A program made the position numbers and the translations under genes. From NCBI GenBank assembly GCA_017642445.1, contig JAGCPA010000095.1, positions 2,177 to 66,176 on the forward strand: a stretch of 64,000 nt of DNA. The letters are read 5' to 3'. This document shows positions 1-64,000 of this stretch, piece after piece; the first letter of the stretch is position 1; every line of letters begins with the position of its first letter. This DNA is from Spirochaetia bacterium. GTDB taxonomy: Bacteria > Spirochaetota > Spirochaetia > CADAEX01. The notes under the pieces were generated by a model. The model saw only the letters and a list, made by a program, of their open reading frames with translations. It had not been told where the DNA came from and ran no database searches.

Positions 1-1060
1 CGACTTCTCTGTAATCCTGGGCCATGAGCATGAGAACCATGACCACGATATGGAGTATCTTTTCGGAAAGGAAGAGCATTCTCATGAACATCATCATGAG
101 CACCATCACGGGCACCGCAACTTAGCCGATGTCCTGAGTATCATTGACAGTACTCAGATGACAGATAAGGCTCGCTCCCTTGCTCATAAGATATTTACGA
201 TTATTGCCGAGGCCGAGTCCAAGGCCCATGGAGTTCCCCTCGATCAGGTCCATTTCCACGAGGTGGGGGCTGTCGATTCCATAGTTGATATTATCGCCCT
301 TGCTGTATGCTTTGACAGCCTGGCTGTTGATAAAGTCTTTGTTCCACGTCTTAACGAAGGGGTGGGAACTGTCAGATGTCAGCACGGCATTCTCCCTGTC
401 CCTGTGCCAGCTGTTGCCAATATTGCCTCTGCCTATAATCTTCCTCTTCATATAATGGATGAGCAGGGTGAGTTCATAACCCCGACAGGGGCAGCATTTG
501 TAGCTGCAGTCCGCACCGACGGAGCGCTTCCGGCAGGGTTCACCATCGAGAAGGTGGGATTGGGGGCAGGAAAGCGCAGCTACCGGATCCCAAGCATTCT
601 CAGGACTATAGTCATAAAATGGGAGGAAGCCCTTGACCATGATGTGATCTGCAAGCTGGAGACCAATATCGACGACTGTCCCGGCGAGGCCCTGGGCTTT
701 GTCATGGAGCAGCTGTTCGAAGCCGGAGCCAGGGATGTCCACTATGTTCCATGCTTTATGAAGAAAAATCGCCCTGGGTATCTCCTCACTGTTCTATGCG
801 ACAGGGAGAAGAGGGGCGATATGGAGAGAATCATCTTCACCCATACTACCACCATAGGAATACGTCATACCGAAATGGAGCGCACTGTTCTGGACCGCCA
901 TATTGAGGAGCGGGAGACTCCCTATGGAAAAGTGAAGGTCAAGGTGGTATCATTTTATGGAAAAGAGCGGGTTTACCCGGAGTATGAGAGCGTGGCAGAT
1001 ATATGCCGTCGTACAGGGGAACCATTTACATCAGTATATAATAGTGCGATAGGAGGATAA
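1..1060 (+). CDS. larC: LarC nickel-insertion protein (pincer nucleotide cofactor biosynthesis). Truncated at the 5' end by the window edge.
   Basis: Frame 2 is open from nt 2 with no start, so the gene continues upstream. His-rich tract HEHHHEHHHGH, GAVDSIVDI and the C-terminal MKKNRPGYLLTV motif are typical of the LarC/DUF111 family. Stop at 1060. Confidence 0.75.
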   Translation, partial: DFSVILGHEHENHDHDMEYLFGKEEHSHEHHHEHHHGHRNLADVLSIIDSTQMTDKARSLAHKIFTIIAEAESKAHGVPLDQVHFHEVGAVDSIVDIIALAVCFDSLAVDKVFVPRLNEGVGTVRCQHGILPVPVPAVANIASAYNLPLHIMDEQGEFITPTGAAFVAAVRTDGALPAGFTIEKVGLGAGKRSYRIPSILRTIVIKWEEALDHDVICKLETNIDDCPGEALGFVMEQLFEAGARDVHYVPCFMKKNRPGYLLTVLCDREKRGDMERIIFTHTTTIGIRHTEMERTVLDRHIEERETPYGKVKVKVVSFYGKERVYPEYESVADICRRTGEPFTSVYNSAIGG

Positions 1061-1061
1061 T

Positions 1062-1448
1062 ATGGCTTGTTTTACCATTCCACTGGCAGAGGCTGTAGTT
1101 GTTTCAGCCGTAGAGAAATTCACTCTCCGCCATGCGGACGACAAGAGCGATGCAAGTGCAAAGGTCGATGCTGTAAGGGAGAAGATCGGCTGGCTCAAGA
1201 AGATGCTCTATGGTGGCAGCTTCCTGTTGGCGATAGAGCACCTGTATCATGGCGAGATTTCACTTCTGCCGCCATTCCTGACAGCTATGAGCACCCCAGA
1301 GGAGATACCGGAGATGCTCCACGAGATGGCTACAGTGGGGGTTGGGATGGCAGTTCTTACCACAGCGGTCTGGGGAGTGCTGGTAGGAGTTTCTGTCATA
1401 GTAAAAAAAGTGCGCCAGCATCAGGATATTGTGAACGACGAGGCGTAA
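1062..1448 (+). CDS. Hypothetical small protein with a C-terminal transmembrane helix
   Basis: 128-aa ORF starting 2 nt after the larC stop, with an AGGAGGA ribosome-binding site upstream. Hydrophobic C-terminus. No family recognised. Confidence 0.4.
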   Translation: MACFTIPLAEAVVVSAVEKFTLRHADDKSDASAKVDAVREKIGWLKKMLYGGSFLLAIEHLYHGEISLLPPFLTAMSTPEEIPEMLHEMATVGVGMAVLTTAVWGVLVGVSVIVKKVRQHQDIVNDEA

Positions 1449-1449
1449 T

Positions 1450-1737
1450 ATGTGCCTTATCATGACTATATGCGCCGCAGCGGTGTTCACTGTGCTTTAT
1501 GCGGTGAATAAAAAGGGCGGCAAAGGTAAGAAAAGCCTTCTGAACGCAACATTCATGTTCTGGGCTGCCGCAATCATGTGGAGTGTGGATGGCATTGCCT
1601 CTGTGTATGGCGGTGAGCCATTCTTTGACATAAGCCGCGAGGATACAATCCTGGGTTTTATCGTTGTCGGGGCCGGTCTTGTGGTATATTCCATGATGGC
1701 AGCTGTTGAGAAAAGGCGGAACCTTAAAGCCCTATGA
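1450..1737 (+). CDS. Hypothetical small membrane protein (two predicted transmembrane helices)
   Basis: 95-aa ORF tightly packed between neighbours. Two hydrophobic segments separated by a Lys-rich loop. Confidence 0.4.
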   Translation: MCLIMTICAAAVFTVLYAVNKKGGKGKKSLLNATFMFWAAAIMWSVDGIASVYGGEPFFDISREDTILGFIVVGAGLVVYSMMAAVEKRRNLKAL

Positions 1738-2684
1738 AGAAACTGTTCTTTACGTTTTTAATCATCCTTTGCTGTGCATCAGGCATTTCTGCAGAACCTG
1801 CCCCTATTGTCTTCTTTATCAAAGATATAACTCCAGAGGCATTAGTTAAGGTTTATAAAGCTACGGGTTACAAGGCAGAAGGGAAGACAGGTGTAAAGGT
1901 CAGCACCGGCGAGAGCGAGAAATCTAACTACCTCCGGCCAGCCCTCATCAAAAATCTGGTGAAGGATGAGCTCAATGCCACTATTGTAGAATGCAATACA
2001 GCTTATGGCGGCAACCGGAACAACAACATAGACCACATGAGAATTGCCAAGGAGCATGGCTTTCTGGATGTGGCCAACGGCTTTGACCTGCAGGATGCAG
2101 AAGGGTATATGACCATTCCTGTGAAAGGGGGAGTGCGGCTTAAGGAGAACTATGTCGGAACCCACTTCAAGGATTACGATACATATCTGATTCTTTCCCA
2201 TTTCAAGGGGCACGCCATGGGTGGCTTCGGCGGTGCGGTCAAGAACCTCTCCATAGGTTTTGCATCAGGCTCAAGCTGCGAGAAATCGGGCAAACTCAAT
2301 ATTCACAGCGCAGGACGCAGCACCACAAGCTGGACCCGCTGTCCTCAGGATGAGTTCCTCGAGAGCATGGCAGAGGCTGCAAAGTCGGTATGCGACTATA
2401 TGCAGGGTGGAAAAGGGATTGTCTGTGTGAATGTGATGAACCGCCTTTCGGTTGACTGCGACTGTGACAGCAGCCCGGCAGAGCCTGATATGCACGATAT
2501 AGGCATTCTGGCCTCACTTGATCCGGTGGCTCTGGATCAGGCATGCGTAGACCTTGTATACAGTGCAAAGGACAGTAAAAGCCTTATAGAGCGCATCGAG
2601 AGCCGCAATGGCATCCATACCCTTGAGCATGCTGAGAAAATAGGTTTCGGCAGCAGAAAATACCAGCTGATTGAGATAAAATGA
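1734..2684 (+). CDS. DUF362-like Cys-rich protein with an N-terminal signal peptide
   Basis: N-terminus MKKLFFTFLIILCCASGISA resembles a signal peptide. The C-terminal region carries the VDCDCD...P cysteine pattern seen in DUF362 (putative Fe-S) proteins. Overlaps neighbouring genes by 4 nt. Confidence 0.5.
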   Translation: MKKLFFTFLIILCCASGISAEPAPIVFFIKDITPEALVKVYKATGYKAEGKTGVKVSTGESEKSNYLRPALIKNLVKDELNATIVECNTAYGGNRNNNIDHMRIAKEHGFLDVANGFDLQDAEGYMTIPVKGGVRLKENYVGTHFKDYDTYLILSHFKGHAMGGFGGAVKNLSIGFASGSSCEKSGKLNIHSAGRSTTSWTRCPQDEFLESMAEAAKSVCDYMQGGKGIVCVNVMNRLSVDCDCDSSPAEPDMHDIGILASLDPVALDQACVDLVYSAKDSKSLIERIESRNGIHTLEHAEKIGFGSRKYQLIEIK

Positions 2685-3115
2685 GAAAAATTATAACCTT
2701 GATTCTGATTTTATGTGCAGCATCTTTGTATGCAGATTCAAAGGATAATATGAAGATTACAATCAGCATTACCAGCAGCAGCGGAAACCACAATATCACT
2801 GCGACTCTGGTGGATAACTCATCATCCCGGGCTTTTGCAGAGCTTTTAGTAAAGGGATCTGTGACTGTGGATATGCAGGACTACGGCAGCTTTGAGAAGG
2901 TGGGCACCTTGCCTGCCTCTCTGCCGCGGAACGACACAAGCATCACTACAGAGCCTGGGGATATCATCCTTTATCAGGGCAATAAGATCACCATCTACTA
3001 CGACACAAACAGCTGGAGTTTCACCCGGCTTGGAAAGGTGGATGGAGTTACTCCGTCAGAGCTCAGGAAAATCTTAGGCAAAGGCATTATTAAGGCAGTG
3101 TTTGAGCTTAAATAA
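2681..3115 (+). CDS. Secreted small protein, cyclophilin-like fold family (tentative)
   Basis: 144 aa with signal peptide MRKIITLILILCAASLYA. Resembles small cyclophilin-like-domain proteins often found next to flavodoxins. Family assignment is tentative. Confidence 0.4.
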   Translation: MRKIITLILILCAASLYADSKDNMKITISITSSSGNHNITATLVDNSSSRAFAELLVKGSVTVDMQDYGSFEKVGTLPASLPRNDTSITTEPGDIILYQGNKITIYYDTNSWSFTRLGKVDGVTPSELRKILGKGIIKAVFELK

Positions 3116-3124
3116 TACCTGATG

Positions 3125-3601
3125 TCAGGCTTCGTGCACCTGCTTGCCTGTCATGTGCTCCGGCACCAGTGCAAAGCAGAGCACCCTTGAGCCGGAACGC
3201 TGTATCATTGCCTCTATCTCTACAGTATCCTGCAGAAACTTGAGGCTGAGCTTCCTGCAGATATCCAGCGCCTCAGCATGGTCTTCGACAAACCTGACCT
3301 TTCCGAACACAATCACGCTTTTAAAGGTGAGGGCCCAGTCTCCTTCCTTTCTATAGCCATCATCAAGGACGCAGAAAGAGACTTTATCGCACTTCTTAAG
3401 TGCATCGATCTTATGTCCCTGCATCCCTCCGTGGAAATAGAGGCAGCCGTCCTCTTCATTATACCAGTGGTTCAGAGGAACTCCGTAGGGATACCCGTCA
3501 TCTCCCAAGACAGAGAGAACACCCCGTTTCTGCTCTTTCAGTATTCTGATGCATTCCTCATCTGGAATCTGCTGCTTTATCCGTGCCATTCTTCTGAACA
3601 T
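3125..3601 (-). CDS. Pyridoxamine 5'-phosphate oxidase family protein (FMN-binding split barrel, NimA-like)
   Basis: 158 aa. GVLSVLGDDGYPYGVPLNHWY and LYFHGGMQGHK match the PNPOx/NimA split-barrel family. Convergent with the upstream + strand gene. Confidence 0.6.
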   Translation of the reverse strand: MFRRMARIKQQIPDEECIRILKEQKRGVLSVLGDDGYPYGVPLNHWYNEEDGCLYFHGGMQGHKIDALKKCDKVSFCVLDDGYRKEGDWALTFKSVIVFGKVRFVEDHAEALDICRKLSLKFLQDTVEIEAMIQRSGSRVLCFALVPEHMTGKQVHEA

Positions 3602-3686
3602 ACCCTGCTCCTTTAAAAAGGTTAACTTTATTATATCCTATTATAACAAATCCGTGTTATACTTTAAAAGTACTATAGGAGGAGAC

Positions 3687-4145
3687 ATGAGTAAAACTTT
3701 GATAGCTTATTTCTCGGCCGGCGGAAACACCGCATATACCGCGCGTATGCTGGCCCAGCAGATGGATGCAGATATCTATTCCATCAAGCCGGTGCAGAAG
3801 TATACTCCGGCAGACCTTGACTGGCAGAATCCGAACAGCCGCAGCTCTGTGGAGATGAACGACCCGACATCACGGCCCGAGATAATCGAGGGGGAGATCG
3901 ATCTTTCCCAATATGACACAGTATGTCTTGGATTCCCTATCTGGTGGTATGTGGCACCTCATGCTGTGAACACATTCATAGAGAAAAACAATTTCTCAGG
4001 CAAGAAGGTTATCCTTTTCGCCACATCTGGCGGCAGCGAGATAACCAAGGCATTGGACACCATGCGTGCCCAGTACCCAAGAATGAACATTGTGGGCGGC
4101 AAGATGCTCAACGGCAAAGTTGAGCCTGGCTGCCTGGACTTCTGA
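3687..4145 (+). CDS. Flavodoxin
   Basis: MSKTLIAYFSAGGNTAYTARMLA matches the flavodoxin FMN-binding loop. GGAGGAG ribosome-binding site 5 nt upstream of the ATG at 3687. The track ORF starts at 3549, but that upstream extension has no support. Confidence 0.8.
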   Translation: MSKTLIAYFSAGGNTAYTARMLAQQMDADIYSIKPVQKYTPADLDWQNPNSRSSVEMNDPTSRPEIIEGEIDLSQYDTVCLGFPIWWYVAPHAVNTFIEKNNFSGKKVILFATSGGSEITKALDTMRAQYPRMNIVGGKMLNGKVEPGCLDF

Positions 4146-4155
4146 TATAAGGCTT

Positions 4156-4668
4156 ATGACCACCTTTATCTCCAATTCCGACCATTATGCTCAGGTGGTG
4201 GAGCGGATGCAGGATGTCAGCAGGCTCCTTTGGATAGGAACCTCTGATATCAAGGACCTCTATGTGATGGAGGGGCAGAATACAAAGCCCCTCCTGGGGG
4301 TTCTCTCCGACCTGGTGCACAGGGGAGTGGAGGTGCGTCTTATACATGCCAAGGAGCCTGGTCCTGCCTTCAGGGAGGACTTTGATAAATATCCCGACCT
4401 TATCGACGGGATGGAGCGGGTTCTGTGCCCTAGGGTACACTTCAAGATTGTCATTTTCGATCTGAACACCGCCTACATAGGCTCTGCAAACCTTACCGGA
4501 GCCGGGCTTGGCATGAAAGGGGAGAACACCCGTAACTTCGAGGCCGGCATCCTTACCACAGACCCAGAGCTGGTGGAAAAAGCGATACAGCAGTTTGACG
4601 ATGTGTGGATGGGCTCCTTCTGCAAGGAGTGCAGACGGAAGGATTTCTGCCCAGACCCTATAGTATAA
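4156..4668 (+). CDS. Phospholipase D-like (single HKD motif) domain protein, Nuc-like, with a C-terminal Cys cluster
   Basis: HKD motif HFKIVIFDLNTAYIGSANLTG (H-x-K-x4-D-x6-GSxN). Start chosen at ATG 4156, just after the flavodoxin stop. The track start at 4090 overlaps flavodoxin. C-terminus reads CKECRRKDFCPDP. Confidence 0.6.
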   Translation: MTTFISNSDHYAQVVERMQDVSRLLWIGTSDIKDLYVMEGQNTKPLLGVLSDLVHRGVEVRLIHAKEPGPAFREDFDKYPDLIDGMERVLCPRVHFKIVIFDLNTAYIGSANLTGAGLGMKGENTRNFEAGILTTDPELVEKAIQQFDDVWMGSFCKECRRKDFCPDPIV

Positions 4669-4706
4669 CCTTGACGCTTATATTTTAAATAAATATAATA
4701 TTCCGC

Positions 4707-6194
4707 ATGGAAAAACCAGAAGTTAGAGTCAGATATGCCCCGTCTCCGACTGGGCTTCAGCATATCGGCGGGGTGCGGACCGCGCTGTTCAACTACTTTT
4801 TTGCCCGGGCTAACGGCGGTAAATTCATCCTCCGTATCGAGGACACCGACCGTGAGCGCTATTCCGATGAATCCTTGGATGACCTCTATTCCACACTGGA
4901 ATGGCTGGGTGTAAAATGGGACGAGGGCCCTGTTGTGGGCGGTCCTTATGGTCCTTATGTCCAGTCTGAGCGGACCGAGCTTTACCGTGAATATGCCAAG
5001 AAGCTGGTGGAAAGCGGCCATGCCTACTACTGCTACTGCACCCCTGAGCGGCTTGAGGAGCTTCGGGAGAAGCAGACCAAGGAGAAAAAGGATTTCGGCT
5101 ATGACAGACACTGCCGAAACCTGACCCCAGAACAGGAGCAGGCCTATAAGGATGCAGGGATCAAGCCTGTAATCCGCCTCAAGATTCCTCTGGAGGGGTA
5201 CACCGAGTTCGAGGACTTCCTCCTGGGCCCGATGAAAAAGCGCAACTCAGACATCAGCCCCGATCCTATCCTCCTTAAATCCGACGGTTTCCCGACATAT
5301 CATCTGGCCAATGTGATCGACGACCATTTTATGAAGATAACCCATATTCTAAGGGCCCAGGAGTGGGTGCCATCCATTCCTCTCCATGTGCAGCTCTATA
5401 AAGCTTTCGGCTGGGAGCCGCCAGTCTACTGCCACCTTCCTATGGTAATGGGAAGCGACGGTCAGAAGCTCTCCAAGCGCCACGGCTCAACATCATTACG
5501 GGATTTCCGTGCAAAAGGATATCTTCCGGAGGCAATCCTGAACTATGTATCTCTCATAGGCTGGAGCTACGACGACTCAAGGGAGTTCTTCACCCGGCAG
5601 GAGCTTGAGGAGCTTTTCTGCCTTGAGAAGCTGAACAAGGCCCCTGGAGTCTTTGACTACAAGAAGCTGGACTGGTTCAACGGCCAGTATATCCGCAAGA
5701 AGACAGATGCCGAGCTGACAGAGCTCCTCATGCCATATCTTGAGAAGGCAGGCATTGTGCATACCCCTATGACACCGGAAGAGGAGGAGATTCTTACAAA
5801 GGCTATCCCTCTGGCCAAAGAGCGGCTTAAATATCTTTCCGACATCCCTGAGGTGATCGGCTTCCTGTTCAAGGCACCTGAGAGTTACAACACAGAAGAG
5901 CTTATCCCAAAGAAACTGGATAAAGAGCGGACACTGGAGCTTCTGAATGTGCATGCCGGCATGATCCCGCAGTTCATAGAGCTGTCCGAAGAGGCTATCG
6001 AGCCTGTTCTGAGGGCAAAATGCGACGAACTTGGAGTAAAGCTTGGAGACTTCCTTATGATTCTCCGTGTGGCAGTGACAGGGACAAAGATATCTCCTCC
6101 TATAGTAGGCTCCATAAAGCTGTTGGGTGCGGAAGAGACTGAGAAAAGAATTCAAAAAGTAATAAATATATTAAAAGACGAGGTAACAAAATGA
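4707..6194 (+). CDS. gltX: Glutamate--tRNA ligase
   Basis: Class I aminoacyl-tRNA synthetase. HIGH-region PSPTGLQHIGG and KMSKS-like KLSKR. 495 aa. Confidence 0.95.
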   Translation: MEKPEVRVRYAPSPTGLQHIGGVRTALFNYFFARANGGKFILRIEDTDRERYSDESLDDLYSTLEWLGVKWDEGPVVGGPYGPYVQSERTELYREYAKKLVESGHAYYCYCTPERLEELREKQTKEKKDFGYDRHCRNLTPEQEQAYKDAGIKPVIRLKIPLEGYTEFEDFLLGPMKKRNSDISPDPILLKSDGFPTYHLANVIDDHFMKITHILRAQEWVPSIPLHVQLYKAFGWEPPVYCHLPMVMGSDGQKLSKRHGSTSLRDFRAKGYLPEAILNYVSLIGWSYDDSREFFTRQELEELFCLEKLNKAPGVFDYKKLDWFNGQYIRKKTDAELTELLMPYLEKAGIVHTPMTPEEEEILTKAIPLAKERLKYLSDIPEVIGFLFKAPESYNTEELIPKKLDKERTLELLNVHAGMIPQFIELSEEAIEPVLRAKCDELGVKLGDFLMILRVAVTGTKISPPIVGSIKLLGAEETEKRIQKVINILKDEVTK

Positions 6195-7525
6195 GCGAAG
6201 TAACAATGGATACATTGGTCTCCCTGTGCAAGAGAAGGGGATTTGTGTTCCAGTCAAGCGAGATCTACGGAGGTCTTTCCTCTGCATGGGACTACGGCCC
6301 TCTGGGAATCGCACTTAAGAAGAATATCCAGGAGTTCTGGTGGAAAGAGATGACCCGGCTCCATGACAATATCGTAGGTATTGATGCTGCCATCATGATG
6401 CACCCACGTGTCTGGGAGGCATCGGGCCATGTGGAGAACTTCACAGACCCTCTGGTGGACTGCAAGAAGTGCAAGATGCGTTTCCGCGAGGACAAGATTC
6501 CAGAGGAGAATGCAAAGAATAAGATCTGTCCTGAGTGCGGCGGCGAGCTTACTGCAACCAGACGGTTCAACCTTATGTTCAAGACCCATATCGGCCCTGT
6601 GGAAGATGACAACAACAACATCGTATACCTGCGGCCTGAGACAGCCCAGGGTATCTATGTAAACTTCAAGAACGTGGTCCAGAACTGCAGAATGAAGGTT
6701 CCTTTCGGTATTGCCCAGGTTGGAAAAGCATTCCGTAACGAGATTGTTACCAAGAACTTCATCTTCAGAACCTGCGAGTTCGAGCAGATGGAGATGCAGT
6801 ACTTTGTACAGCCAGAGGATGACATGAAATGGTTCGAGTACTGGAGAGGCGAGCGGTGGAACTACTACAAGAAGATGGGTATCCGTGAGAACAAGCTCCG
6901 CTGGCATCAGCACGGTCCAGATGAGCTGGCTCATTACGCAAAGTGCGCATACGACATTGAGTATGAATTCCCTATGGGCTTCCAGGAGCTGGAGGGTGTA
7001 CACAACAGAACCGACTACGACCTCACACGCCATACCCAGTATTCAGGCAAGGATCAGTCCTATCTTGAAGAGGGTACAAACAGGAAGTTCATCCCATATA
7101 TCATCGAGACTTCAGCCGGACTTACCAGAAACGTCCTTATGGTTCTCTCCGATGCATACGAGGAGCAGCAGGTTGCAGAGGGCGACACCAGAGTTGTCCT
7201 TCACTTCCATCCGAATATCGCACCTATCAAGCTGGCAGTATTCCCGCTGGTAAAGAAAGACGGCCTTGCAGAGCTTGCATCCGATATCGAGCACAACCTG
7301 CGCGATGAGTTTGCGACCTACTACGACCAGAGCGGAGCTATCGGAAGACGGTACCGCAGACAGGACGAGGTTGGAACTCCATACTGTATCACAGTCGACT
7401 ACCAGACTAAGGAAGACAACACAGTGACACTCCGTTTCAGAGATTCCATGGAGCAGGTGCGTGTCAAGATCGATGAGATTCCTGCATTCATCCGCAAGGC
7501 AGATAAAGAATATAAGAGAGTATGA
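6191..7525 (+). CDS. glyQS: Glycine--tRNA ligase, single-chain dimeric (alpha2) type
   Basis: 444 aa. N-terminus MDTLVSLCKRRGFVFQSSEIYGG plus class II motifs. Overlaps the gltX stop by 4 nt (ATGA). Confidence 0.93.
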   Translation: MSEVTMDTLVSLCKRRGFVFQSSEIYGGLSSAWDYGPLGIALKKNIQEFWWKEMTRLHDNIVGIDAAIMMHPRVWEASGHVENFTDPLVDCKKCKMRFREDKIPEENAKNKICPECGGELTATRRFNLMFKTHIGPVEDDNNNIVYLRPETAQGIYVNFKNVVQNCRMKVPFGIAQVGKAFRNEIVTKNFIFRTCEFEQMEMQYFVQPEDDMKWFEYWRGERWNYYKKMGIRENKLRWHQHGPDELAHYAKCAYDIEYEFPMGFQELEGVHNRTDYDLTRHTQYSGKDQSYLEEGTNRKFIPYIIETSAGLTRNVLMVLSDAYEEQQVAEGDTRVVLHFHPNIAPIKLAVFPLVKKDGLAELASDIEHNLRDEFATYYDQSGAIGRRYRRQDEVGTPYCITVDYQTKEDNTVTLRFRDSMEQVRVKIDEIPAFIRKADKEYKRV

Positions 7526-8745
7526 CCATGAACAAAGCGCTTGAAGTTCTTAAATCGAGAGGTTTTTTCCAGCAGTGTACAGATGTTGACGGTCTTTCTG
7601 CCCTTATGGACAAAGGTCCTGTCACATTCTATGTAGGATGCGACCCGACCGGCCCAAGCCTCCATATCGGCCACATGATTCCATTCTTTGCCCTGCGCCA
7701 CCTGCGCGCCATGGGACACCACGGAATCGCCCTGGTGGGCGGCGGTACAGCACGTATCGGCGACCCTTCCGGCAAGACCGAGATGCGGAAGATGCTCTCC
7801 TACGAGGTGCTGGATCAGAACACAGAGTCTATCAAGAAGCAGCTGGACAAGTTCATCGGCTTCGATGACAAGACTGCATTCTCTGCCAACAACAAGGACT
7901 GGCTTGCAGACCTCAACTACATCGACTTCCTCCGGGAGATCGGATCCCAGTTCTCGGTCAACAAGATGCTCACCTTTGAATCCTATAGGAAGAGGATGGA
8001 GACAGGCCTTTCCTTCATTGAATTCAACTATCAGCTCCTTCAGAGCTACGACTATCTTATGCTCCACAGAAAATACAACGCATGCCTCCAGATCGGCGGC
8101 GACGACCAGTGGGGTAACATAGTGGCAGGTATCGACCTTATCCGCCGTCTTACAGGCGACGAGTCCTACGGCCTCACATTCCCTCTGGTGACCAGATCTG
8201 ATGGCCAGAAGATGGGCAAGAGCGAGAAGGGAGCTATCTTCCTGAACCCGGAGCTTACACCTGTATACGACTTCTTCCAGTACTGGCGGAACGTGAACGA
8301 CCCGGATGTGGAGAAGTTCTTCAAACTCTTCACCTTCCTGCCGCTTGAGGAGATCGAGCAGATCTGCAAAGGCGACATCAACGCTGCCAAGGAGAGGCTG
8401 GCATACGAAGTCACTGCTCTTATCCACAGCAAGGAGGAGGCAGACAAGGCGCTCTCAGGAGCACGGGCTGCATTCAGCGGCTCAGGCAACAAGGAGCATA
8501 TGCCTACAGTCGAGGTTCCAAAGGCCGACTTTGAGGCTGGAATCGGCATTGTAGACCTGTTCTTCAAGGCTGTCGGCGGTACCAAGAGCGATGCACGGCG
8601 GCTGGTGGAGCAGGGGGGTGCAGTGGTTGCCGACCAGAACATCAGGGATGTTAAGGCAATAATCAATGCCGATGTCCTGGATGCCGACGGAGAAGTGGTC
8701 ATCAAGGCGGGCAAGAAAAAGATGTTCCGTGTGGTGACAAAATAA
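7522..8745 (+). CDS. tyrS: Tyrosine--tRNA ligase
   Basis: HIGH motif GCDPTGPSLHIGH and KMGKS motif. C-terminal S4-like domain. 4-nt overlap with glyQS. Confidence 0.95.
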   Translation: MTMNKALEVLKSRGFFQQCTDVDGLSALMDKGPVTFYVGCDPTGPSLHIGHMIPFFALRHLRAMGHHGIALVGGGTARIGDPSGKTEMRKMLSYEVLDQNTESIKKQLDKFIGFDDKTAFSANNKDWLADLNYIDFLREIGSQFSVNKMLTFESYRKRMETGLSFIEFNYQLLQSYDYLMLHRKYNACLQIGGDDQWGNIVAGIDLIRRLTGDESYGLTFPLVTRSDGQKMGKSEKGAIFLNPELTPVYDFFQYWRNVNDPDVEKFFKLFTFLPLEEIEQICKGDINAAKERLAYEVTALIHSKEEADKALSGARAAFSGSGNKEHMPTVEVPKADFEAGIGIVDLFFKAVGGTKSDARRLVEQGGAVVADQNIRDVKAIINADVLDADGEVVIKAGKKKMFRVVTK

Positions 8746-8749
8746 GCAG

Positions 8750-8782
8750 AACACCCTGTAACAAACAGGGTGTTTTTTTGTT
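8750..8782 (+). terminator. Rho-independent terminator after tyrS
   Basis: Hairpin aacaccctgt / acagggtgtt followed by a T7 run. Confidence 0.7.
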
Positions 8783-8841
8783 TGACTTTATAGAGTAATC
8801 AGACGATAATTAATATAAAGAAAAGATTTAAGGAGCTGACT

Positions 8842-9121
8842 ATGGCAGAAGAGAAAAAAAAATACTAAAAAAGTTATTCTTATCATAATTGCAATTGTAA
8901 TTATTATTCTGGCATGCCTCTATGGCTGTATTGCAAAAGGCAAGAGTGCCCCTGCAGCACAGACTGTATCAACTCCAGCTCCCGCAACTATAGAATCTGC
9001 TTCCCCGGCTCCGGCTCCGGCACCACAGCCTGCTCCAGCTCCAAAGCCAGCACCGGCACCAGAGCCTCAGAAGTCTATTTTCCCTGAAAACAGCGCAGAC
9101 TCACCTGTGACAGAAAAGTAA
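8842..9121 (+). pseudogene. Small membrane-anchored Pro/Ala-rich protein, interrupted by a frameshift at an A9 tract
   Basis: AAGGAG ribosome-binding site 6 nt upstream of ATG 8842. The reading frame reaches TAA at 8866 after MAEEKKKY. The downstream 85-codon ORF (KNTKKVILIIIAIVIIILACLYGC...PAPAPAPQPAPAPKPAPAPEPQ...TEK, stop at 9119-9121) has no start codon of its own. The two join only if the A9 run (8854-8862) is read as A8. Confidence 0.55.
8854..8862 (+). repeat. A9 homopolymer tract at a frameshift site
   Basis: Nine consecutive A residues, counted directly. Confidence 0.9.
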
Positions 9122-9220
9122 ATAGACCCGGGACTTATCCTTTTAAGAAATCTGAGATATTTACAAATATTTATACTTATGATAATTTAAAGAGAAGACT
9201 ATTTATATTAAGGAGACTTT

Positions 9221-9964
9221 ATGTCCGGTCATAGCAAATGGGCAAGTATCAAGCATAAAAAAGGTGCTGCAGACGCAAAGCGCGGTCAGATCTTTACAAA
9301 GATCATCAAGGAGATAACTGTAGCTGCCAAGATGGGCGGCGGCGACGAAGAGGGAAATGCACGTCTTAGAACTGCTATCCTTAAGGCCAAGGCAGCCAAC
9401 ATGCCTAAAGACAACATCGACAAGGCTATCAAGAAAGGAACTGGAGAGCTTGAGGGTGTTGAATATGTAGAACTTCAGTACGAAGGCTATGGTCCAGGCG
9501 GAATCGCACTTCTTATCGAAACTCTTACAGACAACAAGAACCGGACAGCTGCTGATGTTAAGAGCGTTCTTGGAAAGGGCGGCGGAAACCTGGGAACTCC
9601 GGGAAGCGTATCCCACCTGTTCAAGAGAGAGGGAATCATCTGTTTCGATGCTTCCAAATATACTGAGGATGCTATCCTTGAGGCAGCTCTTGAGGCTGGT
9701 GCAGATGATGTTGCAACCGAGGATGACGAGATTGTTGTAAAGACATCACCAGAGGATTTCATGACAGTTCTCGATGCCCTTAACAAGGCTGGATTCGAGC
9801 AGACCTCTGCCGAGATTGAGCGGAATGCCATGATGCTTAAGACTCTGGACAAAGAGAAGACAGAGAAAGTTCTTAAGCTGGTTGAGCGGCTTGAGGAGCT
9901 TGATGATGTCCAGGAAGTTTCTCATGACCTGGATGTTCCAGACGATTTCGAGCTGGACGACTGA
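9221..9964 (+). CDS. yebC: YebC/PmpR family DNA-binding transcriptional regulator
   Basis: MSGHSKWASIKHKKGAADAKRG is the conserved YebC N-terminus. AAGGAGA ribosome-binding site. 247 aa. Confidence 0.9.
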   Translation: MSGHSKWASIKHKKGAADAKRGQIFTKIIKEITVAAKMGGGDEEGNARLRTAILKAKAANMPKDNIDKAIKKGTGELEGVEYVELQYEGYGPGGIALLIETLTDNKNRTAADVKSVLGKGGGNLGTPGSVSHLFKREGIICFDASKYTEDAILEAALEAGADDVATEDDEIVVKTSPEDFMTVLDALNKAGFEQTSAEIERNAMMLKTLDKEKTEKVLKLVERLEELDDVQEVSHDLDVPDDFELDD

Positions 9965-9969
9965 ACTTC

Positions 9970-10452
9970 GTGAGAATAATCGGAATCGATCCGGGACTTG
10001 CATCCACAGGCTTTGGCATCATAGAGACTGTGGGTAATAAAATAAAATATGTTGCACATGGGGTCATCAAGACCTCGCCGGAAAAGCCGCTGGGAGAGCG
10101 GCTTTTTCACATTTATCAGGACCTGAACCAGGTGATTGATATGTATAAGCCTGACGAGGGTGGCGTAGAGGCACTTTTCTTTGCCAAGAACATAACCAGT
10201 GCCCTGCCTGTTGCCCATGCAAAGGGGGTTGTACATCTGGTGTTCGCACAGCATGGTATTCCCCTGGGAGAATATACCCCGATTGTCATAAAGCGGGCAG
10301 TGGTAGGCGAGGGGCGTGCCGAGAAAAATCAGGTGCAGGAGATGGTCAAGGTTATTCTGAACCTGGATAAGGTTCCAAGACCCGACCATGCTGCCGATGC
10401 CCTCTCTGCAGCTATCTGCCATGTGAACAACAGGAGCTTTGCCAATGTTTAA
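9970..10452 (+). CDS. ruvC: Crossover junction endodeoxyribonuclease RuvC
   Basis: GTG start. RIIGIDPGLASTGFGII and the catalytic acidic residues are present. 160 aa. Confidence 0.9.
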   Translation: MRIIGIDPGLASTGFGIIETVGNKIKYVAHGVIKTSPEKPLGERLFHIYQDLNQVIDMYKPDEGGVEALFFAKNITSALPVAHAKGVVHLVFAQHGIPLGEYTPIVIKRAVVGEGRAEKNQVQEMVKVILNLDKVPRPDHAADALSAAICHVNNRSFANV

Positions 10453-11050
10453 CAGTTTGAGCGGAACCCTTACATACAAGGGAATAGATAATATCTACCT
10501 TTTGAATTCCTGCGGCATAGAGTGGGATATCACTGTATCGGCCAAGACACTTCAGGCTCTGCCGCCAGTGGGAGATGAGTGCCAGGTCTACACCTACTAT
10601 CTGCACACCGAGAATATGGTCAAGCTCTACGGCTTTTTCTCAAAGGATGAGCGCACCTTCTTCCTGGAGCTGAACAAAGTCAACGGAATCGGGCCAAAGC
10701 AGGCCATGAAGATGCTCTCCTCCATCTCTGCAAAGCAGATGTCAGAGGCTCTGGACAAGGATGATGTGGCGCTTCTTGCAGGAATCCCAGGAGTGGGCAA
10801 GAAGACAGCCCAGAAGCTTATGCTTGCTATGCGCGGCAAGCTGGTTATGGATGAGGAGCTTGCGGCAGCCCCTGCCGGCAATCCAAAGTTTGCAGATATT
10901 GTGAATGCTCTTTCCGACATGGGCTTTGAGTATAGAAAAGCGCTCAAGGCAGTGGAGGAAGTGGCCAAGGATTCCGATATTATGAATATGAAGGACGATG
11001 AGCGCGAGAAAGAGATATTCAAACGTGCCATTGTATTGCTGAGCACATGA
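10439..11050 (+). CDS. ruvA: Holliday junction branch migration protein RuvA
   Basis: Tandem helix-hairpin-helix segments (LNKVNGIGPKQAMKML, LAGIPGVGKKTAQKLM). Overlaps ruvC. An alternative start lies at 10445. Confidence 0.9.
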   Translation: MPMFNSLSGTLTYKGIDNIYLLNSCGIEWDITVSAKTLQALPPVGDECQVYTYYLHTENMVKLYGFFSKDERTFFLELNKVNGIGPKQAMKMLSSISAKQMSEALDKDDVALLAGIPGVGKKTAQKLMLAMRGKLVMDEELAAAPAGNPKFADIVNALSDMGFEYRKALKAVEEVAKDSDIMNMKDDEREKEIFKRAIVLLST

Positions 11051-12078
11051 TAGAGACAGAGAACAACGATATTTTATCTGGCGAGATTATAGCAGAGGAC
11101 AAGAAGGATTTTGCCCTCCGTCCACAGACTCTGGATGATTTCCAGGGGCAGAAAGCCCTCAAGGATAACCTTAAGATATTCCTCAAGGCTGCAAAAGCCC
11201 GTGGAGAGAGCCTTGACCATGTATTCTTAAGTGGCCCTCCGGGACTTGGAAAGACCACACTTGCCGGCATCATAGCCCACGAGATGGGAGCTGAGTTCAA
11301 GGTCACCAGTGCACCGGCACTTGATAAGCCGAAGGATCTGGCCGGTCTTCTTACCACTATCTCTCCAAACACTGTCTTCTTTATCGATGAGATCCACCGA
11401 CTGAAGCCTGCTATAGAGGAGATGCTCTATGTGGCTATGGAAGATTTCGAGCTGGACTGGGTTATCGGACAGGGACCTTCTGCAAGGTCAATCCGCCTTC
11501 CTATTCCACCTTTCACACTGGTAGGAGCAACCACTAAGAGCGGCAATGTGTCGAGCCCTCTCTTCAGCCGTTTCGGCATAAACATCAGGATGAACCTGTA
11601 TGAGAAGGACGAGATTATATCTATCCTCACCCGTTCTGCAGCTATCCTTGACATAAAGATAGAAAAGAATGCCATGAGTGTGCTGGCCACCTGCTGCCGC
11701 GGAACCCCACGTGTGGCTAACCGGATCCTGCGCCGTATGCGTGACTTTGCCCAGATCTATGGAGATGATGTCATCACATTAGAGACTGTGAAGTTCGGCC
11801 TCGGCAAGCTTGAGATAGACGAGATGGGGCTTGAGAAGCACGACCGTGAGCTGCTCCGTGCCATAATAGAGAAATATGGCGGAGGCCCTGTAGGCGCCGA
11901 TACTCTGGCCATAACCATAGGGGAATCCACCGAGACATTAGAGGATTTCTACGAGCCATACCTGATTCAGCAGGGCTTTATACAGCGCACCCCGCGTGGA
12001 CGTGTCGCAACCCCTGCCGCCTATAAACACCTTGGACTTGAGGCTCAGCTGAATGAAGACCAGCGACTTTTCCTTTGA
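11047..12078 (+). CDS. ruvB: Holliday junction branch migration DNA helicase RuvB
   Basis: AAA+ Walker A GPPGLGKTTLA. 343 aa. 4-nt overlap with ruvA. Confidence 0.95.
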   Translation: MIETENNDILSGEIIAEDKKDFALRPQTLDDFQGQKALKDNLKIFLKAAKARGESLDHVFLSGPPGLGKTTLAGIIAHEMGAEFKVTSAPALDKPKDLAGLLTTISPNTVFFIDEIHRLKPAIEEMLYVAMEDFELDWVIGQGPSARSIRLPIPPFTLVGATTKSGNVSSPLFSRFGINIRMNLYEKDEIISILTRSAAILDIKIEKNAMSVLATCCRGTPRVANRILRRMRDFAQIYGDDVITLETVKFGLGKLEIDEMGLEKHDRELLRAIIEKYGGGPVGADTLAITIGESTETLEDFYEPYLIQQGFIQRTPRGRVATPAAYKHLGLEAQLNEDQRLFL

Positions 12079-13069
12079 TCTTCCGAATGAGCTTATAGCC
12101 CAGTATCCACCGGAGGTGCGGGGCACTTCCAGGATGATGGTTCTGGACAGGTCTGCTGGCACATTCACAGACAGACATATCAGCGACATAGTTGACTACT
12201 TCGGCCCGGACGATGTTATGGTGGTGAACAACACCAAGGTCCGAAAGGCCCGTCTTTACGGCACCAGCAGCACGGGAGGGAAGGTTGAGTTCTTTCTTCT
12301 GCATCCCATGGACACCAACCGCTGGAGCGTTATATGCAAGAAAAGCCGCAAGCAGACTGTGGGCAAGACCTATGATTTTCCAGGTGGTGTGACTGGTACA
12401 ATTGTACAGGATGACGGCGACTCAAAAGTGCTTGAATTCAGTGTCTCAATCGATGACACATATCTGGATGCCAATGCCCATGTCCCGCTGCCACCTTATA
12501 TAAAAAGGAGCGACGAGGAGGCAGACTCAGAGCGCTACCAGACTGTATATGCCAAGAACTTAGGCTCGGTGGCAGCCCCCACCGCAGGGCTCCACTTTAC
12601 CGATGCAATCCTGGATCAGATACGCAGCAGAGGAACACAGATACTTGAGGTTACGCTCCATGTGGGAGCCGGCACCTTCTTCCCTGTCCGCACCGAGAAT
12701 ATAGAAGACCACAAGATGCATACCGAATCCTATACCATACCACAGTCTGCAGCCGATGCCCTCAACCGGGCTAAGAGGGAAGGGAAAAAGGTGACTGCGG
12801 TGGGGACCACATCCATGCGCACATTGGAATCGGCCTGCAGCGGCGGCCTCATACCGGCCGGCAGCAGCTCCACCTCCATATTCATCTATCCAGGCTACCA
12901 GTTCAAGTTTGTAGACAGGCTTTTCACCAACTTCCATACCCCTGAATCGACACTCCTTATGCTGGTCTCTGCCTTTGCCGGCCGGGATCTGATTATGCGC
13001 TCCTACGAGCATGCAGTAAAGGAACGGTACCGCTTCTTCTCCTACGGCGATTGTATGATTATATTATAA
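12053..13069 (+). CDS. queA: tRNA preQ1(34) S-adenosylmethionine ribosyltransferase-isomerase QueA
   Basis: N-terminus MKTSDFSFDLPNELIAQYPPE is the canonical QueA start. Overlaps the ruvB 3' end by 26 nt. Confidence 0.88.
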   Translation: MKTSDFSFDLPNELIAQYPPEVRGTSRMMVLDRSAGTFTDRHISDIVDYFGPDDVMVVNNTKVRKARLYGTSSTGGKVEFFLLHPMDTNRWSVICKKSRKQTVGKTYDFPGGVTGTIVQDDGDSKVLEFSVSIDDTYLDANAHVPLPPYIKRSDEEADSERYQTVYAKNLGSVAAPTAGLHFTDAILDQIRSRGTQILEVTLHVGAGTFFPVRTENIEDHKMHTESYTIPQSAADALNRAKREGKKVTAVGTTSMRTLESACSGGLIPAGSSSTSIFIYPGYQFKFVDRLFTNFHTPESTLLMLVSAFAGRDLIMRSYEHAVKERYRFFSYGDCMIIL

Positions 13070-13135
13070 GTGGTATATTATAGAAAAATATCTGATTGGA
13101 AAGCTCAGTGCTGACCAGAAAGAGAGGAATCAACA

Positions 13136-14089
13136 ATGAAAAAATCAATGTGTCTCATTCTTTGCGCAGTTCTTGCTGTCTCTGCATTTGCATCGGGCAG
13201 GAGCGAGAAACAGGATCTTAAAGAGATTAATATCTCCTACGTGCGCTCTCCGTTCAACCTCCCTCTTATCATAATGAAAGAGAAGGGAATGGCAGAGAAG
13301 GCTTTCGGCGAGAAGGGAATCAAAGTAAACTACTACGAGATCACCTCCGGAGCCAAGCAGTCCGAGGCTATTGCGGCAGGAAGCCTTGATATCGCATCGG
13401 TTATCAACTCTGCATCTGTAATCCTGGCCAATGCGGCAGGCAACCCTGTTGAGATCTTCGCTGGGTTCAGCAAGCCTGAGAAGATGTTCACAATCATGAC
13501 TTCAAACCCGGATGTAAAAACTCCGGCCGACCTTAAGGGAAAGAAAGTGGCAGGACCTAAGGGAACTGTGCTCCATGAGCTCTTGGTTGCAGCCCTGAAG
13601 AAAGAGGGCCTTACCACTGCCGATATAGAGTTCATCAACATGGGTATTCCTAACGGTGTGCAGGCTATGCTCTCCGGCAAGGTGGACTGTGCCCTGGCTG
13701 CCGCAGCCTCTGTGGTTAATGCCGAGAAGAACGGCGGCCGTGTTCTGGTGACCTGCGAAGGCTATGTGAGCCCGCTCCTTATCTCTGCCTGCGGCAAAAG
13801 TTTTGCAGAGAACCATCCCGATATGCTTGAGCTTTACATTGCGACATACAAAGAGGCAAAAGAGTGGATGGAAGCCAATATGGAAGAAGCCCTTGCAATC
13901 GGAGCCAAGGTTCAGGATATCTCTATAGAGGATGCAGAAAAGCTCTTTGCCTGGAGCAATTTCACCGACCATCTTACCAATGCAGACCTTGATGCCCTTG
14001 AGTATGACGTGAACTTCATGCTTGAGAACGGTATGATTGAGAAGCGCATCGACAAGATGGACTTTGTGAATAAAATGGCCCTGAGATAA
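13136..14089 (+). CDS. ABC-type substrate-binding lipoprotein, NMT1/SsuA/TauA-like family (orphan, no permease or ATPase nearby)
   Basis: Signal peptide with lipobox LILC. Periplasmic-binding fold typical of the sulfonate/nitrate/HMP-binding family. GAGG ribosome-binding site upstream. Confidence 0.65.
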   Translation: MKKSMCLILCAVLAVSAFASGRSEKQDLKEINISYVRSPFNLPLIIMKEKGMAEKAFGEKGIKVNYYEITSGAKQSEAIAAGSLDIASVINSASVILANAAGNPVEIFAGFSKPEKMFTIMTSNPDVKTPADLKGKKVAGPKGTVLHELLVAALKKEGLTTADIEFINMGIPNGVQAMLSGKVDCALAAAASVVNAEKNGGRVLVTCEGYVSPLLISACGKSFAENHPDMLELYIATYKEAKEWMEANMEEALAIGAKVQDISIEDAEKLFAWSNFTDHLTNADLDALEYDVNFMLENGMIEKRIDKMDFVNKMALR

Positions 14090-14095
14090 AGAATA

Positions 14096-14608
14096 CTATT
14101 CCCGGCTGGCCTCTGTTGCCTTGGCAACCTCCACATAGTGCTTCGGATGGGCATGGAGGCCGGCAACCTCATCATCTGTAAGCTGCCTCACTGCCTTGGC
14201 CGGGCTTCCTATTATCATGGAGCGGGGAGGGAACACCTTGTCCTTGGTCACAAGGGCGCAGGCTCCAACTATAGATTCTTTGCCGATCACAGCACCGTCA
14301 AGTATGGTGGCACCCATCCCTATAAGACAGTTGTCCTCCACAGTGCAGCCATGGAGTATAACCCCGTGTCCTACAGTCACGTTGTCGCCCACAGTGCAGG
14401 GGGTTCCTTCCGATGTGTGCAGTATGCAAAGCTCCTGCACATTGCTCCCTTTTCCTACAGTGACAGGCTCTATATCGCCCCGGAGTACAGCGCCGTACCA
14501 GATGCTGGCATCTTCCTTTACAGTGACATCACCGGTGATAACTGCATTGTCTGCGATGAATGCAGGCTTTGTGATCTTGGGCTCTATACCATTAAATTTT
14601 GCTATCAT
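14096..14608 (-). CDS. Gamma-class carbonic anhydrase family protein (hexapeptide-repeat, YrdA/PaaY-like)
   Basis: Left-handed beta-helix hexapeptide repeats and a conserved His triad region (HGVILHGCTVEDN). Confidence 0.8.
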   Translation of the reverse strand: MIAKFNGIEPKITKPAFIADNAVITGDVTVKEDASIWYGAVLRGDIEPVTVGKGSNVQELCILHTSEGTPCTVGDNVTVGHGVILHGCTVEDNCLIGMGATILDGAVIGKESIVGACALVTKDKVFPPRSMIIGSPAKAVRQLTDDEVAGLHAHPKHYVEVAKATEASRE

Positions 14609-14686
14609 TCTATCCTCCAGGGTGAATATTTGTAATCTTTGCAGGTCTTAACATATTATTTTAAATATGATATACTAAATATTTGG

Positions 14687-15748
14687 ATGAATAGTAACAG
14701 TTTTAATAGAAAAGATAAAGCATTCTCCACACTCTTTGTCCTTATTTTCATGGTGGTGGGCATATTCTTCCTCAAGGCTACAGCTGCAGTATTTGCACCC
14801 ATAGTTTTTGCAGTGATGATAAGCTTCATGCTCTTTCCAGTGATGCAGAAGATGGAGAAGCACCATATTCCCCGTACTCTGGCTGTTATAATCATCATGT
14901 CTGTGCTGGCTGTTGTCGTGTACTTTATTGTCGTAATAGCCCAGAACAGCTTCAACCTTTTCATCAACAACTATCCACGGTATCTCCAGCAGTTCCAGGA
15001 GATCTACTACGATTTCTCAAACAAGCTCATAGAGAAGTTCGAGCTGCAGGTGCAGCCCGATATCTTCGCAGGCACCAACTGGCCGCGGATGATCCAGACT
15101 TATGTGATCAGCTTCTCAAGCTCCCTTACCAAGATGGCAGGATATACACTCCTTATCTTCATCTTCATGTTCTTCCTGTTCCTGGAATATCCATATCTGA
15201 ACGAGAAGATAAAGGATGCATTCAGCTTCAGGGAAGCCAAGAAGTTCAATATCATCAGCACCCGTATTCTTAACCTTGTAGGCCGTTACTTCTTCATCAA
15301 GCTGATCATCTCAATACTCACCGGTCTTGAGGTATGGGGTGTCCTTAAGCTTCTGGGTGTGGACTTTGCCCTTGTGTGGGGCGGCATAGCCTTTGCCCTT
15401 AACTTTGTTCCTACTGTCGGTTCGACTGCAGTTGTAATCATGATCTCTATCCAGGGCATTGTACAGTTCTATCCCGATGTCTTCCTGCCCACTATAGTAT
15501 TCCTGCTCAACCTGGGAATCCAACAGCTCATGGGTAACCTTATAGAGCCGCGTATCCAGGGAAGCAACCTCAACCTGAGCCCAGTTCTTATCCTTTTGTC
15601 ATTGGCGTTCTGGGCATGGCTGTGGGGTCCTCTCGGTGCTATTCTTGCAGTTCCTCTCACTGTGATGATGAGAGTTATGTTCAGCTATTTCGACTCCACC
15701 CGGTTCCTAAGCATTCTCATGAGCACTGGTTATTCCAAGAAAAAGTGA
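14687..15748 (+). CDS. AI-2E family transporter (PerM/YhhT-like)
   Basis: Multi-pass membrane protein with conserved AI-2E motifs. The track ORF begins at TTG 14639, but the first ATG is at 14687. Confidence 0.7.
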   Translation: MNSNSFNRKDKAFSTLFVLIFMVVGIFFLKATAAVFAPIVFAVMISFMLFPVMQKMEKHHIPRTLAVIIIMSVLAVVVYFIVVIAQNSFNLFINNYPRYLQQFQEIYYDFSNKLIEKFELQVQPDIFAGTNWPRMIQTYVISFSSSLTKMAGYTLLIFIFMFFLFLEYPYLNEKIKDAFSFREAKKFNIISTRILNLVGRYFFIKLIISILTGLEVWGVLKLLGVDFALVWGGIAFALNFVPTVGSTAVVIMISIQGIVQFYPDVFLPTIVFLLNLGIQQLMGNLIEPRIQGSNLNLSPVLILLSLAFWAWLWGPLGAILAVPLTVMMRVMFSYFDSTRFLSILMSTGYSKKK

Positions 15749-15760
15749 CGCACTCCGAAA

Positions 15761-16300
15761 GTGAAGCGTATCTGTCTTTACCTATTCTTTGCATTCTTTA
15801 AAATCTCTTTCTTTACTGTAGGGGGAGGCCCTGTCATGCTGGCTGTCATGGACCAGGAGTTCCGCTGCCGCAGGAAGCTTCTTTCCGACACCCAGATGAA
15901 CGATATCCTTGCTGTCATCTACTCAATGCCTGGAGCCATAGGGGTGAACTCTGCCCTGAACATAGGTTATAAGCTGGGCGGCAAGAAAGGGGCAGCCTGT
16001 GCGCTTGTTGGGGTGCTTGTCCCTCCTGTTGCAATCATCCTGTTTATCACAACTTTTGTGGAGATGCTGAAGAGCTCGCCCCTTACCGGCTATGCCTTCA
16101 TAAGCATCCGGGCCGCTGTGACAGTGTTCATAATCTGTACTGTAGGCAACATGATGAAAAAAACATTCCGCTCCTGGAAGGATATTGTCATCGGTCTCTT
16201 TGCCTTCCTGGCTGTGGAGTTCATAAATCTACCGGCTGTCTATGTGGTTGCTGCATGCGGCCTTCTGGGAATGCTTATGTACCAGGGGGATGAACAGTGA
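15761..16300 (+). CDS. Chromate transporter family protein, short-chain half (1 of 2)
   Basis: FFTVGGGPVMLAVM matches the CHR family GGG motif. Half-size at 179 aa. Confidence 0.75.
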   Translation: MKRICLYLFFAFFKISFFTVGGGPVMLAVMDQEFRCRRKLLSDTQMNDILAVIYSMPGAIGVNSALNIGYKLGGKKGAACALVGVLVPPVAIILFITTFVEMLKSSPLTGYAFISIRAAVTVFIICTVGNMMKKTFRSWKDIVIGLFAFLAVEFINLPAVYVVAACGLLGMLMYQGDEQ

Positions 16301-16911
16301 TCTACTTTATGCTTTACCTGGTGTTTGCAAAGATTGCATTCTTCGCCTTCGGCGGCGGTTATGCAAACCTCCCTATAATCCAGTCGGAGCTTTTAAGCCG
16401 CGGCTGGTGCACAGTGGAGCAGTTTGCCGATATTGTTGCCATAGCCCAGATGACTCCTGGCCCGGTAGTCATCAATACTGCAACCTATGTGGGGAAGACT
16501 CTGGCAGGCACTCTGGGTGGAATAATCGCAACCTTGGGATTTATCACCCCGGCCATACTTATAACTGTGGCAATCTACTTTCTGGCCGAGATGTTCTCCT
16601 CTGTCTCTTTCATCCGGCATGGAATACGTGGAATCAGGGCCGGAGTGGCAGGGCTTATCCTGTGTGCTGTCATCTTTTTCATCGAGAACTCTGTCCTTAA
16701 CCATGGGCTTCAGCTGAACCGCCTTATCTATGATTTTGCCGGCACAGCAGAGGGATGGAAAAGCATCAGGCTGGTGATCCCTGCTGTCATCATTGTGCTG
16801 ATCAATATAATTTTTGTTAAAAAAACTCATCTCACTATCTACCTATGTATTATTATTTCTGTTATTATAGGAACGCCGTTGATGTATTATTGGAGGTTTA
16901 TATTTGGATAA
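16297..16911 (+). CDS. Chromate transporter family protein, short-chain half (2 of 2)
   Basis: FFAFGGGYANLPIIQ is the second CHR half. 4-nt overlap with the first half. Confidence 0.75.
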   Translation: MIYFMLYLVFAKIAFFAFGGGYANLPIIQSELLSRGWCTVEQFADIVAIAQMTPGPVVINTATYVGKTLAGTLGGIIATLGFITPAILITVAIYFLAEMFSSVSFIRHGIRGIRAGVAGLILCAVIFFIENSVLNHGLQLNRLIYDFAGTAEGWKSIRLVIPAVIIVLINIIFVKKTHLTIYLCIIISVIIGTPLMYYWRFIFG

Positions 16912-18193
16912 ATTAGCTGTCGAATTGAATGCGGTTATAGAGAACAAACCCGTATACCGGCTCTTGTCTGACTTGGGAAGAAGAATGTATTTCCCGAAGG
17001 GAATCATCTCCCAGTCTGCAGAGGCAAAGAAAGATGCATATAAATACAATGCGACGATAGGAATGGCTATGGAGGATGGACAGACTATGTTTATCCCATC
17101 CATGCGCAAGCTGGTCAATGGCCTCTCTGCCTCCGAGATGTTTGCCTATGCACCTACAGCAGGACTTCCAGAACTCCGGCAGATCTGGCTTATGGAGATG
17201 ATCCGCAAGAATCCTTCGCTGGTCAAGAAAAATGTCTCCATCCCTATAATCACATCCGGCCTCACACATGGTCTATCCATTGTCTCAGACCTCTTCGTAG
17301 GTGAGAATGATGATGTCATCATCCCAGACATGTTCTGGGGAAACTATAAGCTTATCTTCAATGTGCTCCATAAGGCAAAAGTGGATACATTCGCCCTCTT
17401 TGACGAGAACTACCGCTTCAATGCCAATGCCATGGAAGAGACAATAAAGAAGATGGGGGAGAAGGTAGTCATACTTCTCAACTTCCCGAACAACCCGACC
17501 GGTTATTCTCCATCCACCGCAGAACAGCAGCAGATTGTCCAGGCTCTGGTGCGCCAGGCCGATGCAGGCAAGGATATGCTTGTGATCTGCGATGACTCCT
17601 ATTTCGGGCTGTTCTTCGAGAATGATATAGAGCATCAGTCCATATTTGCATCGCTGTGTGATGCCCACGACAACATAACAGCAGTCAAGATTGACGGTGC
17701 CACCAAGGAGGAGCTGGTATGGGGCTTCCGTACAGGATTCATCACATTCGGCGGCAAAGCTCTTGATGATGCTGCCATCTCCGTGCTTGAGAAGAAGATC
17801 ATGGGCTCTATACGCTCAACAGTCTCCACCTGTTCCACAATCTCACAGAACATTATCCTCAAGGGAATGAGGAGCATCACATACCATCAGGAGAAGGCAG
17901 CTGTGGTTGCCAAGATGAAGGGGCGCTATATGCAGGTGCGCAGGGCAGTCGATTCTATGTCTGCCGATGTTCCTCTGGTTGCTCTTCCATTCAACTCCGG
18001 CTATTTCATGACATTCGTGGTCAAGAAAATAGGGGCCGAGAACCTGCGCAGATATCTTCTTGAACACTATGGAATCGGCACTATCTCCATAGGAGAGAAA
18101 TACCTTCGGGTAGCATTCTCATCTGTGGATATAAACAATATTCATGACCTTTTTGGAACTATCTTCAAGGCAGCCAAAGAGCTGAACAGGTGA
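16904..18193 (+). CDS. Pyridoxal-phosphate-dependent aminotransferase, class I/II
   Basis: NFPNNPTGY motif and the Lys-containing fold of class I aminotransferases. 429 aa. Substrate not assignable. Confidence 0.75.
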
Positions 18194-19497
18194 GCAGAAT
18201 GGATCTTAAGGAAAAATCGTTGAAATATCACAGCTTCCCGGTTGCGGGAAAGATTGAGGTCATACCCTCAAAACCATGCAGAACTCAGGATGACCTTTCC
18301 TGTGCCTATACCCCTGGAGTTGCTTTTCCCTGTCTTGAGATCAAATCAGATCAGAGCCTGGTCTCCACCTACACCAGAAGAAAGAACCTGGTCGGTGTTA
18401 TAACAAATGGTACCGCAGTCCTTGGACTGGGCAATATCGGCCCCTATGCCGGAAAGCCGGTTATGGAGGGGAAGGGAGTGCTCTTCAAAAGGTTCGCAGA
18501 TGTGGATGTCTTTGACCTTGAGCTGGACTGCAGCGACCCCAAGGCTTTCATAGATGCAGTCAAACTACTGGGCCCTACCTTCGGAGGGATAAACCTTGAG
18601 GATATCAAGGCTCCCGAGTGCTTCGAGATAGAGGACAGCCTCAAAGAGGCAATGGATATCCCTGTGTTCCACGACGACCAGCACGGTACTGCCATCATAA
18701 CAGGTGCGGCCCTGCTTAATGCCCTGGAGATCATCGGAAAGAAGATTGATCAGGTCAAGGTTGTTATTAACGGAGCAGGAGCTGCCGGCATTGCCTGTGG
18801 CAAATTCTACATAGCCCTGGGTGTCAGGAAAGAGAACATAACCATGTGCGACACCAAGGGAATCATCTATAAAGGCCGCACTGCCGGCATGAACAAGTAT
18901 AAGGAGTTCTTTGCATCCGGCAGCGAGGCTGGCACTCTGGCCGACGCCCTTAAGGGAGCCGACGTGTTCCTGGGCCTTTCCGGCAAGGGGCTGGTTACTG
19001 GAGAAATGCTCAAGACCATGAATGCAGATCCGATCGTGTTTGCCCTTGCCAACCCGGATCCAGAGATAACTTATCCCGAGGCAACTGCTGCCAGGGCCGA
19101 TGTTATAATGGCTACAGGCCGCTCCGACTATCCTAACCAGGTCAACAATGTCATGGGCTTCCCGTTCATCTTCCGTGGTGCTCTGGATGTGGAGGCATCT
19201 GCTATAAACGAAGAGATGAAAGTTGCGGCTTCCCACGCCCTTGCCGGACTTGCAAAGCTTCCGGTGCCGGAAGAGGTGCTTAAAGCCTATGGAGTCAAGG
19301 CTCTGGAGTTCGGGCGTGACTATATTATTCCAAAGCCATTCGATCCGCGGGCTTTTGTGCAGGTTTCCGCAGCAGTTGCCGAGGCAGCTGTGAAAAGCGG
19401 TGTGGCCAGAGCTCCATATGCCTCCAAAGAGGCCTACATCAAGGAGCTTGAGGAGAGAATGGCCACCTCCATCAACCGTTTCAAGGAGTCAAAATGA
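18190..19497 (+). CDS. NAD(P)-dependent malic enzyme (short form)
   Basis: Malic-enzyme dinucleotide-binding motifs ([27 protein letters not shown]). 435 aa. Confidence 0.85.
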
Positions 19498-20657
19498 AAA
19501 AGCTTTTACTTATTGCCTTAATTCTTATTCTTCCTGTGCTCTCATTTGCAGATAAAAAGACTGAGCAGTTTGCATCCCTTATCGGGACAAATAATGTTGC
19601 AAAGATCGAGGCTGCCATCAAGGATGGAGCCAATGTGAACGGCGGCAGCGGGGACAAGGCAATGACTCCTCTTATGATAGCAAGCCAGAATGATGATGCC
19701 CTTGAGGTGGTCAAACTGCTCCTTAAGTATGGGGCAAAGGTGAACGAGACCAACACCCAGGGTGATACAGCACTGCTCCTTGCGGCCCAGACCACCACAA
19801 ATACCGATATCATCAACACCCTTATTGAGGCAGGTGCAGATGTGAATGTAAGGAACAGGGATCAGGTTACACCTCTTATGGCAGCGGCAGGGCAGAACTT
19901 CAAGTCTTCTGTCACCGAGGCTCTGCTTAAAGCAGGTGCCAACGTGGCTGACAGGGATATGGATGGAAGAACCCCCCTTATCTTTGCTGTCACCTATAAC
20001 GAGAACCCGAAGATCACCGAAGCCCTTTTGAAGAGCGGGGCAGACTGCAACTCCAAGAACCGCTACGGCCTTCCTGTGATCATGATGGCTGCTCAGTCCA
20101 ACAAGAATGTGGATGTCCTCCGTGTCCTTATCGAGAACGGTGCAGATATCAACTGCAAGGTCGAGGCATTCAATCCTATGATCTATGCCGCAATCTACAA
20201 CCCTAATCCCGCAGTGATCGAGCTTCTTCATAAGAAGGGCCTCTCCATAAGCGAATATAATGCCAACGGAGTCTCTCCATTCCTCTATTCCTGCTTCTAC
20301 AACTTCTCGTCCGACATCACACAGAAGTTCCTGGAGTTGGGTGCAGACCCTAAGCAGACCGATGTCAACGGAATCTCTGCTCTGATGTATGCCTCCATGC
20401 ACAACGGCAACCCTGAGGTGATCCATATCCTCACCAAGGCAGGAGCCGACGTGAATGCCAAGGAGAAGAACGGCGGCCTTACACCGCTCATGCTGGCAGC
20501 TCTTCAGAACGAGCATTCCACCATTATCAAGGCTCTGCTCGAGGATGGTGCAGACATCAATCTTAAGTCTGATGCAGGGATGACAGCATACGAATATGCG
20601 GTGAAAAACGAGAGCCCTATCTCCAAATTGGATATAGTTCAAGAGCTGGAACCGTAA
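19494..20657 (+). CDS. Secreted ankyrin-repeat protein
   Basis: Signal peptide [19 protein letters not shown] followed by at least 9 ankyrin repeats (TPLMxAA...LLKxGAxVN periodicity). Confidence 0.8.
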
Positions 20658-20685
20658 ATATTTTATAATATATCTAAAATATTTA

Positions 20686-20715
20686 TTGACAATTCAGGCC
20701 TCGCTCCCTTATCAT
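20686..20715 (+). promoter_or_regulatory. Sigma70-like promoter upstream of the EF-G paralog
   Basis: TTGACA (20686-20691), 18-nt spacer, TATCAT (20710-20715). AGGAGG ribosome-binding site 5 nt upstream of ATG 20741. Confidence 0.5.
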
Positions 20716-20740
20716 ATATAGAGCCCAACAGGAGGATTTT

Positions 20741-22825
20741 ATGGGATTTACTACTGAACAAATTAAAAACACAGCTGTCATCGGGCATGTAGGCACAGGA
20801 AAGACTACACTGCTTGAGCATATTCTTTTTGCTGGTGGCGCAATTCCAAAGGCTGAGACTGTAGACGGTGGAAAGACAGTCAGCGACTATACCGACGAGG
20901 AGATCGAAAAGAAGATTTCCTTCCATTCCACACTTTCATTCATTGAGAAAAATGGCAAGAAGCTTAATTTTATAGATACTCCGGGTGCATCTGACTTCGT
21001 AGGAGAGGTTATCCTGGGACTCAGAGCATGCGAGACCGGAATGCTGGTTGTAGGTGCCGATACAGGTGCTCAGATCGAGACCATCAAGCTGTGGCGGCGT
21101 CTGGATGGCCGGAATATCCCACGGTTCATCTTCATCAACAAGATGGATAAGGACAGAGCATCTTTTGCTGAGGCTCTGGATGACCTTAAGAAAAAATTCC
21201 ATAAGACTTTTGTTCCTGTTGTCATTCCAATGGGCGATGCAAAAGATTTCAAGGGTGTAATTGACCTCCTTTCCGAGAAGGCTTATATGATTCCAGCCGG
21301 CGGTGGAAAAGAGGTTGCAGTAGATATTCCTGCTGACATGGCAGATCTGGTTGCCCAGTATAAAGAGGCTCTCATCGAGGGAGCTGCTGAGGGCGATGAC
21401 GAGATCATGGAGAAGTATCTGGAAAGCGGCGAGCTCAGCCCGGAAGATGTTAAGAAGGCTCTTATCGAAGGTCTCCACGACAACAAGCTGGCTCCAGTTC
21501 TCTGCGGTTCAGGTCAGCTGGGCTGCGGTATTGAGGCTCTTATCAACTTCATCTCCGAAGTTTCTCCATCTCCACTTGGATTCAACGATGTCCTCCTGGA
21601 TGCAGAAGGAAACCAGAAGCTGGTTCCTATCTCTCCAGATGGCGATGTAAAGGTATTCACATTCAAGACAAATATCGACCAGTTCTCCGGAAAGCTTTCA
21701 TTCTGGAAGTGTATCACCGGTACAGTTACAGCTGATATGGAGCTTATGAATGCCCGCGAGGGAAAGAAAGAGAAGGTGACCAAGCTCTATACTGCAGTAG
21801 GAAAGAAGCTGATCGACCTTAAGGAGATTGTTGCAGGCGATATCGGAATCGCATCCAAGATGCCTCTTACCCTGACCAACGACACAATGTTCACAGGCGA
21901 GCTCAAGGATACATTCATCAAGCTGCGTCTGCCGACCCCTACATACGAAGTTTCTGTATCTGCCAACGACAAGAAGAACGAGGATAAGCTGGCACAGTTC
22001 ATGCAGAAGGCTTCCACCGAAGACAACACATTCCGTGTATCCTACAACAAGGAGACAGCCGAGACCATCATCTCCGGAATGGGCGAGCTCCAGGTCAACA
22101 TGATCCTTGATAAGATCCAGAATAACCAGAAGATTGGCATCACCACCAAGATTCCACAGGTTGCATACCGTGAGACAGTCACCAAGAAAGCTTCCGGAAG
22201 CTTCCGGCACAAGAAGCAGTCTGGTGGTCATGGTCAGTTTGCAGAGGTTCATTTCGAGATCCAGCCAATCGAGAGAGGCGAGTATCTCAGATTTATAAAC
22301 ACCATCAAGGGTGGAGCAGTTTCCAAGGGTTATATCCCTGGAATAGAAAAGGGAATTGCGGAAGGAATGCAGGAAGGTGTTCTTGCAGGATATCCGGTTG
22401 TAGATATAGAAGTAAACCTGTTCGATGGAAAAGAGCATCCGGTCGACTCTTCAGAAATGGCATTCAAGCTTGCAGCCAAAGGCTGTCTTAAGGATGTCAT
22501 TGAAAAGGCTTCACCTGTTCTCCTGGAGCCTATCATGAAACTCACAGTATTTGTGGCCGACCAGTATCTTGGCGATGTTCTTTCTGACCTCAGTTCCAAG
22601 CGTGGTAGAGTGCTTGGTCAGGACAGCATGGGTGGTGGTATGCAGCAGGTAAATGCAGAAGTTCCTCAGTCTGAGCTTCTGAGATACGCAATAGACCTGC
22701 GCTCACTCACATCAGGAACCGGCTCCTTCGAGGTTGAATTCGATCACTACAGCCCGATAAACGGCAAGATTGCTGATGCTGTTATTGCAGAGGCAAAAGC
22801 TAAGAGAGAGGCTGCACAGGCTTAA
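20741..22825 (+). CDS. Elongation factor G paralog (EF-G2-like translational GTPase)
   Basis: G domain with divergent motifs (GHVGTGKTT, DTPGASDF, NKMD). Five-domain EF-G architecture at 694 aa. Not the canonical fusA (AHIDAGKTT / DTPGHVDF). Confidence 0.85.
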   Translation: MGFTTEQIKNTAVIGHVGTGKTTLLEHILFAGGAIPKAETVDGGKTVSDYTDEEIEKKISFHSTLSFIEKNGKKLNFIDTPGASDFVGEVILGLRACETGMLVVGADTGAQIETIKLWRRLDGRNIPRFIFINKMDKDRASFAEALDDLKKKFHKTFVPVVIPMGDAKDFKGVIDLLSEKAYMIPAGGGKEVAVDIPADMADLVAQYKEALIEGAAEGDDEIMEKYLESGELSPEDVKKALIEGLHDNKLAPVLCGSGQLGCGIEALINFISEVSPSPLGFNDVLLDAEGNQKLVPISPDGDVKVFTFKTNIDQFSGKLSFWKCITGTVTADMELMNAREGKKEKVTKLYTAVGKKLIDLKEIVAGDIGIASKMPLTLTNDTMFTGELKDTFIKLRLPTPTYEVSVSANDKKNEDKLAQFMQKASTEDNTFRVSYNKETAETIISGMGELQVNMILDKIQNNQKIGITTKIPQVAYRETVTKKASGSFRHKKQSGGHGQFAEVHFEIQPIERGEYLRFINTIKGGAVSKGYIPGIEKGIAEGMQEGVLAGYPVVDIEVNLFDGKEHPVDSSEMAFKLAAKGCLKDVIEKASPVLLEPIMKLTVFVADQYLGDVLSDLSSKRGRVLGQDSMGGGMQQVNAEVPQSELLRYAIDLRSLTSGTGSFEVEFDHYSPINGKIADAVIAEAKAKREAAQA

Positions 22826-22875
22826 AATGTCCCCAAGCCTATACGGCTGTGTTTAATCTCTTAAGTTCAATTCCG

Positions 22876-22898
22876 ACCCCGGCTTTTGCCGGGGTTTT
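22876..22898 (+). terminator. Rho-independent terminator after the EF-G paralog
   Basis: ccccggc-tttt-gccgggg hairpin followed by a T5 run. Confidence 0.7.
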
Positions 22899-22915
22899 TA
22901 CTAGGGGGATACGCT

Positions 22916-23677
22916 ATGAAAAAGATTGCAATTTATGGAAAAGGGGGAATCGGTAAATCGACCGTCACCTCCAATATATCAGCAGCTCTGGCGATAAAAG
23001 GCTACAAAGTCATGCAGATAGGCTGCGACCCAAAGGCAGACTCTACAATCAACCTTATGCATGGAAAGCAGCTTGAGCCTGTCCTCAACTACATGCGTGA
23101 CCACGATTCAAATCCTAAGATTGAAGATATAATCCACCCCGGTTTCGCAGGTGTCATGTGCATGGAGACAGGCGGCCCGACACCGGGACTCGGCTGTGCC
23201 GGAAGGGGAATAATTGCCACATTCCAGCTTATGGACGAGCTCAATGTGTTCGACACCCTTAAGCCTGATGTTGTCCTCTATGATGTTCTTGGCGATGTTG
23301 TGTGCGGCGGTTTTGCTGCCCCGATCCGGGAGGGTTATGCCCAGGATATCTACATTGTAACCTCGGGCGAGAAGATGTCTCTCTTTGCTGCCAACAATAT
23401 ACGCACAGCAGTTAAGAACTTCGAGGAGAGGGGCTATGCCAGGGTGCGGGGAATAATCTTCAACTCCCGCGGTCTTAATGGCGAGGAGGAGAAAGTGCAG
23501 GCCTTTGCCGACAGCATTGGTGTCCCTGTCATCGGCCATCTGCCCAGATCCCAGGAGATTATGGATTTTGAGGACAAGGGAATGACTGTTGTGGAGGGAA
23601 ATCCAGACCTCCCTATAAGCAGAGAATTCCTCTCCATTGCAGATAAAATAATGAAGTGTAAGAACGATGAGAGCTGA
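22916..23677 (+). CDS. NifH/BchL/CfbC-family ATPase (nitrogenase iron protein-like)
   Basis: P-loop YGKGGIGKST and switch regions. Both [4Fe-4S]-ligating cysteines are conserved (GLGCAGRG, VVCGGFAAP). AGGGGGA ribosome-binding site. The track ORF starts earlier at 22886. Confidence 0.85.
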   Translation: MKKIAIYGKGGIGKSTVTSNISAALAIKGYKVMQIGCDPKADSTINLMHGKQLEPVLNYMRDHDSNPKIEDIIHPGFAGVMCMETGGPTPGLGCAGRGIIATFQLMDELNVFDTLKPDVVLYDVLGDVVCGGFAAPIREGYAQDIYIVTSGEKMSLFAANNIRTAVKNFEERGYARVRGIIFNSRGLNGEEEKVQAFADSIGVPVIGHLPRSQEIMDFEDKGMTVVEGNPDLPISREFLSIADKIMKCKNDES

Positions 23678-24977
23678 ATTCAGGACTATAGGACAACTTG
23701 CATCTGAAAAGAGAGAGAATAAGTCTGTACCTGTATTCGGCGGCTGCTGGCTGCACTACAACGGCCCCGGCAGTTCCGGCTACGGAGTCAAGCGGACCGC
23801 TATGCTGCTGCCGGAAAGTGCAATGCTTATGGTCGGCCCTATGGGGTGCAGCCGCTCCGGCACAGTAGTTGCCGAAAAATATTGCTTTGCCCACCGCATG
23901 TTCTATCTCCACCTTGACGACAGGAGCATCGCCCTTGGTTCTTATCTCAAGAGAATACCCGAAGCAGTCCAATATATAAAATATCTTGGCCAGTTCAAGG
24001 CAGTTCTTATCTGCATGACATGCCTGGATGCCCTGCTTGGGACTGACCTGGCCGGGATTGGGAAAAAGATAAGCCGTGAGGTTGGCATTCCTGTCACCAC
24101 AACTTTTATGGATCCGATTGTGAGGGATGGAAACTATGGCCCCATGGTGCAGGTCCGGCAGGCTATAACAAACTGCTTTGAAGCCCAGGAAAACGCCTCT
24201 GGAGGCAAAGATGCGGTCAACCTTCTTGGAACTTTTGCCCCGCTGGAGAATAAAAGCGAGCTTTTGACCATTCTTAAAGAGGCTGGAATAAAAGAGATAA
24301 AGACAGTCGCAGGCTGCAGTACCTTTGAGGAACTTAAGGATATGGGGAACTCCAGGGCAAATATAATAGTGCATCCTCAGGCTGCGGCATGCGGGGCAGA
24401 TTTGGAAAAACGCCTTGGTATGCCATATATAAAGCTTTTCACTTCTTATGTTCCAGATACAATTGAAGAGAATTATAAAAAGCTTGGAGAGCTCCTTAAG
24501 GCTGAGATCTGCTGCAAAGATGAGAAGAGAGCTGCAGAGAAAAAGATAGAGGAATTCGCTGATAAGCACCATGGAAAGAGGATTGCAGTAGGAGAGGCTG
24601 TCTGTGGAAATCCATTCGATATAGCTCTCATGATTTTAAATGCTGGAATAGAAGTGCCTTTTATCTTCAGAGATATGATTCACCCCGAGGACTGGGATTT
24701 AATTGCAGAACTGAACAGGATAGCACCAGAGCTCAAGGTCTATTCCGGAGTGCATCCTACTACAGCTGCATCTCCATCCTCGCTGCCAGAAGCTGACCTT
24801 ATGCTTGGTCTTGATGCAGGCTATTACAATCAGCAGGCAATAAGCGCCGCATGGCCATTCGACAGGACTTTCTACGGGTTTGACGGCATAAATGCGCTTC
24901 TTGAGATTATGGACAGTGCTTTCTCCAACCCTAAAGGGCACAGGGAGCAGATGAAAGGAACATATCTTACGGTGTAG
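23667..24977 (+). CDS. Nitrogenase component 1-type oxidoreductase, NifD/NifE/BchN-like subunit
   Basis: 436 aa. Start overlaps the nifH-like stop (ATGAGAGCTGA). N-terminal cysteines (GGCW, GPMGCSRSG, LICMTCLD) fit a subunit-interface cluster site. Nitrogenase/oxidoreductase component 1 fold. Confidence 0.7.
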   Translation: MRAEFRTIGQLASEKRENKSVPVFGGCWLHYNGPGSSGYGVKRTAMLLPESAMLMVGPMGCSRSGTVVAEKYCFAHRMFYLHLDDRSIALGSYLKRIPEAVQYIKYLGQFKAVLICMTCLDALLGTDLAGIGKKISREVGIPVTTTFMDPIVRDGNYGPMVQVRQAITNCFEAQENASGGKDAVNLLGTFAPLENKSELLTILKEAGIKEIKTVAGCSTFEELKDMGNSRANIIVHPQAAACGADLEKRLGMPYIKLFTSYVPDTIEENYKKLGELLKAEICCKDEKRAAEKKIEEFADKHHGKRIAVGEAVCGNPFDIALMILNAGIEVPFIFRDMIHPEDWDLIAELNRIAPELKVYSGVHPTTAASPSSLPEADLMLGLDAGYYNQQAISAAWPFDRTFYGFDGINALLEIMDSAFSNPKGHREQMKGTYLTV

Positions 24978-24985
24978 AGGGAAAT

Positions 24986-26008
24986 ATGAAAGGATTCTTC
25001 AGATATTTAGCCCCCTTTGCCCCGGACTACTCAGGGGCAGTCTCTGCCTTGTATGCTGCAGGAGGACTTGTTGTGCTGTGCGATCCGGGCGGGTGCTCCG
25101 GCAATGTGGCAGGTTACGACGAGCCCCGTTTCTATGGCGATAAAGTGTGCTTCTACAGCTCTGCCATAAGAGAGATGGACACAATTTTCGGCCGGGATGA
25201 CAAGCTTAAGAAGAAAATATGCGCCGCAGTTTCCCTTGGCAGCTATAAGTTTGTGGCTCTTGTCGGCACCCCTGCAGTCTCTGTGATAGGGACCGACCTT
25301 GCAGCCGCCGCTAAGGCAGTGGAGCAGGAGACAGGAATACCTGCATTCAGTGTATGCACATCCGGGATGGAGAATTACTCCTTCGGCGAGGCCAAGGCTA
25401 TAATGGCTTTTGTAAAGAAATTCCTGCCACCTGATCCTGCTGCTGTGTCATCAGCTGATACAGCAAAAATTGGGATATTCGGGGCTACACCGCTTAACAG
25501 GGCTTCTGATGATGACCTTGTCTCAATCGCTTCTGCAGATGGCGGCACTCTGTTATCTGAGAATACTGCAGTTGATGCATTGAGGAATATTACCCGGTTC
25601 AAAGAAATTGTATGTTATTCTCCTGGAGCAATAGGGGCATGCCGCCTTATAAAGGAGAGGTTCGGAATCCCATACAGCTTGAGCTATCCAGAGACTCCAT
25701 CCCTGATAAGGGCCACAGAAGAGGCTGGCAGCGCAAAGCGTATACTTATAGTGCATCAGCAGGGGGCAGGTAACACTCTGCGCAATATAATAAGGCGCAC
25801 TTCCGATGCCGAGATTGCTGTGGGAAGTTTCTTCCTGCAGGATTCTAAATTCGCTGAAAAACAGGATCTCTTCTTCCAGGGGGAAGATGAGCTTGCTGCC
25901 GCATCAAAAAAGGTTGACCTTGTATATGCCGACCCTATGTACAGAAGGGCTCTCTCTGCCGATGCAAGATTTGTCCCTCTGGTTCACTGCGCCCTTTCCG
26001 GCTGCTAA
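24986..26008 (+). CDS. Nitrogenase component 1-type oxidoreductase, NifK/NifN/BchB-like subunit
   Basis: 340 aa. GAGGG ribosome-binding site. N-terminal VVLCDPGGCSGN cysteines. Paired with the preceding D-like subunit in NifDK/BchNB fashion. Confidence 0.6.
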   Translation: MKGFFRYLAPFAPDYSGAVSALYAAGGLVVLCDPGGCSGNVAGYDEPRFYGDKVCFYSSAIREMDTIFGRDDKLKKKICAAVSLGSYKFVALVGTPAVSVIGTDLAAAAKAVEQETGIPAFSVCTSGMENYSFGEAKAIMAFVKKFLPPDPAAVSSADTAKIGIFGATPLNRASDDDLVSIASADGGTLLSENTAVDALRNITRFKEIVCYSPGAIGACRLIKERFGIPYSLSYPETPSLIRATEEAGSAKRILIVHQQGAGNTLRNIIRRTSDAEIAVGSFFLQDSKFAEKQDLFFQGEDELAAASKKVDLVYADPMYRRALSADARFVPLVHCALSGC

Positions 26009-26010
26009 AG

Positions 26011-26039
26011 AAAAAAAAGGCTGATTGAAAAATCAGCCT
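26011..26039 (-). terminator. Hairpin terminator, effective for minus-strand transcripts
   Basis: A8 run (26011-26018), then hairpin aggctgatt-gaaa-aatcagcct. Read on the minus strand this is a stem followed by T8. It may also attenuate + strand readthrough from the nif-like operon. Confidence 0.6.
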
Positions 26040-26133
26040 AGATTCGAATTGCAAATAGTTAACTGGGAGGGGAACTATATTGCCTCGACACTTTTATTAT
26101 CGGAACATGAGAAAAATTTATTAATAATTTTTT

Positions 26134-26571
26134 TTATTTTTTCAAATATATTTTGAAAATTCCTGTGATAAGCAGGATGAAGATGATTGCGGCAACTCCA
26201 CCGGGGATATATCCATTGGCTAAGAACATCCAGGCAAGGACAGCAGACATAAATAAAAGGAAGAAGTAGACAATGTGTGCAATCACCGGCAGAATGTGGT
26301 GCCTGATAATATCACCGGCTGATACACCTGCTTTCTTAAGATTGTGTATACGCACTGCCGGAATAATGATCAAGGCAAGAGCCACACAGATAAGGATGAA
26401 CCAGTTGTAGGCCACTTTTGAATGGGTTGCGGTGCTCCAGAGCGGATACACTACGATTGCAGCCAGCGCGATGCCTGCCGCAGCAGTAAGCAGCATAGTG
26501 AACAGTCCACCCAGCAGCCTGGGATAGAACATAGCCAGCTCTTTTATCGCCGATTCTTTCCTTTTATTCAT
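26134..26571 (-). CDS. Hypothetical integral membrane protein (4 predicted transmembrane helices)
   Basis: 145 aa. GGAAGGT ribosome-binding site 5 nt before the ATG (minus strand). Hydrophobic throughout. Confidence 0.5.
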   Translation of the reverse strand: MNKRKESAIKELAMFYPRLLGGLFTMLLTAAAGIALAAIVVYPLWSTATHSKVAYNWFILICVALALIIIPAVRIHNLKKAGVSAGDIIRHHILPVIAHIVYFFLLFMSAVLAWMFLANGYIPGGVAAIIFILLITGIFKIYLKK

Positions 26572-26983
26572 ACCTTCCTATTATATCGAAAACTAAATAA
26601 AAAACAATCGGCATAAGTATAAAGGAATATACCGTAATGGAGTTCTGGGGGTAATCTTGGATTGGCATGGGAAAATATATGATATTTCACGAGAAGAAAT
26701 TGAACAAAAAAAATGGAAACCTTAAAAAGGACTGCCACTATCCTTAGCAGGGATTGGGCCGATCCTTTAGATTTCCACTAAATTAAATATACCATATTTT
26801 GAGAGGAAGTCAAGCATGAAAAAAGTAAAAATATTTGGTACCGCACGATAAACGGACGGTAGACCGAGGGGACGCCCCCCCCGGCCAGGTGTTAGCCGCA
26901 CCTGCAGTAAACTGCTACCATCCGAACTTCCAGTTAAATTATCGGTGCGGTTCTTCATTATCTAAAGGAGGAAAAAAAATAGA

Positions 26984-27055
26984 ATGAAGACACCAATCAC
27001 TTATTATGGGGGCAAACAGCAGCTGGCACAGAAGATTATCAGCCTGATACTTTAG
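26984..27055 (+). pseudogene. Remnant of a Dam-like (D12 class) N6-adenine DNA methyltransferase N-terminus
   Basis: AAAGGAGG ribosome-binding site, then MKTPITYYGGKQQLAQKIISLIL followed by a stop. Y-x-GGK and KIISLI are characteristic of Dam-family N-termini. The rest of the gene is absent. Confidence 0.35.
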
Positions 27056-27253
27056 CATATAGAGCTGCCACAGATAATAGGGCAGTACGAAAGAATGTCT
27101 CACTCCCTCGGTGGCTCTCTATTCTTGCTGACCGCAAACATATAAATTGCTCACAAGTGCTACAGGAAGCCCTTATTGCAAGGTTGTAGTATAAACCCGG
27201 CGATATTTATTCTGATGATTGTATTTTTGCCATAAAAATAGTATACTTTTTGT

Positions 27254-29977
27254 ATGTTGCAGAAAGTAGTCGAGGCCATATTCGGATCCAAGCATGACAG
27301 GGACTTAAAGGCCCTTCTTCCTATACTTCACAGTGTTAATGCCAAAGAGTCCTGGGCTATGTCGCTCAAGGACGAACAGTTCAAAGAAGTGACCCAGTCC
27401 TTCAAAGATAGGCTGCAGAAAGGGGAGACCCTGGACGACATCCTTCCCGAGGCCTTTGCCCTATGCCGCGAGGCATCCCGCCGTGTATTGGGCGAGCGCC
27501 CCTACGACGTGCAGATCATGGGTGGGATTGTCCTCCATCAGGGCAAAATCACCGAGATGAAGACTGGCGAGGGAAAGACCCTGGCCAGCGTCACTGCCGC
27601 ATACCTGAACGCACTTTCCGGTAAGGGAGTCCACATTGTCACAGTAAACGACTACCTGGCTGAGCGCGATGCCCAGTGGATGGGCAAGGTCCATAACTTC
27701 CTGGGAGTATCGGTAGGCACAGTCCTCTCCAACATGGACTTCGCCGCCAAGAAAATAGCCTATAACTGCGATATTACATATGCCACCAACAACGAGCTGG
27801 GCTTTGACTACCTGCGCGATAACATGCGCTGGAGCGACGACCAGAAGGTACAGCGTGGCCACAACTTCGCAATCGTGGACGAGATAGACTCCATCCTCAT
27901 TGACGAGGCCAGAACCCCGCTTATCATCTCCGGTGCGGCCGAGGATGACACCAGCAAGTTCTATCAGGTGGACAAACTTATCCACTATCTGGATGAATGC
28001 AAGAAAGACCCAGACACAGGCGAGTATCCCCAGGAGGACAAAGACCTGGTGGGGGACTACAAGCTGGACGAGAAGACCAAGCATGTTGTATTCACCAACG
28101 ATGGTATGAACAAGATAGAGGCCCTTCTGCTCAAGAATAAATATATTGAGGGATCTCTTTTCACCGACGACAACTTCGAATATATCCACTACTTTACCCA
28201 GGCTCTCAAGGCTCACAAGCTGTTCCACCGTGATGTGGACTATGTTGTGCAGGCAGGGGAGGTGCAGATAGTAGATGAGTTCACCGGCCGTATCCTTACA
28301 GGGCGCCGCTATTCCGACGGTCTCCATCAGGCTATCGAGGCCAAGGAGAAAATCAAGGTGGCCAGGAAGAACAGGACTCATGCCACCATCACATTCCAGA
28401 ACTACTTCAGGATGTACAACAAGCTCTCCGGTATGACCGGTACTGCCGATACCGAGGCACGGGAGTTCACAAAGATCTACGACCTTGATGTTGTGGTCCT
28501 TCCTACCAACCGTCCTGTTATCCGTGATGATATGGATGACGAGATCTACCTGAACGAAGATTATAAGTTCAAGGCTATATGCGACGAGATTGCCGCTTCC
28601 CATACAAAAGGGCAGCCTGTGCTGGTGGGTACAGTCTCCATCGAGAAGTCAGAACAGCTTTCATCGCTCCTTACCAAGCGGGGAATCCGCCACGAGGTGC
28701 TGAACGCCAAGAACCACGCCCGTGAGGCTATGATCATTGCAAACGCTGGTGCCAAGGGTTCCGTGACCATTGCCACCAACATGGCTGGCCGTGGTACCGA
28801 TATCAAGCTGGGTGGAAACCCTGAGTTCATGGCACGCAAGATGTGCGGCACCGATGCCGAGCCGGAGGAATACGAGAAAGCACTGGCCAAGGCGACAGAG
28901 AAATGGAAGGTTGACTACGAGGAGGTTAAATCGCTTGGCGGCCTTTATGTAATAGGTACAGAGCGCCATGAGTCACGGCGTATCGACAACCAGCTCCGCG
29001 GCCGTTCCGGACGTCAGGGAGACCCTGGTAAATCCAAGTTCTATATCTCTCTTGACGACACACTCATGCGCCTTTTCGGCGGTGACAACCTTAAATCTAT
29101 GATGGCCAGGATCGGCATGAAAGGGGATGAGCCTATCCATCATCCATGGATAAGCAAGTCTATAGAGAACGCCCAGAAGCGGGTGGAGGAGCGGAACTAC
29201 GAGATCCGTAAGCATCTCCTTGACTACGACAATGTGCTCAGCGAGCACCGTAAATATATCTACTCCAAGAGGGAAGAAGTCCTTGCTGACAAAGACTTCA
29301 TTGCTCATATTAAAGGCATCATAGCCGAGTTTGCTGACGACCTTTTCGAGGGAATCAAGGAGATGTCCGAGGTTCCTGAGATTATCAAGCGGTTCCGTGA
29401 GACCCTCTATTACACACCAGATGCCCATATTGATGTATCTGTGCCGAAGACACTGCCTGAACTTAAGCAGGCCATACTGGACAACATATACAGCGAGATG
29501 GATGACAAGGCTTCCAAGGTCGGGGTCGAGAACTTCAATATGTTTGCAAGGATGGAATACCTCCGCCTTATCGACATGAAGTGGCAGGAGCACCTTGAGA
29601 ACCTCGATGCCCTGAGGGAGGCTGTGAACCTGAGGGCCTATGGCCAGAAGAACCCTCTCCTTGAGTATAAGCTTGAGGGCTTCGAGATCTTTGACAAGAT
29701 GATAGATGATATCCGGAAGGTGATTGTCCGCAAGGTGATCAATGTCAAGGTGGAGCGGTATTCTGGGGAACCTCAGCGTACCCAGACCGCATCGGTTGCA
29801 ACCCACCAGGAGTCTGCGCAGTTCGATTCCCACCGGAATATGGCATCTCAGAGCGGGGCAGTGACATCCAATCCTACAGGAAACGTGCAGGTGGTGCGCA
29901 GCACCCCGAAAGTAGGCCGGAACGACCCATGCCCATGCGGCAGCGGAAAGAAATACAAGCACTGTCATGGTGCATAA
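27254..29977 (+). CDS. secA: Preprotein translocase ATPase SecA
   Basis: DEAD motor motifs and the C-terminal zinc finger [14 protein letters not shown]. 907 aa. Confidence 0.97.
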
Positions 29978-29988
29978 GGAGAGAATAA

Positions 29989-30666
29989 ATGATAAATACA
30001 GTAACTGAAATTGATGACATGGTGGCACTTAAGAATGTGCTTATCAGCGTTTCAGATAAAACAGGGCTGGAGGCGTTTGTAAAAGGGCTTATCCAGATCA
30101 ATCCTGATATCAAGATCTATTCCACAGGCGGCACCTACACAGCAATCAAAGGATGGCTGGGCGATGCTGCGGAGAAGAACCTTATCCAGGTCTCTGACTA
30201 TACCAAGCAGCCTGAGATGCAGGGTGGTCTTGTAAAGACTCTGGACTTCAAGATCTACCTTGGAATTCTTTCCGAGACCTATAACGATGCCCACAAGAAG
30301 GACATTGCCCGAACCAACGCCACAATCTTTGACATGATAGTTGTGAACCTCTATCCGTTCGAGAAGACAGTAGCTAAAGCAGACTCCACTTCAGAGAATG
30401 CCCGTGGCAACATCGATATCGGCGGTCCATGCATGCTGAGAGCTTCTGCCAAGAACTTCCTGAGAGTAGCTTCTGTCACCGATCCTGCAGACTATCCTGT
30501 TATCCTTGATAATCTTAAGGCACAGAAGGGAGCGCTCAGCTTTGCACAGCGGTTTGAGCTTGCCAAGAAGACATTCAGCACCACCGCAAAGTACGACACA
30601 GCGATCAGCGCATATCTGGCAGGCCTTGCACCGTCCGATGCAGCCAAGGTATATAATCTTCACTAA
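29989..30666 (+). CDS. purH: IMP cyclohydrolase domain protein (N-terminal PurH domain, MGS-like), encoded as a separate gene
   Basis: LISVSDKTGL, STGGT, VVNLYPF and NIDIGGPCMLRASAKN are PurH IMP-cyclohydrolase motifs. Ends with TAA at 30664-30666. Confidence 0.85.
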   Translation: MINTVTEIDDMVALKNVLISVSDKTGLEAFVKGLIQINPDIKIYSTGGTYTAIKGWLGDAAEKNLIQVSDYTKQPEMQGGLVKTLDFKIYLGILSETYNDAHKKDIARTNATIFDMIVVNLYPFEKTVAKADSTSENARGNIDIGGPCMLRASAKNFLRVASVTDPADYPVILDNLKAQKGALSFAQRFELAKKTFSTTAKYDTAISAYLAGLAPSDAAKVYNLH

Positions 30667-30677
30667 GGAGTTCCGAC

Positions 30678-31931
30678 ATGGCAGAAAATCTTAAGGATAT
30701 GTATAAAAACATCAACAAGGATGCCTTCCCACAGTTCATGGACATAAGCTTCCGGAACTCTGACAGCGACAGGCAGACCCTTTTCTACGAGAAGGTGCAG
30801 TGGGACATCGGCGGCGAGAAGCTGGGACTCCGCTATGGCGAGAACCCTGACCAGCCTGCTGCCATGTACAAGCTTATAAACGGCAACCTTGCCATCGGCG
30901 GGGTAGAGACTGTGCTCCAGGGGCGCTATCTGGCCTCTGACGTGGAGCTTCTTCAGTCTGGCAAACACCCTGGAAAGATCAATATCACCGACGTGGACAA
31001 CGGCCTCAATATCCTCCGTTTCTTCTCTGATACACCATGCAGCGTTATCATCAAGCACAACAACCCGTCAGGTGTAGCAAAGGGTGAGACACTTGCCGAT
31101 GCATTCCATAAATCCCTTATGGCAGACCGCATCGCAGCATTCGGTGGTGCAGTCATACTGAACAGGGAAGTGGACCTTGAGACTGCTGAGCAGGTGACAG
31201 AGGGCTATGTCGAGGTAGTTGCGGCACCTGAGTTCTCTCCAAAGGCTTTTGAGCTTTTCCAGACCAAGAAGAACCTCCGTGTGATGCGGATCAAGAATAT
31301 CGACAGGCTCCAGGACTTTGCCTATTCAAGGTTCATGGACTTCAAATCAATTCTGGACGGTGGTGTCATCGCACAGTGGTCATATCTTCCAAAGGCCCGC
31401 AAAAAGGAGGATTTCCTCCCTGCAGTATGCGAGTACAAGGGAAAAGAGTACAGGGTGAACCGGCAGCCTACCGACAAGGAGTTTGATGATATTATCTTCG
31501 GCTGGCTGGTGGAAAGCGGTGTTACAAGCAACTCTGTAATCTATGTGAAGGATGGCGTCACTGTTGGAATCGGTACCGGCGAGCAGGACCGTGTAGGTGT
31601 GGCCGAGATTGCCCGTGACAAGGCTTATAAGAAGATGTGCGACCGTATCTGCTGGGACCTCTATGAGAAATCCTGGTATGAGCTCACCGATCCTGAGAAG
31701 CGTGCATCCATCGAATCTGTTGTAAAGGATGAGCACGGCGGACTTAAGGGAAGCATCATGGTTTCCGACGCCTTCTTCCCGTTCCGTGACGGCATCGACA
31801 TCGGCCTTAAAGAGGGTGTCACAGCTGTGGTTCAGCCTGGCGGTTCCCTCCGTGACTTTGAATCTATCGAAGCCTGCAACGAATACAATGCAGCTATGGT
31901 CTACACAGGCCAGAGGAGTTTCAGGCACTGA
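30678..31931 (+). CDS. purH: AICAR transformylase domain protein (C-terminal PurH domain), encoded as a separate gene
   Basis: LRYGENPDQ, IIKHNNPSGVA, SDAFFPFRDG, VVQPGGSLRD and the C-terminal VYTGQRSFRH are AICAR-transformylase motifs. Has its own AAGGAG ribosome-binding site. It is in a different frame from the IMP-cyclohydrolase ORF. Confidence 0.85.
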   Translation: MAENLKDMYKNINKDAFPQFMDISFRNSDSDRQTLFYEKVQWDIGGEKLGLRYGENPDQPAAMYKLINGNLAIGGVETVLQGRYLASDVELLQSGKHPGKINITDVDNGLNILRFFSDTPCSVIIKHNNPSGVAKGETLADAFHKSLMADRIAAFGGAVILNREVDLETAEQVTEGYVEVVAAPEFSPKAFELFQTKKNLRVMRIKNIDRLQDFAYSRFMDFKSILDGGVIAQWSYLPKARKKEDFLPAVCEYKGKEYRVNRQPTDKEFDDIIFGWLVESGVTSNSVIYVKDGVTVGIGTGEQDRVGVAEIARDKAYKKMCDRICWDLYEKSWYELTDPEKRASIESVVKDEHGGLKGSIMVSDAFFPFRDGIDIGLKEGVTAVVQPGGSLRDFESIEACNEYNAAMVYTGQRSFRH

Positions 31932-33061
31932 TGGATAAGGCACATCTGCGTTCCAGAATCCTTATTATCCTCTTGACTTGCTCTCTTATCGGTCTTTTAG
32001 TGTTCAATATTGCGACACTGAATGCTGTGAAGAAGCTTTCTGCCTCTGCCAAAGAGACAGCAGCCGCAGTGGGCAACCTGGATTATACACTCCAGAACAT
32101 GGGAGAGGATCTTTCGGATGCACGGAATGTGCTTGGCCTTAAGATAAACAGCTATGGCTCAGACCTGGCACAGGATACGCCCCAGGCTCCTGCCGACGAC
32201 TATGCAGGCTACTACAGCGCACTGGACCAGCTTATGTCTGAGTTCAGCGAGTCTATGCTCAGGAAAGGGTGCGCCTATTTCATGGAATCCAAGGAGTGCC
32301 TTGACCTTTACCGTTCTCATAACCTTACACCGGTGCAGAAAGGGAGGGAGATACTCCTTTCCAGTGGAGGAAAGCTGTTCTACAGACTCTCTATCCTGCC
32401 TTATACCACCGGAGGCAAGGTGCAGTTCGATGCCGAGACCTTCGACAAGGTATCCGCTGCAAAGATAAGCACAGACAAGGAGCTTGCCTCCTTTATAGAT
32501 GCCAACAATATCCGTATCCATGCCCATTATGCCCAGCTTGACCCGGTGGCAAAGAAGATGGAGCAGCTTACAAGAAATCCACAGCTTCTTTCCTATCTGA
32601 CAGAGCAGAAGCTTTATATTAAGAAGCGGGATGCCGAGAATACCCAGACCGGCTACGATATCCGCCGCACCGACGGATCGCTCCTATGCAGCATGCTGCT
32701 TGATCTGGTTGAGGGTAATATCACACTGGGAAATATAAAGTGCAGCTCTACCGATGAGCTTTGGGAAGACCTTCTTAAGCTTCACACCCTGTTTGATATC
32801 AGGACTGTATCGGAGAAGAAGACAGAATCCAAGCTGGAAGAGCTTTCTGCCATGGTCAAGGATCCTGCTTTCACCGCATTCCTTGAGACCAAGGGGTGCA
32901 TCATAGCACAGACTCCGGAGGAGAAGGAAGAGAGCTACGACTTTGCCATAACTGACCGTGGCGGCTTTGTTATAGGCACACTCTCCCTTGAGAAGGATAC
33001 CGGCGAGGTATACCTCTTCGACAGCGACAACGTGGTTGTCTCCTCCGTAAAAAAAAACTGA
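31931..33061 (+). CDS. Membrane-anchored protein; probable N-terminal part of an LCP (LytR-CpsA-Psr) family protein broken by a frameshift
   Basis: N-terminal transmembrane helix. The ORF ends at TGA 33059-33061, immediately after the A9 tract 33049-33057. Reading A10 instead fuses it in frame with the downstream LCP-domain ORF. Confidence 0.5.
   Translation: MDKAHLRSRILIILLTCSLIGLLVFNIATLNAVKKLSASAKETAAAVGNLDYTLQNMGEDLSDARNVLGLKINSYGSDLAQDTPQAPADDYAGYYSALDQLMSEFSESMLRKGCAYFMESKECLDLYRSHNLTPVQKGREILLSSGGKLFYRLSILPYTTGGKVQFDAETFDKVSAAKISTDKELASFIDANNIRIHAHYAQLDPVAKKMEQLTRNPQLLSYLTEQKLYIKKRDAENTQTGYDIRRTDGSLLCSMLLDLVEGNITLGNIKCSSTDELWEDLLKLHTLFDIRTVSEKKTESKLEELSAMVKDPAFTAFLETKGCIIAQTPEEKEESYDFAITDRGGFVIGTLSLEKDTGEVYLFDSDNVVVSSVKKN
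33049..33057 (+). repeat. A9 homopolymer tract at a frameshift site
   Basis: Nine consecutive A residues, counted directly. Confidence 0.9.
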
Positions 33062-33114
33062 ATTTTAACACAGCCTCAGGCTCGGACGGCCATTTCACCA
33101 TACTTATCTGCGGC

Positions 33115-33876
33115 ATGAACCAGAGGAATACCGATACTCTTATTTTGGCAAACCTTGATCTGAACATGAACAAGGCCACCCTTATAAGCCTGCCTCGGGA
33201 CCTTTTCTACAAGCGCACCAAGATAAACAGCATCTACCGCCGTTTCGGCCCCAATGTCCTTGTCTCCTCTTTGTCTGATATGACAGGGCTCAGGATTGAT
33301 AAATATGTGATGGTTGATATGTATGCCTTTGCCGAGCTGGTGAATATACTCGGGGGCATAGATGTGGAGCTTACAGAGCCTCTGGTGGATCCGACTTACC
33401 GTGTGAGGGACGAGAACGGCAGGTGGTCGACCCTTTACTATCCGGCCGGGGTGCACCATGTGAACGGAGTCCAGGCGCTCAGGATAGCGCGGGCACGCCA
33501 TTATACCCCTGTCTTCTCACGGGATATGAGGCAGCAGCAGATCCTTAAGGCTGTGAAGAACAGACTTATGTCTATAGGCCTTTCCGACATAAACCGCTTA
33601 AGCCGTATCATAAAGCTCGGCTTCAAGTATGTGGAGACCGACATATCGTGGCTTGAGGCATTCAGCCTTTACAGGAACTGCCAGGATATAACCATAAACC
33701 AGGCGGTGCTGAGCACTGACAATGTTCTGTATGCCACATACACAAACCTCCTTGCCACAGGGCTGGAGGAGGACCAGGTGGCCGAAGACTTTGACAAAGG
33801 GGCTTGGATAGTGGTTCCTCTTGACAATGACTGGAAAGTTGTTAAAAAATTCATTGAGGAAAAGATTGCTGAATGA
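33115..33876 (+). CDS. LCP (LytR-CpsA-Psr) family domain protein, C-terminal part
   Basis: RNTDTLILANLD and ISLPRDL are LCP core motifs. The LCP-like sequence GHFTILICG continues upstream of the ATG in the same frame, back to the A9 tract. Confidence 0.65.
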   Translation: MNQRNTDTLILANLDLNMNKATLISLPRDLFYKRTKINSIYRRFGPNVLVSSLSDMTGLRIDKYVMVDMYAFAELVNILGGIDVELTEPLVDPTYRVRDENGRWSTLYYPAGVHHVNGVQALRIARARHYTPVFSRDMRQQQILKAVKNRLMSIGLSDINRLSRIIKLGFKYVETDISWLEAFSLYRNCQDITINQAVLSTDNVLYATYTNLLATGLEEDQVAEDFDKGAWIVVPLDNDWKVVKKFIEEKIAE

Positions 33877-35162
33877 AAAAGTATTTTCTTGAGACATACG
33901 GCTGTCAGATGAACAAGGCTGAGTCCGACTCCCTGGAGCTTATCCTTAAGCGCAGAGGATGGGAGAGCGTCTCATCCGACATCCAGGCCGACCTCATAAT
34001 CATAAACACCTGCTCTGTGCGCCAGACTGCAGAGGACCGCATCTGGGGCCGCATAGGCTACTTCAAGAAGCTTAAGGAGAGCCACAGCTTCAAGCTGGTC
34101 ATAATCGGCTGCATGGCCCAGCGGGTCAAGGAGGAGCTCTACACCACCTGCAAGGGGACTGTAGACCTGGTTCTCGGCACCTTGGAGAAGAACAATATTC
34201 TTGAGTACCTTGAGGGGCTTCCAGAGGAGGAGAGCAGCACCTACACCTTCCAGGAGTACCATTCCGACGGAAAGAGCTTCAAGACTTTTGTCCCCATAAT
34301 GCACGGCTGCAACAACTTCTGCTCCTACTGCATAGTCCCTTATGTGCGGGGGCGCGAGGTGTCACGGAGCGCCGAGGAGATTCTCCACGAGATTGAGTTC
34401 CTGGAGCAGCACAATGTCAAGGAGATAACTCTTTTAGGACAGAATGTGAACTCCTACCGTGGAACATACCAGGGGAGGGAAATCTCATTTCATGAGCTTT
34501 TAGATCTTATCTGCGGCCGCATAAGCTCTATCGGCTGGGTCCGCTTCCTCTCATCCCATCCCAAGGACTTCAGCTCTGCTTTGATCGACACCATAGCGGC
34601 AAATCCACAGGTGTGCCGTCATATACACCTTCCTGTCCAGCACGGTAGCAACCGCATCCTCTCCCTTATGAACCGCCGCTACACCAAGGAGCACTATCTG
34701 GATATCGTGGCCGAGATAAAGGAGAAGATTCCGGGTGTATCCCTTACCACCGACATCCTCATAGGATTCCCCGGCGAGACTGAGGAGGATCTGGATGCCA
34801 CCCTGGACCTTATGCAGAAGGTGCGCTTTATAGATGCCTACACCTACTATTACAACCCCAGGGAGGGAACCAAGGCCTGCACCATGGCCGACAGTCTGCC
34901 CCTTGAGACCAAGCTTAAGAGGCTTGAGAAGGTGATTGCCCTGCAGCACCGTATAAGCGCCGAGGAGAAGGAGAATAAGGTGGGCCATGTGCAGCATGTC
35001 CTGGTGGAATCGGTCTCTAAAAAGGATAAAACCGAGATGCTGGGACGCACCGAGGGGGATGAGATGGTTGTTTTTCCCGAAAAATGTGATACAATAGGGA
35101 AGTTCTTAGATGTTAAGCTTCTTTCCTGCAATGGAAATACATACAAAGGAGAAAGAGTATGA
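33873..35162 (+). CDS. miaB: MiaB-family tRNA methylthiotransferase (radical SAM plus TRAM domain)
   Basis: N-terminal ETYGCQMN, radical-SAM CNNFCSYC, and a C-terminal TRAM domain. 429 aa. Confidence 0.78.
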   Translation: MKKYFLETYGCQMNKAESDSLELILKRRGWESVSSDIQADLIIINTCSVRQTAEDRIWGRIGYFKKLKESHSFKLVIIGCMAQRVKEELYTTCKGTVDLVLGTLEKNNILEYLEGLPEEESSTYTFQEYHSDGKSFKTFVPIMHGCNNFCSYCIVPYVRGREVSRSAEEILHEIEFLEQHNVKEITLLGQNVNSYRGTYQGREISFHELLDLICGRISSIGWVRFLSSHPKDFSSALIDTIAANPQVCRHIHLPVQHGSNRILSLMNRRYTKEHYLDIVAEIKEKIPGVSLTTDILIGFPGETEEDLDATLDLMQKVRFIDAYTYYYNPREGTKACTMADSLPLETKLKRLEKVIALQHRISAEEKENKVGHVQHVLVESVSKKDKTEMLGRTEGDEMVVFPEKCDTIGKFLDVKLLSCNGNTYKGERV

Positions 35163-35446
35163 GATTCAGGATGATATTGTTTATTATCTTCATCTGCTTT
35201 TACGCGCTGTTTGCAGCACTTAACCTTTCCAACGCCACCGATATCAACTTCGGTTTCACCTCGTTCAGCAATGTGCCTATCTTCCTGGCTGTCACTGTAG
35301 CCTTTGCTGCCGGTGCTATCTTCATGCTTCCTTTTATGTTCGGACGCAGGAAGGAGAAGAAGGAAAAGCCGGTAAAGGAAAAGAAGAAAAAAGGGAAGGA
35401 GAAGGATATTCCAGTTGAGCAGCCTGAAAACAATCTGCCGCTATAA
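35159..35446 (+). CDS. LapA-like (DUF1049) small inner-membrane protein
   Basis: Two transmembrane helices followed by a Lys/Glu-rich tail (RRKEKKEKPVKEKKKKGKEK). Confidence 0.5.
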   Translation: MRFRMILFIIFICFYALFAALNLSNATDINFGFTSFSNVPIFLAVTVAFAAGAIFMLPFMFGRRKEKKEKPVKEKKKKGKEKDIPVEQPENNLPL

Positions 35447-36410
35447 TTTAATTCTCTTTCTGCTGCTCTTTTCCACAGCGCTGTGGGGAGCAGACTTAGA
35501 CCAGTTCTATAAGACTGTCCAGAACAGCAAGGAGGTGCCTGACAGGGCCCTCAACGAGATCTTCAGGCAGGAGACCAGCGCCAGCAAGATCCTTGAGGCT
35601 GTAGGCTCCTGCAAGGAGAGGATTCAGGACAAGTACAATATCTTTTACCAGACGGCAAACCTGGCCTTGATGTGCGGCAAGTATGACCTTGCCCAGCAGT
35701 ACTTCCAGCTCGCCTTTGACGCAAACCAGGAGGCCTGGTACTCCCTGTACATGTCTGCCGCACTCCTTTACGAGCAGGGGGAGTTTGAGCTCCCTTATCT
35801 TAAGTTCAGGGTTGTGCAGGAGAAGGCTCAGGCTCCCCTTAAGGATAAAGCCAAGGCCATGGGTGGTGCAGTTATGCTTTCCCAGGGCAAATCTGAAGCC
35901 GGCATCAGGCAGCTTGCATCATGTCTTGCCACCAGCTCCGATGACAGTGTCCTTTATCTTGTATATGACATATCTTCTGCATTCTTGCTCTCCGAGATCA
36001 AGAATGCGGCAGCAAAAAAGCTCAAGGCAGGGGGCTTTGAGGGGCGCCTTGCATCAGAAAAGGCAGCTTTCCCTATCACTCCGTCCCGTATCTTCCTCTC
36101 ATCAGATTATTCAGACACCACTATAAGCAAGGCAGTGGAGAGCCAGACCCGCACATCTACCCAGGCGGAGCAGGATGCATCGGTACGGCGCCCTGTGGCA
36201 ATCCAGGTGGGCTCCTTCGGAAACGAGACCAATGCCAGGAACATGGAGAAAAAGCTTAAGGATCTAGGGGTTAAGCCTGTGGTCAATACAGTCAAATCAG
36301 GGGATAAGACCCTCTATAAAGTCTCTATACCGGTTGATGCCGATATGGATGTGAACAACACCGTGCTTCTGCTCAAAGACAACGGTATAGAATCATACTA
36401 CGTGTTCTAA
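35415..36410 (+). CDS. SPOR-domain protein with signal peptide and TPR-like middle region
   Basis: C-terminal SPOR domain (VAIQVGSFGNETNARNMEKKLKDLG...LYKVSIPV). A TTG start at 35415 is the only in-frame start before the signal sequence. Overlaps the LapA-like gene. Confidence 0.6.
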   Translation: MSSLKTICRYNLILFLLLFSTALWGADLDQFYKTVQNSKEVPDRALNEIFRQETSASKILEAVGSCKERIQDKYNIFYQTANLALMCGKYDLAQQYFQLAFDANQEAWYSLYMSAALLYEQGEFELPYLKFRVVQEKAQAPLKDKAKAMGGAVMLSQGKSEAGIRQLASCLATSSDDSVLYLVYDISSAFLLSEIKNAAAKKLKAGGFEGRLASEKAAFPITPSRIFLSSDYSDTTISKAVESQTRTSTQAEQDASVRRPVAIQVGSFGNETNARNMEKKLKDLGVKPVVNTVKSGDKTLYKVSIPVDADMDVNNTVLLLKDNGIESYYVF

Positions 36411-36752
36411 TTTTTCCTTCAGGTCAGCCACAAAGCTTCTGGTATCTGTGTGCCATGGGAGAAGGTCTACTCCTAAGAATTCTGCCTCAGAACTGTCATT
36501 TATTAAAAATGTACGACCAAAAAGTAATATAAATTTACAATTATTTAAATTAGACTTTGAAAAAAGATAGATACTTTTCCAGTAGTCAGGATAATCATCA
36601 AAGTTGAAGAGAATCACATCAGGGTTCTTCTCCCTCATCTCATCCAGGGCAGAAATAGGGTTGTTATGCAGCACCAGGTTGTACTGTGGAGTTGCCGCGC
36701 GCTGGATAGCCTGCTGAAGGCTCTGGTTTTCTACGATACTGAAAATAGTCAT
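36393..36752 (-). CDS. Hypothetical protein, degenerate receiver (CheY-like) domain
   Basis: GAGGAAAG ribosome-binding site precedes ATG 36752 (MTIFSIVENQ). Receiver-like pattern, but acidic pocket residues are substituted. The track start at 36779 lacks a ribosome-binding site. Confidence 0.35.
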   Translation of the reverse strand: MTIFSIVENQSLQQAIQRAATPQYNLVLHNNPISALDEMREKNPDVILFNFDDYPDYWKSIYLFSKSNLNNCKFILLFGRTFLINDSSEAEFLGVDLLPWHTDTRSFVADLKEKLEHVV

Positions 36753-36841
36753 ATCTTTCCTCGTCTTATTATCCCACACATTTGTTCTTTAATCTATATT
36801 TAAATTATAATTTTTTTATGGTATCTTTGTCTTGTGAAATT

Positions 36842-39800
36842 ATGATTGACAATTTCATCAGAGATCTTACCTCCCGTTTCAGACCCCTCCCGGCTCACAA
36901 GAAGCTGGTGGATACCTTTTGCTCAAAGAAGTTCCCGATTACTATTGATGGCATCAGAAAACTTCCCCTTGCCGCAGTTATTGCTGACCTTTTCCGGTAT
37001 TCCAAGGGCTCATTTCTGATTGTCCTGCCCAATGAGAAGGAGGCAGAGCTCTTCTTTGAGGATATCTCCCTATGCTGCAGGGATGTCTGCTATATCCCGG
37101 GGTGGAACACTTTGCCATACAGAGGAGAAAGCCCAGGCTCCCAGAACTGCGGAAACAGGGTTAAGGGGCTTACCCAGCTTATATCTGGATCCAAATGCAT
37201 TGCTGTGACATCGGTGGGGGCATTCCTTTCCCCTATGGTTACAGCAGATTATTTCAAGAAGCATATCTCGCTCCTTAAGAAGGGGCAGAGCGTCAATACA
37301 GAGAAGCTTGAGAAATCGATGCAGAGCTGCGGCTATATCCGCACCCCGAAGGTGTCGGTTCCCGGCGATTTTGCGATCAGGGGCGAGGTTTTCGACTTCT
37401 ATCCATTTGGGAGCGACGAGCCGGTGCGGGCTGTGTTCGAGTTTGACGAGATTGATGCGATAAAGACTTTCGACCCTATGACCCAGGCCTCCACAGGAAA
37501 GCTTGACAGCGTTGTGATCCCTCCGTGCAAGGAGATTCTGTGGGATAAGGAGCATATCGAGGCAGTAAAGGCTCTTGGTCTTCTGAAAGAGGCTGAGCTT
37601 GAGAAGCTTGAGACCGAGAACGAGGTGGCAGAGGAGGAGTATATCTTCCCTATGACCTTTGAGAGGTGTGGCCATCTCTCTGATTATATGGGCGATTTCT
37701 CATCCCTGTTCCTGGTGGATTATGAGCTTCTGGAGCAGAGAGCCGAGGCTATACTGGATGAATACAGGGCCTGCTACCGGCAGAGTGCCCATGATGCCTT
37801 TGTGAAGCCTCCGGTGCCCGACAGCCTTATCTTCAGCTTTGCCCAGGAGACAGAGGCTGTGGAGCGCCGTATAGTCCTGCCTCTCCTGCACGACAGCAGG
37901 CACCCGGATCAGGCTGTCTCCTATTCCTACGAGTCGGGCCGCTCCTTCTTCGGCAACTTTGCCTACCTTAAGGATGAGCTTTCCCAGCTTATAAAGAACA
38001 AGTACAAAGTTTATATCTTCTCAAGCTCCGGTGTGCAGGCCCAGAGAATAAGCAAGATCCTTGAGAACCTGGATGTGCAGGTGATAATGGGTGCGATATC
38101 AGGGGGCTTTGTCCTTCCTGACAGCCATATAATAGCAATCCAGGAGAACGAGATATTCGGCCGCAAGAAGAGGCCGCCTGCATCGGTCAAGAAGGTCAAG
38201 AGCAGCCCCATCGACTCCTTTGTGGAGCTTAACAAGGGGGATTATGTAGTCCATATAAACTATGGAATCGGCCGGTTCATAGGTATAGACCGTATCAAGT
38301 CTACCGGCACCGAGCGGGACTACATTCACCTTGAATACGCAGGGGAAGAGACTGTCTTTATCCCTATAGAGCAGGTGAACCTGATTCAGCGGTACATAGG
38401 AGGAGAGGGGAAAGCGCCCCACCTTGACCACATCGGAGGCAAAGCCTGGGAGTCAAGGAAAAGCAAGGCCCGCAAAGCCGCAGAGGAGCTGGCTGCCCGC
38501 CTTGTGAAGCTCTATTCAAGGCGGCAGAATGCAAAAGGGTTTGCATTCCCGTCCGACTCCGACATGCAGATGGAGTTCGAGGCCGCCTTCCCTTATGACG
38601 AGACCGACGACCAGCTCCGGTGCATAGAGGAGGTCAAGGCCGATATGGAGAGGCCTAACCCTATGGACAGGCTTATCTGCGGCGATGTTGGATTCGGCAA
38701 GACCGAGGTTGCAATGCGGGCCGTGTTCAAGGCAGTGGCCGGCGGCAAGCAGGCGGCCTTCCTGTGCCCCACCACAATCCTGGCCGAGCAGCACTACGAG
38801 AACTTTCTGGACCGGTTCAAGAACTTCCCTGTGGAGATACGCCTTTTATCACGGTTTGTCCCGCCCAGGAAGCAGAAGGCTGTCATCCAGGACCTTAAGA
38901 GCGGCCGGGCCGACATAATCATAGGGACCCACCGCATACTGCAGAAGGATGTCATATTCAACAACTTAGGACTCATGGTGGTGGACGAGGAGCAGCGGTT
39001 CGGTGTCAAGGACAAGGAGAAGATGAAGGAGCTCAAGACCTCCATAGACTGTCTTTCCCTCTCTGCGACACCTATTCCACGGACACTCCACATGTCGCTC
39101 CTTAAAATACGAGACCTTTCGGTGCTGGAGACACCGCCCCGCAACCGCCGGCCTATAGAGACTTTTGTCCAGCCCTACAGCATGGAGACTGTAAGAAAAG
39201 CAATTCTTCAGGAGATCTCCAGGGGAGGTCAGGTCTACTATCTGCACAACAGGGTGGAGTCCTTGGAGAATGTTCGTCTTGCCCTTGAGCATATGATGCC
39301 AGAGCTAATAATGGAGACAGCCCATGGCAAGATGAGCGGTACAGAGCTTGAGGATATAATGGACCGGTTTGTCCATCAGGAGATCCATGTCCTTATCTCC
39401 ACAACCATAATAGAGAACGGCATCGATATCCCGAATGTGAACACCATAATCATAGACAGGGCCGATATGTACGGCATCTCCCAGCTCTATCAGCTCCGCG
39501 GCCGAGTAGGGCGCTCCGACCGGCTTGCCTATGCATATCTTCTCTATCCGGACCAGACTGCAATGACAGAGCTGGCTATGAAGCGGCTCAGGATAATATC
39601 TGACAACACCGGCCTTGGAGCCGGCTTCAAGGTGGCTATGAAGGATCTGGAGGTACGGGGTGCCGGAAACCTCTTGGGACGCGACCAGAGCGGAGAGATA
39701 AGCTCTGTGGGCTTTGATATGTACCTGCGTCTTATAGACGAGGCTGTGCGCCTCCTGGATGGCAGCAGGAAGGATGAGCTTGATCTCCATGATGTCTATC

Positions 39801-40228
39801 TTGAGCTTGAGTACTCAGGATTTATCCCCGACACCTATATCCGTGACCAGAGCGAGAAGATGGAGATCTACAAGAAGATTGCCTCTGTGGTCTCTGAGAG
39901 CGAGCTTGACACTATCTGCAGCGAGCTGGAGGACAGATTCGGACCGCTTCCGGACGAGGTTGAGAGCCTTGTATCCCTGGCAGAGATCAGGGTGCTCTGC
40001 GGAAAGCTCTATATCACCTCCATGAAGGAGCACCACGGGGAGATAGAGATAACATTCGGCAAGGTCCATGTCATCAATCTGGAGAAGTATATGCGCCTTA
40101 TTAAGGAGAGCGGAGGCAAGGTCAGGCCGTCGCCAACCCAGGCAAACAAGATGATTATAACCACCGACCTGGTGGATCTGAAGGAAAAGTCAGCCTTCCT
40201 GCGGGATAAGCTGATGCGGCTGATATAG
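36842..40228 (+). CDS. mfd: Transcription-repair coupling factor Mfd
   Basis: UvrB-homology N-terminus, RNA-polymerase-interacting domain, superfamily 2 translocase motifs (GDVGFGKTEVA, DEEQRFG), and the TRCF C-terminus. Start uncertain: TTG 36782, ATG 36818 or ATG 36842. Confidence 0.9.
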   Translation: MIDNFIRDLTSRFRPLPAHKKLVDTFCSKKFPITIDGIRKLPLAAVIADLFRYSKGSFLIVLPNEKEAELFFEDISLCCRDVCYIPGWNTLPYRGESPGSQNCGNRVKGLTQLISGSKCIAVTSVGAFLSPMVTADYFKKHISLLKKGQSVNTEKLEKSMQSCGYIRTPKVSVPGDFAIRGEVFDFYPFGSDEPVRAVFEFDEIDAIKTFDPMTQASTGKLDSVVIPPCKEILWDKEHIEAVKALGLLKEAELEKLETENEVAEEEYIFPMTFERCGHLSDYMGDFSSLFLVDYELLEQRAEAILDEYRACYRQSAHDAFVKPPVPDSLIFSFAQETEAVERRIVLPLLHDSRHPDQAVSYSYESGRSFFGNFAYLKDELSQLIKNKYKVYIFSSSGVQAQRISKILENLDVQVIMGAISGGFVLPDSHIIAIQENEIFGRKKRPPASVKKVKSSPIDSFVELNKGDYVVHINYGIGRFIGIDRIKSTGTERDYIHLEYAGEETVFIPIEQVNLIQRYIGGEGKAPHLDHIGGKAWESRKSKARKAAEELAARLVKLYSRRQNAKGFAFPSDSDMQMEFEAAFPYDETDDQLRCIEEVKADMERPNPMDRLICGDVGFGKTEVAMRAVFKAVAGGKQAAFLCPTTILAEQHYENFLDRFKNFPVEIRLLSRFVPPRKQKAVIQDLKSGRADIIIGTHRILQKDVIFNNLGLMVVDEEQRFGVKDKEKMKELKTSIDCLSLSATPIPRTLHMSLLKIRDLSVLETPPRNRRPIETFVQPYSMETVRKAILQEISRGGQVYYLHNRVESLENVRLALEHMMPELIMETAHGKMSGTELEDIMDRFVHQEIHVLISTTIIENGIDIPNVNTIIIDRADMYGISQLYQLRGRVGRSDRLAYAYLLYPDQTAMTELAMKRLRIISDNTGLGAGFKVAMKDLEVRGAGNLLGRDQSGEISSVGFDMYLRLIDEAVRLLDGSRKDELDLHDVYLELEYSGFIPDTYIRDQSEKMEIYKKIASVVSESELDTICSELEDRFGPLPDEVESLVSLAEIRVLCGKLYITSMKEHHGEIEITFGKVHVINLEKYMRLIKESGGKVRPSPTQANKMIITTDLVDLKEKSAFLRDKLMRLI

Positions 40229-40236
40229 GAGAAGGG

Positions 40237-40932
40237 ATGGAAGAGACATTTCACAGGACAATAAAGAGCTTTGTGCTCAGAAGCGGGCGTATCACCAAAC
40301 TCCAGCAGCATGCCCTTGACACCTATCACCAGCTCTACTGCATTCCATACGATGCAGATAAAAAGCTTGATTTTGCCTCTATATTCGGCAACAGCAGCCC
40401 AGTGCTGCTGGAGATAGGCTTTGGAGATGGGGAGGCCACCTATCAGATGGCAGAGCGCAACCCAGGCATGAACTACCTGGCAATGGATGTCTATCCGCCT
40501 GGGGTCGGGGCTCTTCTGGATGTCATACATAAGAAGCAGCTTTCCAATGTGCGGATTGTGCACCACGATGCCGCCGAGGTGGTGGAGAATATGGTTCCTG
40601 ATGGCTCTGCAGGCGGTTTCCATATCTTTTTCCCGGACCCCTGGCAGAAGAAGCGGCATAACAAGCGGCGGCTTATAAACAGCACTTTTGTCTCTATCCT
40701 GACTGACAAGCTTAAGGATGGAGGCTATATCTACTGTGCCACCGACTGGGAGGACTATGCCCTCCAGATGCAGGAGGTGCTCAGGGGAGAGAAGAGGCTT
40801 TATTCCCCATTTGAAGGCTTTGCAGAGGAACCCAACAATATTGTCCCCTGGCGGCCCGAGACCAAGTTCGAGCGCAAGGGAAAAGCTGTAGGTAGAACTA
40901 TTTTTGAATCCTATTTTATAAAAACTTGCTAA
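40237..40932 (+). CDS. trmB: tRNA (guanine46-N7)-methyltransferase
   Basis: LEIGFGDGE S-adenosylmethionine-binding motif and FPDPWQKKRHNKRR. Confidence 0.9.
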   Translation: MEETFHRTIKSFVLRSGRITKLQQHALDTYHQLYCIPYDADKKLDFASIFGNSSPVLLEIGFGDGEATYQMAERNPGMNYLAMDVYPPGVGALLDVIHKKQLSNVRIVHHDAAEVVENMVPDGSAGGFHIFFPDPWQKKRHNKRRLINSTFVSILTDKLKDGGYIYCATDWEDYALQMQEVLRGEKRLYSPFEGFAEEPNNIVPWRPETKFERKGKAVGRTIFESYFIKTC

Positions 40933-40974
40933 TTATTAATATTTATAATATTATATCTGAGGAGGGGTTCTATA

Positions 40975-41898
40975 GTGGCCAAAAGTCGGAAAAGTAACAG
41001 AAGCTCAAAGAAGAATTATCCTCTGATTGTGGCCGCTTTAATCATTTTAGCTGCACTTCTTATCCTGGTGGCAATCATAAACTATCAGCCTTCTGCAAAA
41101 TCTCAGGCGCCGGAAGCACCTGCTGCCCCGGAACCAGCTCCTCAGCCTGAACCTGAACCGCAGATTCAGCCTCAGCCGACCCCGGAACCCAACCCAGAGG
41201 CTAAGGACGAGACACCTAAGAAGCGCATCTACCTGATCCTTGATGACGGCGGCCATAACACAAAGCAGCTTATGCCGTTCCTTAAATTCCCAGGCAAGCT
41301 TTCCATAGCAGTCATTCCACGCCTCGGATACTCAAAGGAGGCGGCAGAGCTTATCTACCAGAGCGGCAAGACAGTAATGCTGCACCAGCCTATGCAGCCC
41401 CTTGGAAAGGCAGATCCGGGTGCCGGTGCAATCCTGGTGAATATGAGCGACGACCAGATCCGCAGGACTCTCAACGACAACCTGGACTCTGTTCCTCATG
41501 TAGTTGGGTTCAACAACCACATGGGCTCTGCCGCCACCAGCGACGAGCGTGTTATGGATGTAGTGCTCAAGGTGGCCAAGCAGCGGGGGCTCTTCTTCGT
41601 GGACAGCTATACCCATTCCGGGACTGTCTGCGCCAAGGTGGCTAAAAAGAATGGTATGCGTATTGCAAGACGTGATATATTTCTCGATAATGACAAAAGC
41701 AAGGAAAAGATAATGGAAGCATTCAACGCGGGTAAGGCAATTGCAGATAAGAACGGCTATGCGGTGATGATCGGACATATTTGGTCAGATGAGCTTGCAA
41801 GCACTATGATCGAGCTCTATCCTGAATTTATTGAAGAGGGGTACTGCTTTGAGTCTGTTGCTGATTTCTTCAAGCTGGAAGAGGATTCCGAGGAATAA
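40975..41898 (+). CDS. Divergent polysaccharide deacetylase family protein (YibQ-like), membrane-anchored
   Basis: GTG start with GAGGAGGGG ribosome-binding site. N-terminal transmembrane helix, Pro-rich linker (PEAPAAPEPAPQPEPEPQ), then YibQ-type deacetylase fold (ILDDGG...NHMGS). Confidence 0.65.
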   Translation: MAKSRKSNRSSKKNYPLIVAALIILAALLILVAIINYQPSAKSQAPEAPAAPEPAPQPEPEPQIQPQPTPEPNPEAKDETPKKRIYLILDDGGHNTKQLMPFLKFPGKLSIAVIPRLGYSKEAAELIYQSGKTVMLHQPMQPLGKADPGAGAILVNMSDDQIRRTLNDNLDSVPHVVGFNNHMGSAATSDERVMDVVLKVAKQRGLFFVDSYTHSGTVCAKVAKKNGMRIARRDIFLDNDKSKEKIMEAFNAGKAIADKNGYAVMIGHIWSDELASTMIELYPEFIEEGYCFESVADFFKLEEDSEE

Positions 41899-41901
41899 AA
41901 A

Positions 41902-42918
41902 TTGAATGTTCTTGGTATTGAGTCCTCCTGTGATGAATGCTCAGTTGCTGTCGTAGCAGACGGCAAGAAGATACTCTCCAATGTAGTTGCCACACAGATT
42001 CCGCTGCACCAGCCCTATATGGGGGTTGTGCCTGAGATTGCTTCCCGTACCCATGTGGAATGGATAAAAGGGGTAGTGCACAACGCTCTGGAGACAGCAG
42101 GCTGCACCATCAAAGATATAGACGGCATTGCAGTCACCGCTAAACCTGGGCTTGCCGGATCCCTTCTGGTGGGGCTCTCCTATGCCAAGGCTCTCTCCTA
42201 TGCCACCGATATCCCATACATCGGTATAAACCATATCTACGGTCATATCCATGCGGCCCATATTGAATACGACATCCAGTACCCTTATGTCGCACTTCTG
42301 GTATCAGGAGGTCATACCCTTATCGCAATCATGGAGAACTACGACAAGATGCAGATTATGGGGACAACCATAGATGATGCATGCGGAGAGGCTTTTGACA
42401 AGATTGCCAAGTTCTACGGCTGGGGATATCCAGGCGGGGTAGTCATAGACAGGATGGCCCAGAAGGGTGATCCGGATGCATTCTCATTCCCCGATCCATC
42501 GCTCCACAAGGGGGAGCACAAGTATGATGTCTCCTATTCCGGCCTCAAGACTGCGGTGATAAACCAGCTGCATCAGTTCCAGAATTCTGGATACGAGGCG
42601 ACTCCCGAGAACATTGCCGCCTCATTCCAGAAGACAGCCATCGACATGCTTATAAGGCGGCTCAAGAAGGCAGCCAAGGATGCGGGGCTGAATACTGTGG
42701 TCACCGGCGGAGGAGTAGCTGCCAACTCATATCTCCGCAAAGCTCTGTCGGAGCTTAAGGGGATGAAGGTCTATATCCCTTCCATGAAGCTCTGCGGCGA
42801 CAACGGCGCTATGATAGCAGGTCTTGGGTACCATTTCCTCAAGGATGGCATGACATCGGACCTCTCACTCACCATCATGTCCAAAGTGATGGCTTTCCAT
42901 AGGAGTTATCCAAGGTAG
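41902..42918 (+). CDS. tsaD: tRNA N6-adenosine threonylcarbamoyltransferase TsaD
   Basis: VLGIESSCDE and HIYGHI metal-binding motifs. TTG start at 41902, translationally coupled to the upstream gene. Confidence 0.9.
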   Translation: MNVLGIESSCDECSVAVVADGKKILSNVVATQIPLHQPYMGVVPEIASRTHVEWIKGVVHNALETAGCTIKDIDGIAVTAKPGLAGSLLVGLSYAKALSYATDIPYIGINHIYGHIHAAHIEYDIQYPYVALLVSGGHTLIAIMENYDKMQIMGTTIDDACGEAFDKIAKFYGWGYPGGVVIDRMAQKGDPDAFSFPDPSLHKGEHKYDVSYSGLKTAVINQLHQFQNSGYEATPENIAASFQKTAIDMLIRRLKKAAKDAGLNTVVTGGGVAANSYLRKALSELKGMKVYIPSMKLCGDNGAMIAGLGYHFLKDGMTSDLSLTIMSKVMAFHRSYPR

Positions 42919-42919
42919 A

Positions 42920-43789
42920 ATGCCTAAAAAGAGCATACTTTATATCATTATAACTGCGCTCTGCTTCGGGACCATGGAGGTGGCCCTGAAGATGGGGGAG
43001 AACTCCTTTACTCCGCTGCAGATAAACTTCCTCCGGTTCCTTATAGGGGGTCTTCTCCTTCTTCCCATGGCTCTAAAGGAGCTTAAACGCAGGCAGATCC
43101 AGCTGACTGCACAGGACTGGGCCTATATGACTCTTCTGGGAGTGCTGGGAATAAGCTTCAGCATGTCATTCTTCCAGATAGGGGTCAAATACCTGAATGC
43201 AAACACCGCGGCCATCATTATCTCATGCAACCCTGTATTCACCATGCTGTTTGCCCATTTCCTGGTGCACGACCGCTTTACAATAAATAAAGCCATTGTA
43301 TTGAGTATATGTCTTGTCGGGCTTATGTTTGTGGCCAATCCGTTCCATCTGGCCGAGGGCAACACTCCGAAAGGGTTCCTCTATATGCTTGTCGCAATGA
43401 TCTCCTTTGCCCTTTACTCCTCTTTGGGAAACATAAAAGCCCAGCGGCTTGGCGGGGCTATCCAGACCTCTATTCCTTTCCTTATCGCCTCTGTGGTCAA
43501 TCTTTTTATTCTTATTGTCCTTAAGGAGCCTATTTTCAGCGGTATCACAATTAAAAGCTGTCCTGTCATGCTCTATACCGGCTTTATTGTCACAGGTCTG
43601 GGCTACTTCACCTATCTGGGCTCTATCGAGATGGTGGGGCCATCCAATGCATCTATCTCTTTCTTCCTGAAGCCGGTGGTTGCTGTTGCGGCAGCCTCCC
43701 TTGTCCTTCACGAGGCAATAACCTGGAACATTGTCTTAGGAATTGCTATTATTCTTACCGGCTTTTGTATAAACATGAAGAAGCGCTAA
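42920..43789 (+). CDS. DMT-superfamily transporter (EamA-like, two EamA domains)
   Basis: Ten-transmembrane EamA pattern. 289 aa. Confidence 0.75.
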   Translation: MPKKSILYIIITALCFGTMEVALKMGENSFTPLQINFLRFLIGGLLLLPMALKELKRRQIQLTAQDWAYMTLLGVLGISFSMSFFQIGVKYLNANTAAIIISCNPVFTMLFAHFLVHDRFTINKAIVLSICLVGLMFVANPFHLAEGNTPKGFLYMLVAMISFALYSSLGNIKAQRLGGAIQTSIPFLIASVVNLFILIVLKEPIFSGITIKSCPVMLYTGFIVTGLGYFTYLGSIEMVGPSNASISFFLKPVVAVAAASLVLHEAITWNIVLGIAIILTGFCINMKKR

Positions 43790-45136
43790 GGCAAACAGGG
43801 CGCCGCACCCTTCGCCTGCAATAATGGCAGAGACCAGCCCCGTTATTCCGAACAGCATATTCAGCAGGTACATGAACGGGATATAGAAGACCAGCTCCCG
43901 CACCACAGCATGGATAAATGTGCCGCCCCCTTTTCCCATAGCCTGCAGGCAGAAGGATGAGTGGTAGTTGAGGAACTGGAACGGAGATGCCATGCACCGT
44001 ATCCGGAGGAACACTATACCGAAAGCAATGGTGGTTACCGCCTCCTTTGAATAGCTTGTGGAGGTGCTCATGAAGACCCGCACTATAGGGGAGGCCAGAA
44101 TAAGGAACAGCACCATGCTGAAGGCGCTTACTATAAGTCCGTAGCGGCGCCCGGTGCGTATCACGCTCTTCATCCTCTCCCTGTTGCCAGATGCAAAGTT
44201 GTAGGCCACAATAGGGAGCATTCCCTGGCATATACCGATATTTATTGCGTTGGGGAGGCGCTCTGCCTTCATGACTATTCCAATGGCGGCCAGCTGCAGG
44301 TCGCCCCAGCCAGCCATAAGGATATTTAGCACTATATTCGCTATGTCGAAGAGCAGGGTAAGGCAGGAGGAAGGAATACCTACTGCCAGCAGCGCCCTTA
44401 AATCCTTGAAGCGGATTCCCAGGGCATCCTTGAACCTGGTGCTGAGCGGTGCAGTCCTGGATACTTTCCTAAGGAACACCAGAAGGAAAATGCAGGCAAC
44501 GCTGTTTGAGATTGTGGTGGCAAGGGCTGCTCCAAGCACCTCGTTGCCGGGACTCATGATATGGAACATAAAGATAGGATCTAAGATTACGTTAAGGATA
44601 CCTCCGCCTGAAAGCCCTATGCTGGCCTGCTTGGAGTAGCCTGTGTTACGCAGCAGGTGGGCCGCTGTCAGGGAGACAATAGTAGGAAAGTTACCTATGA
44701 CAAGCACCACCAGAACATACTGCTTTGCATATGGAAGTGTTGCATCCGATGCTCCCAGGAAGCGAAGAATAGGGGTCAGGAACACCAGGAGGAGCAGTGA
44801 ATAGAGCAGGGCAGAGGCCATGGCATAATAGAGGCTTGCAGAGGCCACCTTCTTGGCATTGTCCAGGTCCTGTGCCCCCGAGAGCCGGGCTATAAGGCTG
44901 CCGCCGCCGATTCCGAACAGGTTTGCAAATGAGATGTTAAGCATGAAAAGGGTGAATGTGACAGTGACAGCTGCCATCATATAGGAGTTGCCGGTCCTGC
45001 CTATGAAGAATGTGTCCACAATGCTGTAAATAAGGTTTATCAGCTGGCTTATGATAGTAGGTAAAGCCATTGCCTTTATAGCCTTGGATACAGGCATAGA
45101 TTCAAATAAGTCACGCTTTCCTGCGCTTATAGTCAT
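43736..45136 (-). CDS. MATE family efflux transporter
   Basis: Twelve-transmembrane MATE signature (PTIISQLINLIYSIVDTFFIG). 466 aa. Its 3' end overlaps the convergent EamA gene by 54 nt. Confidence 0.85.
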   Translation of the reverse strand: MTISAGKRDLFESMPVSKAIKAMALPTIISQLINLIYSIVDTFFIGRTGNSYMMAAVTVTFTLFMLNISFANLFGIGGGSLIARLSGAQDLDNAKKVASASLYYAMASALLYSLLLLVFLTPILRFLGASDATLPYAKQYVLVVLVIGNFPTIVSLTAAHLLRNTGYSKQASIGLSGGGILNVILDPIFMFHIMSPGNEVLGAALATTISNSVACIFLLVFLRKVSRTAPLSTRFKDALGIRFKDLRALLAVGIPSSCLTLLFDIANIVLNILMAGWGDLQLAAIGIVMKAERLPNAINIGICQGMLPIVAYNFASGNRERMKSVIRTGRRYGLIVSAFSMVLFLILASPIVRVFMSTSTSYSKEAVTTIAFGIVFLRIRCMASPFQFLNYHSSFCLQAMGKGGGTFIHAVVRELVFYIPFMYLLNMLFGITGLVSAIIAGEGCGALFALALLHVYTKAGKNNSNS

Positions 45137-45161
45137 ATTAGTGCCTTGTCAGATTGTACAC

Positions 45162-45190
45162 AAAAAAAGGCATCCTGTAAAAGGATGCCT
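45162..45190 (-). terminator. Rho-independent terminator downstream of ilvE (minus strand)
   Basis: Hairpin aggcatcct-gtaaa-aggatgcct. On the minus strand it is followed by a T7 run (the complement of A7 at 45162-45168). Confidence 0.7.
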
Positions 45191-45212
45191 TGAAAAAAAC
45201 TGAAATTATTGA

Positions 45213-46238
45213 TCAGCTGATCTTTACAACCCAGCCTTCCGGTCCCTTGATTCTTCCCATCTGGATACCGGTAAGTGTGTCGTACAGCTTCTTGGTGACA
45301 GGACCCATGGAGGTCATGCCGCTTGGGAAGCAGATCTCCTTGCCGTGGTCGTTGATCTTTCCTACAGGAGAGATAACTGCTGCTGTTCCGCAGAGACCGC
45401 ACTCTGCAAAGTCTGCAAGCTCTTCCTTGTAGATCTCTCTCTCCTCAACCTCAAGACCCAGATAATCTTTTGCGACTACCATAAGGGATCTTCTGGTGAT
45501 TGATGGAAGAATAGAGTTGGACTTTGGTGTCACAACCTTGTTGTCCTTGGTGACAAACAGGAAGTTTGCTCCGCCTGTCTCCTCAACCTTGGTCCGTGTC
45601 GCAGAGTCCAGGAACATATTCTCGTCGAATCCTGCCTTATGTGCATCTACGATGGCATGGAGGCTCATTGCATAGTTGAGTCCAGCCTTGATGTGGCCGG
45701 TTCCATGAGGTGCTGCACGGTCAAAGTCGCAGATTCTGAGTGTGAGAGGCTTTACTCCGCCCTTGAAGTAAGGTCCTACAGGGGTAACGAAGATTCTGAA
45801 CTGATACTCGTCAGCCGGCTTAACGCCGATAACTGCACCGGTTGCGTTCATGTTAGGTCTGATGTACAGTGTTGCGCCGGAGCCATAAGGTGGAACCCAT
45901 GCCTCGTTTGCCTTTACTGTGTCGATTACAGCCTTGATGAACCGGTCTTTCGGGAATACAGGCATCTCGAGCCGTTCTGCGCTCTGTTTCATCCGCTCTG
46001 CGTTAAGGTCAGGTCTGAAGCATACAATGCTGCCATCCTCGGTTGTATAAGCCTTAAGGCCTTCAAAACATGTCTGAGCGTACTGGAATACACCTGCACA
46101 TTCAGTGATTGAGACAGTTGCATCAGAGATGATAGCTCCATCGTCCCATGCTCCGTCCTTGTAATTTGAAACAAATCTCTTGTCGGTCTGCATATAAGCA
46201 AATCCAAGATTTCCCCAGTCAATGTTTTTCTTTTCCAT
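45213..46238 (-). CDS. ilvE: Branched-chain-amino-acid aminotransferase (fold type IV)
   Basis: 341 aa. Matches IlvE throughout (FEGLKAY, YIRP, the EETGGANFLFV catalytic region). Confidence 0.9.
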   Translation of the reverse strand: MEKKNIDWGNLGFAYMQTDKRFVSNYKDGAWDDGAIISDATVSITECAGVFQYAQTCFEGLKAYTTEDGSIVCFRPDLNAERMKQSAERLEMPVFPKDRFIKAVIDTVKANEAWVPPYGSGATLYIRPNMNATGAVIGVKPADEYQFRIFVTPVGPYFKGGVKPLTLRICDFDRAAPHGTGHIKAGLNYAMSLHAIVDAHKAGFDENMFLDSATRTKVEETGGANFLFVTKDNKVVTPKSNSILPSITRRSLMVVAKDYLGLEVEEREIYKEELADFAECGLCGTAAVISPVGKINDHGKEICFPSGMTSMGPVTKKLYDTLTGIQMGRIKGPEGWVVKIS

Positions 46239-46344
46239 ATTTCACTTCTCTTTAGATAAGATTTATATAAAAATGTTATCATTTAATAAAAAATTAGGGA
46301 ATAGTTTTGTTGCAAAAAGGGGAGGAAAATAATAGTATACAGGT

Positions 46345-47007
46345 ATGATCTGGTTTCCATTGGGTGTTTTTGCGCTGCTTATTATTCTTGGCTTGACCTT
46401 TATTCCTGCCTCCAGGCGCGGTTCAGGGTTTATTTTCAGCTGTGTCCTTGCTCTCCTGACAGCTTTTCTGGTCAGCTTCCTCTACAGCTTTATAAAGAAT
46501 TATCTGCCGCTTACAGACGACACCCACAGGATTTTAGTCCATTACATGGTTCACGACCATCTGTTCTTCTATTATCCATGTGCAGTCACAGTGCTTCTGG
46601 CTCTCCTCTGCCTGCGTAAGGAGGCCACCATGGGGGCAGCCCGGGCGACAGGGCTTGTCATTTCCTGCTTCTATATGTTCCTGGCTATGCTCGGTACATT
46701 CTTCTATTCTCAGCATGGATACTGGGCAGATCCCTATTTCCTTTTCTTCCTTACCGGAAGCAGGGTTCTGCAGTGCATCACAGTTGCCTTTGCCGTTCCT
46801 CTGATCCTTATAAAGCCATACCGGATTTGGAAAACCCTGCCGGCAACAGCAGTTCTTGCCGTATTGCCTTTCATTACTGCATACGTGTCATATCTTTACT
46901 ACACCAGCCGTATTCATCAGGCTGCAGTTCTTCTGGCTCTTCTCTATGGTGCCGCTCTGGTGGCCATTGCAGTACCATCTGTTATCTTCTGGAGGCATAA
47001 GGCTTGA
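46345..47007 (+). CDS. Hypothetical integral membrane protein
   Basis: 220 aa with 6 predicted transmembrane helices. No family recognised. Confidence 0.45.
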   Translation: MIWFPLGVFALLIILGLTFIPASRRGSGFIFSCVLALLTAFLVSFLYSFIKNYLPLTDDTHRILVHYMVHDHLFFYYPCAVTVLLALLCLRKEATMGAARATGLVISCFYMFLAMLGTFFYSQHGYWADPYFLFFLTGSRVLQCITVAFAVPLILIKPYRIWKTLPATAVLAVLPFITAYVSYLYYTSRIHQAAVLLALLYGAALVAIAVPSVIFWRHKA

Positions 47008-47837
47008 GATTCAGGTTCTGGATCACAGCACTCCTTATTCTCCTTCTTTTCTCAGGCTGCCCCATCAATAAAGGGGAGAAGCTGGTATTCTTATACGACA
47101 CAGATTTCGCCCAGATGGCTGAATATGCCCCCGACATGTTCTCCGGCCACTCCGAGCCTCTTTTCCCCGAGCTTTCCAAGGCTGCAAAGGAATCGGGCTA
47201 TTCCTTGAGATTCGTTCCTGTTGATATTCTGGAAGAGGATTATATAAGCTTTTTACAGAGAAGCCTGCCTAAGAACAGGAGGGTGGTCATAACCTCATTC
47301 CTCTACAATGTGCCGGAGATAAAGGAGCTTCTTACAGGATATCAGACCGCTGTGGTCGGTGCTGCACTGGATATTGACCTTGATAGTCTGAAAATAATAG
47401 GAAACGGCTTCAGGCTCATTGAGGATGAGGGTAGGATGCTCTCTGCCGCAGGCCAGAAGCTGCGGTTTGTATCCCTTAAAAGCGGTTTCCAGCAGCGGAT
47501 TACCCAGGCCTTCCTGGATGGCGCAGGGGACAATGTCAGCATGTTCGAGGCAGAACTCAACGCATCCAGCATCATAATACCTTTGTCTGAAGATTTGATT
47601 GTGGCCAGCTACGGCCCATGCTTCAAAAGCTTCTCCAACACCAGGAGCATGATGAACAGAATAAGGGTTTTAAATTATCCGGGATCTCCTGAATATATGG
47701 ATCCCAATACAAAGAAGAGGATAGAGTCCTTTATCTGCTACGACTTTGCCACCTCTTTCAAGAGCGCAATATTAGAGCTTGCTTCAGGAAAGAGTGAGAA
47801 AAAAAGCTTTTATTCCTTTGACTTAATCAGGCGATAG
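47004..47837 (+). CDS. Hypothetical lipoprotein
   Basis: Signal peptide with lipobox LFSGC. 4-nt overlap with the upstream membrane protein gene. Confidence 0.45.
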   Translation: MRFRFWITALLILLLFSGCPINKGEKLVFLYDTDFAQMAEYAPDMFSGHSEPLFPELSKAAKESGYSLRFVPVDILEEDYISFLQRSLPKNRRVVITSFLYNVPEIKELLTGYQTAVVGAALDIDLDSLKIIGNGFRLIEDEGRMLSAAGQKLRFVSLKSGFQQRITQAFLDGAGDNVSMFEAELNASSIIIPLSEDLIVASYGPCFKSFSNTRSMMNRIRVLNYPGSPEYMDPNTKKRIESFICYDFATSFKSAILELASGKSEKKSFYSFDLIRR

Positions 47838-48654
47838 GAGGGTAGGTGTTCACAAACACCACCTTGTTCTCCACCTGCTCAACCCCTTCGTAGGCTGCAA
47901 CTGCCTGTCCAACCTGGTCAATCAGACCCCGGACTTCTACAGTACCCATGATTGTGGCTGTATTGTCGTGAACATCCACCTCGAGGAAGTGGACAGGAAT
48001 CTTCTCTTCATACAGCAGATAGATGACAATCTTCTGGGCCAGGTACAGCTCCTTGAGCCGCTTTACCAGCTTCTCGGTGTAGTTCTCGTGGTTGAACACC
48101 TCGATAGCCCCTTCCACCATCTTGTAGACAACTTCGGTGCCCAGGACATCTGTGTTTATGACCATATCGTAGGAGCCTGGATCGTCCCAGGACATGTTGT
48201 AGAAGAACCGTGTGTAGCCGGCTCTCTCGTCATCCCGCTGGTTGACCAGCTTGCGGGCTGCCTTCTCGTCCAGGTGGTAGCGGTCCATGATCCGGGCCAC
48301 GCGCACATTCTCACTTCCGATTATTCTTATGCGGAGTACTCCAGGGACATTCTTAAGGAAGAATGCACCGCCCCGTCCTAAAAGGATGCATTTTGGGGTA
48401 TCGATGACTTTCTCGAAGAAATAGAGTTTGAAGTAGTTGTTATATTTGTCGTGCTGGTTGGAGAAACTTGCCAGGAGACCTGGTTTTTTCTCGTCGAATT
48501 TGGAGATGCTTTTCTCTGTGATTCCGTAGTAACCTGCAAGCTCTTTGTTGATAAGATCTCTGGATATGAACTGCCAGCCGAACCGTTCTGCCAGTCCCTG
48601 TGAAATCTCCTTGCTCAGACTTCCTTCCTGCCGTGCGATTGTTATGATAGCCAT
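47827..48654 (-). CDS. Cytidylate kinase-like family protein with a C-terminal BON-like domain (tentative)
   Basis: N-terminus MAIITIARQEGSLSKEISQGLAERFGW resembles the CMP-kinase-like family. Assignment is tentative. Confidence 0.5.
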   Translation of the reverse strand: MAIITIARQEGSLSKEISQGLAERFGWQFISRDLINKELAGYYGITEKSISKFDEKKPGLLASFSNQHDKYNNYFKLYFFEKVIDTPKCILLGRGGAFFLKNVPGVLRIRIIGSENVRVARIMDRYHLDEKAARKLVNQRDDERAGYTRFFYNMSWDDPGSYDMVINTDVLGTEVVYKMVEGAIEVFNHENYTEKLVKRLKELYLAQKIVIYLLYEEKIPVHFLEVDVHDNTATIMGTVEVRGLIDQVGQAVAAYEGVEQVENKVVFVNTYPPIA

Positions 48655-48782
48655 ACATATACCTCCAGGGTAATTTTACCACATGTTTGACATAAAAAGC
48701 AATTGTAAAAATAAAATGAATTTGTTATAATTAATAAATCAAATTTATAATTAGGTAAACTTTTAAGAGCTGGAGTATAAAA

Positions 48783-49355
48783 ATGAGCGAAATTATCAAA
48801 GCTGTTGCAATTGATAAGGGTATGTTCCTTATGATCAAGAATGCACCTTATTATGTTGTGGACAGAGAGTTTGTAAACCCAGGAAAGGGTTCTGCATTCT
48901 GCCGTCTTAAGCTTAAGAACCTTCTGAACGGCCAGGGCCTTGCCACCACCATGAAATCCAACGAGGATGTGGAGGTTACCGAGGTTACAGAGTGCAACTG
49001 CCAGTATATGTATGCAGATGATGAGAACTACTACTTCATGGAGAGCGAATCCTTCGAGCAGTTTGCAATGCCACGGGCTGGAATGGAAGACAAGATCTAT
49101 TACATCCGCGAAGGCGAGGAATACAGAGTGATCAAATGGGAAGGCAATCCAGTGGATATCAAGCTTCCTCCAAAGATGGTGTTTGTTGTTGCTGAAGGCT
49201 CCGAGGGAATCAAGGGCGATACAGTCACCAAGACAACAAAGCCTGTCAAGACCGAGACAGGTCTGGTAGTAAAAGTTCCTCTGTTCATCAAAGAGGGCGA
49301 GAAGATTCTGGTAAGCACCGACACAGGCGAGTACCAGGAGCGTGTCAATAAATAA
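48783..49355 (+). CDS. efp: Elongation factor P
   Basis: 190 aa. KPGKGSAF loop with the conserved Lys and KOW-like domains. Confidence 0.93.
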   Translation: MSEIIKAVAIDKGMFLMIKNAPYYVVDREFVNPGKGSAFCRLKLKNLLNGQGLATTMKSNEDVEVTEVTECNCQYMYADDENYYFMESESFEQFAMPRAGMEDKIYYIREGEEYRVIKWEGNPVDIKLPPKMVFVVAEGSEGIKGDTVTKTTKPVKTETGLVVKVPLFIKEGEKILVSTDTGEYQERVNK

Positions 49356-49371
49356 GCAGCTCTTATGCTGA

Positions 49372-49407
49372 TAAAAAAAAGCCGGTCAGATCGACCGGCT
49401 TTTTTAT
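49372..49407. terminator. Bidirectional rho-independent terminator between efp and the convergent MscS-family gene
   Basis: A8, then hairpin gccggtc-agat-cgaccggc, then T6. Confidence 0.75.
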
Positions 49408-49421
49408 TGTCCAGGGGAAAC

Positions 49422-50285
49422 TCAGATGTTCTTGATCTGAATTCTTCTGGATGGCAGTGGAATTCCCTGCTCCTGGAATGCATGTACCAGTGCGATGTTG
49501 TTCCAGGACTTTGCTGTTCCCTTGTCATCAACATTTGCGATCTTGATATATGCAATCAGCTGGATTCCAAGCTCCTCGAAGGAGGCGATACGTACATCTG
49601 CCTTAGCTCCTTCCTGATTTGCAGGGTTCTTTTCCAGTGTCTCGGCCATAACCTTCATAGCCTTGTCAACATCGGCAGAGTAGTCGATCTTGATTGTGGT
49701 GTCGATTGCAACGCTCTTGTCGTCGCCGAATGTATGGCTGTGGCAAACCTCGGAGATGAGCATGGAGTTAGGTACAATCAGGGTCTCGTTCATAAGTGTT
49801 GTGACTACAGTGCTGATGAAGTTGATCTTTGTGATGTAGCCTTCGGTTCCGGCAATTGTAATTCTGTCTCCCTCCTTGATAGGACCTGTGAACAGGATGA
49901 CCAGACCAGCAGAGAAGTTGGAGATAAGGGTCTGTAATCCGAAGCCGACGCCTATACCTAAAGCACCAAGGATAACTGCTATGGACGAGAGGTTGATGCC
50001 CAGCATCGTGAATCCTATGAACAGAGCCAGGACAGTGATTCCATAGCTCACTATCTTCACGATACGGAACTGTGATGTCTCAGAGACAGGCTTGTTCTTG
50101 ATTGAGAACTTGACTATCTTGCCCACAATCTTTCCAATTTTCTGTGCAATGATTATTACAGGAATGAAGAGCAGCAGGGTAAGGATCGAGATGTTGATGC
50201 TGCCTGCTGACAGGAAAGGCTTGTTGATAAATGCATAAATGGCATTGAGCACATTCATGACTTCTTCTGGAAGAATGTTTTCCAT
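49422..50285 (-). CDS. Mechanosensitive ion channel, MscS family
   Basis: Transmembrane region plus the conserved MscS beta-domain (GLQTLISNFSAGLVILFTGPIKEGDRI). Confidence 0.85.
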   Translation of the reverse strand: MENILPEEVMNVLNAIYAFINKPFLSAGSINISILTLLLFIPVIIIAQKIGKIVGKIVKFSIKNKPVSETSQFRIVKIVSYGITVLALFIGFTMLGINLSSIAVILGALGIGVGFGLQTLISNFSAGLVILFTGPIKEGDRITIAGTEGYITKINFISTVVTTLMNETLIVPNSMLISEVCHSHTFGDDKSVAIDTTIKIDYSADVDKAMKVMAETLEKNPANQEGAKADVRIASFEELGIQLIAYIKIANVDDKGTAKSWNNIALVHAFQEQGIPLPSRRIQIKNI

Positions 50286-50306
50286 ACTTTATTTCTCCTT
50301 TTTAAA

Positions 50307-50498
50307 TTATTTCTTAGGGTTGTCGGTGGAATAGAATCCACTTCCTTTGAAGATTATCCCGACATGAGATCCCTGCGGGATTATCTTTTTAACTGCCTTT
50401 CCACATTTGATGCACTTTTTTATAGGCGCGTCAGATATGGACTGCTCAACCTCGAAGACATGCTTACAGCTCTGACATTCATATGTGTAGATAGGCAT
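50307..50498 (-). CDS. FmdB-family zinc-ribbon protein
   Basis: 63 aa. Starts MPIYTYECQSC and has a second C-x2-C (CIKCGK). Confidence 0.7.
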   Translation of the reverse strand: MPIYTYECQSCKHVFEVEQSISDAPIKKCIKCGKAVKKIIPQGSHVGIIFKGSGFYSTDNPKK

Positions 50499-50524
50499 TT
50501 TTTAAAGTTCCTTTATGTTATGTA

Positions 50525-50776
50525 CTATTTGCGCATCTTTCCGAATACATAGCCGAATACAGCACCAGCTGCACCGCAAGCCAGTATCTTAAGACGGATA
50601 GAACCCAGGTCGGCAGCCTTGGAAGCCAGTTTCTTGATTCCATTCTCAGCCGGCAGGCACAGTGTCTTAAGAGAAATCATGTTTCCGTTCACCTTTCCAA
50701 AGATAAGGTATCCGATTACAAGACCTACAACAACCCAGCATACAATTGCTACGATATTGCTGTTCTTTTTACTCAT
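50525..50776 (-). CDS. Hypothetical small membrane protein
   Basis: 83 aa, two hydrophobic segments. Overlaps the nifU stop by 4 nt. Confidence 0.4.
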   Translation of the reverse strand: MSKKNSNIVAIVCWVVVGLVIGYLIFGKVNGNMISLKTLCLPAENGIKKLASKAADLGSIRLKILACGAAGAVFGYVFGKMRK

Positions 50777-51372
50777 TTTCTCCCTCCGAAAATATGAAGA
50801 TAATCCTCAAAAAGCTCCTTGGCTTTCTCGACACAGCCGCCACAAACCTTGCCCAGCTTTGTCTTCTCCTGAAGCTCCTCAAAAGTCTTTCCGCCTTCCT
50901 TGACGAAATTCTCGATATCTAAGTCAGTTATATTGTTGCATACGCAGATTACTTTTGCAACTTCTTTTTCAAGCATATCCTCTTTGCCAGTCTTCTTGCA
51001 GTAGTCCTCGATAGCGGCTCTCAGAGCCCGGTCGCCCAGGACAGAGCAGTGGATCTTGTGGTCAGGCAGACCGCCCAGCTGGCCCACTATATCCTCCGGC
51101 TTGATCTTATATGCCTCCTTTATAGGCATTCCCTTCACCATCTCGCTCATCATGGAGGTGCTGGCAATAGCGCTGGCACATCCGTATGTCTTCCACTTTA
51201 TATCCTCAATCTTGTCATCCTTGACCTTGATGCCTACCAGCATCTCGTCGCCGCAGGTGATGTTTCCCACCTTGCCCCAGCCGTCGGCCTGGTATGCGGC
51301 CTCATCCTCAAGTATATTGCGTGGATTGGTGAAATGGTCCTTCACCTTCTCGGTATAAACCCATGACATCAT
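50773..51372 (-). CDS. nifU: Fe-S cluster assembly scaffold, NifU-type (IscU-like domain plus BFD-like [2Fe-2S] domain)
   Basis: N-terminal scaffold cysteines (GNITCGD, YGCASAIASTSMM, HCSV) and a C-terminal C-x-C...CGGC region. Confidence 0.85.
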   Translation of the reverse strand: MMSWVYTEKVKDHFTNPRNILEDEAAYQADGWGKVGNITCGDEMLVGIKVKDDKIEDIKWKTYGCASAIASTSMMSEMVKGMPIKEAYKIKPEDIVGQLGGLPDHKIHCSVLGDRALRAAIEDYCKKTGKEDMLEKEVAKVICVCNNITDLDIENFVKEGGKTFEELQEKTKLGKVCGGCVEKAKELFEDYLHIFGGRK

Positions 51373-52574
51373 TTTGTCTCTCCTTTCTTGTATACAGTGG
51401 ACATCTTCCGAATTTTCTCAATTATAGGAGGAAGCTTCTCAAGAACATAGTCTATATCTTCCTCGGTGTTCTCCCGTCCCAGGCTGAAGCGGATGGAACC
51501 GTGGGCCAGTTCTGCGTCAACTCCGGTTGCCATAAGGACATGCGATGGCTCCAGGGAGCCTGTCGAGCAGGCAGATCCTGTGGATACTGCAATCCCTTCC
51601 AGGTCCAGATAGAGGAGAATAGACTCTCCCTCGGCTCCGGTGAACGATACATTCAGGGTGTTGGGGAGGGTATGCTCCTGGTTTCCGTTTATCTTTATGT
51701 CTGGGATTGTGGCGATAATGCCGGCCTTAAGCTTGTTCCGCAGCGCCAAAAGCCGTGCCGATTCGGCCTCAAGCTCCTGTTCTGCCAGCTCTGCTGCCTT
51801 TCCCAGGGATACAATACCTGTGGTATTCATAGTTCCGGCACGGCGGCCTGCCTCCTGATGCCCTCCGTGTACAAACGGACAGTAGGGGGCTCCCTTCTTC
51901 GCATAAAGGATGCCGATTCCCTTGGGGGCGTAGATCTTATGGCCCGACATGCTCAGGTAGTCGATTCCCATCGCTTTCACATCAATAGGAATCTTGCCGA
52001 TTGCCTGCACTGCGTCGGTGTGGAAGAGGACTCCCTTCTCATGGCAGATCTGGGCAATGCGCTTTATATCCTGCAGAGTGCCAATCTCGTTGTTGGCTGC
52101 CATGACTGAGACCATGGCTGTCTTGTCGGTGATCAGGTCGTAGAGCTCCTCAGGGTCTACCAGGCCGGTAGAATCGACCTTCATGAACTTGGTGTTTATG
52201 CCGCTTTCCTTAAGGAACTTCACTGTCTCAAGGATGGCGGGGTGTTCGATAGGGGTGGTGATAATCTCGTTCTTGTCGCACCTGGTGCAGCACCCCTTGG
52301 ATGAGCAGGATGCGTTCTGGCAGCTTACATATTTAAGCACTGTGTTGTCAGACTCAGAGCCGCCTGCAGTAAAGATAATCTCGCTGGGATCAGCGTTTAT
52401 AAGATGGGCAATCTGGTTCCTTGCTTTCTCTATGAGCATTCCTGCCTCGCGGCCGTAGCCATGCATGCTGGAACCGTTTCCAAATATATCCAGAGACTCT
52501 ATCATAACCTTTTTTACTTCGGGATGGATAGGAGTGGTGGCATTATAATCCATATAGACATTTCTGTGGTTCAT
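51369..52574 (-). CDS. nifS: Cysteine desulfurase NifS/IscS family, carrying a Cys-rich insertion
   Basis: Pyridoxal-phosphate fold with the active-site region SGHKIYAPKG and the catalytic SACSTGS loop. Unusual segment SCQNASCSSKGCCTRCDK at roughly residues 90-110. Confidence 0.9.
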   Translation of the reverse strand: MNHRNVYMDYNATTPIHPEVKKVMIESLDIFGNGSSMHGYGREAGMLIEKARNQIAHLINADPSEIIFTAGGSESDNTVLKYVSCQNASCSSKGCCTRCDKNEIITTPIEHPAILETVKFLKESGINTKFMKVDSTGLVDPEELYDLITDKTAMVSVMAANNEIGTLQDIKRIAQICHEKGVLFHTDAVQAIGKIPIDVKAMGIDYLSMSGHKIYAPKGIGILYAKKGAPYCPFVHGGHQEAGRRAGTMNTTGIVSLGKAAELAEQELEAESARLLALRNKLKAGIIATIPDIKINGNQEHTLPNTLNVSFTGAEGESILLYLDLEGIAVSTGSACSTGSLEPSHVLMATGVDAELAHGSIRFSLGRENTEEDIDYVLEKLPPIIEKIRKMSTVYKKGETK

Positions 52575-52672
52575 AGGAACTCCTCTTATTAAATATATAC
52601 AAAATTCAGATGAATATTCAAGGTAAAATATAAAAACTATACATTAACTTATTTTTTTGATAGAGTGAGAGT

Positions 52673-53740
52673 ATGAAAAGATGTTTTTATGTTGTCCTGC
52701 TTGTCACTCTGATTATTCTTGCAGGATGCGCCACAGGAAAAGGGGATGCCTATTCAATGTCCCTGTACAGGGCTGTAGCCCCTGAAGAAGGAGTCACATA
52801 TGTGGTAGGGCACCGGAATCCTGACAGCGACACAGTATGCACTGCAATTGCGTATGCCAAACTCCGTACTGCACTCGGATTCAATACAGTTGCGGTAATC
52901 CCGGGAAAAATGAATAAAGAGACCCAGTATGTCCTTGATTATTTCAAGGTGGAGACCCCGGAGCTCCTTGAGGATGCTGCAGGTAAGAACATAATCCTGG
53001 TGGATCATGCCGATTATCAGCAGGCTGTCCCCAATATGGACAAGGCCAATATCATTGAGGTGATGGACCATCATCAGCCTGCAGGGCTTTCATTCGAGAA
53101 CAACCTTGTTTACCGCAGCGCTCCGATCGGCGCTACTGCCACTATGGTGTATAACGAATACAAAGTGAACCATGTTAGGATTGACAGGAAGACGGCCGGT
53201 ATACTTGCCGCAGCCATAATGTCCGACACAAACAATCTTAAAAAAGAGCGGACTACCGAGGCAGACCGTATATACCTGGCAGAGCTGTGCAAGAAGGCTG
53301 GAATACAGAAGCCTAAGAAGTTCTATAAGGCAATGAAGTCTGAAGGTCGTTCCTTTGAGGGACTTACAGATGAAGAAATCATGCTAACCAACTATAAGGA
53401 ATTCGAGTTCAGCGGTCATATAGCTGGAATTGCAAGTGTCGACAACCCTGACGACGATGCTTTATGGGAATTTGTTGACCGCATGGATAAGGCTATGGCA
53501 GCTTATGCCCAGAAGACAGATGCAGAGCATATATTCATGAAGCTTGATGCTGATGGCGATGAGGGACAGGAGGACTTTACTGTATTCCTGTACTGCGGCA
53601 AAGGTGCAGAAGAGGTTGCGAAAAAAAGCTTTCCAAATGCACAGACTGTAAATGGTCATCTGGTCTGCACACCGAAGCTCAACCGGACCAATGATGTGGT
53701 TCCTGCACTTAAAGATACATACGAAGGAATGGCAAAATAA
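52673..53740 (+). CDS. ppaC: Family II (DHH-DHHA2) manganese-dependent inorganic pyrophosphatase, with a possible lipoprotein signal peptide
   Basis: GHRNPDSDTVCTAIAYA, ILVDHAD and VMDHHQ DHH motifs plus a DHHA2 C-terminus. A 40-aa N-terminal extension has a hydrophobic core and LAGC lipobox. An alternative internal start would be at M29 (nt 52757). Confidence 0.75.
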   Translation: MKRCFYVVLLVTLIILAGCATGKGDAYSMSLYRAVAPEEGVTYVVGHRNPDSDTVCTAIAYAKLRTALGFNTVAVIPGKMNKETQYVLDYFKVETPELLEDAAGKNIILVDHADYQQAVPNMDKANIIEVMDHHQPAGLSFENNLVYRSAPIGATATMVYNEYKVNHVRIDRKTAGILAAAIMSDTNNLKKERTTEADRIYLAELCKKAGIQKPKKFYKAMKSEGRSFEGLTDEEIMLTNYKEFEFSGHIAGIASVDNPDDDALWEFVDRMDKAMAAYAQKTDAEHIFMKLDADGDEGQEDFTVFLYCGKGAEEVAKKSFPNAQTVNGHLVCTPKLNRTNDVVPALKDTYEGMAK

Positions 53741-54516
53741 TGAAAATTGTAGTAAAGATCGGAACATCGACCCTGGCATATCCCAGCGGAAGGCTTAATA
53801 TCAGACATATCGAGGAGCTCTGCAAGATAATAAGCGACCTTAAGAACTCCGGCATAGAGATCATAATGGTCTCATCCGGTTCCATCGCAATGGGTACCGG
53901 AAAGCTCTCGCTCAAGGAGCGGCCTTCTGACATGCCTACCAAGCAGGCTGCTGCCGCAGTGGGGCAGTGCGAGCTTATGTACACCTATGACAAGCTCTTC
54001 TCGGAATACCGCCATACTGTTGGGCAGATACTGGTTACTGCCGAGGATATCCAGCACAAGGAGCGGCATAAGAACTTCTCCAACACCTTAAACCGGCTTC
54101 TGGAGCTTGGCGTCATCCCAATAATAAACGAGAACGACTCCATAGCAACCGAGGAGATCGGAGTGGGAGACAACGATACCCTGGCCGCTGTTGTGGCTAC
54201 CAGCGCCAAGGCTGACCTTCTGGTGCTGCTCTCCGATATAGACGGGCTTTATACAGCAAATCCCAATACAGACAAAAAAGCGAAGCTTATACCAGAGGTG
54301 CGTAAGATTGACGACAAGATTATGGCTCTTGGTGGAAAAAGCTCATCAAAGCTTGGCACAGGCGGCATGAAGACAAAGCTTTCGGCAGCCAAAATCTGCA
54401 CCGAGGCTGGCTGCGACATGATCATAGCCAACGGAGCCGATCCTGCAGTGCTATATAAGATTGCCGACGGCAAGCCGGCAGGAACCCGGTTCTATGCAAA
54501 AAGGAAGAAAGCATGA
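53740..54516 (+). CDS. proB: Glutamate 5-kinase (short form, no PUA domain)
   Basis: Amino-acid kinase fold (KIGTSTL, MVSSGSIAMG). The ATG shares one nucleotide with the ppaC stop (TAATG). Confidence 0.9.
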   Translation: MKIVVKIGTSTLAYPSGRLNIRHIEELCKIISDLKNSGIEIIMVSSGSIAMGTGKLSLKERPSDMPTKQAAAAVGQCELMYTYDKLFSEYRHTVGQILVTAEDIQHKERHKNFSNTLNRLLELGVIPIINENDSIATEEIGVGDNDTLAAVVATSAKADLLVLLSDIDGLYTANPNTDKKAKLIPEVRKIDDKIMALGGKSSSKLGTGGMKTKLSAAKICTEAGCDMIIANGADPAVLYKIADGKPAGTRFYAKRKKA

Positions 54517-55772
54517 CCACCCAGGAGATCCTTGCAGCGGCTAAGAATGCCAGACCATACCTTGCCACTCTGTCAGAAGAGGCTAAGAACAGAGCTCTCT
54601 CTGCCATGGCTGATGCCCTGGTGTCTGATTGCAGCGCTATTCTGGAGGCAAATGCCCAGGATATGGAGGCTGTGAAGGGGAGTGTAAGCAATGTGATGCT
54701 TGACCGCCTTATGCTCTCCAAGGAGAGGATAGATGGGATGGCCCAGGGAATCAGGGATGTGACAGCACTTCCCGACCCGGTGGGACGTATCCTGACCCAG
54801 CGCACTACTGCAGACGGCCTTCTCCTTAAGAAAGTTTCTGTTCCTGTAGGTGTCATCGCGATAATCTACGAGAGCAGGCCCAATGTCACATCCGATGCGG
54901 CCGCCCTTTGCATAAAAAGCGGCAATGTCTGCATTCTCCGTGGCGGCAAGGAGGCATACCGCTCATCCCACGCCATTGTGAATGCCATGAAGAAGGGGCT
55001 GGAGAAGGCCGGCTTCCGGCAGGATATAATCCAGATTCTGGACGACACATCCCGCGCTGGAGCAGCTGAGCTTATGACAGCCAGCGGCTTTGTAGACCTT
55101 CTTATCCCACGGGGCGGGGCAGGACTTATCAAGGCCTGCGTGGAAAATGCCACAGTACCGTGCATCGAGACCGGCACCGGCATCTGCACCGTCTATGTGG
55201 ACTCTGAGGCAGATCAGGAGAAAGCCCTTAAGATAATAGAGAATGCCAAGACCCAGCGCCCATCGGTTTGCAATGCCGAGGAGACCTGCCTTGTCGCACG
55301 GAGCATTGCCAAGGAGTTCCTCCCTAAGCTTAAGAAGGTGCTTGTGGACAACAGAATTGCGGCAGGCAAGGTGCCGGTGGAGCTCAGGCTCTGCCCTGAA
55401 TCCCTGGCGATAATACAAGGGAAAGCTGCTGAAGAAAAGGATTTTGACACTGAATTTTTGGATTACATACTTGCTGTAAAGGTTGTTTCCGGTGTGGAGG
55501 AGGCTACAGAGCATATTGCCCTGCATTCGACACATCACAGCGAGGCCATAATAACAGAGAATCAGCAGAGTGCAGACTGGTTCACATCCCATGTGGACAG
55601 CGCCGCAGTCTATGTGAATGCCTCAACCAGGTTCACCGACGGCGGGCAGTTCGGACTTGGTTGCGAGATGGGCATTTCCACCCAGAAGCTCCATGCACGG
55701 GGTCCTATGGGGCTTGAGGAGCTGACCAGCTACAAATATGTTATAATTGGAAACGGACAGGTACGGAAATAG
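54513..55772 (+). CDS. proA: Gamma-glutamyl phosphate reductase
   Basis: ALDH-fold ProA, 419 aa, with the catalytic Cys region. 4-nt overlap with proB. Confidence 0.93.
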   Translation: MTTQEILAAAKNARPYLATLSEEAKNRALSAMADALVSDCSAILEANAQDMEAVKGSVSNVMLDRLMLSKERIDGMAQGIRDVTALPDPVGRILTQRTTADGLLLKKVSVPVGVIAIIYESRPNVTSDAAALCIKSGNVCILRGGKEAYRSSHAIVNAMKKGLEKAGFRQDIIQILDDTSRAGAAELMTASGFVDLLIPRGGAGLIKACVENATVPCIETGTGICTVYVDSEADQEKALKIIENAKTQRPSVCNAEETCLVARSIAKEFLPKLKKVLVDNRIAAGKVPVELRLCPESLAIIQGKAAEEKDFDTEFLDYILAVKVVSGVEEATEHIALHSTHHSEAIITENQQSADWFTSHVDSAAVYVNASTRFTDGGQFGLGCEMGISTQKLHARGPMGLEELTSYKYVIIGNGQVRK

Positions 55773-55780
55773 GAGAAGCT

Positions 55781-56572
55781 ATGAATAAGATTGGATTTAT
55801 CGGTTGCGGAAACATGGGCGGTGCCCTTATCAGGGCGGCAGTCAAGGCTGTAAAGCCTTCCCAGATCTGGATCACAGACAAGGATGTGTCAAAGCAGAAT
55901 ACCCTTGCCAAAGAGACCGGAGCAGCTGCAAAGGATATAAAGGAGATTGCCTCCAAGTGCAGCTATATTTTTTTGGGGGTAAAACCGCAGGTTATGGCAG
56001 ATATGCTTGCCGAGATCAAAAAAACACTTGCATCGCGCAAGGATCACTTTGTGCTTGTATCAATGGCTGCCGGCATCTCCATAGAGCGTCTTATCAAGAT
56101 GTGTGCCGACTGTCCTATAATCCGTATTATGCCTAATATCCCTGCATCTGTAGGTGAGGGAATGATACTCTATGCCTGCCACAAGGCTTCAAAGGCCGAT
56201 GTTGATGCCTTCCTTAAGGTTCTGAGCCAGGCCGGAAAGCTTGCCGCTGTGGACGAGAAGCTTATCGATGCTGGCAGCGCAGTCTCTGGCTGCGGTCCTG
56301 CCTATGCATTCATGTTCATAGAAGCACTGGCCGACGGCGGTGTCCGGTGCGGTCTTCCAAGAGCTCAGGCACAGCTTCTGGCAGCCCAGACACTGCTTGG
56401 CAGCGCCAAGATGGTGATGGAGACCGGAAAACACCCTGGAGAGCTTAAGGATGCGGTATGCAGCCCTGGCGGCACCACCATAGAAGGTGTTCTTGCTCTT
56501 GAGGAGGGCGGTTTCCGCGGCACTGTATCAGATGCAGTCATCGCTGCCTACGAGAAGAACAAGCTGCTGTGA
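55781..56572 (+). CDS. proC: Pyrroline-5-carboxylate reductase
   Basis: Rossmann GFIGCGNMGGAL N-terminus and ProC dimerisation domain. Confidence 0.9.
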   Translation: MNKIGFIGCGNMGGALIRAAVKAVKPSQIWITDKDVSKQNTLAKETGAAAKDIKEIASKCSYIFLGVKPQVMADMLAEIKKTLASRKDHFVLVSMAAGISIERLIKMCADCPIIRIMPNIPASVGEGMILYACHKASKADVDAFLKVLSQAGKLAAVDEKLIDAGSAVSGCGPAYAFMFIEALADGGVRCGLPRAQAQLLAAQTLLGSAKMVMETGKHPGELKDAVCSPGGTTIEGVLALEEGGFRGTVSDAVIAAYEKNKLL

Positions 56573-56684
56573 ATTTAGCAATTGGATTCGGTATATTTCT
56601 GTTTGTCTCAGCTATTATAGGCCCGATTCTGGCTGTGATTGTGGCTGTCCATGTCGCCCAGAGGAAGAATAGAGGGAACAACAG

Positions 56685-56714
56685 TTGACGGCAGGACAGA
56701 TTGCCGGGTATAAT
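56685..56714 (+). promoter_or_regulatory. Sigma70 promoter driving the tRNA
   Basis: TTGACG (56685-56690), 18-nt spacer, TATAAT (56709-56714). The mature tRNA 5' end at 56723 lies 9 nt downstream. Confidence 0.6.
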
Positions 56715-56722
56715 GTAATAAA

Positions 56723-56795
56723 GGGGCATTGGCGCAACTGGTAGCGCGTTTGGCTGGCAGCCACAAGGTCACGGGTTCGAGTCCCGTATGCTCCA
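56723..56795 (+). tRNA. tRNA-Ala (anticodon GGC)
   Basis: Hand-folded cloverleaf: acceptor stem ggggcat/atgctcc with a G3:U70 wobble pair (the Ala identity element), D-stem gcgc/gcgc, anticodon loop cuGGCag, T-stem acggg/cccgt, T-loop ttcgagt. One U:C mismatch at anticodon-stem positions 28:42. CCA is not encoded. Confidence 0.75.
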
Positions 56796-56823
56796 AAAAA
56801 AGCCCGCATCTGCGGGCTTTTTT
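56796..56823. terminator. Bidirectional rho-independent terminator (serves the tRNA and the convergent ankyrin gene)
   Basis: A run, then hairpin gcccgc-atct-gcgggc, then T6, immediately after the tRNA 3' end. Confidence 0.75.
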
Positions 56824-57970
56824 ATTCCTTTGCGCCTGCTTTGAGCAGGAGCTGCTCTATATCCTTTGCACCCAGATCTCTGGACATGGAGAGAGGGGTG
56901 TTGCCACCTTTTGATTTGACATTCACCTCGGCCCCCTTGTAGATCAGGACTTCTGTCATCTCATAGTTCTGGGCCATCACTGCCAGAAGCAGAGCTGTCT
57001 TATTATCCTTGTCCGCAGCATTTATATCTGCACCCATTACCAGCGAGCGGTAGAAATTCTCCTTCTTGCCGTTCTGCACCGATTTAAACAGCATCTCTGT
57101 GGCCTGCGATTCTGAAAGTATTGTAGAAGTCGGCTCTACCGGCTTGGGTTCTTCCTTCACAGGCTTCTTTGCCTTTGCTTTTGCAGGCTTTGGCTCTTCC
57201 TTATGCTGGGGCGGTGCAGCCACAGGCTTCTCTGGTTCTGCCTTTGTCACATTGGTTGCAACCATAACGGCTGGAACTGTGCTCTTCTCTGCATTTTTAA
57301 GAACCTTCTGTATTCTATTGTACTCTTTTCTGTCAGCTTTGTTTGTCTTGGATTTCTTTGCATCATCCGACAGCTTATCCACTCCGAAGTCGTGCCGCTC
57401 ATCGCCTGATTCGCTTATTGCAAATGATCCGGAAAGGGTGCAGCCTCTGTTCATCATGAACTCTATCACATCTGCGCTGTAGTCGCTGCTGCAGGCTGCA
57501 AACCAGATAGGATTCTTGTAGGATTTCATTATTTTGCCGGCCGATTCATAATCTCCGGATTCATCCCGTATCTCTCCGGAATTAATATCAATTCCTGCAT
57601 CCAGCAGAATCTGGATTATTTTAATGGTGTTGGCCGGGTCGTGGGTCTCTCTGTTGCTCCATACTGCGCCGGTCAGGGCATTGCCTCCAAGTGCGTCGTC
57701 CGCTCTGAGCGAGATATCAGCTCCAGCTTTAATAAAAAGGGATACTATATCGGCATTTCCCACATTGGCAGCAGCCATTACTGCAGGCTGGCCGTTAGGC
57801 ATGAAAGTGTTGGGATCGAAGCCGCCGTCAAGCATAGCCTTCACCCCGGCAGCATCTCCTGCCTCGATAGCTTTGAGCATCTCTTTCGGGTCATCGTATG
57901 CAGATACAGATGCGGTTATGAACATAAATATGGCAATCAAGCTCAGAAAGAGCAAAAATCTTCTTCTCAT
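56822..57970 (-). CDS. Secreted ankyrin-repeat protein with a Lys/Pro-rich linker
   Basis: Signal peptide (RRRFLLFLSLIAIFMFITASVSA), ankyrin repeats at both ends, and a central linker PEKPVAAPPQHKEEPKPAKAKAKKPVKEEPKPVEP. Start placed at the third ATG (57970), which has an AGGAG ribosome-binding site 6 nt upstream. The ORF is open to 57988. Confidence 0.75.
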   Translation of the reverse strand: MRRRFLLFLSLIAIFMFITASVSAYDDPKEMLKAIEAGDAAGVKAMLDGGFDPNTFMPNGQPAVMAAANVGNADIVSLFIKAGADISLRADDALGGNALTGAVWSNRETHDPANTIKIIQILLDAGIDINSGEIRDESGDYESAGKIMKSYKNPIWFAACSSDYSADVIEFMMNRGCTLSGSFAISESGDERHDFGVDKLSDDAKKSKTNKADRKEYNRIQKVLKNAEKSTVPAVMVATNVTKAEPEKPVAAPPQHKEEPKPAKAKAKKPVKEEPKPVEPTSTILSESQATEMLFKSVQNGKKENFYRSLVMGADINAADKDNKTALLLAVMAQNYEMTEVLIYKGAEVNVKSKGGNTPLSMSRDLGAKDIEQLLLKAGAKE

Positions 57971-57992
57971 CATCAACTCCTGATTCATAGTA

Positions 57993-58502
57993 TCAGTTCT
58001 TCTTCAGTTCCTCAAGGCCACTCTCACACAGCTTTACTATGGAGGCAGCGGCATTCCTTATAGACTGTGGATTGTCGCCGTCAGAAGGGTTCCTGAGCAT
58101 CAGCTCCAGCTGGTTCTCATCACCCTGGGCAAACTTCACGTTAAGGGAGAGTGTCTTCTGGATCTCGTCATATTGGGAGGCCAGGTTTGCAAGGGCATCC
58201 TGATTCTTCTCATCAATAGCCTTGATAAGGGCGCTGAAGTAATTCCGGACCAGAGAGTACTGGATGAACTCAATCTCAAGCTTGGATAGGGCAGTCACCT
58301 CAACTTTCTGTACATCATCAATCTTCTTCTCAGCCAGCTCGGTTATGTTCCCTGCGTGGTAAAACACCTGATCTACAGCAACAGACTCAAGGTAGAATCC
58401 GTTCTTCTCCAGCCACTCCTTGAAACCAACAAGCACCTCGCTGATATATGTCTCATCCTTCCGGTTGAATGTCACCTCTTTGCCGTTTACAAATATCTGC
58501 AT
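57993..58502 (-). CDS. Hypothetical protein
   Basis: 169-aa acidic protein. No family recognised. Confidence 0.45.
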   Translation of the reverse strand: MQIFVNGKEVTFNRKDETYISEVLVGFKEWLEKNGFYLESVAVDQVFYHAGNITELAEKKIDDVQKVEVTALSKLEIEFIQYSLVRNYFSALIKAIDEKNQDALANLASQYDEIQKTLSLNVKFAQGDENQLELMLRNPSDGDNPQSIRNAAASIVKLCESGLEELKKN

Positions 58503-58634
58503 AACGCCTCCTTTTATATTTTAAACCATTTAGGAAATATTGCAACACGCCGTTCTCAGGGTGTTTTTATTGTTTGACGACAATTAATAAGTGATATAGA
58601 ATAGTAGATAGAAAATATATAGGAGGAAATATAT

Positions 58635-59231
58635 ATGGGAGAAATTATTCCACGCTGGGAATGGCGTACTTTTGGAAGTGCTTTCGGAGAAGGCGAGAGC
58701 CGTATCAAGGCACATGAACTGGGAACTTTCAAAAAGAGTTCAGAGAAATACATCCTTTCTAAGAACAGCAACGAGAACTGCAAGATAAGGGATGACCTTA
58801 TGGATATCAAGTCTCTCCGGCAGATCAATGCAGACAAGCTTGAGCAGTGGTATCCTACAATGAAGCTTTCTTTCCCGCTTAAGAAGGGAGATATCGAGAA
58901 CCTCTTCAAGAACTTCTTCAAGGTGGCTGTACCAAAGTTTGAGAGAGATGAGTATACCTACGACCAGTATCTGGATGAGCTGGTGTCCAAGTGCGGTGAC
59001 CTGGTGATTGTAGATGTCTACAAGGAACGCTCAATCTACACAATAGATGAGGCAACTGTAGAGATTGCCGAGACCAAGTTCAACGGAATCCCCAACAGGA
59101 CAATCTGCGTTGAGCATATCGACCCGGCTCTGGTTATGAAGGTTGTGAAAGAGCTTGGCGTCGAGGGCTGCCCTAATATCAACTACCTCAAGGCCATGAA
59201 ACAGGCTGTCGGCATGCCGATGTGGGTCTGA
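58635..59231 (+). CDS. Hypothetical protein, possible CYTH-like (triphosphate tunnel) domain
   Basis: GGAGG ribosome-binding site. Weak resemblance to the CYTH N-terminal and C-terminal motifs (VEIAETKF). Immediately precedes the Ppx/GppA gene. Confidence 0.4.
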   Translation: MGEIIPRWEWRTFGSAFGEGESRIKAHELGTFKKSSEKYILSKNSNENCKIRDDLMDIKSLRQINADKLEQWYPTMKLSFPLKKGDIENLFKNFFKVAVPKFERDEYTYDQYLDELVSKCGDLVIVDVYKERSIYTIDEATVEIAETKFNGIPNRTICVEHIDPALVMKVVKELGVEGCPNINYLKAMKQAVGMPMWV

Positions 59232-59235
59232 GGCC

Positions 59236-60165
59236 GTGGAGGAGACAATGAGCAGAAAAGCAATCATTGATATCGGTTCAAACTCGATCAAGTTCTTTGT
59301 AGGAGAGCTTGCAGAGGATAAGACCATAAAGACAGTGCTGGATACCAACGATATCGCAAGGCTGGGCGAAGGGCTTGATGCAACAGGACTTATCAGCCCC
59401 GAGGCTATGGAGAGGAATGTGGCATCTGTCGCAGCATTCGCAGCAAAGGCCAAGGAGCTGGGGGCAGACCAGATTGTGAGCGTAGGTACCATGGCCTTGA
59501 GAAAGGCCGGCAACTCCGACATTTTTGTAAATAAGGTCAAGGAGGCATGCGGTGTCGATGTAAATATTATCCCGGGAGAGGAGGAGGCAAGGCTCAGTTA
59601 TCTTGCTATTCTTTCAGGGCTCCCTCTGGATAAGGATGCAGACCTTGTAGTATTTGACACAGGCGGTGGAAGCACCGAGTTCATCTATGGCAAGGGAACC
59701 GAGATGGTAAAGCGTTTTTCTGTCAATCTGGGTGCTGTCCGGATTACAGAGAATTACCTTAAGTCCGATCCTGTGACCCAGGAAGAGGTAAAAGCTGCCA
59801 TTGCGCAGATTGATAAGGAGTTTGCCGAGGCAGGAGTGGTTGGAAAACCTGCACAGCTTGTAGGAATGGGCGGAACTGTGACCAGCATGGGTGCTGTAAA
59901 GCATAAGATGGTCAAATACGACCCTGCAGTGATCCAGGGCTCCAGGCTTCTTAAAAAAGATATCGAGGAGCAGATTGCAGAGTATTCCAGCCGGACAATC
60001 GAGCAGCGGAAGGAGCTTCCGGGTCTGCAGCCAAAGAGGGCCGATGTCATTCTTGCAGGAGCCTGCATACTCAAGGTCATCACAGACAGACTGGGTGCCG
60101 ACGGGCTTACAATCTCTGACAGAGGGCTCAGGCACGGACTGGCATTTGACCTGTTCCAGAAATAA
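59236..60165 (+). CDS. ppx: Ppx/GppA family phosphatase (exopolyphosphatase / pppGpp phosphohydrolase)
   Basis: IDIGSNSIKF and DTGGGSTEF actin-like ATPase motifs. 309 aa. Confidence 0.85.
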   Translation: MEETMSRKAIIDIGSNSIKFFVGELAEDKTIKTVLDTNDIARLGEGLDATGLISPEAMERNVASVAAFAAKAKELGADQIVSVGTMALRKAGNSDIFVNKVKEACGVDVNIIPGEEEARLSYLAILSGLPLDKDADLVVFDTGGGSTEFIYGKGTEMVKRFSVNLGAVRITENYLKSDPVTQEEVKAAIAQIDKEFAEAGVVGKPAQLVGMGGTVTSMGAVKHKMVKYDPAVIQGSRLLKKDIEEQIAEYSSRTIEQRKELPGLQPKRADVILAGACILKVITDRLGADGLTISDRGLRHGLAFDLFQK

Positions 60166-60183
60166 TTTCAAAAGGAGAAATAT

Positions 60184-61191
60184 ATGAAAAAGATTTTAGT
60201 TGTATTATTGATTTGTATCGTAGCAGTTTCTGTCCTGTCTGTTACAGGCTGTTCAAAGAAGAAAGCTGAAGAAGCACCTGTAGAAGAGGCATGGAAACCT
60301 GAAAGACCTATAACTATCATGAACCATGTTGCAGTCGGCGGTGCCATGGACCTCTATTCCAGAAAATGGGTTGAGCTTGCCGCAAAGTACACCGATGCCA
60401 CATTTGTTGTGGACAACAACTCAGGTGCCAGCGGTCTTACAGCAGGAGAGTGGGTTCTTAACCAGCCTGCCGACGGCTATACAGTCTTTGCACTTGCACC
60501 TACCTATATCGATGCAGTGATTCAGTCCGAGCTTGAATGCTCCGAGTATGTGGATGGCTTTGCATATATCTACAACCTTATGGCAGACCCATACTGCGTT
60601 CTTGTTCCTTCAAATTCACAGTTCAAGACATTCAAGGATCTTATCGACTGGTCAAAGCAGGGAAATACAATCACCCTGTCAGAACCTAACTACGGTGCTA
60701 AGTATATCGATGCTGTCCAGGTGTTCGGCTCAATCCAGGGAGTATCTTACAAGGCTATTTCCTACGAGAGTGCAAAAAAGAACTTTGCAGCCCTCCTGGG
60801 CGGTCAGACTGTTGCCTCTGTCGGTAACCCGGGCGACACCAAGAAATATGACGTAAGAGCACTGGTAATCGGAAACCCGACTAAGGTTCCCGGCCTTGAG
60901 GATATTCCAAACTATAAGGAGCTCGGCTATTCCGAAGAGCTTGATAAAATCTCCATGTGGAGAGGCTATGCTGTCAGAAAAGAGACTCCAAAGGGTATGA
61001 TCACCTGGTTCCAGGATATCTGCGACAAGGTTGCTGCCGACGAAGAGTGGATCAAATACATGACAGACCTTAAGCTGACTGTTCTTAAGGATAAGACCGA
61101 AGCATTCACAAAGACAGTTGAGAACGAGGTTGTCAGCACTATTGAAGTTCTCAAGAGTGTTGATCAGATAAGCAAGGAATACAAAAGGTAA
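60184..61191 (+). CDS. tctC: Tripartite tricarboxylate transporter substrate-binding protein (TctC family), lipoprotein
   Basis: Signal peptide plus lipobox (SVTGC). Bug/TctC fold at 335 aa, followed by tctB and tctA. Confidence 0.8.
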   Translation: MKKILVVLLICIVAVSVLSVTGCSKKKAEEAPVEEAWKPERPITIMNHVAVGGAMDLYSRKWVELAAKYTDATFVVDNNSGASGLTAGEWVLNQPADGYTVFALAPTYIDAVIQSELECSEYVDGFAYIYNLMADPYCVLVPSNSQFKTFKDLIDWSKQGNTITLSEPNYGAKYIDAVQVFGSIQGVSYKAISYESAKKNFAALLGGQTVASVGNPGDTKKYDVRALVIGNPTKVPGLEDIPNYKELGYSEELDKISMWRGYAVRKETPKGMITWFQDICDKVAADEEWIKYMTDLKLTVLKDKTEAFTKTVENEVVSTIEVLKSVDQISKEYKR

Positions 61192-61199
61192 TCTTACAC

Positions 61200-61766
61200 A
61201 TGAATAAATTGGCCAACCTGAGTTACTGGTGGATTTTAGGCGGCTTGACTCTCCTGCTGGTGGGGCTTTATTTCCTGTTCAACAGCATGGAGAGGACAAA
61301 ACCTGTAAAAGGGCAGCTCCTTTGCCTCTGCGGCATGGATTTGATAACGCTGCTCTTCTATCTTCTTACTTTCAGTCTGAGAGTAAGCAAGATTGCTGCA
61401 GAGGCTGGGGCTACTCCAAGGACCATGCCCCGGCTCTGGGCATTTCTCATGGTTTTTGTCTCGGCTGGAGCAGCCTATGCTATCCTGAAAAGCAGCCGTA
61501 AGCCGGACGAGAAGTTTGACAGATGGGTGTTCGCCCTTCTTGTCGGAGCCGGCTCAATATTCAGCGTCATAATGTTCAACATAATAGGCTACTACCTTTC
61601 CAGTGCCATATTTATCCTGGTGGTTATGCTGGCAATGGGAGAGAGGAACAGACTGCAGCTGGTCCTGGTTCCTCTGGCCTGGTGCGTCTTCACCTATTTT
61701 GTCTTCTATAAACTGCTGTATATCAGCCTGCCTTTCGGCAGCTTGTTTACTGGACTTTTCAGGTAA
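61200..61766 (+). CDS. tctB: Tripartite tricarboxylate transporter TctB family small membrane subunit
   Basis: Four-transmembrane 188-aa protein located between tctC and tctA. Confidence 0.7.
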   Translation: MNKLANLSYWWILGGLTLLLVGLYFLFNSMERTKPVKGQLLCLCGMDLITLLFYLLTFSLRVSKIAAEAGATPRTMPRLWAFLMVFVSAGAAYAILKSSRKPDEKFDRWVFALLVGAGSIFSVIMFNIIGYYLSSAIFILVVMLAMGERNRLQLVLVPLAWCVFTYFVFYKLLYISLPFGSLFTGLFR

Positions 61767-61775
61767 GGGGGGAGC

Positions 61776-63275
61776 ATGGCTGATATTTTAAGCAATTTAG
61801 CAATGGGCTTCAGCGTCATAGCAAGTTTCCAGGCACTTTTCCTGGTTCTTCTTGGTGTCTGTGTAGGTATTCTGGGTGGAGCTATTCCAGGCATTTCCCC
61901 ATCCATGGCAGTGGCTCTGCTGCTTCCGATAACCTATTCCCTTTCTCCTATCATGGCTATGGTCATGCTCATGGGCATCTACATTGGGGCAAACTATGGC
62001 GGTTCCATAACAGCAATCGCAATTAATACCCCTGGAACACCATCTGCGACTGTAACGGCCTTTGATGGTTACCCCATGCTTAAGAATGGAAAAGCAGGGG
62101 AGGCGATGGGAATCTCTCTGTGGGCATCTGTTATAGGTGGTATCATCGGTGCAGTAATACTGATCTTCTTCAGTGTCCCGCTGTCAAAGGTGGCACTTAA
62201 ATTCTGGCCTTCGGAGTATTTTGCCCTCTGTATCATGGGTTTGACCACTGTGGCAACCCTGGGCGGTAAAAACTGGCAGAAAGCGCTTGTAACATGTCTC
62301 TTCGGTCTTCTTCTGAACACTGTGGGCCTTGATCCTACCTTTGGTATCAAGCGGTTCACATTCAAGGTGACCAAGCTGTTTGACGGCTTTGAGATGGTGC
62401 CTGTACTCATCGGTCTGTTTGCCCTTGGCGAGGTGCTCAGCAATCTTGAGCATTACAAGACAGCTGCTGTGGTGCGGCAGAACGTCGATTATAAGCTGCC
62501 TAAGCTCATCTATTACTGGAAGCTTAAGTTCTCTATCATTCGGGCTGGTATAATAGGCTGTATCATCGGTATTTTCCCTGGAGCAGGCGGTACTATTGCC
62601 TCTTTCCTTGCCTACGATACAGAAAAGAGGATGAGCAAGCATCCTGATGACTTCGGTCATGGCGCACCCGAGGGAGTTGCTGCGGCAGAAGCCTCTAACT
62701 CCGGCTCTGTAGGCGGTGCCATGGTACCGCTTCTGACCCTTGGTATTCCAGGTTCCTCAACCGCTGCGGTTCTCCTTTCTGCCCTCATGATCCACAACCT
62801 GAACCCAGGGCCTAAGCTCTTTACAGAGCAACCTGAGCTGGTCTATGGACTCTTTGCCTCCATGTTTGCGGCAAACCTGTTCATGGTGCTGGTCGGAACT
62901 TATGGCTCCAAGCTGTGGGTAAGGGTAGGGTATATAAAGAAGACTATCCTTTATCCGCTGATTTTTGCATTTGCAATTCTGGGAAGCTACTCTATCAAGA
63001 AGTCGATGTTCGATGTAGGCACCTGCCTTGCATTCGGTCTTGTCGGATGGATGTTCAAGAAATATAAATATCCGGCTTCGCCGCTGGTGCTTGGACTTAT
63101 TCTTGGTAAGCTCATAGAGACCAACTATGTGCAGACCCTTATGGTCACCGGGCCTATAGGCTTTGTCCAGAGACCTTTTACTGTAATCCTTTTTGTCATT
63201 TCTATAGCTGCGCTTGTATATCCTGTTATTTCAGCAAGGATTAAGGCAAAGAAGATGAACAACAGCCGGCAGTGA
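61776..63275 (+). CDS. tctA: Tripartite tricarboxylate transporter permease (TctA family)
   Basis: 499-aa multi-pass permease with conserved TctA G-rich segments (GxIPGISP, NYGGSITAI). Confidence 0.9.
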   Translation: MADILSNLAMGFSVIASFQALFLVLLGVCVGILGGAIPGISPSMAVALLLPITYSLSPIMAMVMLMGIYIGANYGGSITAIAINTPGTPSATVTAFDGYPMLKNGKAGEAMGISLWASVIGGIIGAVILIFFSVPLSKVALKFWPSEYFALCIMGLTTVATLGGKNWQKALVTCLFGLLLNTVGLDPTFGIKRFTFKVTKLFDGFEMVPVLIGLFALGEVLSNLEHYKTAAVVRQNVDYKLPKLIYYWKLKFSIIRAGIIGCIIGIFPGAGGTIASFLAYDTEKRMSKHPDDFGHGAPEGVAAAEASNSGSVGGAMVPLLTLGIPGSSTAAVLLSALMIHNLNPGPKLFTEQPELVYGLFASMFAANLFMVLVGTYGSKLWVRVGYIKKTILYPLIFAFAILGSYSIKKSMFDVGTCLAFGLVGWMFKKYKYPASPLVLGLILGKLIETNYVQTLMVTGPIGFVQRPFTVILFVISIAALVYPVISARIKAKKMNNSRQ

Positions 63276-63297
63276 TACTGCCGACTGTTTTCTTTTA
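63265..63297 (+). terminator. Rho-independent terminator after tctA
   Basis: Hairpin ccggcag-tgata-ctgccg overlapping the tctA stop codon, followed by a T-rich run. Confidence 0.55.
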
Positions 63298-64000
63298 TTT
63301 GATGTATTCAAGCATCTTGAGCAGGATACGGCTGGAATTTGCCCCTGCGATATCGCCGAAGTTCTCGTAGTTTGAATTGGCTATGCCGTCCGCCTTGTCC
63401 GACAGAGCACGTATAACCACGAAAGGCTTGCCGTACTTGATGCATATTACAGCTACCGAAGCACCCTCCATCTCGCATGCATACGCGTTGTACTCTTTCT
63501 TAAGCCTCTCAACATATACTTCTGATGCGATGAACTGGTCGCCTGATGCGATTGTCCCCTTGAAGACGTGCTCCTTGCCGATTGTCTCAACAGCAGCCTT
63601 GTATGCAAGCTCCACAAGTGCCTCGTCGCAGTAATAGAACTCGCCGGCCTTCCTGCTTATTCCAGGGTCGCCTGACACCCATGTGAAACCATCGTTGCTG
63701 ATTATGCCGTAATCATGCTCAACCAGCCTTGTGGCCACAACTTCGTCAAGAATCTGGGGCTCGTCAGCCACTCCGCCTGCTATGCCGGTGAAAAGCACTT
63801 TTGAGATGTTGTATCTGTTCAGCATTGCTGTGACACCCGAAGATGCCCGCACTTTTCCGATGCCGGCCCTTGTGATCACTACATTTTTACCTCTCAGCTT
63901 TCCGACATAATATTTTGTGCCGGCGATAATATCCTCTTTCTCGATCTCTGCATTCTCTAGAAGCACGCTGATCTCATTGTCCATGGCAGAGATTATTCCT
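63295..64000 (-). CDS. mtnN: 5'-methylthioadenosine/S-adenosylhomocysteine nucleosidase. Start lies beyond the window edge.
   Basis: ITRAGIGKVRAS, FTGIAGGV and CEMEGASVA motifs. The frame stays open beyond 63984 (GIISAM... matches the MTAN N-terminus GIIGAME). Confidence 0.85.
   Translation of the reverse strand, partial: GIISAMDNEISVLLENAEIEKEDIIAGTKYYVGKLRGKNVVITRAGIGKVRASSGVTAMLNRYNISKVLFTGIAGGVADEPQILDEVVATRLVEHDYGIISNDGFTWVSGDPGISRKAGEFYYCDEALVELAYKAAVETIGKEHVFKGTIASGDQFIASEVYVERLKKEYNAYACEMEGASVAVICIKYGKPFVVIRALSDKADGIANSNYENFGDIAGANSSRILLKMLEYIK

What the first reader, a model, noticed from the sequence alone, without database searches (positions are those of the whole stretch)
8842..9121. 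Gene for a membrane-anchored Pro/Ala-rich protein is out of frame at an A9 tract. Candidate for transcriptional slippage or phase variation.
A good ribosome-binding site and ATG at 8842 open a frame that stops after 8 codons. The next frame runs 85 codons with a transmembrane helix and a PAPAPAPQPAPAPKPAPAPEPQ linker, but has no start codon. A stop codon lies just upstream of it. The two parts join exactly if the A9 run at 8854-8862 is read as A8. Runs of nine or more A residues are known hotspots for RNA-polymerase slippage and for slipped-strand mispairing.
Basis: seen in the sequence. Interest (0 to 1): 0.5.

Follow-up and report, generated by a model that had tools for sequence, protein, structure and literature searches.

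The report
Strain-private frameshift in small spirochaete lipoprotein gene
A small, conserved envelope-protein gene of a rumen spirochaete is knocked out of frame in this sequence by an A9 run found in none of 22 related sequences, so it is an ordinary recent frameshift (or a local sequencing error), not a built-in recoding or switching device.

Summary
ATG 8842 with a good RBS opens a frame that stops after 8 codons. The next frame (8864-9121) encodes the rest of a protein but has no start codon. Reading A9 (8854-8862) as A8 joins the two parts.

The gene is real. In total, 22 orthologous loci from rumen-spirochaete metagenome contigs and MAGs carry an intact 91-94-aa ORF (115 aa in one contig whose stop codon is mutated), with dN/dS 0.09-0.15. 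The product has a lipoprotein-type signal peptide, a Pro/Ala-rich linker and a conserved C-terminal motif, and matches no Pfam or NCBIfam family.

The A9 run is private to this window. The eleven contigs 98.6-99.9% identical to the window read GAG-AAAAACAA-T there, except one that reads AAACACAA. More distant orthologs have A runs of at most 6. The window differs by C→A plus one extra A.

Across 54.8 kb compared with independent near-identical assemblies, this is the only indel. Seven other homopolymers of 8-9 nt agree in length.

The tract is therefore not a conserved programmed slippage or phase-variation site. The most likely reading is a recent strain-specific frameshift allele, possibly leaky or revertible because A9 is slippery. 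A local consensus error is the main rival. Low interest.

The parts
8748..8776 (+). Intrinsic terminator of the upstream tyrS gene (7522-8745)
   Evidence: 12-bp stem, 5-nt loop, followed by a T run.
8782..8810 (+). Sigma-70-like promoter candidate for the small gene (TTGACT-17-GATAAT)
   Evidence: 10 of 12 matches. The TTGACT...GATAAT upstream region is conserved in orthologs.
8830..8835 (+). Ribosome-binding site AAGGAG, 6 nt before the ATG
   Evidence: AAGGAGCTGA is conserved in all orthologous loci.
8842..8868 (+). Start codon and the 8-codon frame (MAEEKKKY*) as templated in this sequence
8854..8862 (+). A9 run: the frameshifting lesion. Near-identical relatives have AAAAACAA (8 nt) here, so the window carries C→A at 8860 plus one extra A.
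8864..9121 (+). Body of the small gene in the +1 frame (85 codons plus TAA), orthologous to codons 8-92 of the intact genes
   Evidence: dN/dS is 0.09-0.15 among intact orthologs.
8873..8917 (+). Hydrophobic core VILIIIAIVIIILA plus lipobox Cys25 (IILAC), i.e. a predicted lipoprotein signal peptide or signal anchor
   Evidence: a PROSITE-type lipobox regular expression matches, ending at C25. LACLYGC is nearly invariant in the family. Processing itself is inferred.
8948..9064 (+). Pro/Ala-rich, length-variable linker
   Evidence: this part of the alignment is indel-rich and low-complexity.
9065..9118 (+). Conserved C-terminal motif PQKSIFP(D/E)NSADSPVTEK
   Evidence: P75, Q76, S78, I79 and F80 are invariant in 15 sequences.

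Best explanation
Positions 8842-9121 hold a strain-specific frameshift allele of a small conserved gene (92 aa in the closest relatives). The gene belongs to a narrow clade of ruminant-gut spirochaetes.

**Predicted product (inferred).** The intact protein has a Lys-rich N-terminus, a hydrophobic core and a lipobox cysteine (C25). This predicts a lipoprotein, or at least a signal-anchored protein. A disordered Pro/Ala-rich tether and a short conserved C-terminal motif would sit outside the cytoplasm.

**The lesion (shown).** In this sequence codon 6 (AAC, Asn) has become AAAA. This fuses A5 and A2 into an A9 run. Translation from the ATG therefore ends after 8 codons, and the gene is off at the DNA level.

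**Likely route (inferred).** A C→A substitution first made an in-frame A8 run (N6K). Replication slippage on that run then added one A.

**Consequences (inferred).** A9 is intrinsically slippery. A minority of transcripts with A8 or A11, or ribosomes sliding +1 on the run, could still yield some full-length protein. The allele could also revert easily. This would be an accidental property of a fresh mutation, not an evolved recoding or switching device.
For: **The gene is real and under selection**
- 22 orthologous loci are intact.
- 15 protein homologues were found, all from rumen spirochaete data.
- dN/dS is 0.09-0.15.
- The promoter-like site, RBS and tyrS terminator are in place.

**The run is private and derived**
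- All eleven contigs 98.6-99.9% identical to the window read AAAAACAA, or AAACACAA in one.
- No A run of 7 or more occurs anywhere in loci L001-L015.
- Distant orthologs have runs of at most 4-6.

**The assembly looks accurate**
- Window 4522-59355 (54.8 kb) aligns to independent assemblies at 99.8-99.96% identity. The only indel is at 8854.
- Seven other homopolymers of 8-9 nt have the same length in those assemblies: A8 ×4, T8, C8 and A9 at 33049.
- The change is a substitution plus an insertion. That fits a two-step mutation better than a homopolymer miscount.

**A9 is slippage-prone**
- Baranov 2005 (PMC1088944) identifies nine nucleotides as the typical critical length and describes disrupted ORFs restorable by slippage.
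- Only 1 of the 7 A/T runs of 8 nt or more in the window lies inside a long ORF, although about 95% of the window is in long ORFs. Such runs are therefore avoided in coding sequence here.

**Lipobox**
- The lipobox pattern matches at C25.
Against: - No reads are available, so a consensus error at this one site cannot be excluded.
- The gene is under purifying selection in every relative, so a null allele is somewhat unexpected.
- The window's own strain was not found in other public assemblies, so the A9 allele has no independent confirmation.
- Leaky expression and reversion are inferred from other organisms. They were not tested in spirochaetes.
Confidence: 0.6

Rival explanations
1. Sequencing or consensus error. 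The true sequence is in frame, either A8 (with a genuine C→A SNP giving N6K) or A5CA2 as in relatives, and the extra A is an artefact of base-calling or polishing in an A-rich stretch.
For: - Homopolymers are the commonest site of indel errors.
- The allele is unique among the window and 22 orthologous loci.
- The gene is under purifying selection.
- The frameshift is a single base.
Against: - Over 54.8 kb compared with independent near-identical assemblies there is no other indel. Seven other runs of 8-9 nt agree in length, including another A9 and a C8.
- Relative to the population consensus the change needs a substitution as well as an insertion.
- The other private differences of the window are ordinary, mostly synonymous SNPs, as expected for a clean assembly of a distinct strain.
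Confidence: 0.25
2. Functional phase variation or programmed transcriptional slippage. The A run is a contingency tract that switches a surface lipoprotein ON and OFF, or sets a fixed low expression level by RNA-polymerase slippage.
For: - A9 lies early in the ORF of a predicted surface or envelope protein, the typical setting for contingency loci.
- A9 is at the known slippage threshold.
- Long A/T runs are otherwise avoided in coding DNA here.
Against: - The tract is absent from every orthologue, including 99.9%-identical strains, where a C interrupts it.
- No A8 or A10 alleles were seen.
- A conserved device would be expected to keep the run.
- No downstream RNA structure was found (z = -0.15).
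Confidence: 0.1
3. The downstream frame is translated on its own from a non-canonical start. Candidates are ATT 8876, ATC or ATA, possibly by re-initiation after the 8-codon mini-ORF that stops at 8866-8868.
For: Several ATT, ATC and ATA codons lie within 10-25 nt of the TAA stop.
Against: - No Shine-Dalgarno sequence precedes them.
- The product would lack the Lys-rich n-region, which is nearly invariant in the family and needed for a signal peptide.
- All orthologues use the ATG at the position of 8842.
Confidence: 0.03

Closest known systems
Frameshifted genes in poly(A)/poly(T) runs that may be rescued by transcriptional slippage. Examples are the Blochmannia and Buchnera endosymbiont genes (PMC3017870) and the disrupted ORFs listed by Baranov et al. 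2005 (PMC1088944).
   Same: - A single-base indel inside an A run of 9 or more.
- The gene is otherwise undegraded.
- Frame restoration is possible by ±1 or +2 A in the mRNA.
   Different: - In the endosymbionts some frameshifts are conserved across populations and species and the rescue was shown experimentally. Here the run and the frameshift occur in one sequence only, and nothing has been measured.
- This genome is not AT-rich (49% GC) and otherwise avoids such runs in genes.
Programmed transcriptional slippage sites: Thermus thermophilus dnaX A9 (described in PMC1088944) and Citrobacter rodentium and Yersinia tssM A11 (PMC4256274).
   Same: A run of 9-11 A in the sense strand next to a stop codon, so that RNA-polymerase slippage yields two products.
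   Different: Those runs are conserved and both products are functional. Here the run is absent from all orthologues, and the templated product is an 8-residue peptide.
Homopolymer-tract phase variation of surface proteins. These are classical contingency loci. In spirochaetes the example is the poly-G tracts upstream of Treponema pallidum tpr genes (e.g. PMC7864442, listed, abstract only).
   Same: - A hypermutable mononucleotide run controls whether a predicted envelope protein is made.
- The organism is a spirochaete.
   Different: - Contingency tracts are maintained and vary in length between and within strains. Here relatives have an interrupted, stable sequence and no length series was found.
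- The T. pallidum tracts are poly-G, and their location in promoter regions is recalled from my own knowledge.
Bacterial lipoproteins with a disordered Pro/Ala-rich tether
   Same: - Lys-rich n-region, hydrophobic core and lipobox Cys at position 25.
- A low-complexity linker follows the Cys.
   Different: - The mature part is only about 67 residues and has no globular domain.
- No Pfam or NCBIfam family reaches its cut-off.
- The family is confined to rumen spirochaete data.

Membership tests
Programmed transcriptional slippage (recoding) site | Homopolymeric A or T run of slippage-prone length (about 9 or more) in the coding strand | tested here: met
   A9 at 8854-8862. The threshold is taken from PMC1088944.
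Programmed transcriptional slippage (recoding) site | The run and the two-frame gene organisation are conserved in orthologues | tested here: not met
   All 22 orthologous loci have one uninterrupted ORF and no run longer than 6.
Programmed transcriptional slippage (recoding) site | Heterogeneous run length in mRNA, and protein products from both frames | not testable with these tools
   This needs cDNA amplicon sequencing and proteomics.
Phase-variable contingency locus | Simple-sequence tract within the ORF or promoter whose length sets ON or OFF | tested here: met
   A9 is out of frame, A8 and A11 are in frame.
Phase-variable contingency locus | Tract-length polymorphism between or within strains, with the tract itself maintained | tested here: not met
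   The eleven contigs 98.6-99.9% identical to the window all have A5CA2, or A3CACA2 in one. No A8 or A10 allele was found. Within-population variation was not testable.
Phase-variable contingency locus | The product is surface-exposed or interacts with the environment | tested here: inconclusive
   A signal peptide and lipobox are predicted. Localisation is unknown.
Frameshift pseudogene / null allele | Intact orthologues exist, and the sequence here has a frame-disrupting indel relative to them | tested here: met
Frameshift pseudogene / null allele | The lesion is real in the organism's DNA, not an assembly artefact | not testable with these tools
   No reads are available. Indirect support comes from the absence of any other indel in 54.8 kb, with the other 8-9-nt homopolymers concordant.
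Bacterial lipoprotein (SPII substrate) | Positively charged n-region, hydrophobic h-region and a lipobox [LVI][ASTVI][GAS]C within about the first 35 residues | tested here: met
   A PROSITE-style regular expression matches IIAIVIIILAC, ending at C25. K5, K9, K10 and LACLYGC are nearly invariant. The pattern itself was recalled from memory.
Bacterial lipoprotein (SPII substrate) | Lipidation by Lgt and cleavage by LspA | not testable with these tools
   This needs globomycin sensitivity or palmitate labelling.

The most novel reading that the evidence does not exclude
The A9 run is real and marks the birth of a contingency locus. A single C→A change turned a stable codon string into a hypermutable tract. 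This strain would now switch a conserved small surface lipoprotein ON and OFF by A8/A9 replication slippage. It might also express the protein at a low level through RNA-polymerase slippage, which would be the first such case in a gut-commensal spirochaete.
Probability: 0.12. Interest if true: 0.4.

Novelty: new member of a known kind. Interest (0 to 1): 0.15.

Why it matters
It matters little beyond annotation.

- The locus should be annotated as a frameshifted copy of a conserved small lipoprotein-like gene, not left as an empty intergenic gap. It should be flagged for read-level checking.
- The one mildly useful by-product is the recognition of a small orphan family confined to rumen spirochaete data. 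It consists of a signal peptide with lipobox, a PA-rich tether and a conserved PQKSIFPDNSADSPVTEK tail. Gene callers miss it in several contigs.
- If the A9 allele proved real and variable, it would be a neat natural example of how one point mutation creates a slippery, switchable tract.

Tried and rejected
- **Exact-sequence look-up of allele products** (A5CA2, A8, A11, His variant and 93-aa form) in the 15-billion-protein collection. None is on record, not even the 92-aa protein known from L002, so the test is uninformative.
- **JGI metagenome scan with a length-tolerant tract pattern**: 0 hits. A second scan with a degenerate LACLYGCIAKG pattern gave 3 further intact orthologues.
- **The same tract pattern on GTDB species representatives**. 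It returned only the 93%-identical MAG (Spirochaetia bacterium RGIG9769, yak omasum) and one chance match in a Lachnospiraceae MAG. The window's own species representative was not hit.
- **Search for the window's own strain through a protein with private amino-acid variants** (15836-16300): not on record. Look-ups of 31931-33061 and 33873-35162 also found nothing, possibly because the called starts or the protein sequences differ in other strains.
- **Pfam and NCBIfam**: only sub-threshold compositional matches (TonB, SslE, FliL and similar). Rejected as family assignments.
- **Rfam on the whole window**: one tRNA at 56723. Nothing lies near the finding.
- **RNA fold downstream of the tract**: z = -0.15, so no frameshift-stimulating structure. 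Classical +1 ribosomal frameshifting is rejected for that reason, and also because the 0-frame stop is not adjacent to the run and the site is not conserved.
- **Overlapping 57-aa ORF 8914-9087 and the 32-aa minus-strand ORF 8788-8886**. Both are disregarded, because conservation and dN/dS support the lipoprotein frame.
- **Structure prediction** was not run. The protein is a signal peptide plus low-complexity linker, so a model would not bear on the question.

Full report
**1. The observation**

The sequence is as described.
- AAGGAG lies at 8830-8835 and the ATG at 8842.
- The ATG frame reads GCA GAA GAG, then nine A's (8854-8862), then TAC TAA. That is MAEEKKKY followed by a stop at 8866-8868.
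- The +1 frame is open from 8840, right after a TGA at 8837-8839, to the TAA at 9119-9121. It contains no ATG, GTG or TTG until 9108.
- Its 85 codons from 8864 encode a hydrophobic segment and a PAPAPAPQPAPAPKPAPAPEPQ stretch.
- Reading A8 gives a continuous 92-aa ORF. A11 gives 93 aa.

**2. The gene is real**

Exact-protein look-ups with the flanking genes (yebC at 9221-9964, tyrS at 7522-8745, and 13136-14089) returned 15 and then more contigs. They come from ruminant gastro-intestinal metagenomes and one NCBI MAG, Spirochaetia bacterium RGIG9769 from yak omasum. These carry the same tyrS-[small gene]-yebC-ruvC-ruvA-ruvB-queA arrangement.

In every one the small ORF is uninterrupted, at 92 or 93 aa. 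One contig reaches 115 aa because its stop codon is mutated.

A protein search found 15 homologues, all from such data, with none above cut-off in Pfam or NCBIfam. Seven further, more divergent DNA loci (L036-L042) are also intact.

Pairwise dN/dS among four orthologues is 0.09-0.15, so this is a protein-coding gene under purifying selection.

The family shares four features:
- a Lys-rich N-terminus;
- a hydrophobic core;
- a nearly invariant LACLYGC, where a PROSITE-type lipobox pattern matches at Cys25;
- a length-variable Pro/Ala-rich linker and a conserved PQKSIFP(D/E)NSADSPVTEK tail.

I infer a small lipoprotein, or at least a signal-anchored envelope protein. Processing and function are untested.

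The gene sits behind the tyrS terminator (8748-8776). It has its own promoter-like site (8782-8810) and RBS, and both upstream elements are conserved.

**3. The A9 run is private to this window**

All eleven contigs that are 98.6-99.9% identical to the window read GAG AAA AAC AAT ACT, except L008, which has AAA CAC AAT. The window therefore differs by C→A at 8860 plus one extra A.

No A run of 7 or more exists anywhere in L001-L015. The 93%-identical lineage has AAAAACAAC. More distant orthologues spell the N-terminus with mixed AAA and AAG codons, and their longest A run is 4.

No A8 or A10 allele was seen. The two other differences inside the gene (8983 and 8986, both synonymous) are polymorphisms shared with another sub-lineage.

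**4. Artefact or mutation?**

Reads are not available, but the assembly can be judged indirectly.
- Window 4522-59355 (54.8 kb) is covered by independent assemblies at 99.8-99.96% identity.
- The only indel in all of that is the one at 8854.
- The other long homopolymers all have the same length in the other assemblies. These are A8 at 26011, 26706, 26972 and 49373, T8 at 26128, C8 at 26875 and A9 at 33049.
- Most of the window's private substitutions that were translated are synonymous. The two amino-acid changes found lie in 15836-16300.

The assembly is therefore not homopolymer-error-prone, and the lesion combines a substitution with an insertion. A two-step history fits naturally. C→A first makes an in-frame A8 (N6K), and replication slippage then makes A9, because the first step creates the hypermutable run.

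I put a real mutation at about 0.6 and a local consensus error at about 0.25. The most plausible error is a real A8 over-called by one.

**5. Is it a programmed slippage or phase-variation site?**

The run length is right. Baranov et al. found nine nucleotides to be the typical length at which selection against A/T runs in genes becomes evident. They also listed disrupted ORFs that slippage could restore (PMC1088944).

This genome also seems to avoid such runs in genes. Of seven A/T runs of 8 nt or more in the window, only one lies in a long ORF, within its last four codons, although about 95% of the window is in long ORFs.

The defining comparative feature of programmed sites and contingency loci is a maintained tract, and that was tested and not met (section 3). 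There is also no RNA structure downstream, and the 0-frame stop is not adjacent to the run.

Any rescue by RNA-polymerase slippage, by ribosome sliding on the A run, or by reversion would be an incidental consequence of a fresh mutation. This resembles the situation discussed for endosymbiont genes (PMC3017870), but without their conservation or experimental support.

**6. Comparison with known systems, and novelty**

The locus works like the known class of genes frameshifted in an A run that may be leaky. It is not a member of the programmed recoding sites (T. thermophilus dnaX, tssM; PMC4256274). It is also not one of the classical contingency loci, nor like the T. pallidum poly-G tracts.

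It is a new, unremarkable instance of a known kind. The small protein family is an uncharacterised orphan confined to rumen spirochaete data, which is the only modest addition.

**7. Verdict**

The slippery run and the restorable frame are correct, but the site is not a conserved device.
- Most likely it is a recent strain-specific null allele. The main rival is a single-base consensus error.
- Interest is 0.15.
- The most novel reading not excluded is the de novo birth of a switchable tract in a surface lipoprotein gene, at about 0.12 probability.

Noticed in passing
window 22886-26008: Three adjacent genes, one NifH-like (Fer4_NifH) and two with Oxidored_nitro domains, form a nitrogenase-like trio in a rumen spirochaete (Pfam marks on the identical contig L026).
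   Followed up: no
window 29989-30666 and 30678-31931: The two PurH activities appear as two separate genes (225 aa with MGS/IMPCH, 417 aa with AICARFT), separated by 11 nt. The arrangement is the same in three independent contigs, so it is not a frameshift.
   Followed up: partly
window 33049-33057: A second A9 run lies in the last four codons (…VKKN*) of the hypothetical gene 31931-33061. Its length is identical in three independent assemblies, so it serves as an internal control for the finding.
   Followed up: partly
window 26572-27253: A 680-bp gene-free stretch upstream of secA holds A8, C8 and A8 runs (26706, 26875, 26972). It has no Rfam match, and its run lengths are conserved among strains.
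   Followed up: partly
window 8983 and 8986: Two synonymous SNPs inside the small gene are shared with the 98.6-99.2% contig group, while the flanks match the 99.9% group. This suggests a small recombination mosaic around the gene.
   Followed up: partly
L015 (window-equivalent 9119): One metagenome contig has TAA→AAA at the stop codon of the small gene, which extends the ORF to 115 aa.
   Followed up: no
L001, L003, L004, L007, L009, L012-L014: Gene callers left the intact 92/93-aa ORF uncalled in many contigs. The family is therefore systematically under-annotated.
   Followed up: partly
window 56822-58502: An ankyrin-repeat protein and a protein with a TP0873_N domain sit side by side (Pfam on identical contigs). 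The latter supports a Treponema-like affiliation for the organism.
   Followed up: no
L036 4046-4558: In this divergent Logan contig no ruvC was called between yebC and ruvA. A 170-aa minus-strand ORF was called there instead, which may reflect a frameshift or a calling artefact.
   Followed up: no

What the first reader, a model, noticed from the sequence alone, without database searches (positions are those of the whole stretch)
22916..26008. Nitrogenase-like three-gene cluster (NifH-like ATPase plus distinct NifD-like and NifK-like subunits) in a non-diazotrophic context
Three overlapping or translationally coupled genes encode a complete nitrogenase-like enzyme. The Fe-protein homolog has the P-loop and both [4Fe-4S]-bridging cysteines. 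The 436-aa NifD/BchN-like and 340-aa NifK/BchB-like component 1 subunits each carry N-terminal Cys clusters suited to an inter-subunit [4Fe-4S] site. None of nifB, nifE, nifN or nifV, nor any Mo/V/Fe-cofactor gene, is in the window. The cluster is not near chlorophyll or F430 genes. Both catalytic subunits are short compared with NifDK or BchNB. This matches the poorly characterised group IV nitrogenase-like lineages, whose known members catalyse unexpected reductions (Ni-sirohydrochlorin reduction by CfbCD, methylthio-alkane reduction by MarHDK). The substrate here is unknown. The cluster is insulated by terminators on both sides, so it looks like an independent unit.
Basis: partly seen in the sequence, partly recalled or inferred. 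Interest (0 to 1): 0.75.

Follow-up and report, generated by a model that had tools for sequence, protein, structure and literature searches.

The report
Orphan nitrogenase-like reductase in rumen spirochaete
A rumen spirochaete carries an intact, selectively maintained three-gene relative of nitrogenase that cannot fix nitrogen; it belongs to a family noticed in gut bacteria in 2012 whose substrate is still unknown, and whose relatives sit beside sulfonate-type importers and hydrogenase-cofactor assembly genes.

Summary
Three coupled genes encode a NifH-like ATPase (22916-23677), a 436-aa NifD/E-like protein (23667-24977) and a 340-aa NifK/N-like protein (24986-26008). All three are intact and under strong purifying selection (dN/dS 0.02-0.13).

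None reaches any curated cut-off for Nif, Vnf, Anf, Bch or Cfb. The FeMoco ligands and four of the six P-cluster cysteines are missing. The conserved set is D-Cys61/116/119 plus K-Cys37 and K-Asp14, which fits one inter-subunit [4Fe-4S] cluster.

This is the "2 Cys + 1 Cys NifHEN-like" clade that Dos Santos et al. described in 2012 in gut Firmicutes, so it is known but uncharacterised.

New here is that the clade splits in two by gene context:
- Subclade 1 lies beside HypF/C/D/E in 63-67 of 74 loci.
- Subclade 2, which holds the window, lies beside an SsuA-type binding protein in 10 of 11 non-spirochaete loci (with permease and ATPase in 7). HydE, HydF or TM1266 genes are present in 6 of the 11.

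Spirochaete copies, including this one, are bare H-D-K in a housekeeping context.

The best reading is an ATP-driven reductase of a small imported, sulfonate-like substrate. The main rival is a role in metallocofactor maturation. It is a new member of a known kind and of moderate interest.

The parts
22874..22899 (+). Conserved GC-rich hairpin plus T-run (CCCCGGC-TTTT-GCCGGGG-TTTTT), lying between the EF-G-like gene and nflH and ending 17 nt before the start codon. It is either the terminator of the upstream gene or a leader or attenuator element.
   Evidence: The sequence is shown. It is conserved in L001-L003, with a compensatory pair change in L002. The predicted fold has z = -3.0. No Rfam family matches.
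22916..23677 (+). nflH: NifH-like ATPase (Fe protein, component 2), 253 aa. It has the P-loop GKGGIGKS, the switch I motif CDPKADST, and the [4Fe-4S]-bridging residues Cys94 and Cys130.
   Evidence: Pfam Fer4_NifH 1.1e-91. NCBIfam CfbC scores 318 bits (cut-off 402) and nifH 313 (cut-off 394). PDB NifH matches at 2e-70 and MarH at 1e-66. Cys94 and Cys130 are invariant in 91 sequences. dN/dS is 0.02-0.04.
23667..24977 (+). nflD: NifD/NifE-like component-1 subunit, 436 aa. Cys61 (αCys88 position), Cys116, Cys119 (αCys154 position), Asp121, Asp127 and Asp383 are invariant. There is no conserved ligand at the αCys275 or αHis442 positions.
   Evidence: Pfam PF00148 3.1e-35. The best NCBIfam hit is nifE at 63 bits against a cut-off of 505. 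The family profile's best PDB match is NifE at 1.7e-20. The AF2 model has pLDDT 86 and matches the component-1 fold at TM 0.6-0.72. Conservation is. dN/dS is 0.10-0.13.
24986..26008 (+). nflK: NifK/NifN-like component-1 subunit, 340 aa. Cys37 (βCys95/NifN Cys44 position) and Asp14 (at or next to the βCys70 position) are invariant. An invariant Pro96 sits where the αCys154/βCys153 ligand would be.
   Evidence: Pfam PF00148 9.1e-16. The AF2 model has pLDDT 85 and shows a full three-domain fold, with NifN and NifE as top hits. Profile alignment is and conservation. The protein is 100% identical to NCBI 'hypothetical protein J6W62_07945 [Spirochaetia bacterium]'. dN/dS is 0.09-0.10.
26018..26039 (.). 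Bidirectional terminator-like hairpin (AGGCTGATTGAAAAATCAGCCT), with an A-run before it and a T-run on the opposite strand. It lies 10 nt after the nflK stop codon.
13136..14089 (+). Orphan SsuA-family (NMT1-type) substrate-binding protein, about 9 kb upstream of nflH. It is a possible but unproven partner. Homologues at 32-37% identity lie directly beside HDK in all non-spirochaete members of the subclade for which downstream sequence is available.
   Evidence: Pfam NMT1 1.9e-21. NCBIfam TIGR01728 SsuA_fam scores 167 bits against a cut-off of 163.5. The alignment is and the tblastn result. No permease or ATPase partner was found in the window.

Best explanation
**What it is (shown).** The cluster encodes a working two-component, ATP-dependent reductase of the nitrogenase superfamily. 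It is not a nitrogenase.
- All three genes are intact and under purifying selection.
- H carries every Fe-protein motif.
- D and K adopt the full component-1 fold.
- The P-cluster and FeMoco ligand sets are absent.
- The surviving invariant residues are D Cys61/Cys116/Cys119 and K Cys37/Asp14.

**How it works (inferred from established Fe-protein and component-1 mechanics).**
1. The NflH dimer holds a bridging [4Fe-4S] cluster on Cys94/Cys130 and docks on an NflD2K2 tetramer.
2. Driven by MgATP hydrolysis, it passes low-potential electrons to a single [4Fe-4S] cluster at the D/K interface.
3. That cluster reduces a small substrate bound in the D-subunit cavity, the pocket that holds FeMoco in NifD and protochlorophyllide in DPOR. 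The invariant Asp383, Asp121 and Asp127 lie in or near this pocket.

**What it acts on (inferred from gene context in relatives, not shown for this genome).** The substrate is a small anionic, sulfonate-like compound of the kind imported by SsuABC-type transporters. The reaction would be comparable in logic to isethionate reductase IsrBHDK, which needs an SsuCAB importer and a radical-SAM partner. In about half of the relatives, HydE, HydF and TM1266-like proteins are encoded in the same operon. They may mature the enzyme's site or use its product.
For: **Identity and integrity.** dN/dS is 0.02-0.13 with no internal stops.

**Ligand pattern.** It matches the 2-Cys/1-Cys clade described in PMC3464626.

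**Fold.** D and K models have pLDDT 86 and 85, and both match component-1 structures.

**Context of the window's own subclade** (D 41-60% identical).
- An SsuA-family binding protein lies within 3 kb of HDK in 10 of 11 non-spirochaete loci. The eleventh contig is truncated.
- The permease and ATPase are present in 7 of the 11.
- HydF is present in 6, HydE in 5 and TM1266 in 5.
- HydE is canonical by NCBIfam: TIGR03956 scores 505 bits against a cut-off of 254.
- Gene order varies between loci while the linkage persists.

**In the window.** An SsuA-family protein sits at 13136..14089.

**Precedent.** IsrBHDK requires an SsuCAB transporter and a radical SAM enzyme (PMC11423573; review PMC13474568).
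Against: - In the window and all four other Spirochaetia loci, HDK is bare.
- The window's SsuA homologue is 9 kb away behind unrelated genes. It has no permease or ATPase partner in the window and is only 32-37% identical to the HDK-linked binding proteins.
- No cysteine or methionine assimilation genes accompany HDK in any relative, unlike Mar and Isr loci.
- The sister subclade has no importer at all and is instead tied to HypFCDE.
- The best profile matches of both D and K are the maturase NifEN.
- The SsuA-family assignment is borderline, at 151-179 bits against a cut-off of 163.5. NMT1-type binding proteins also bind nitrate, bicarbonate and pyrimidine precursors.
- No substrate has been tested.
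Confidence: 0.4

Rival explanations
1. **Metallocofactor maturation role.** NflHDK would act like NifH/NifEN, as an ATP-driven reductase or scaffold in building an organometallic Fe-CO/CN-type centre. It would work with HydE/HydF in subclade 2 or HypF/C/D/E in subclade 1, rather than turning over a metabolite. In the spirochaete the partner maturases would be encoded elsewhere in the genome.
For: - The link is family-wide. HypF is present in 67 of 74 subclade-1 loci, HypC in 65, HypD in 64, HypE in 63 and TM1266 in 57.
- HydF/HydE/TM1266 are present in 5-6 of 11 non-spirochaete subclade-2 loci.
- The TM1266-like protein is the one neighbour shared by both subclades.
- The best PDB profile hits of D and K are the maturase NifE/NifN.
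- Firmicute loci carry two NFL sets, reminiscent of nifDK plus nifEN.
- Dos Santos et al. proposed this role in 2012.
Against: - No Hyp or Hyd gene lies in the 64-kb window or in the flanks of the other Spirochaetia loci.
- The most constant neighbour in the window's own subclade is an importer, not a maturase.
- [FeFe]-hydrogenase can be matured in a defined system without any NFL protein (abstract of PMC12501116, listed).
- No residue set beyond one [4Fe-4S] site is conserved that could hold an extra cofactor. The position of NifE Cys250 varies between His, Asn and other residues.
Confidence: 0.3
2. **Tetrapyrrole reductase.** The enzyme would reduce a ring double bond of an imported or endogenous tetrapyrrole, as CfbCD, DPOR, COR and the proposed Group VI systems do.
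For: - It has a simple [4Fe-4S] chemistry like CfbCD and DPOR.
- H scores highest against the CfbC model, at 318 bits.
- The N-terminal part of K weakly matches the CfbD model TIGR03282, at 31.7 bits.
- Group VI systems were proposed to make a tetrapyrrole cofactor.
Against: - No tetrapyrrole, cobalamin, F430 or chlorophyll gene lies next to HDK in the window or in any of roughly 90 related loci.
- The CfbC and CfbD cut-offs (402 and 268 bits) are far from met, and D does not hit the CfbD model at all.
- The enzyme is heteromeric, whereas CfbD is homomeric.
- The BchL, BchX, BchN, BchB and BchY cut-offs are not met.
Confidence: 0.07
3. **Cryptic nitrogenase.** The enzyme would fix N2, as the Group IV-A Nfa system of Endomicrobium proavitum does.
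For: It has an H-D-K gene order, and there is a precedent for a Group IV enzyme that fixes N2 (review).
Against: - Only 3 of the 6 P-cluster cysteine positions are kept. There is no Cys at the α275 position and no His at the α442 position.
- There is no nifB/nfaB in the window.
- The NCBIfam nitrogenase models score 38-63 bits against cut-offs of 486-654.
Confidence: 0.01
4. **Non-functional remnant.** The spirochaete copy would have lost its importer and maturase partners and be decaying.
For: The HDK is bare and has no linked partners. The spirochaete clade has also lost several cysteines that most relatives keep: D positions 60, 132, 146 and 197, and K position 42.
Against: - dN/dS is 0.02-0.13 at dS up to 1.1.
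- The frames are intact, and synteny is conserved in four genomes.
- All family-invariant residues are retained.
Confidence: 0.02

Closest known systems
The '2 Cys + 1 Cys NifHEN-like' clade of Dos Santos et al. 2012 (BMC Genomics 13:162). [quoted passage not shown] Its function is unknown.
   Same: - It has the same cysteine pattern: D keeps the αCys88 and αCys154 equivalents, and K keeps only the βCys95 equivalent.
- It has no FeMoco ligands.
- Relatives at 35-37% D identity and 63% H identity occur in Dorea, Coprococcus and Blautia. They carry two linked NFL copies beside hydrogenase maturation genes.
   Different: - The window belongs to a sister subclade at 60% identity or less to any non-spirochaete member.
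- That subclade is never next to Hyp genes. Outside Spirochaetia it is linked to an SsuABC-type importer and to HydE/HydF.
- D has a subclade-specific Cys27 and a C-terminal HREQMxG(S/T)YLTV tail.
- The spirochaete copy is a single, bare H-D-K.
Isethionate reductase IsrBHDK (Group IV-F, Rhodobacter capsulatus)
   Same: - It is an NFL H-D-K enzyme predicted to use a simple [4Fe-4S] cluster.
- It works with an SsuCAB-type ABC importer and a radical SAM enzyme.
- Subclade-2 operons show the same three-part logic of reductase, Ssu-type importer and radical SAM gene.
   Different: - The cysteine pattern is the inverse. Isr has one Cys in D (α88) and three in K (β70, β95, β153), whereas this enzyme has two or three in D and one in K.
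- IsrD groups near MarD and NfaD, whereas the window's D is very distant from MarD (E = 0.17).
- The radical SAM partner in Isr is BciD-like IsrB, whereas here it is canonical HydE together with the GTPase HydF.
- There are no sulfur-assimilation genes nearby.
- Neither partner is present next to the window's genes.
NifEN, the FeMoco maturase scaffold
   Same: - It is the best profile and structural match for both D and K.
- D Cys119 aligns with NifE Cys124, and K Cys37 aligns with NifN Cys44.
- NifEN also carries a [4Fe-4S] cluster rather than a P-cluster at the subunit interface (established knowledge of NifEN).
   Different: - It scores 63 bits against the nifE cut-off of 505, with 14-17% identity.
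- It lacks the conserved NifE Cys250 that holds the L-cluster.
- There is no nifB, nifX or nifDK.
- K is about 100 residues shorter than NifN.
DPOR (BchLNB/ChlLNB) and CfbCD
   Same: They are ATP-driven Fe proteins paired with a component 1 that has a single inter-subunit [4Fe-4S] cluster and no complex cofactor. DPOR shows that an Asp can replace a Cys ligand.
   Different: - The ligand distribution differs. DPOR has three Cys from N plus one Asp from B, and CfbD is a homodimer.
- There is no tetrapyrrole context.
- All curated cut-offs are missed.
Methylthio-alkane reductase MarBHDK (Group IV-C)
   Same: It has the same H-D-K architecture. H is about as similar to MarH as to NifH (1e-66 against 2e-70).
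   Different: [quoted passage not shown] None of these features is present here. The window's D matches MarD only at E = 0.17 as a single sequence and 1.9e-11 as a profile, which is below NifE and NifD.

Membership tests
Nitrogenase proper (Nif/Vnf/Anf HDK, Groups I-III) | Six P-cluster cysteines: D Cys62/88/154 and K Cys70/95/153 | tested here: not met
   Only the α88 (Cys61), α154 (Cys119) and β95 (K Cys37) equivalents are conserved. An invariant Pro96 in K occupies the α154/β153 position, and Asp14 lies near β70.
Nitrogenase proper (Nif/Vnf/Anf HDK, Groups I-III) | FeMoco ligands αCys275 and αHis442 | tested here: not met
   The position aligned to NifE Cys250/NifD Cys275 is His236 in the window, and it varies between His, Asn and other residues across the family. 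No His lies at the 442-equivalent position, judged by inspection of the alignment.
Nitrogenase proper (Nif/Vnf/Anf HDK, Groups I-III) | Curated HMM cut-offs and the accessory genes nifB/E/N | tested here: not met
   nifH scores 313 bits (cut-off 394), nifD 38.5 (cut-off 654) and nifE 63 (cut-off 505). No nifB/E/N/V is in the 64-kb window. The rest of the genome was not available.
DPOR/COR (Group V) | BchL/BchX, BchN/B and BchY/Z equivalog scores, plus a bacteriochlorophyll gene context | tested here: not met
   BchL scores 210 bits (cut-off 345), BchX 183 (cut-off 331), BchN 26, BchB 29 and BchY 34, all far below their cut-offs. There are no chlorophyll genes in the window or in related loci.
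CfbCD (Group IV-B) | CfbC and CfbD equivalog scores, a homomeric single D subunit, and a methanogen/F430 context | tested here: not met
   CfbC scores 318 bits (cut-off 402). D has no hit to TIGR03282, and K scores 31.7 bits (cut-off 268). Two different component-1 genes are present, and the hosts are bacteria.
Methylthio-alkane reductase MarBHDK (Group IV-C) | P-like and L-like cluster ligands, a MarB partner, and close similarity to R. rubrum MarDK | tested here: not met
   The ligands are absent. No radical SAM NifB-like gene is adjacent. MarD (PDB 9FMG/9D9U, identified) matches at E = 0.17 as a single sequence and 1.9e-11 as a profile, which is weaker than NifE and NifD.
Isethionate reductase IsrBHDK (Group IV-F) | Cysteine pattern of D α88 only and K β70/β95/β153 (review) | tested here: not met
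   Here D has α88 plus α154 (and Cys116), and K has β95 only.
Isethionate reductase IsrBHDK (Group IV-F) | Adjacent IsrB radical SAM gene and an essential SsuCAB importer | tested here: inconclusive
   Neither is adjacent in the window. In non-spirochaete subclade-2 relatives an SsuA-type binding protein is adjacent in 10 of 11 loci (with permease and ATPase in 7), and a radical SAM gene in 5 of 11. That gene is HydE, not IsrB-like. No Isr sequence was available for direct comparison.
Group VI NFL (Elusimicrobia, Méheust et al. 2020) | An Fe protein that is sister to Group V, loci rich in radical SAM/B12 genes, and groundwater Elusimicrobia, Myxococcales or Gracilibacteria as hosts | tested here: inconclusive
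   H scores much closer to the NifH and CfbC models (313-318 bits) than to BchL and BchX (183-210). Context and hosts also differ. No Group VI sequences were available for a tree.
Dos Santos 2012 '2 Cys + 1 Cys NifHEN-like' clade | Two conserved Cys in the D/E-like subunit (α88, α154), one in the K/N-like subunit (β95), and no FeMoco ligands | tested here: met
   The pattern is as described in PMC3464626.
Dos Santos 2012 '2 Cys + 1 Cys NifHEN-like' clade | Homology to the copies in gut Firmicutes (Dorea, Coprococcus) that are duplicated and linked to hydrogenase maturation genes | tested here: met
   D, K and H cluster with set 1 of Dorea, Coprococcus and Blautia loci, at 35-37%, 36% and 63% identity. 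Those loci carry HypF/C/D/E and a second H-D set. A joint tree with Mlab_1040, Dhaf_1539 and the C. catus sequences themselves was not made.

The most novel reading that the evidence does not exclude
The enzyme may belong to an unrecognised pathway that joins the nitrogenase superfamily to organometallic Fe-CO/CN cofactor chemistry. In this reading, NflHDK is an ATP-driven low-potential reductase that does one of two things:
- It carries a centre built by HydE/HydF (subclade 2) or HypCDEF (subclade 1).
- It makes a ligand precursor for those maturases from an imported small anion. Examples would be CO from CO2, or a C-N or C-S fragment.

That would be a new catalytic role for the superfamily. 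It could bear on open questions such as the anaerobic source of the CO ligand of [NiFe]-hydrogenases.
Probability: 0.2. Interest if true: 0.85.

Novelty: new member of a known kind. Interest (0 to 1): 0.5.

Why it matters
Each nitrogenase-like enzyme that has been characterised turned out to do unexpected chemistry: F430 ring closure, methane and ethylene release from thioethers, and sulfonate cleavage.

This clade remains functionally blank. It is nevertheless common in gut and rumen bacteria, with relatives in at least 565 candidate stretches from the species-representative genomes scanned. These include cultured Blautia, Dorea, Coprococcus, Megasphaera and Eubacterium.

The context split found here gives two concrete hypotheses that can be tested in cultivable hosts: an Ssu-type importer with HydE/HydF in one subclade, and HypFCDE in the other. 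The spirochaete copy shows that the H-D-K core is maintained by selection without linked partners, which argues that it is a self-sufficient enzyme.

Tried and rejected
- **Exact-sequence look-up of the window's D protein.** It is not on record. The K protein did identify the source MAG.
- **Riboswitch or leader search.** No Rfam family reaches its gathering score anywhere in the window or in 8 related loci, apart from tRNAs. Only sub-threshold sRNA noise overlaps the upstream hairpin.
- **Hyp/Hyd genes by tblastn.** None was found in the window or in L001-L003 and L006.
- **Flanks of the independent spirochaete locus L006.** They hold CotH, a permease, threonine synthase and a tRNA-binding protein, which are uninformative.
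- **Literature searches linking 'nitrogenase-like' with HypF/HypD or HydE/HydF.** They found nothing beyond Dos Santos 2012. The JBC 2024 hyd-neighbourhood paper does not mention nitrogenase-like genes.
- **Group VI and Mar-expansion papers.** Both were checked and do not cover this clade.
- **Structure searches.** They confirm the fold but do not discriminate between subfamilies, since every match has 11-17% identity.
- **Not done.**
  - A reference phylogeny with named NifD, BchN, CfbD, MarD and IsrD sequences could not be built, because those sequences were not retrievable with the tools. HMM cut-offs and PDB profile scores were used in its place.
  - A D-K complex model, needed to check ligand geometry, was not possible with the single-chain predictor.

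Full report
**1. The observation.**
- nflH runs 22916..23677 and encodes 253 aa.
- nflD runs 23667..24977 and encodes 436 aa. It overlaps nflH by 11 nt.
- nflK runs 24986..26008 and encodes 340 aa. It starts 8 nt after nflD.

Pfam assigns H to Fer4_NifH (1.1e-91), and D and K to nitrogenase component 1 (3.1e-35 and 9.1e-16). H has the P-loop GKGGIGKS. It also has Cys94/Cys130 at the positions of the NifH cluster ligands, invariant in 91 relatives.

GC content is the same as in the rest of the window. The K protein is 100% identical to an NCBI 'hypothetical protein' from a Spirochaetia bacterium MAG. The closest D relatives, at 83-94% identity, are in yak, sheep and goat fore-stomach Spirochaetia MAGs.

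**2. What it is not.**
No curated NCBIfam model is satisfied.

| Protein | Model | Score (bits) | Cut-off (bits) |
|---|---|---|---|
| H | CfbC | 318 | 402 |
| H | nifH | 313 | 394 |
| H | BchL | 210 | 345 |
| H | BchX | 183 | 331 |
| D | nifE (best hit) | 63 | 505 |
| K | nitrogenase alpha (best hit) | 32 | 486 |
| K | CfbD | 31.7 | 268 |

As a single sequence, D matches MarD only at E = 0.17. MarD is PDB 9FMG/9D9U, identified.

Family profiles built here give the following PDB order for D: NifE 1.7e-20, NifD 5e-17, VnfD 2e-13, MarD 2e-11, BchB 3e-7. The order for K is similar.

The AlphaFold models are confident, with pLDDT 86 for D and 85 for K. They match every component-1 structure about equally, at TM 0.6-0.72 and 11-17% identity, with NifN and NifE first for K. 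The proteins are therefore deep-branching members of the superfamily with the complete three-domain fold, not members of any characterised family.

**3. Metal sites.**
Conservation was measured across about 90 homologues of each subunit.
- In D, the invariant residues are Cys61, Cys116, Cys119, Asp121, Asp127 and Asp383.
- In K, the invariant residues include Cys37 and Asp14.

The profile alignments give these equivalences.
- D Cys119 lies on NifE Cys124, the αCys154 position.
- K Cys37 lies on NifN Cys44, the βCys95 position.
- An invariant Pro96 in K sits where the third ligand would be.
- D His236 lies on the NifE Cys250/NifD Cys275 cofactor-ligand position. It varies between His, Asn and other residues, so it is not a conserved ligand.

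By motif inspection, which is inference, D Cys61 in 'GPMGC' is the αCys88 equivalent, and K Asp14 in 'PFAPD(Y/Q)SGA' sits at or next to the βCys70 position.

The enzyme can therefore hold neither a P-cluster nor an FeMoco- or L-type cluster in the known manner. The residues fit one [4Fe-4S] cluster at the D/K interface.

This is exactly the pattern that Dos Santos et al. (2012) reported: two Cys in the D/E-like subunit and one in the K/N-like subunit. They found it in Mlab_1040/1039, Dhaf_1539/1540, Coprococcus catus and Dorea longicatena, and suggested that a non-cysteine ligand may complete the cluster, as in DPOR.

**4. Family and context.**
A scan of one genome per species found 565 relatives, most of them in gut and rumen Firmicutes. 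Others are in Lentisphaeria, Coriobacteriia, Synergistota and Spirochaetia. In the 1.84-billion-protein representative library, 707 clusters match at E ≤ 1e-3 and 128 at ≤ 1e-30. Many are 770-1000-aa proteins that match in two stretches, consistent with D-K fusions.

Clustering the component-1 ORFs of 89 loci gives D-type, K-type and a second D2-type group. The D-type group splits cleanly in two.

*Subclade 1* has 74 loci, at about 35-37% identity to the window.
- The typical architecture is H1-D1-K1-HypF-HypC-HypD-HypE-TM1266-like-H2-D2.
- Within 8 kb, HypF is present in 67 loci, HypC in 65, HypD in 64, HypE in 63 and TM1266 in 57.
- None has an Ssu-type gene.
- The window's proteins are orthologous to set 1 (H 63%, D 37%, K 36% identity) and not to set 2 (H 51%, D 26%).

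*Subclade 2* has 16 loci, including the window.
- It never has Hyp genes.
- In 10 of the 11 non-spirochaete loci, an SsuA-family binding protein lies within 3 kb of HDK. The eleventh contig is truncated.
- The ABC permease and ATPase are present in 7 of the 11.
- HydF is present in 6, HydE in 5 and TM1266-like in 5. HydE scores 505 bits on TIGR03956 against a cut-off of 254.
- Gene orders vary between loci.

The five Spirochaetia loci (the window, L001-L003 and L006) have a bare H-D-K. In the window lineage it lies between an EF-G-like gene and a small membrane protein followed by SecA.

**5. The window itself.**
About 60 ORFs were annotated. They are housekeeping genes: tRNA synthetases, RuvAB, QueA, malic enzyme, Mfd, TsaD and proline synthesis.
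- There are no nif accessory, tetrapyrrole, hydrogenase, Hyp or Hyd genes.
- A NifS/NifU-like pair at 50773..52574 is general Fe-S assembly.
- An orphan SsuA-family binding protein lies at 13136..14089. It scores 167 bits on TIGR01728 against a cut-off of 163.5, and it is 32-37% identical to the HDK-linked binding proteins. It is 9 kb away and has no permease or ATPase partner in the window, so the link is only a lead.

The three genes are clearly in use.
- dN/dS against the L001-L003 orthologues is 0.02-0.04 for H, 0.10-0.13 for D and 0.09-0.10 for K, at dS up to 1.1.
- None of the copies has an internal stop.

**6. Regulation.**
A GC-rich hairpin with a T-run at 22874-22899 ends 17 nt before the nflH start codon.
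- It is conserved in all four close relatives while the sequence around it diverges.
- It shows a compensatory pair change in L002.
- It matches no Rfam family.

There is no room for a promoter between the hairpin and the gene. HDK must therefore be transcribed either by read-through from the EF-G-like gene or from a promoter upstream of the hairpin, in which case the hairpin would be a leader. A bidirectional terminator follows nflK at 26018-26039.

**7. Mechanism.**
*Shown:* an intact Fe protein, two component-1 subunits with one conserved inter-subunit ligand set, and purifying selection.

*Inferred from the established mechanism of NifH/BchL/CfbC-type systems:*
1. MgATP-gated electron transfer runs from the H2 [4Fe-4S] cluster to a D/K [4Fe-4S] cluster.
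2. Electrons then pass to a substrate in the D cavity.

*Inferred from context in relatives:* the substrate class. I commit, at about 0.4, to reduction of a small anionic, sulfonate-like compound of the kind imported by SsuABC-type systems. Three points support this choice.
- The importer is the most constant neighbour in the window's own subclade.
- Isethionate reductase provides a direct precedent for the trio of NFL enzyme, SsuCAB importer and radical SAM enzyme.
- A bare, selected H-D-K behaves like a self-sufficient enzyme.

The main rival, at about 0.3, is a role in building a hydrogenase-type metal centre. The family-wide Hyp, Hyd and TM1266 linkage favours it, as do the best profile matches to NifEN. 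Dos Santos et al. suggested it in 2012. The two ideas can be combined if the enzyme makes a precursor for HydE/HydF.

Tetrapyrrole reduction, N2 fixation and gene decay are each poorly supported, as set out under the rival explanations.

**8. Comparison and novelty.**
The cluster is a member of the uncharacterised 2-Cys/1-Cys 'NifHEN-like' clade. Membership was tested on the cysteine pattern and on homology to the Dorea, Coprococcus and Blautia copies. A joint tree with the original reference sequences was not made.

It fails the tested defining features of nitrogenase, DPOR/COR, CfbCD, Mar and Isr. Group VI could not be tested by phylogeny but does not fit by Fe-protein affinity, context or host. 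The 2026 review of NFL systems lists IV-A, IV-B, IV-C, IV-F, V and VI as named groups, and leaves D and E as unknown clades. It does not discuss this gut-associated clade.

The locus is therefore a new member of a known, still orphan kind. The subclade-specific context split and the selected bare spirochaete form appear to be new observations. They are modest in themselves, but they turn an old open question into specific experiments.

**Scores.**
- Interest: 0.5.
- Novelty: new member of a known kind.
- Most novel surviving reading: a link between nitrogenase-like reductases and Fe-CO/CN cofactor chemistry. Probability is about 0.2, and interest if true 0.85.

Noticed in passing
window 22874-22899 (and L001-L003 at the same relative position): A conserved hairpin plus T-run abuts the nflH ribosome-binding site. 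L002 carries a compensatory pair change, and an invariant UGUCCCC just after the upstream stop codon can pair with the GGGGGA Shine-Dalgarno sequence in the predicted fold. It could be an attenuator or leader rather than a plain terminator.
   Followed up: partly
window 50..1060 and 1734..2684; L081 17591-20463; L082 2279-3574: Nickel-pincer cofactor genes recur near subclade-2 loci. LarC and a DUF362 protein are at the start of the window. LarC, LarB and LarE lie directly after HydF in L081. LarA lies about 6 kb upstream of HDK in Pyramidobacter (L082). This may be chance.
   Followed up: no
window 50773..52574 (- strand): A NifS-like cysteine desulfurase lies next to a NifU-like scaffold (NifU_N plus BFD domains). 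This is the general NIF-type Fe-S assembly pair, not nitrogenase-specific, but it is the only 'nif'-named content in the window.
   Followed up: partly
L008 and about 60 similar Firmicute loci (for example L008 7117-17156): A large conserved gut-Firmicute locus reads H1-D1-K1-HypF-HypC-HypD-HypE-TM1266-like-H2-D2. In Blautia it is preceded by FeoB, a cytidylate-kinase-like protein and a permease. Some loci (L014, L035, L020) add HydE/HydF and a third D-K pair.
   Followed up: partly
one search hits P0242-P0261; L020 and L055 ORFs of about 805 aa: Many relatives are single 770-1000-aa proteins that match the D query in two stretches. These are D-K (or D-D) fusions of the component-1 subunits.
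   Followed up: no
window 24986..26008 compared with L002 3233-4174 and L003 9321-10262: The K-like subunit has a 27-residue insertion or deletion among closely related Spirochaetia: 340 aa in the window against 313 aa in L002 and L003. It lies in the second domain, around residues 185-215.
   Followed up: no
window 19494..20657 (+) and 56822..57988 (-): The window holds two ankyrin-repeat proteins, which is unusual for bacteria. The first has a signal-peptide-like N-terminus and lies two genes upstream of nflH, conserved in L001 and L003.
   Followed up: no
window 15761..16911: Two adjacent half-size chromate-transporter (ChrA-like) genes of 179 and 204 aa lie upstream. The same pair is conserved in L001 and L003.
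   Followed up: no

What the first reader, a model, noticed from the sequence alone, without database searches (positions are those of the whole stretch)
31931..33876. LCP (LytR-CpsA-Psr) family gene split in two by a second A9 tract
The 376-aa membrane-anchored ORF ends at TGA immediately after A9 (33049-33057). In the +1 frame, LCP-domain sequence (...GHFTILICGMNQRNTDTLILANLD...) runs continuously from the tract into the 253-aa ORF annotated from ATG 33115. Reading A10 fuses both into one roughly 630-aa LCP protein. Together with the tract at 8854, both A9 runs found in coding sequence in this window coincide with frameshifts. One needs +1 and the other -1. That pattern points either to systematic homopolymer miscalls or to genes expressed through transcriptional slippage.
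Basis: seen in the sequence. Interest (0 to 1): 0.5.

Follow-up and report, generated by a model that had tools for sequence, protein, structure and literature searches.

The report
Conserved A9 frameshift site in LCP gene
A run of nine A's that splits a cell-wall enzyme (LCP) gene in a rumen spirochaete is not a sequencing error: the same run and break are kept unchanged in every related species examined. It therefore looks like a programmed frameshift site that makes a short and a full-length protein from one gene.

Summary
A9 lies at 33049-33057 and ORF1 (376 aa) stops at TGA 33059-61. The -1 frame is open through the tract to 33876, and one extra A gives a 648-aa protein with a membrane anchor, an N-domain and an LCP domain.

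The break is not an error, a pseudogene or a phase-variable tract:
- All 11 species-level lineages (N-part identity down to 36%) and 5 conspecific assemblies carry the identical 16 nt G-TAAAAAAAAA-CTGAA. Flanking synonymous sites vary freely.
- Both halves are under purifying selection (dN/dS 0.07-0.16).
- The stretch between the tract and ATG 33115 is conserved as protein in the -1 frame.
- That ATG is Thr in four lineages, so no conserved start exists.
- More distant homologues (at most 42% identical) are single ORFs of roughly 600-780 aa.

Best reading: a programmed recoding site. RNA-polymerase slippage on A9 is the most likely mechanism, and -1 ribosomal frameshifting on A_AAA_AAC is the main rival. 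No stimulatory RNA structure was found.

The other A9, at 8854, is different. Five conspecific assemblies read A5CA2 in frame, so that frameshift is private to this assembly (an error or a strain mutation).

This is a new member of a known kind. Neither transcripts nor protein have been examined.

The parts
31931..33061 (+). ORF1 (zero frame), 376 aa. It has an N-terminal membrane anchor (residues about 9-27) and an N-domain of about 350 aa with no Pfam family. It ends VKKN-TGA immediately after the A9. It is annotated in NCBI as hypothetical protein MBO7048831.1.
   Evidence: There are 25 homologous protein clusters of 370-377 aa. dN/dS is 0.10-0.16. The start ATG overlaps the stop of the upstream purH-like gene.
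33049..33057 (+). A9 homopolymer, the proposed slippage or shift site.
   Evidence: The run is exactly 9 in all 18 related loci.
33047..33062 (+). Invariant 16-nt block G TAA AAA AAA ACT GAA, comprising the Val codon GTA, the A9, C, the stop TGA and one A. It is the longest invariant nucleotide run in the gene.
   Evidence: The next longest invariant run is 8 nt. V373 GTA is the only invariant codon among 35 fourfold-degenerate columns with an invariant amino acid. L377 CTG is the only one among 28 such sixfold columns.
33052..33058 (+). A_AAA_AAC heptamer in the zero frame, a potential -1 ribosomal slippery site, followed directly by the stop TGA 33059-61.
   Evidence: Read from the sequence. 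The motif is a proven frameshift site in IS1 without an established stimulator (PMC4066793).
33058..33114 (+). Linker plus the beginning of the first LCP beta-strand, encoded in the -1 frame upstream of the annotated ATG (LNFNTASGSDGHFTILICG).
   Evidence: It is conserved as protein in the -1 frame, with indels of +3, -15 and -18 nt. The AF2 strand 388-398 spans M396. PDB LCP homology begins here.
33115..33876 (+). Annotated 253-aa LCP ORF (MBO7048832.1), proposed here to be the C-terminal part of the trans-frame 648-aa product. ATG 33115 is not a conserved start.
   Evidence: Pfam PF03816. LCP fold with TM-score on the target 0.5-0.78. dN/dS is 0.07-0.13. The ATG is replaced by Thr codons in L007, L008, L012 and L016. 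No Shine-Dalgarno (SD) sequence lies upstream.
8842..9121 (+). The other A9 (8854-8862) lies in a small 92-aa membrane protein gene rich in Pro and Ala. Here the reading frame breaks after MAEEKKKY*. It is not part of the conserved system and is listed because the finding links the two tracts.
   Evidence: Conspecific assemblies read GAG AAA AAC AAT ACT in frame. Other relatives lack any run.

Best explanation
The A9 at 33049-33057 is a conserved programmed recoding site inside a single LCP (LytR-CpsA-Psr) gene. Standard decoding gives a 376-aa membrane-anchored N-domain protein that stops right after the tract.

In a fraction of transcripts, RNA polymerase slips on the nine A's. Nine is about the length of the RNA-DNA hybrid, so the whole hybrid can realign. 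The slip adds one non-templated A, and the resulting A10 mRNA reads through as ...VKKKLNF... into the LCP catalytic domain. The product is a 648-aa protein with anchor, N-domain and LCP domain, the same architecture that more distant homologues encode in one ORF.

The LCP domain has no start codon, Shine-Dalgarno (SD) sequence or export signal of its own. It can therefore reach the outer face of the membrane only as this fusion.

Shown: the conservation, the frames, the selection and the architecture. Inferred: that the shift happens, that it happens mainly at transcription, and that both products are used.
For: 1. Identical G-TA9-CTGAA with the stop directly after it, and the LCP part in the -1 frame, is found in 11 lineages. 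Their N-part identity runs from 36% to 88%, and pS is 0.42-0.70 in the 8 lineages where it was measured. The same holds in 5 conspecific assemblies.
2. Selection acts at the nucleotide level. Outside the junction, 0 of 34 fourfold, 0 of 27 sixfold and 12 of 33 twofold codon columns with an invariant amino acid have an invariant codon. All five junction codons do. The third base of GTA, which makes the run 9 rather than 8, is invariant.
3. dN/dS is 0.07-0.13 for the LCP part and 0.10-0.16 for the N-part, so neither half is decaying.
4. The linker is conserved in the -1 frame, with indels in multiples of 3.
5. ATG 33115 is Thr in 4 lineages. There the first canonical start lies 84-108 nt past the tract, beyond the invariant Asp402 motif. 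No start exists in that frame upstream of the tract in any lineage.
6. More than 100 single-ORF homologues of roughly 600-780 aa cover both parts.
7. The AF2 model puts the site in a disordered interdomain linker (372-386, pLDDT below 50), and the first LCP strand (388-398) spans M396.
8. No conserved RNA structure or SD-like stimulator flanks the site. A bare homopolymer slippage site would look like this. Citrobacter tssM1 was argued the same way.
9. Nine A/T is the length at which slippage becomes evident in many bacteria, and A9 is used in Thermus dnaX (PMC1088944).
Against: - No transcript or protein data exist. The shift itself is inferred from comparative genomics only.
- The tract also contains a bona fide -1 ribosomal heptamer, A_AAA_AAC, followed by a stop. 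Sequence alone cannot separate the two mechanisms.
- The invariance of C33058 and G33060, which are synonymous-free in both frames, is not explained by a pure run-length model.
- Slippage efficiency on A9 depends on the organism and is unknown for spirochaetes.
- The 0.6 confidence is for transcriptional slippage as the main mechanism. Programmed recoding by either mechanism is about 0.85.
Confidence: 0.6

Rival explanations
1. The same programmed recoding, but the shift is made by the ribosome. This would be -1 frameshifting on A_AAA_AAC (33052-33058), possibly helped by the adjacent UGA stop, giving ...VKKN-LNF... The A9 is then longer than strictly needed.
For: - The heptamer is in the correct zero-frame phase.
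- A_AAA_AAC is a proven site in IS1 with no established stimulator.
- The invariant C33058 and the invariant UGA directly after the site are more easily explained by a ribosomal signal than by run length alone.
Against: - No conserved downstream stem-loop or pseudoknot and no upstream SD-like sequence was found.
- The heptamer needs only 7 nt, yet the fourfold-degenerate third base of the preceding Val codon is invariant in 11 of 11 lineages while no other fourfold site is. This points to selection for a run of nine.
Confidence: 0.25
2. These are two genuinely separate genes. The LCP part would be translated on its own, from ATG 33115, another start, or by termination-reinitiation at the overlapping C-UGA/CUG. 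It would then act with or without the N-domain protein.
For: - Gene callers and NCBI annotate two genes.
- ATG 33115 exists in 7 of 11 lineages.
- The split is stable, and the short product has a fixed C-terminus.
Against: - The ATG is Thr in L007, L008, L012 and L016, and the next starts would delete the first strand and the invariant NTD motif.
- No SD sequence precedes ATG 33115.
- The 19 codons upstream of it are conserved as protein and belong to the LCP fold.
- A free LCP domain has no signal peptide or anchor. By established knowledge, LCP catalytic domains work outside the cytoplasmic membrane.
- This model gives no reason for nucleotide-level invariance of A9.
Confidence: 0.07
3. This is a phase-variable contingency locus. 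DNA replication slippage would switch the tract between A9 (off) and A10 (on) within populations.
For: Homopolymers in envelope genes are classic phase-variation sites (PMC3711429). Two 90% protein clusters oddly contain both N-parts and LCP parts, which could hint at a bridging fused member.
Against: - All 18 loci from many samples and species are A9.
- No fused protein more than 42% identical exists among cluster representatives.
- Four fused sequences (the window, L007, L009 and L010) are absent from the collection.
- No fused member appeared among the 80 cluster members read.
Confidence: 0.04
4. The break is a sequencing or assembly miscall (true A10) or a recently inactivated pseudogene.
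For: The window comes from a MAG (metagenome-assembled genome), and its other A9 frameshift (8854) is indeed private to this assembly.
Against: - The same A9 is found in assemblies made independently with different assemblers from many samples and host animals.
- dN/dS is about 0.1 on both halves across saturated synonymous divergence.
- No second disruption exists in any lineage.
Confidence: 0.02

Closest known systems
Citrobacter rodentium / Yersinia pseudotuberculosis tssM (T6SS) transcriptional frameshifting (Gueguen et al. 2014, PMC4256274)
   Same: - It is a cellular envelope-protein gene prematurely terminated directly after a poly-A run.
- Slippage adds A's and restores a C-terminal periplasmic domain.
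- Two length variants come from one gene.
- No SD-like sequence or RNA structure lies nearby.
   Different: - The run there is A11, against A9 here.
- That case was shown experimentally, and both forms are needed. Here there is only comparative evidence.
- The gene family (LCP) and the phylum (Spirochaetota) differ.
- Here the site is conserved over much deeper divergence.
Thermus thermophilus dnaX A9 and Shigella mxiE/spa13 T-run transcriptional slippage (Baranov et al. 2005 PMC1088944; Atkins et al. 2016 PMC5009743)
   Same: A run of nine identical bases inside a coding sequence is used to make a trans-frame product. In mxiE and spa13 the slippage product is the longer, functional one.
   Different: In dnaX the slippage product is the shorter one. 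The families are unrelated, and efficiencies there were measured (25-50%) whereas here they are unknown.
IS1 insA-insB' -1 ribosomal frameshift on A_AAA_AAC
   Same: The slippery heptamer is identical. The downstream ORF is in the -1 frame without its own start, and no established stimulator exists.
   Different: IS1 is a mobile-element transposase with a low-level shift. Here the gene is chromosomal, and the run is extended to nine A's under selection.
Single-ORF spirochaete LCP proteins (for example P0026-P0050, annotated 'LCP family protein', roughly 600-780 aa)
   Same: They have the same anchor, N-domain, linker and LCP architecture. They are homologous over 98% of the fused query and share invariant LCP residues such as D402, R423, D424, R518, R521 and R523.
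   Different: They are encoded in one frame. At the equivalent position they have a variable linker and no homopolymer, and they are at most 42% identical.
Poly(A) frameshift rescue in insect endosymbionts (Tamas et al. 2008, as summarised in PMC5009743)
   Same: Cell-wall genes are interrupted at long A runs, and 12-50% of transcripts are corrected by slippage.
   Different: That case is adventitious rescue of decaying genes in AT-rich reduced genomes. Here the genome is 49% GC and the site is held invariant across species, so it is programmed rather than tolerated.

Membership tests
LCP (LytR-CpsA-Psr) glycopolymer transferase family | LytR_cpsA_psr domain scoring above the curated threshold | tested here: met
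   PF03816 scores 103 bits against a cutoff of 24.6. TIGR00350 scores 101.5 bits against 62.3.
LCP (LytR-CpsA-Psr) glycopolymer transferase family | LCP alpha/beta fold | tested here: met
   Foldseek of the AF2 model hits TagV, Cps2A, LcpA and TagT with E from 1e-15 to 1e-12 and TM-score on the target 0.5-0.78.
LCP (LytR-CpsA-Psr) glycopolymer transferase family | Conserved Asp/Arg residues of the pyrophosphate-lipid site | tested here: inconclusive
   D402, R423, D424, R518, R521 and R523 are invariant across 20 homologues. They were not mapped residue by residue onto a solved active site.
LCP (LytR-CpsA-Psr) glycopolymer transferase family | Membrane anchor placing the catalytic domain outside the cytoplasm | tested here: met
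   This is met only in the trans-frame 648-aa product. The hydrophobic segment lies at residues 9-27 of ORF1, and the 253-aa ORF has no signal or anchor.
LCP (LytR-CpsA-Psr) glycopolymer transferase family | Transfer of a lipid-linked glycopolymer to peptidoglycan | not testable with these tools
   This needs a biochemical assay. The substrate in a diderm spirochaete is unknown.
Programmed transcriptional realignment (slippage) site | Homopolymer A/T run of about 8-9 nt or longer at the frame junction | tested here: met
   A9 lies at 33049-33057. The length threshold is taken from PMC1088944 and PMC3711429.
Programmed transcriptional realignment (slippage) site | Run and frame break conserved among diverged homologues under purifying selection | tested here: met
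   18 of 18 loci carry A9, the 16-nt block is invariant, and dN/dS is about 0.1 on both halves.
Programmed transcriptional realignment (slippage) site | Downstream ORF lacks its own initiation signal, and the trans-frame product matches single-ORF homologues | tested here: met
Programmed transcriptional realignment (slippage) site | Heterogeneous run length in mRNA but not in DNA | not testable with these tools
   This needs cDNA against gDNA deep sequencing or ESI-MS, as.
-1 programmed ribosomal frameshifting | X_XXY_YYZ heptamer in the zero-frame phase within the overlap | tested here: met
   A_AAA_AAC lies at 33052-33058.
-1 programmed ribosomal frameshifting | Stimulator: a downstream structure or an upstream SD-like sequence (usual, not obligatory) | tested here: not met
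   Downstream MFE z-scores range from -3.1 to +1.3 with no common structure. The RNAalifold consensus is -1.2 kcal/mol. The upstream sequence is CTCCTCC, not SD-like.
Phase-variable contingency locus (slipped-strand mispairing) | Tract-length polymorphism among strains or populations at the DNA level | tested here: not met
   All 18 loci are A9. No fused representative exists. Read-level data were not available.
Pseudogene | Relaxed constraint or further disruptions downstream of the break | tested here: not met
   dN/dS of the LCP part is 0.07-0.13, and the ORF is intact in every lineage with complete sequence.

The most novel reading that the evidence does not exclude
The A9 is not just a tolerated break. 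It would be a ratio-setting device that obligatorily produces two isoforms of an envelope protein: an N-domain-only form and a catalytic full-length LCP. The proportion would be fixed, or made sensitive to the nucleotide pool or growth rate, by RNA-polymerase slippage. This clade of gut spirochaetes would have kept it because neither A10 (long form only) nor loss of the LCP domain is acceptable. It would be the first recoding-controlled LCP enzyme and the first programmed slippage site described in Spirochaetota.
Probability: 0.3. Interest if true: 0.7.

Novelty: new member of a known kind. Interest (0 to 1): 0.58.

Why it matters
Cellular, non-mobile bacterial genes that rely on programmed slippage or frameshifting are few. 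Examples are dnaX, prfB, mxiE/spa and tssM. This adds a deeply conserved case in a cell-envelope enzyme family and in a phylum where none is described.

It also shows that public annotation splits the gene into a 'hypothetical protein' and an anchor-less 'LCP family protein' in hundreds of rumen assemblies. Those two calls should be merged as one recoded gene.

There is a practical lesson too. Of two identical-looking A9 frameshifts in one window, one is programmed and the other is a private artefact or mutation, and only comparison with relatives separates them.

If both isoforms are functional, the site offers a simple natural system for studying how a homopolymer sets an isoform ratio.

Tried and rejected
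- **Stimulatory RNA structure.** I folded 70 nt downstream of the tract in 11 lineages and ran RNAalifold over -60..+18. Nothing was conserved. A GACAAC/GTTGTC inverted repeat upstream in the window is just the Asp-Asn / Val-Val codons. It degrades in relatives and lies 8 nt from the run, so I rejected it as a terminator-like stimulator.
- **A10 or fused variants.** I looked in 90% cluster representatives, in 50% representatives, by exact look-up of four fused sequences and in cluster membership lists. None was found. The lists read only 40 members per cluster.
- **Metagenome scan with YebC for the 8854 locus.** It returned mostly distant genomes. Only L017 and L018 were useful. A TyrRS homologue search plus exact look-up of the window's TyrRS resolved the question instead.
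- **Other homopolymer-broken genes in the window.** Candidate adjacent ORF pairs are a complete flavodoxin next to a PLD-like ORF, paired chromate transporters, EF-P and LapA/SPOR. There is no sign of systematic miscalls.
- **Rfam and tRNA scans of the window.** Only tRNA-Ala was found.
- **Foldseek for the N-domain.** No significant PDB match was found.
- **Literature.** No paper holds LytR-CpsA-Psr together with frameshift and slippage. Among the papers listed for a spirochaete, Treponema and slippage search, none mentions transcriptional slippage. Antonov et al. 2013 does not mention LytR.
Full report
**1. The observation**

The window (49% GC) contains exactly two A9 runs, at 8854-8862 and 33049-33057, and nothing longer. 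At the second run ORF1 (31931..33061, 376 aa) reads GTA AAA AAA AAC TGA and stops. The frame of the annotated 253-aa ORF (ATG 33115, stop 33874-76) is open from 32992 through the tract. One added A gives a 648-aa protein reading ...VVVSSVKKKLNFNTASGSDGHFTILICGMNQRNTDT....

Pfam LytR_cpsA_psr matches fused residues 400-546 at 103 bits. NCBIfam TagU and solved LCP structures (MsrR, TagU) align from 8-13 residues upstream of Met396, which is the annotated ATG.

**2. Where the window comes from**

ORF1 and ORF2 are identical to MBO7048831.1 ('hypothetical protein', locus tag J6W62_07970) and MBO7048832.1 ('LCP family protein'). Both come from an NCBI MAG (metagenome-assembled genome) labelled Spirochaetia bacterium. 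The relatives are rumen MAGs from buffalo, yak, sheep and goat.

**3. The break is conserved, not accidental**

A protein search with the fused sequence returned 25 clusters, 57-90% identical to the N-part, all 370-377 aa long. The N-part therefore ends at the same place in all of them. Single-ORF proteins covering both parts appear only at lower identity, 25-43%. An exhaustive search of 50%-identity representatives gave the same picture. The clade is represented only by 376-aa and 368-aa N-parts, against more than 100 single-ORF homologues, mostly 600-780 aa and at most 42% identical.

I fetched DNA for 11 species-level lineages: the window, L007-L011, L005/6, L002-4, L001, L016 and L012. Their N-part identity to the window is 36-88% and their C-part identity 62-88%. 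I also fetched five conspecific assemblies, L111-L115.

- Every one carries GT-A9-CTGAA, with the zero-frame stop directly after the run and the LCP part in the -1 frame. The count is 18 of 18 loci.
- L012 has lost about 180 residues of the N-domain in frame and still keeps the site.

**4. Selection at the nucleotide level**

I built a codon alignment of the 11 lineages and looked at columns where the amino acid is invariant. Outside the junction, the codon is also invariant in 0 of 34 fourfold-degenerate columns, 0 of 27 sixfold columns and 12 of 33 twofold columns. At the junction, GTA-AAA-AAA-AA(A)-CTG are all invariant. The 16-nt block 33047-33062 is the longest invariant run in the gene; the next longest is 8 nt.

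In the 8 lineages where it was measured, synonymous divergence from the window is pS 0.42-0.70. A neutral A9, which is itself a mutable sequence, would not survive that much divergence.

**5. Both halves are functional coding sequence**

dN/dS is 0.10-0.16 for the N-part and 0.07-0.13 for the LCP part. The 19 codons between the tract and ATG 33115 are conserved as protein in the -1 frame (LN...SD..[FY][TN]IL[ILV]CG). Length differences there are +3, -15 and -18 nt.

An AlphaFold2 model built on 20 homologues has mean pLDDT 74. It places the junction in a disordered linker (372-386, pLDDT below 50), and the first strand of the LCP domain spans 388-398, across Met396. The C-part superposes on TagV, Cps2A, LcpA and TagT. 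The N-domain has no PDB match.

**6. No independent start for the LCP part**

- The ATG is ACG, ACC or ACA (Thr) in L007, L008, L012 and L016.
- In those lineages the first canonical start lies 84-108 nt past the tract. That is beyond the invariant N-T-D motif (D402) of the family.
- In the single-ORF homologues the equivalent residue is usually His.
- No lineage has a start codon in the -1 frame upstream of the tract. In L016 that frame opens only 18 nt before the run, so any shift must happen within about 30 nt containing the A9.
- No Shine-Dalgarno (SD) sequence precedes ATG 33115. By contrast AAGGAG stands before the small gene at 8842.
- The 253-aa product has no signal peptide or anchor. 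Established knowledge of the LCP family is that these catalytic domains act on the outer face of the cytoplasmic membrane.
- The neighbouring genes are tightly coupled. The purH stop overlaps the ORF1 start, and the LCP stop overlaps the miaB start.

**7. Mechanism**

Two known mechanisms fit the sequence.

- **(a) RNA-polymerase slippage on A9.** Nine A/T is the length at which selection against slippage becomes evident in many bacteria. A9 is used in Thermus dnaX, T runs in Shigella mxiE and spa13, and A11 directly before the stop in Citrobacter tssM1, where two length variants are both required.
- **(b) -1 ribosomal frameshifting on A_AAA_AAC.** The heptamer (33052-33058) is in the correct phase. 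It is the proven IS1 motif, which has no established stimulator.

I found no conserved downstream structure (z-scores from -3.1 to +1.3, no common fold). There is no consensus structure around the site (-1.2 kcal/mol) and no SD-like sequence upstream.

I favour (a) because the ninth A is the fourfold-degenerate third base of the Val codon. The heptamer does not need it, yet it is invariant while no other fourfold site is. The invariant C33058 and G33060 are free in both frames and are better explained by (b) or by context effects, so the two mechanisms may coexist. The junction residue would discriminate: Lys for (a), Asn for tandem (b).

**8. Rivals**

- **Sequencing error.** Excluded by the many independent assemblies.
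- **Pseudogene.** Excluded by dN/dS.
- **Phase variation.** Not supported. No A10 locus was found, there is no fused representative, and four fused sequences tried are absent from the collection. Read-level polymorphism could not be examined.
- One oddity remains. Two 90% clusters hold both N-parts and LCP parts, which might reflect an unseen bridging sequence.

**9. The other A9 (8854)**

A strong SD sequence and ATG 8842 open MAEEKKKY*. Removing one A gives a 92-aa membrane protein rich in Pro and Ala.

Five conspecific assemblies are 98.3-99.9% identical to the window over 2.6-4.2 kb. They read GAG AAA AAC AAT ACT in frame, and this site is the only gap in each alignment. Three of the samples they come from (ERZ28653423, SRR12529116, SRR32285421) also yielded LCP loci, and those keep A9 at the LCP site. 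Other relatives have AAA AGC AAT or no run at all, and the gene is absent in two.

This frameshift is therefore private to this assembly: a C-to-AA change that is either an assembly error or a strain mutation. It is not evidence for a genome-wide pattern. No other homopolymer in the window breaks a gene.

**10. Verdict**

The LCP tract is best explained as a conserved programmed recoding site, which makes it a new member of a known kind. No report turned up in the literature searches. Expression of the fusion, the mechanism and the role of the short form all remain to be shown experimentally.

Noticed in passing
window 8842-9121 (A9 at 8854-8862): A small SD-led gene for a 92-aa membrane protein rich in Pro and Ala (possible lipobox ILAC) is frameshifted only in this assembly. 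Five conspecific assemblies read A5CA2 in frame. It is either an assembly error or a strain-specific mutation.
   Followed up: yes
protein clusters of P0002 and P0004: Two 90%-identity clusters contain both 376-aa N-parts and 233-260-aa LCP parts, which share no sequence. A fused (A10?) member might bridge them, but none was among the 40 members read per cluster.
   Followed up: partly
L012:1616-2967: One relative has an in-frame loss of about 180 residues from the N-domain (ORF1 is only 183 aa). It keeps the A9 site and an intact LCP part.
   Followed up: partly
window 31929-31933 and 33873-33876: The purH-like stop overlaps the ORF1 start (TGATG), and the LCP stop overlaps the miaB start (ATGA). 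This suggests a tightly coupled purH-lcp-miaB-lapA-SPOR operon.
   Followed up: no
window 26009-27253: A 1.2-kb stretch with no long plus-strand ORF (it holds one 145-aa minus-strand ORF, 26134..26571) is unusually rich in homopolymers: A8 three times, T8 once and C8 once. No Rfam family or tRNA matches there.
   Followed up: no
window 29989-31931; L006:72-2014: The purH function is encoded as two adjacent ORFs, one with MGS plus AICARFT_IMPCHas matches and one with AICARFT_IMPCHas. The relative L006 has the same arrangement, so it appears conserved rather than broken.
   Followed up: no
relatives' annotated LCP ORFs: Gene callers give the LCP part five different full lengths (238, 243, 253, 256, 260 aa) in close relatives, because there is no consistent start codon. 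Public annotation of this gene is systematically wrong or incomplete.
   Followed up: partly
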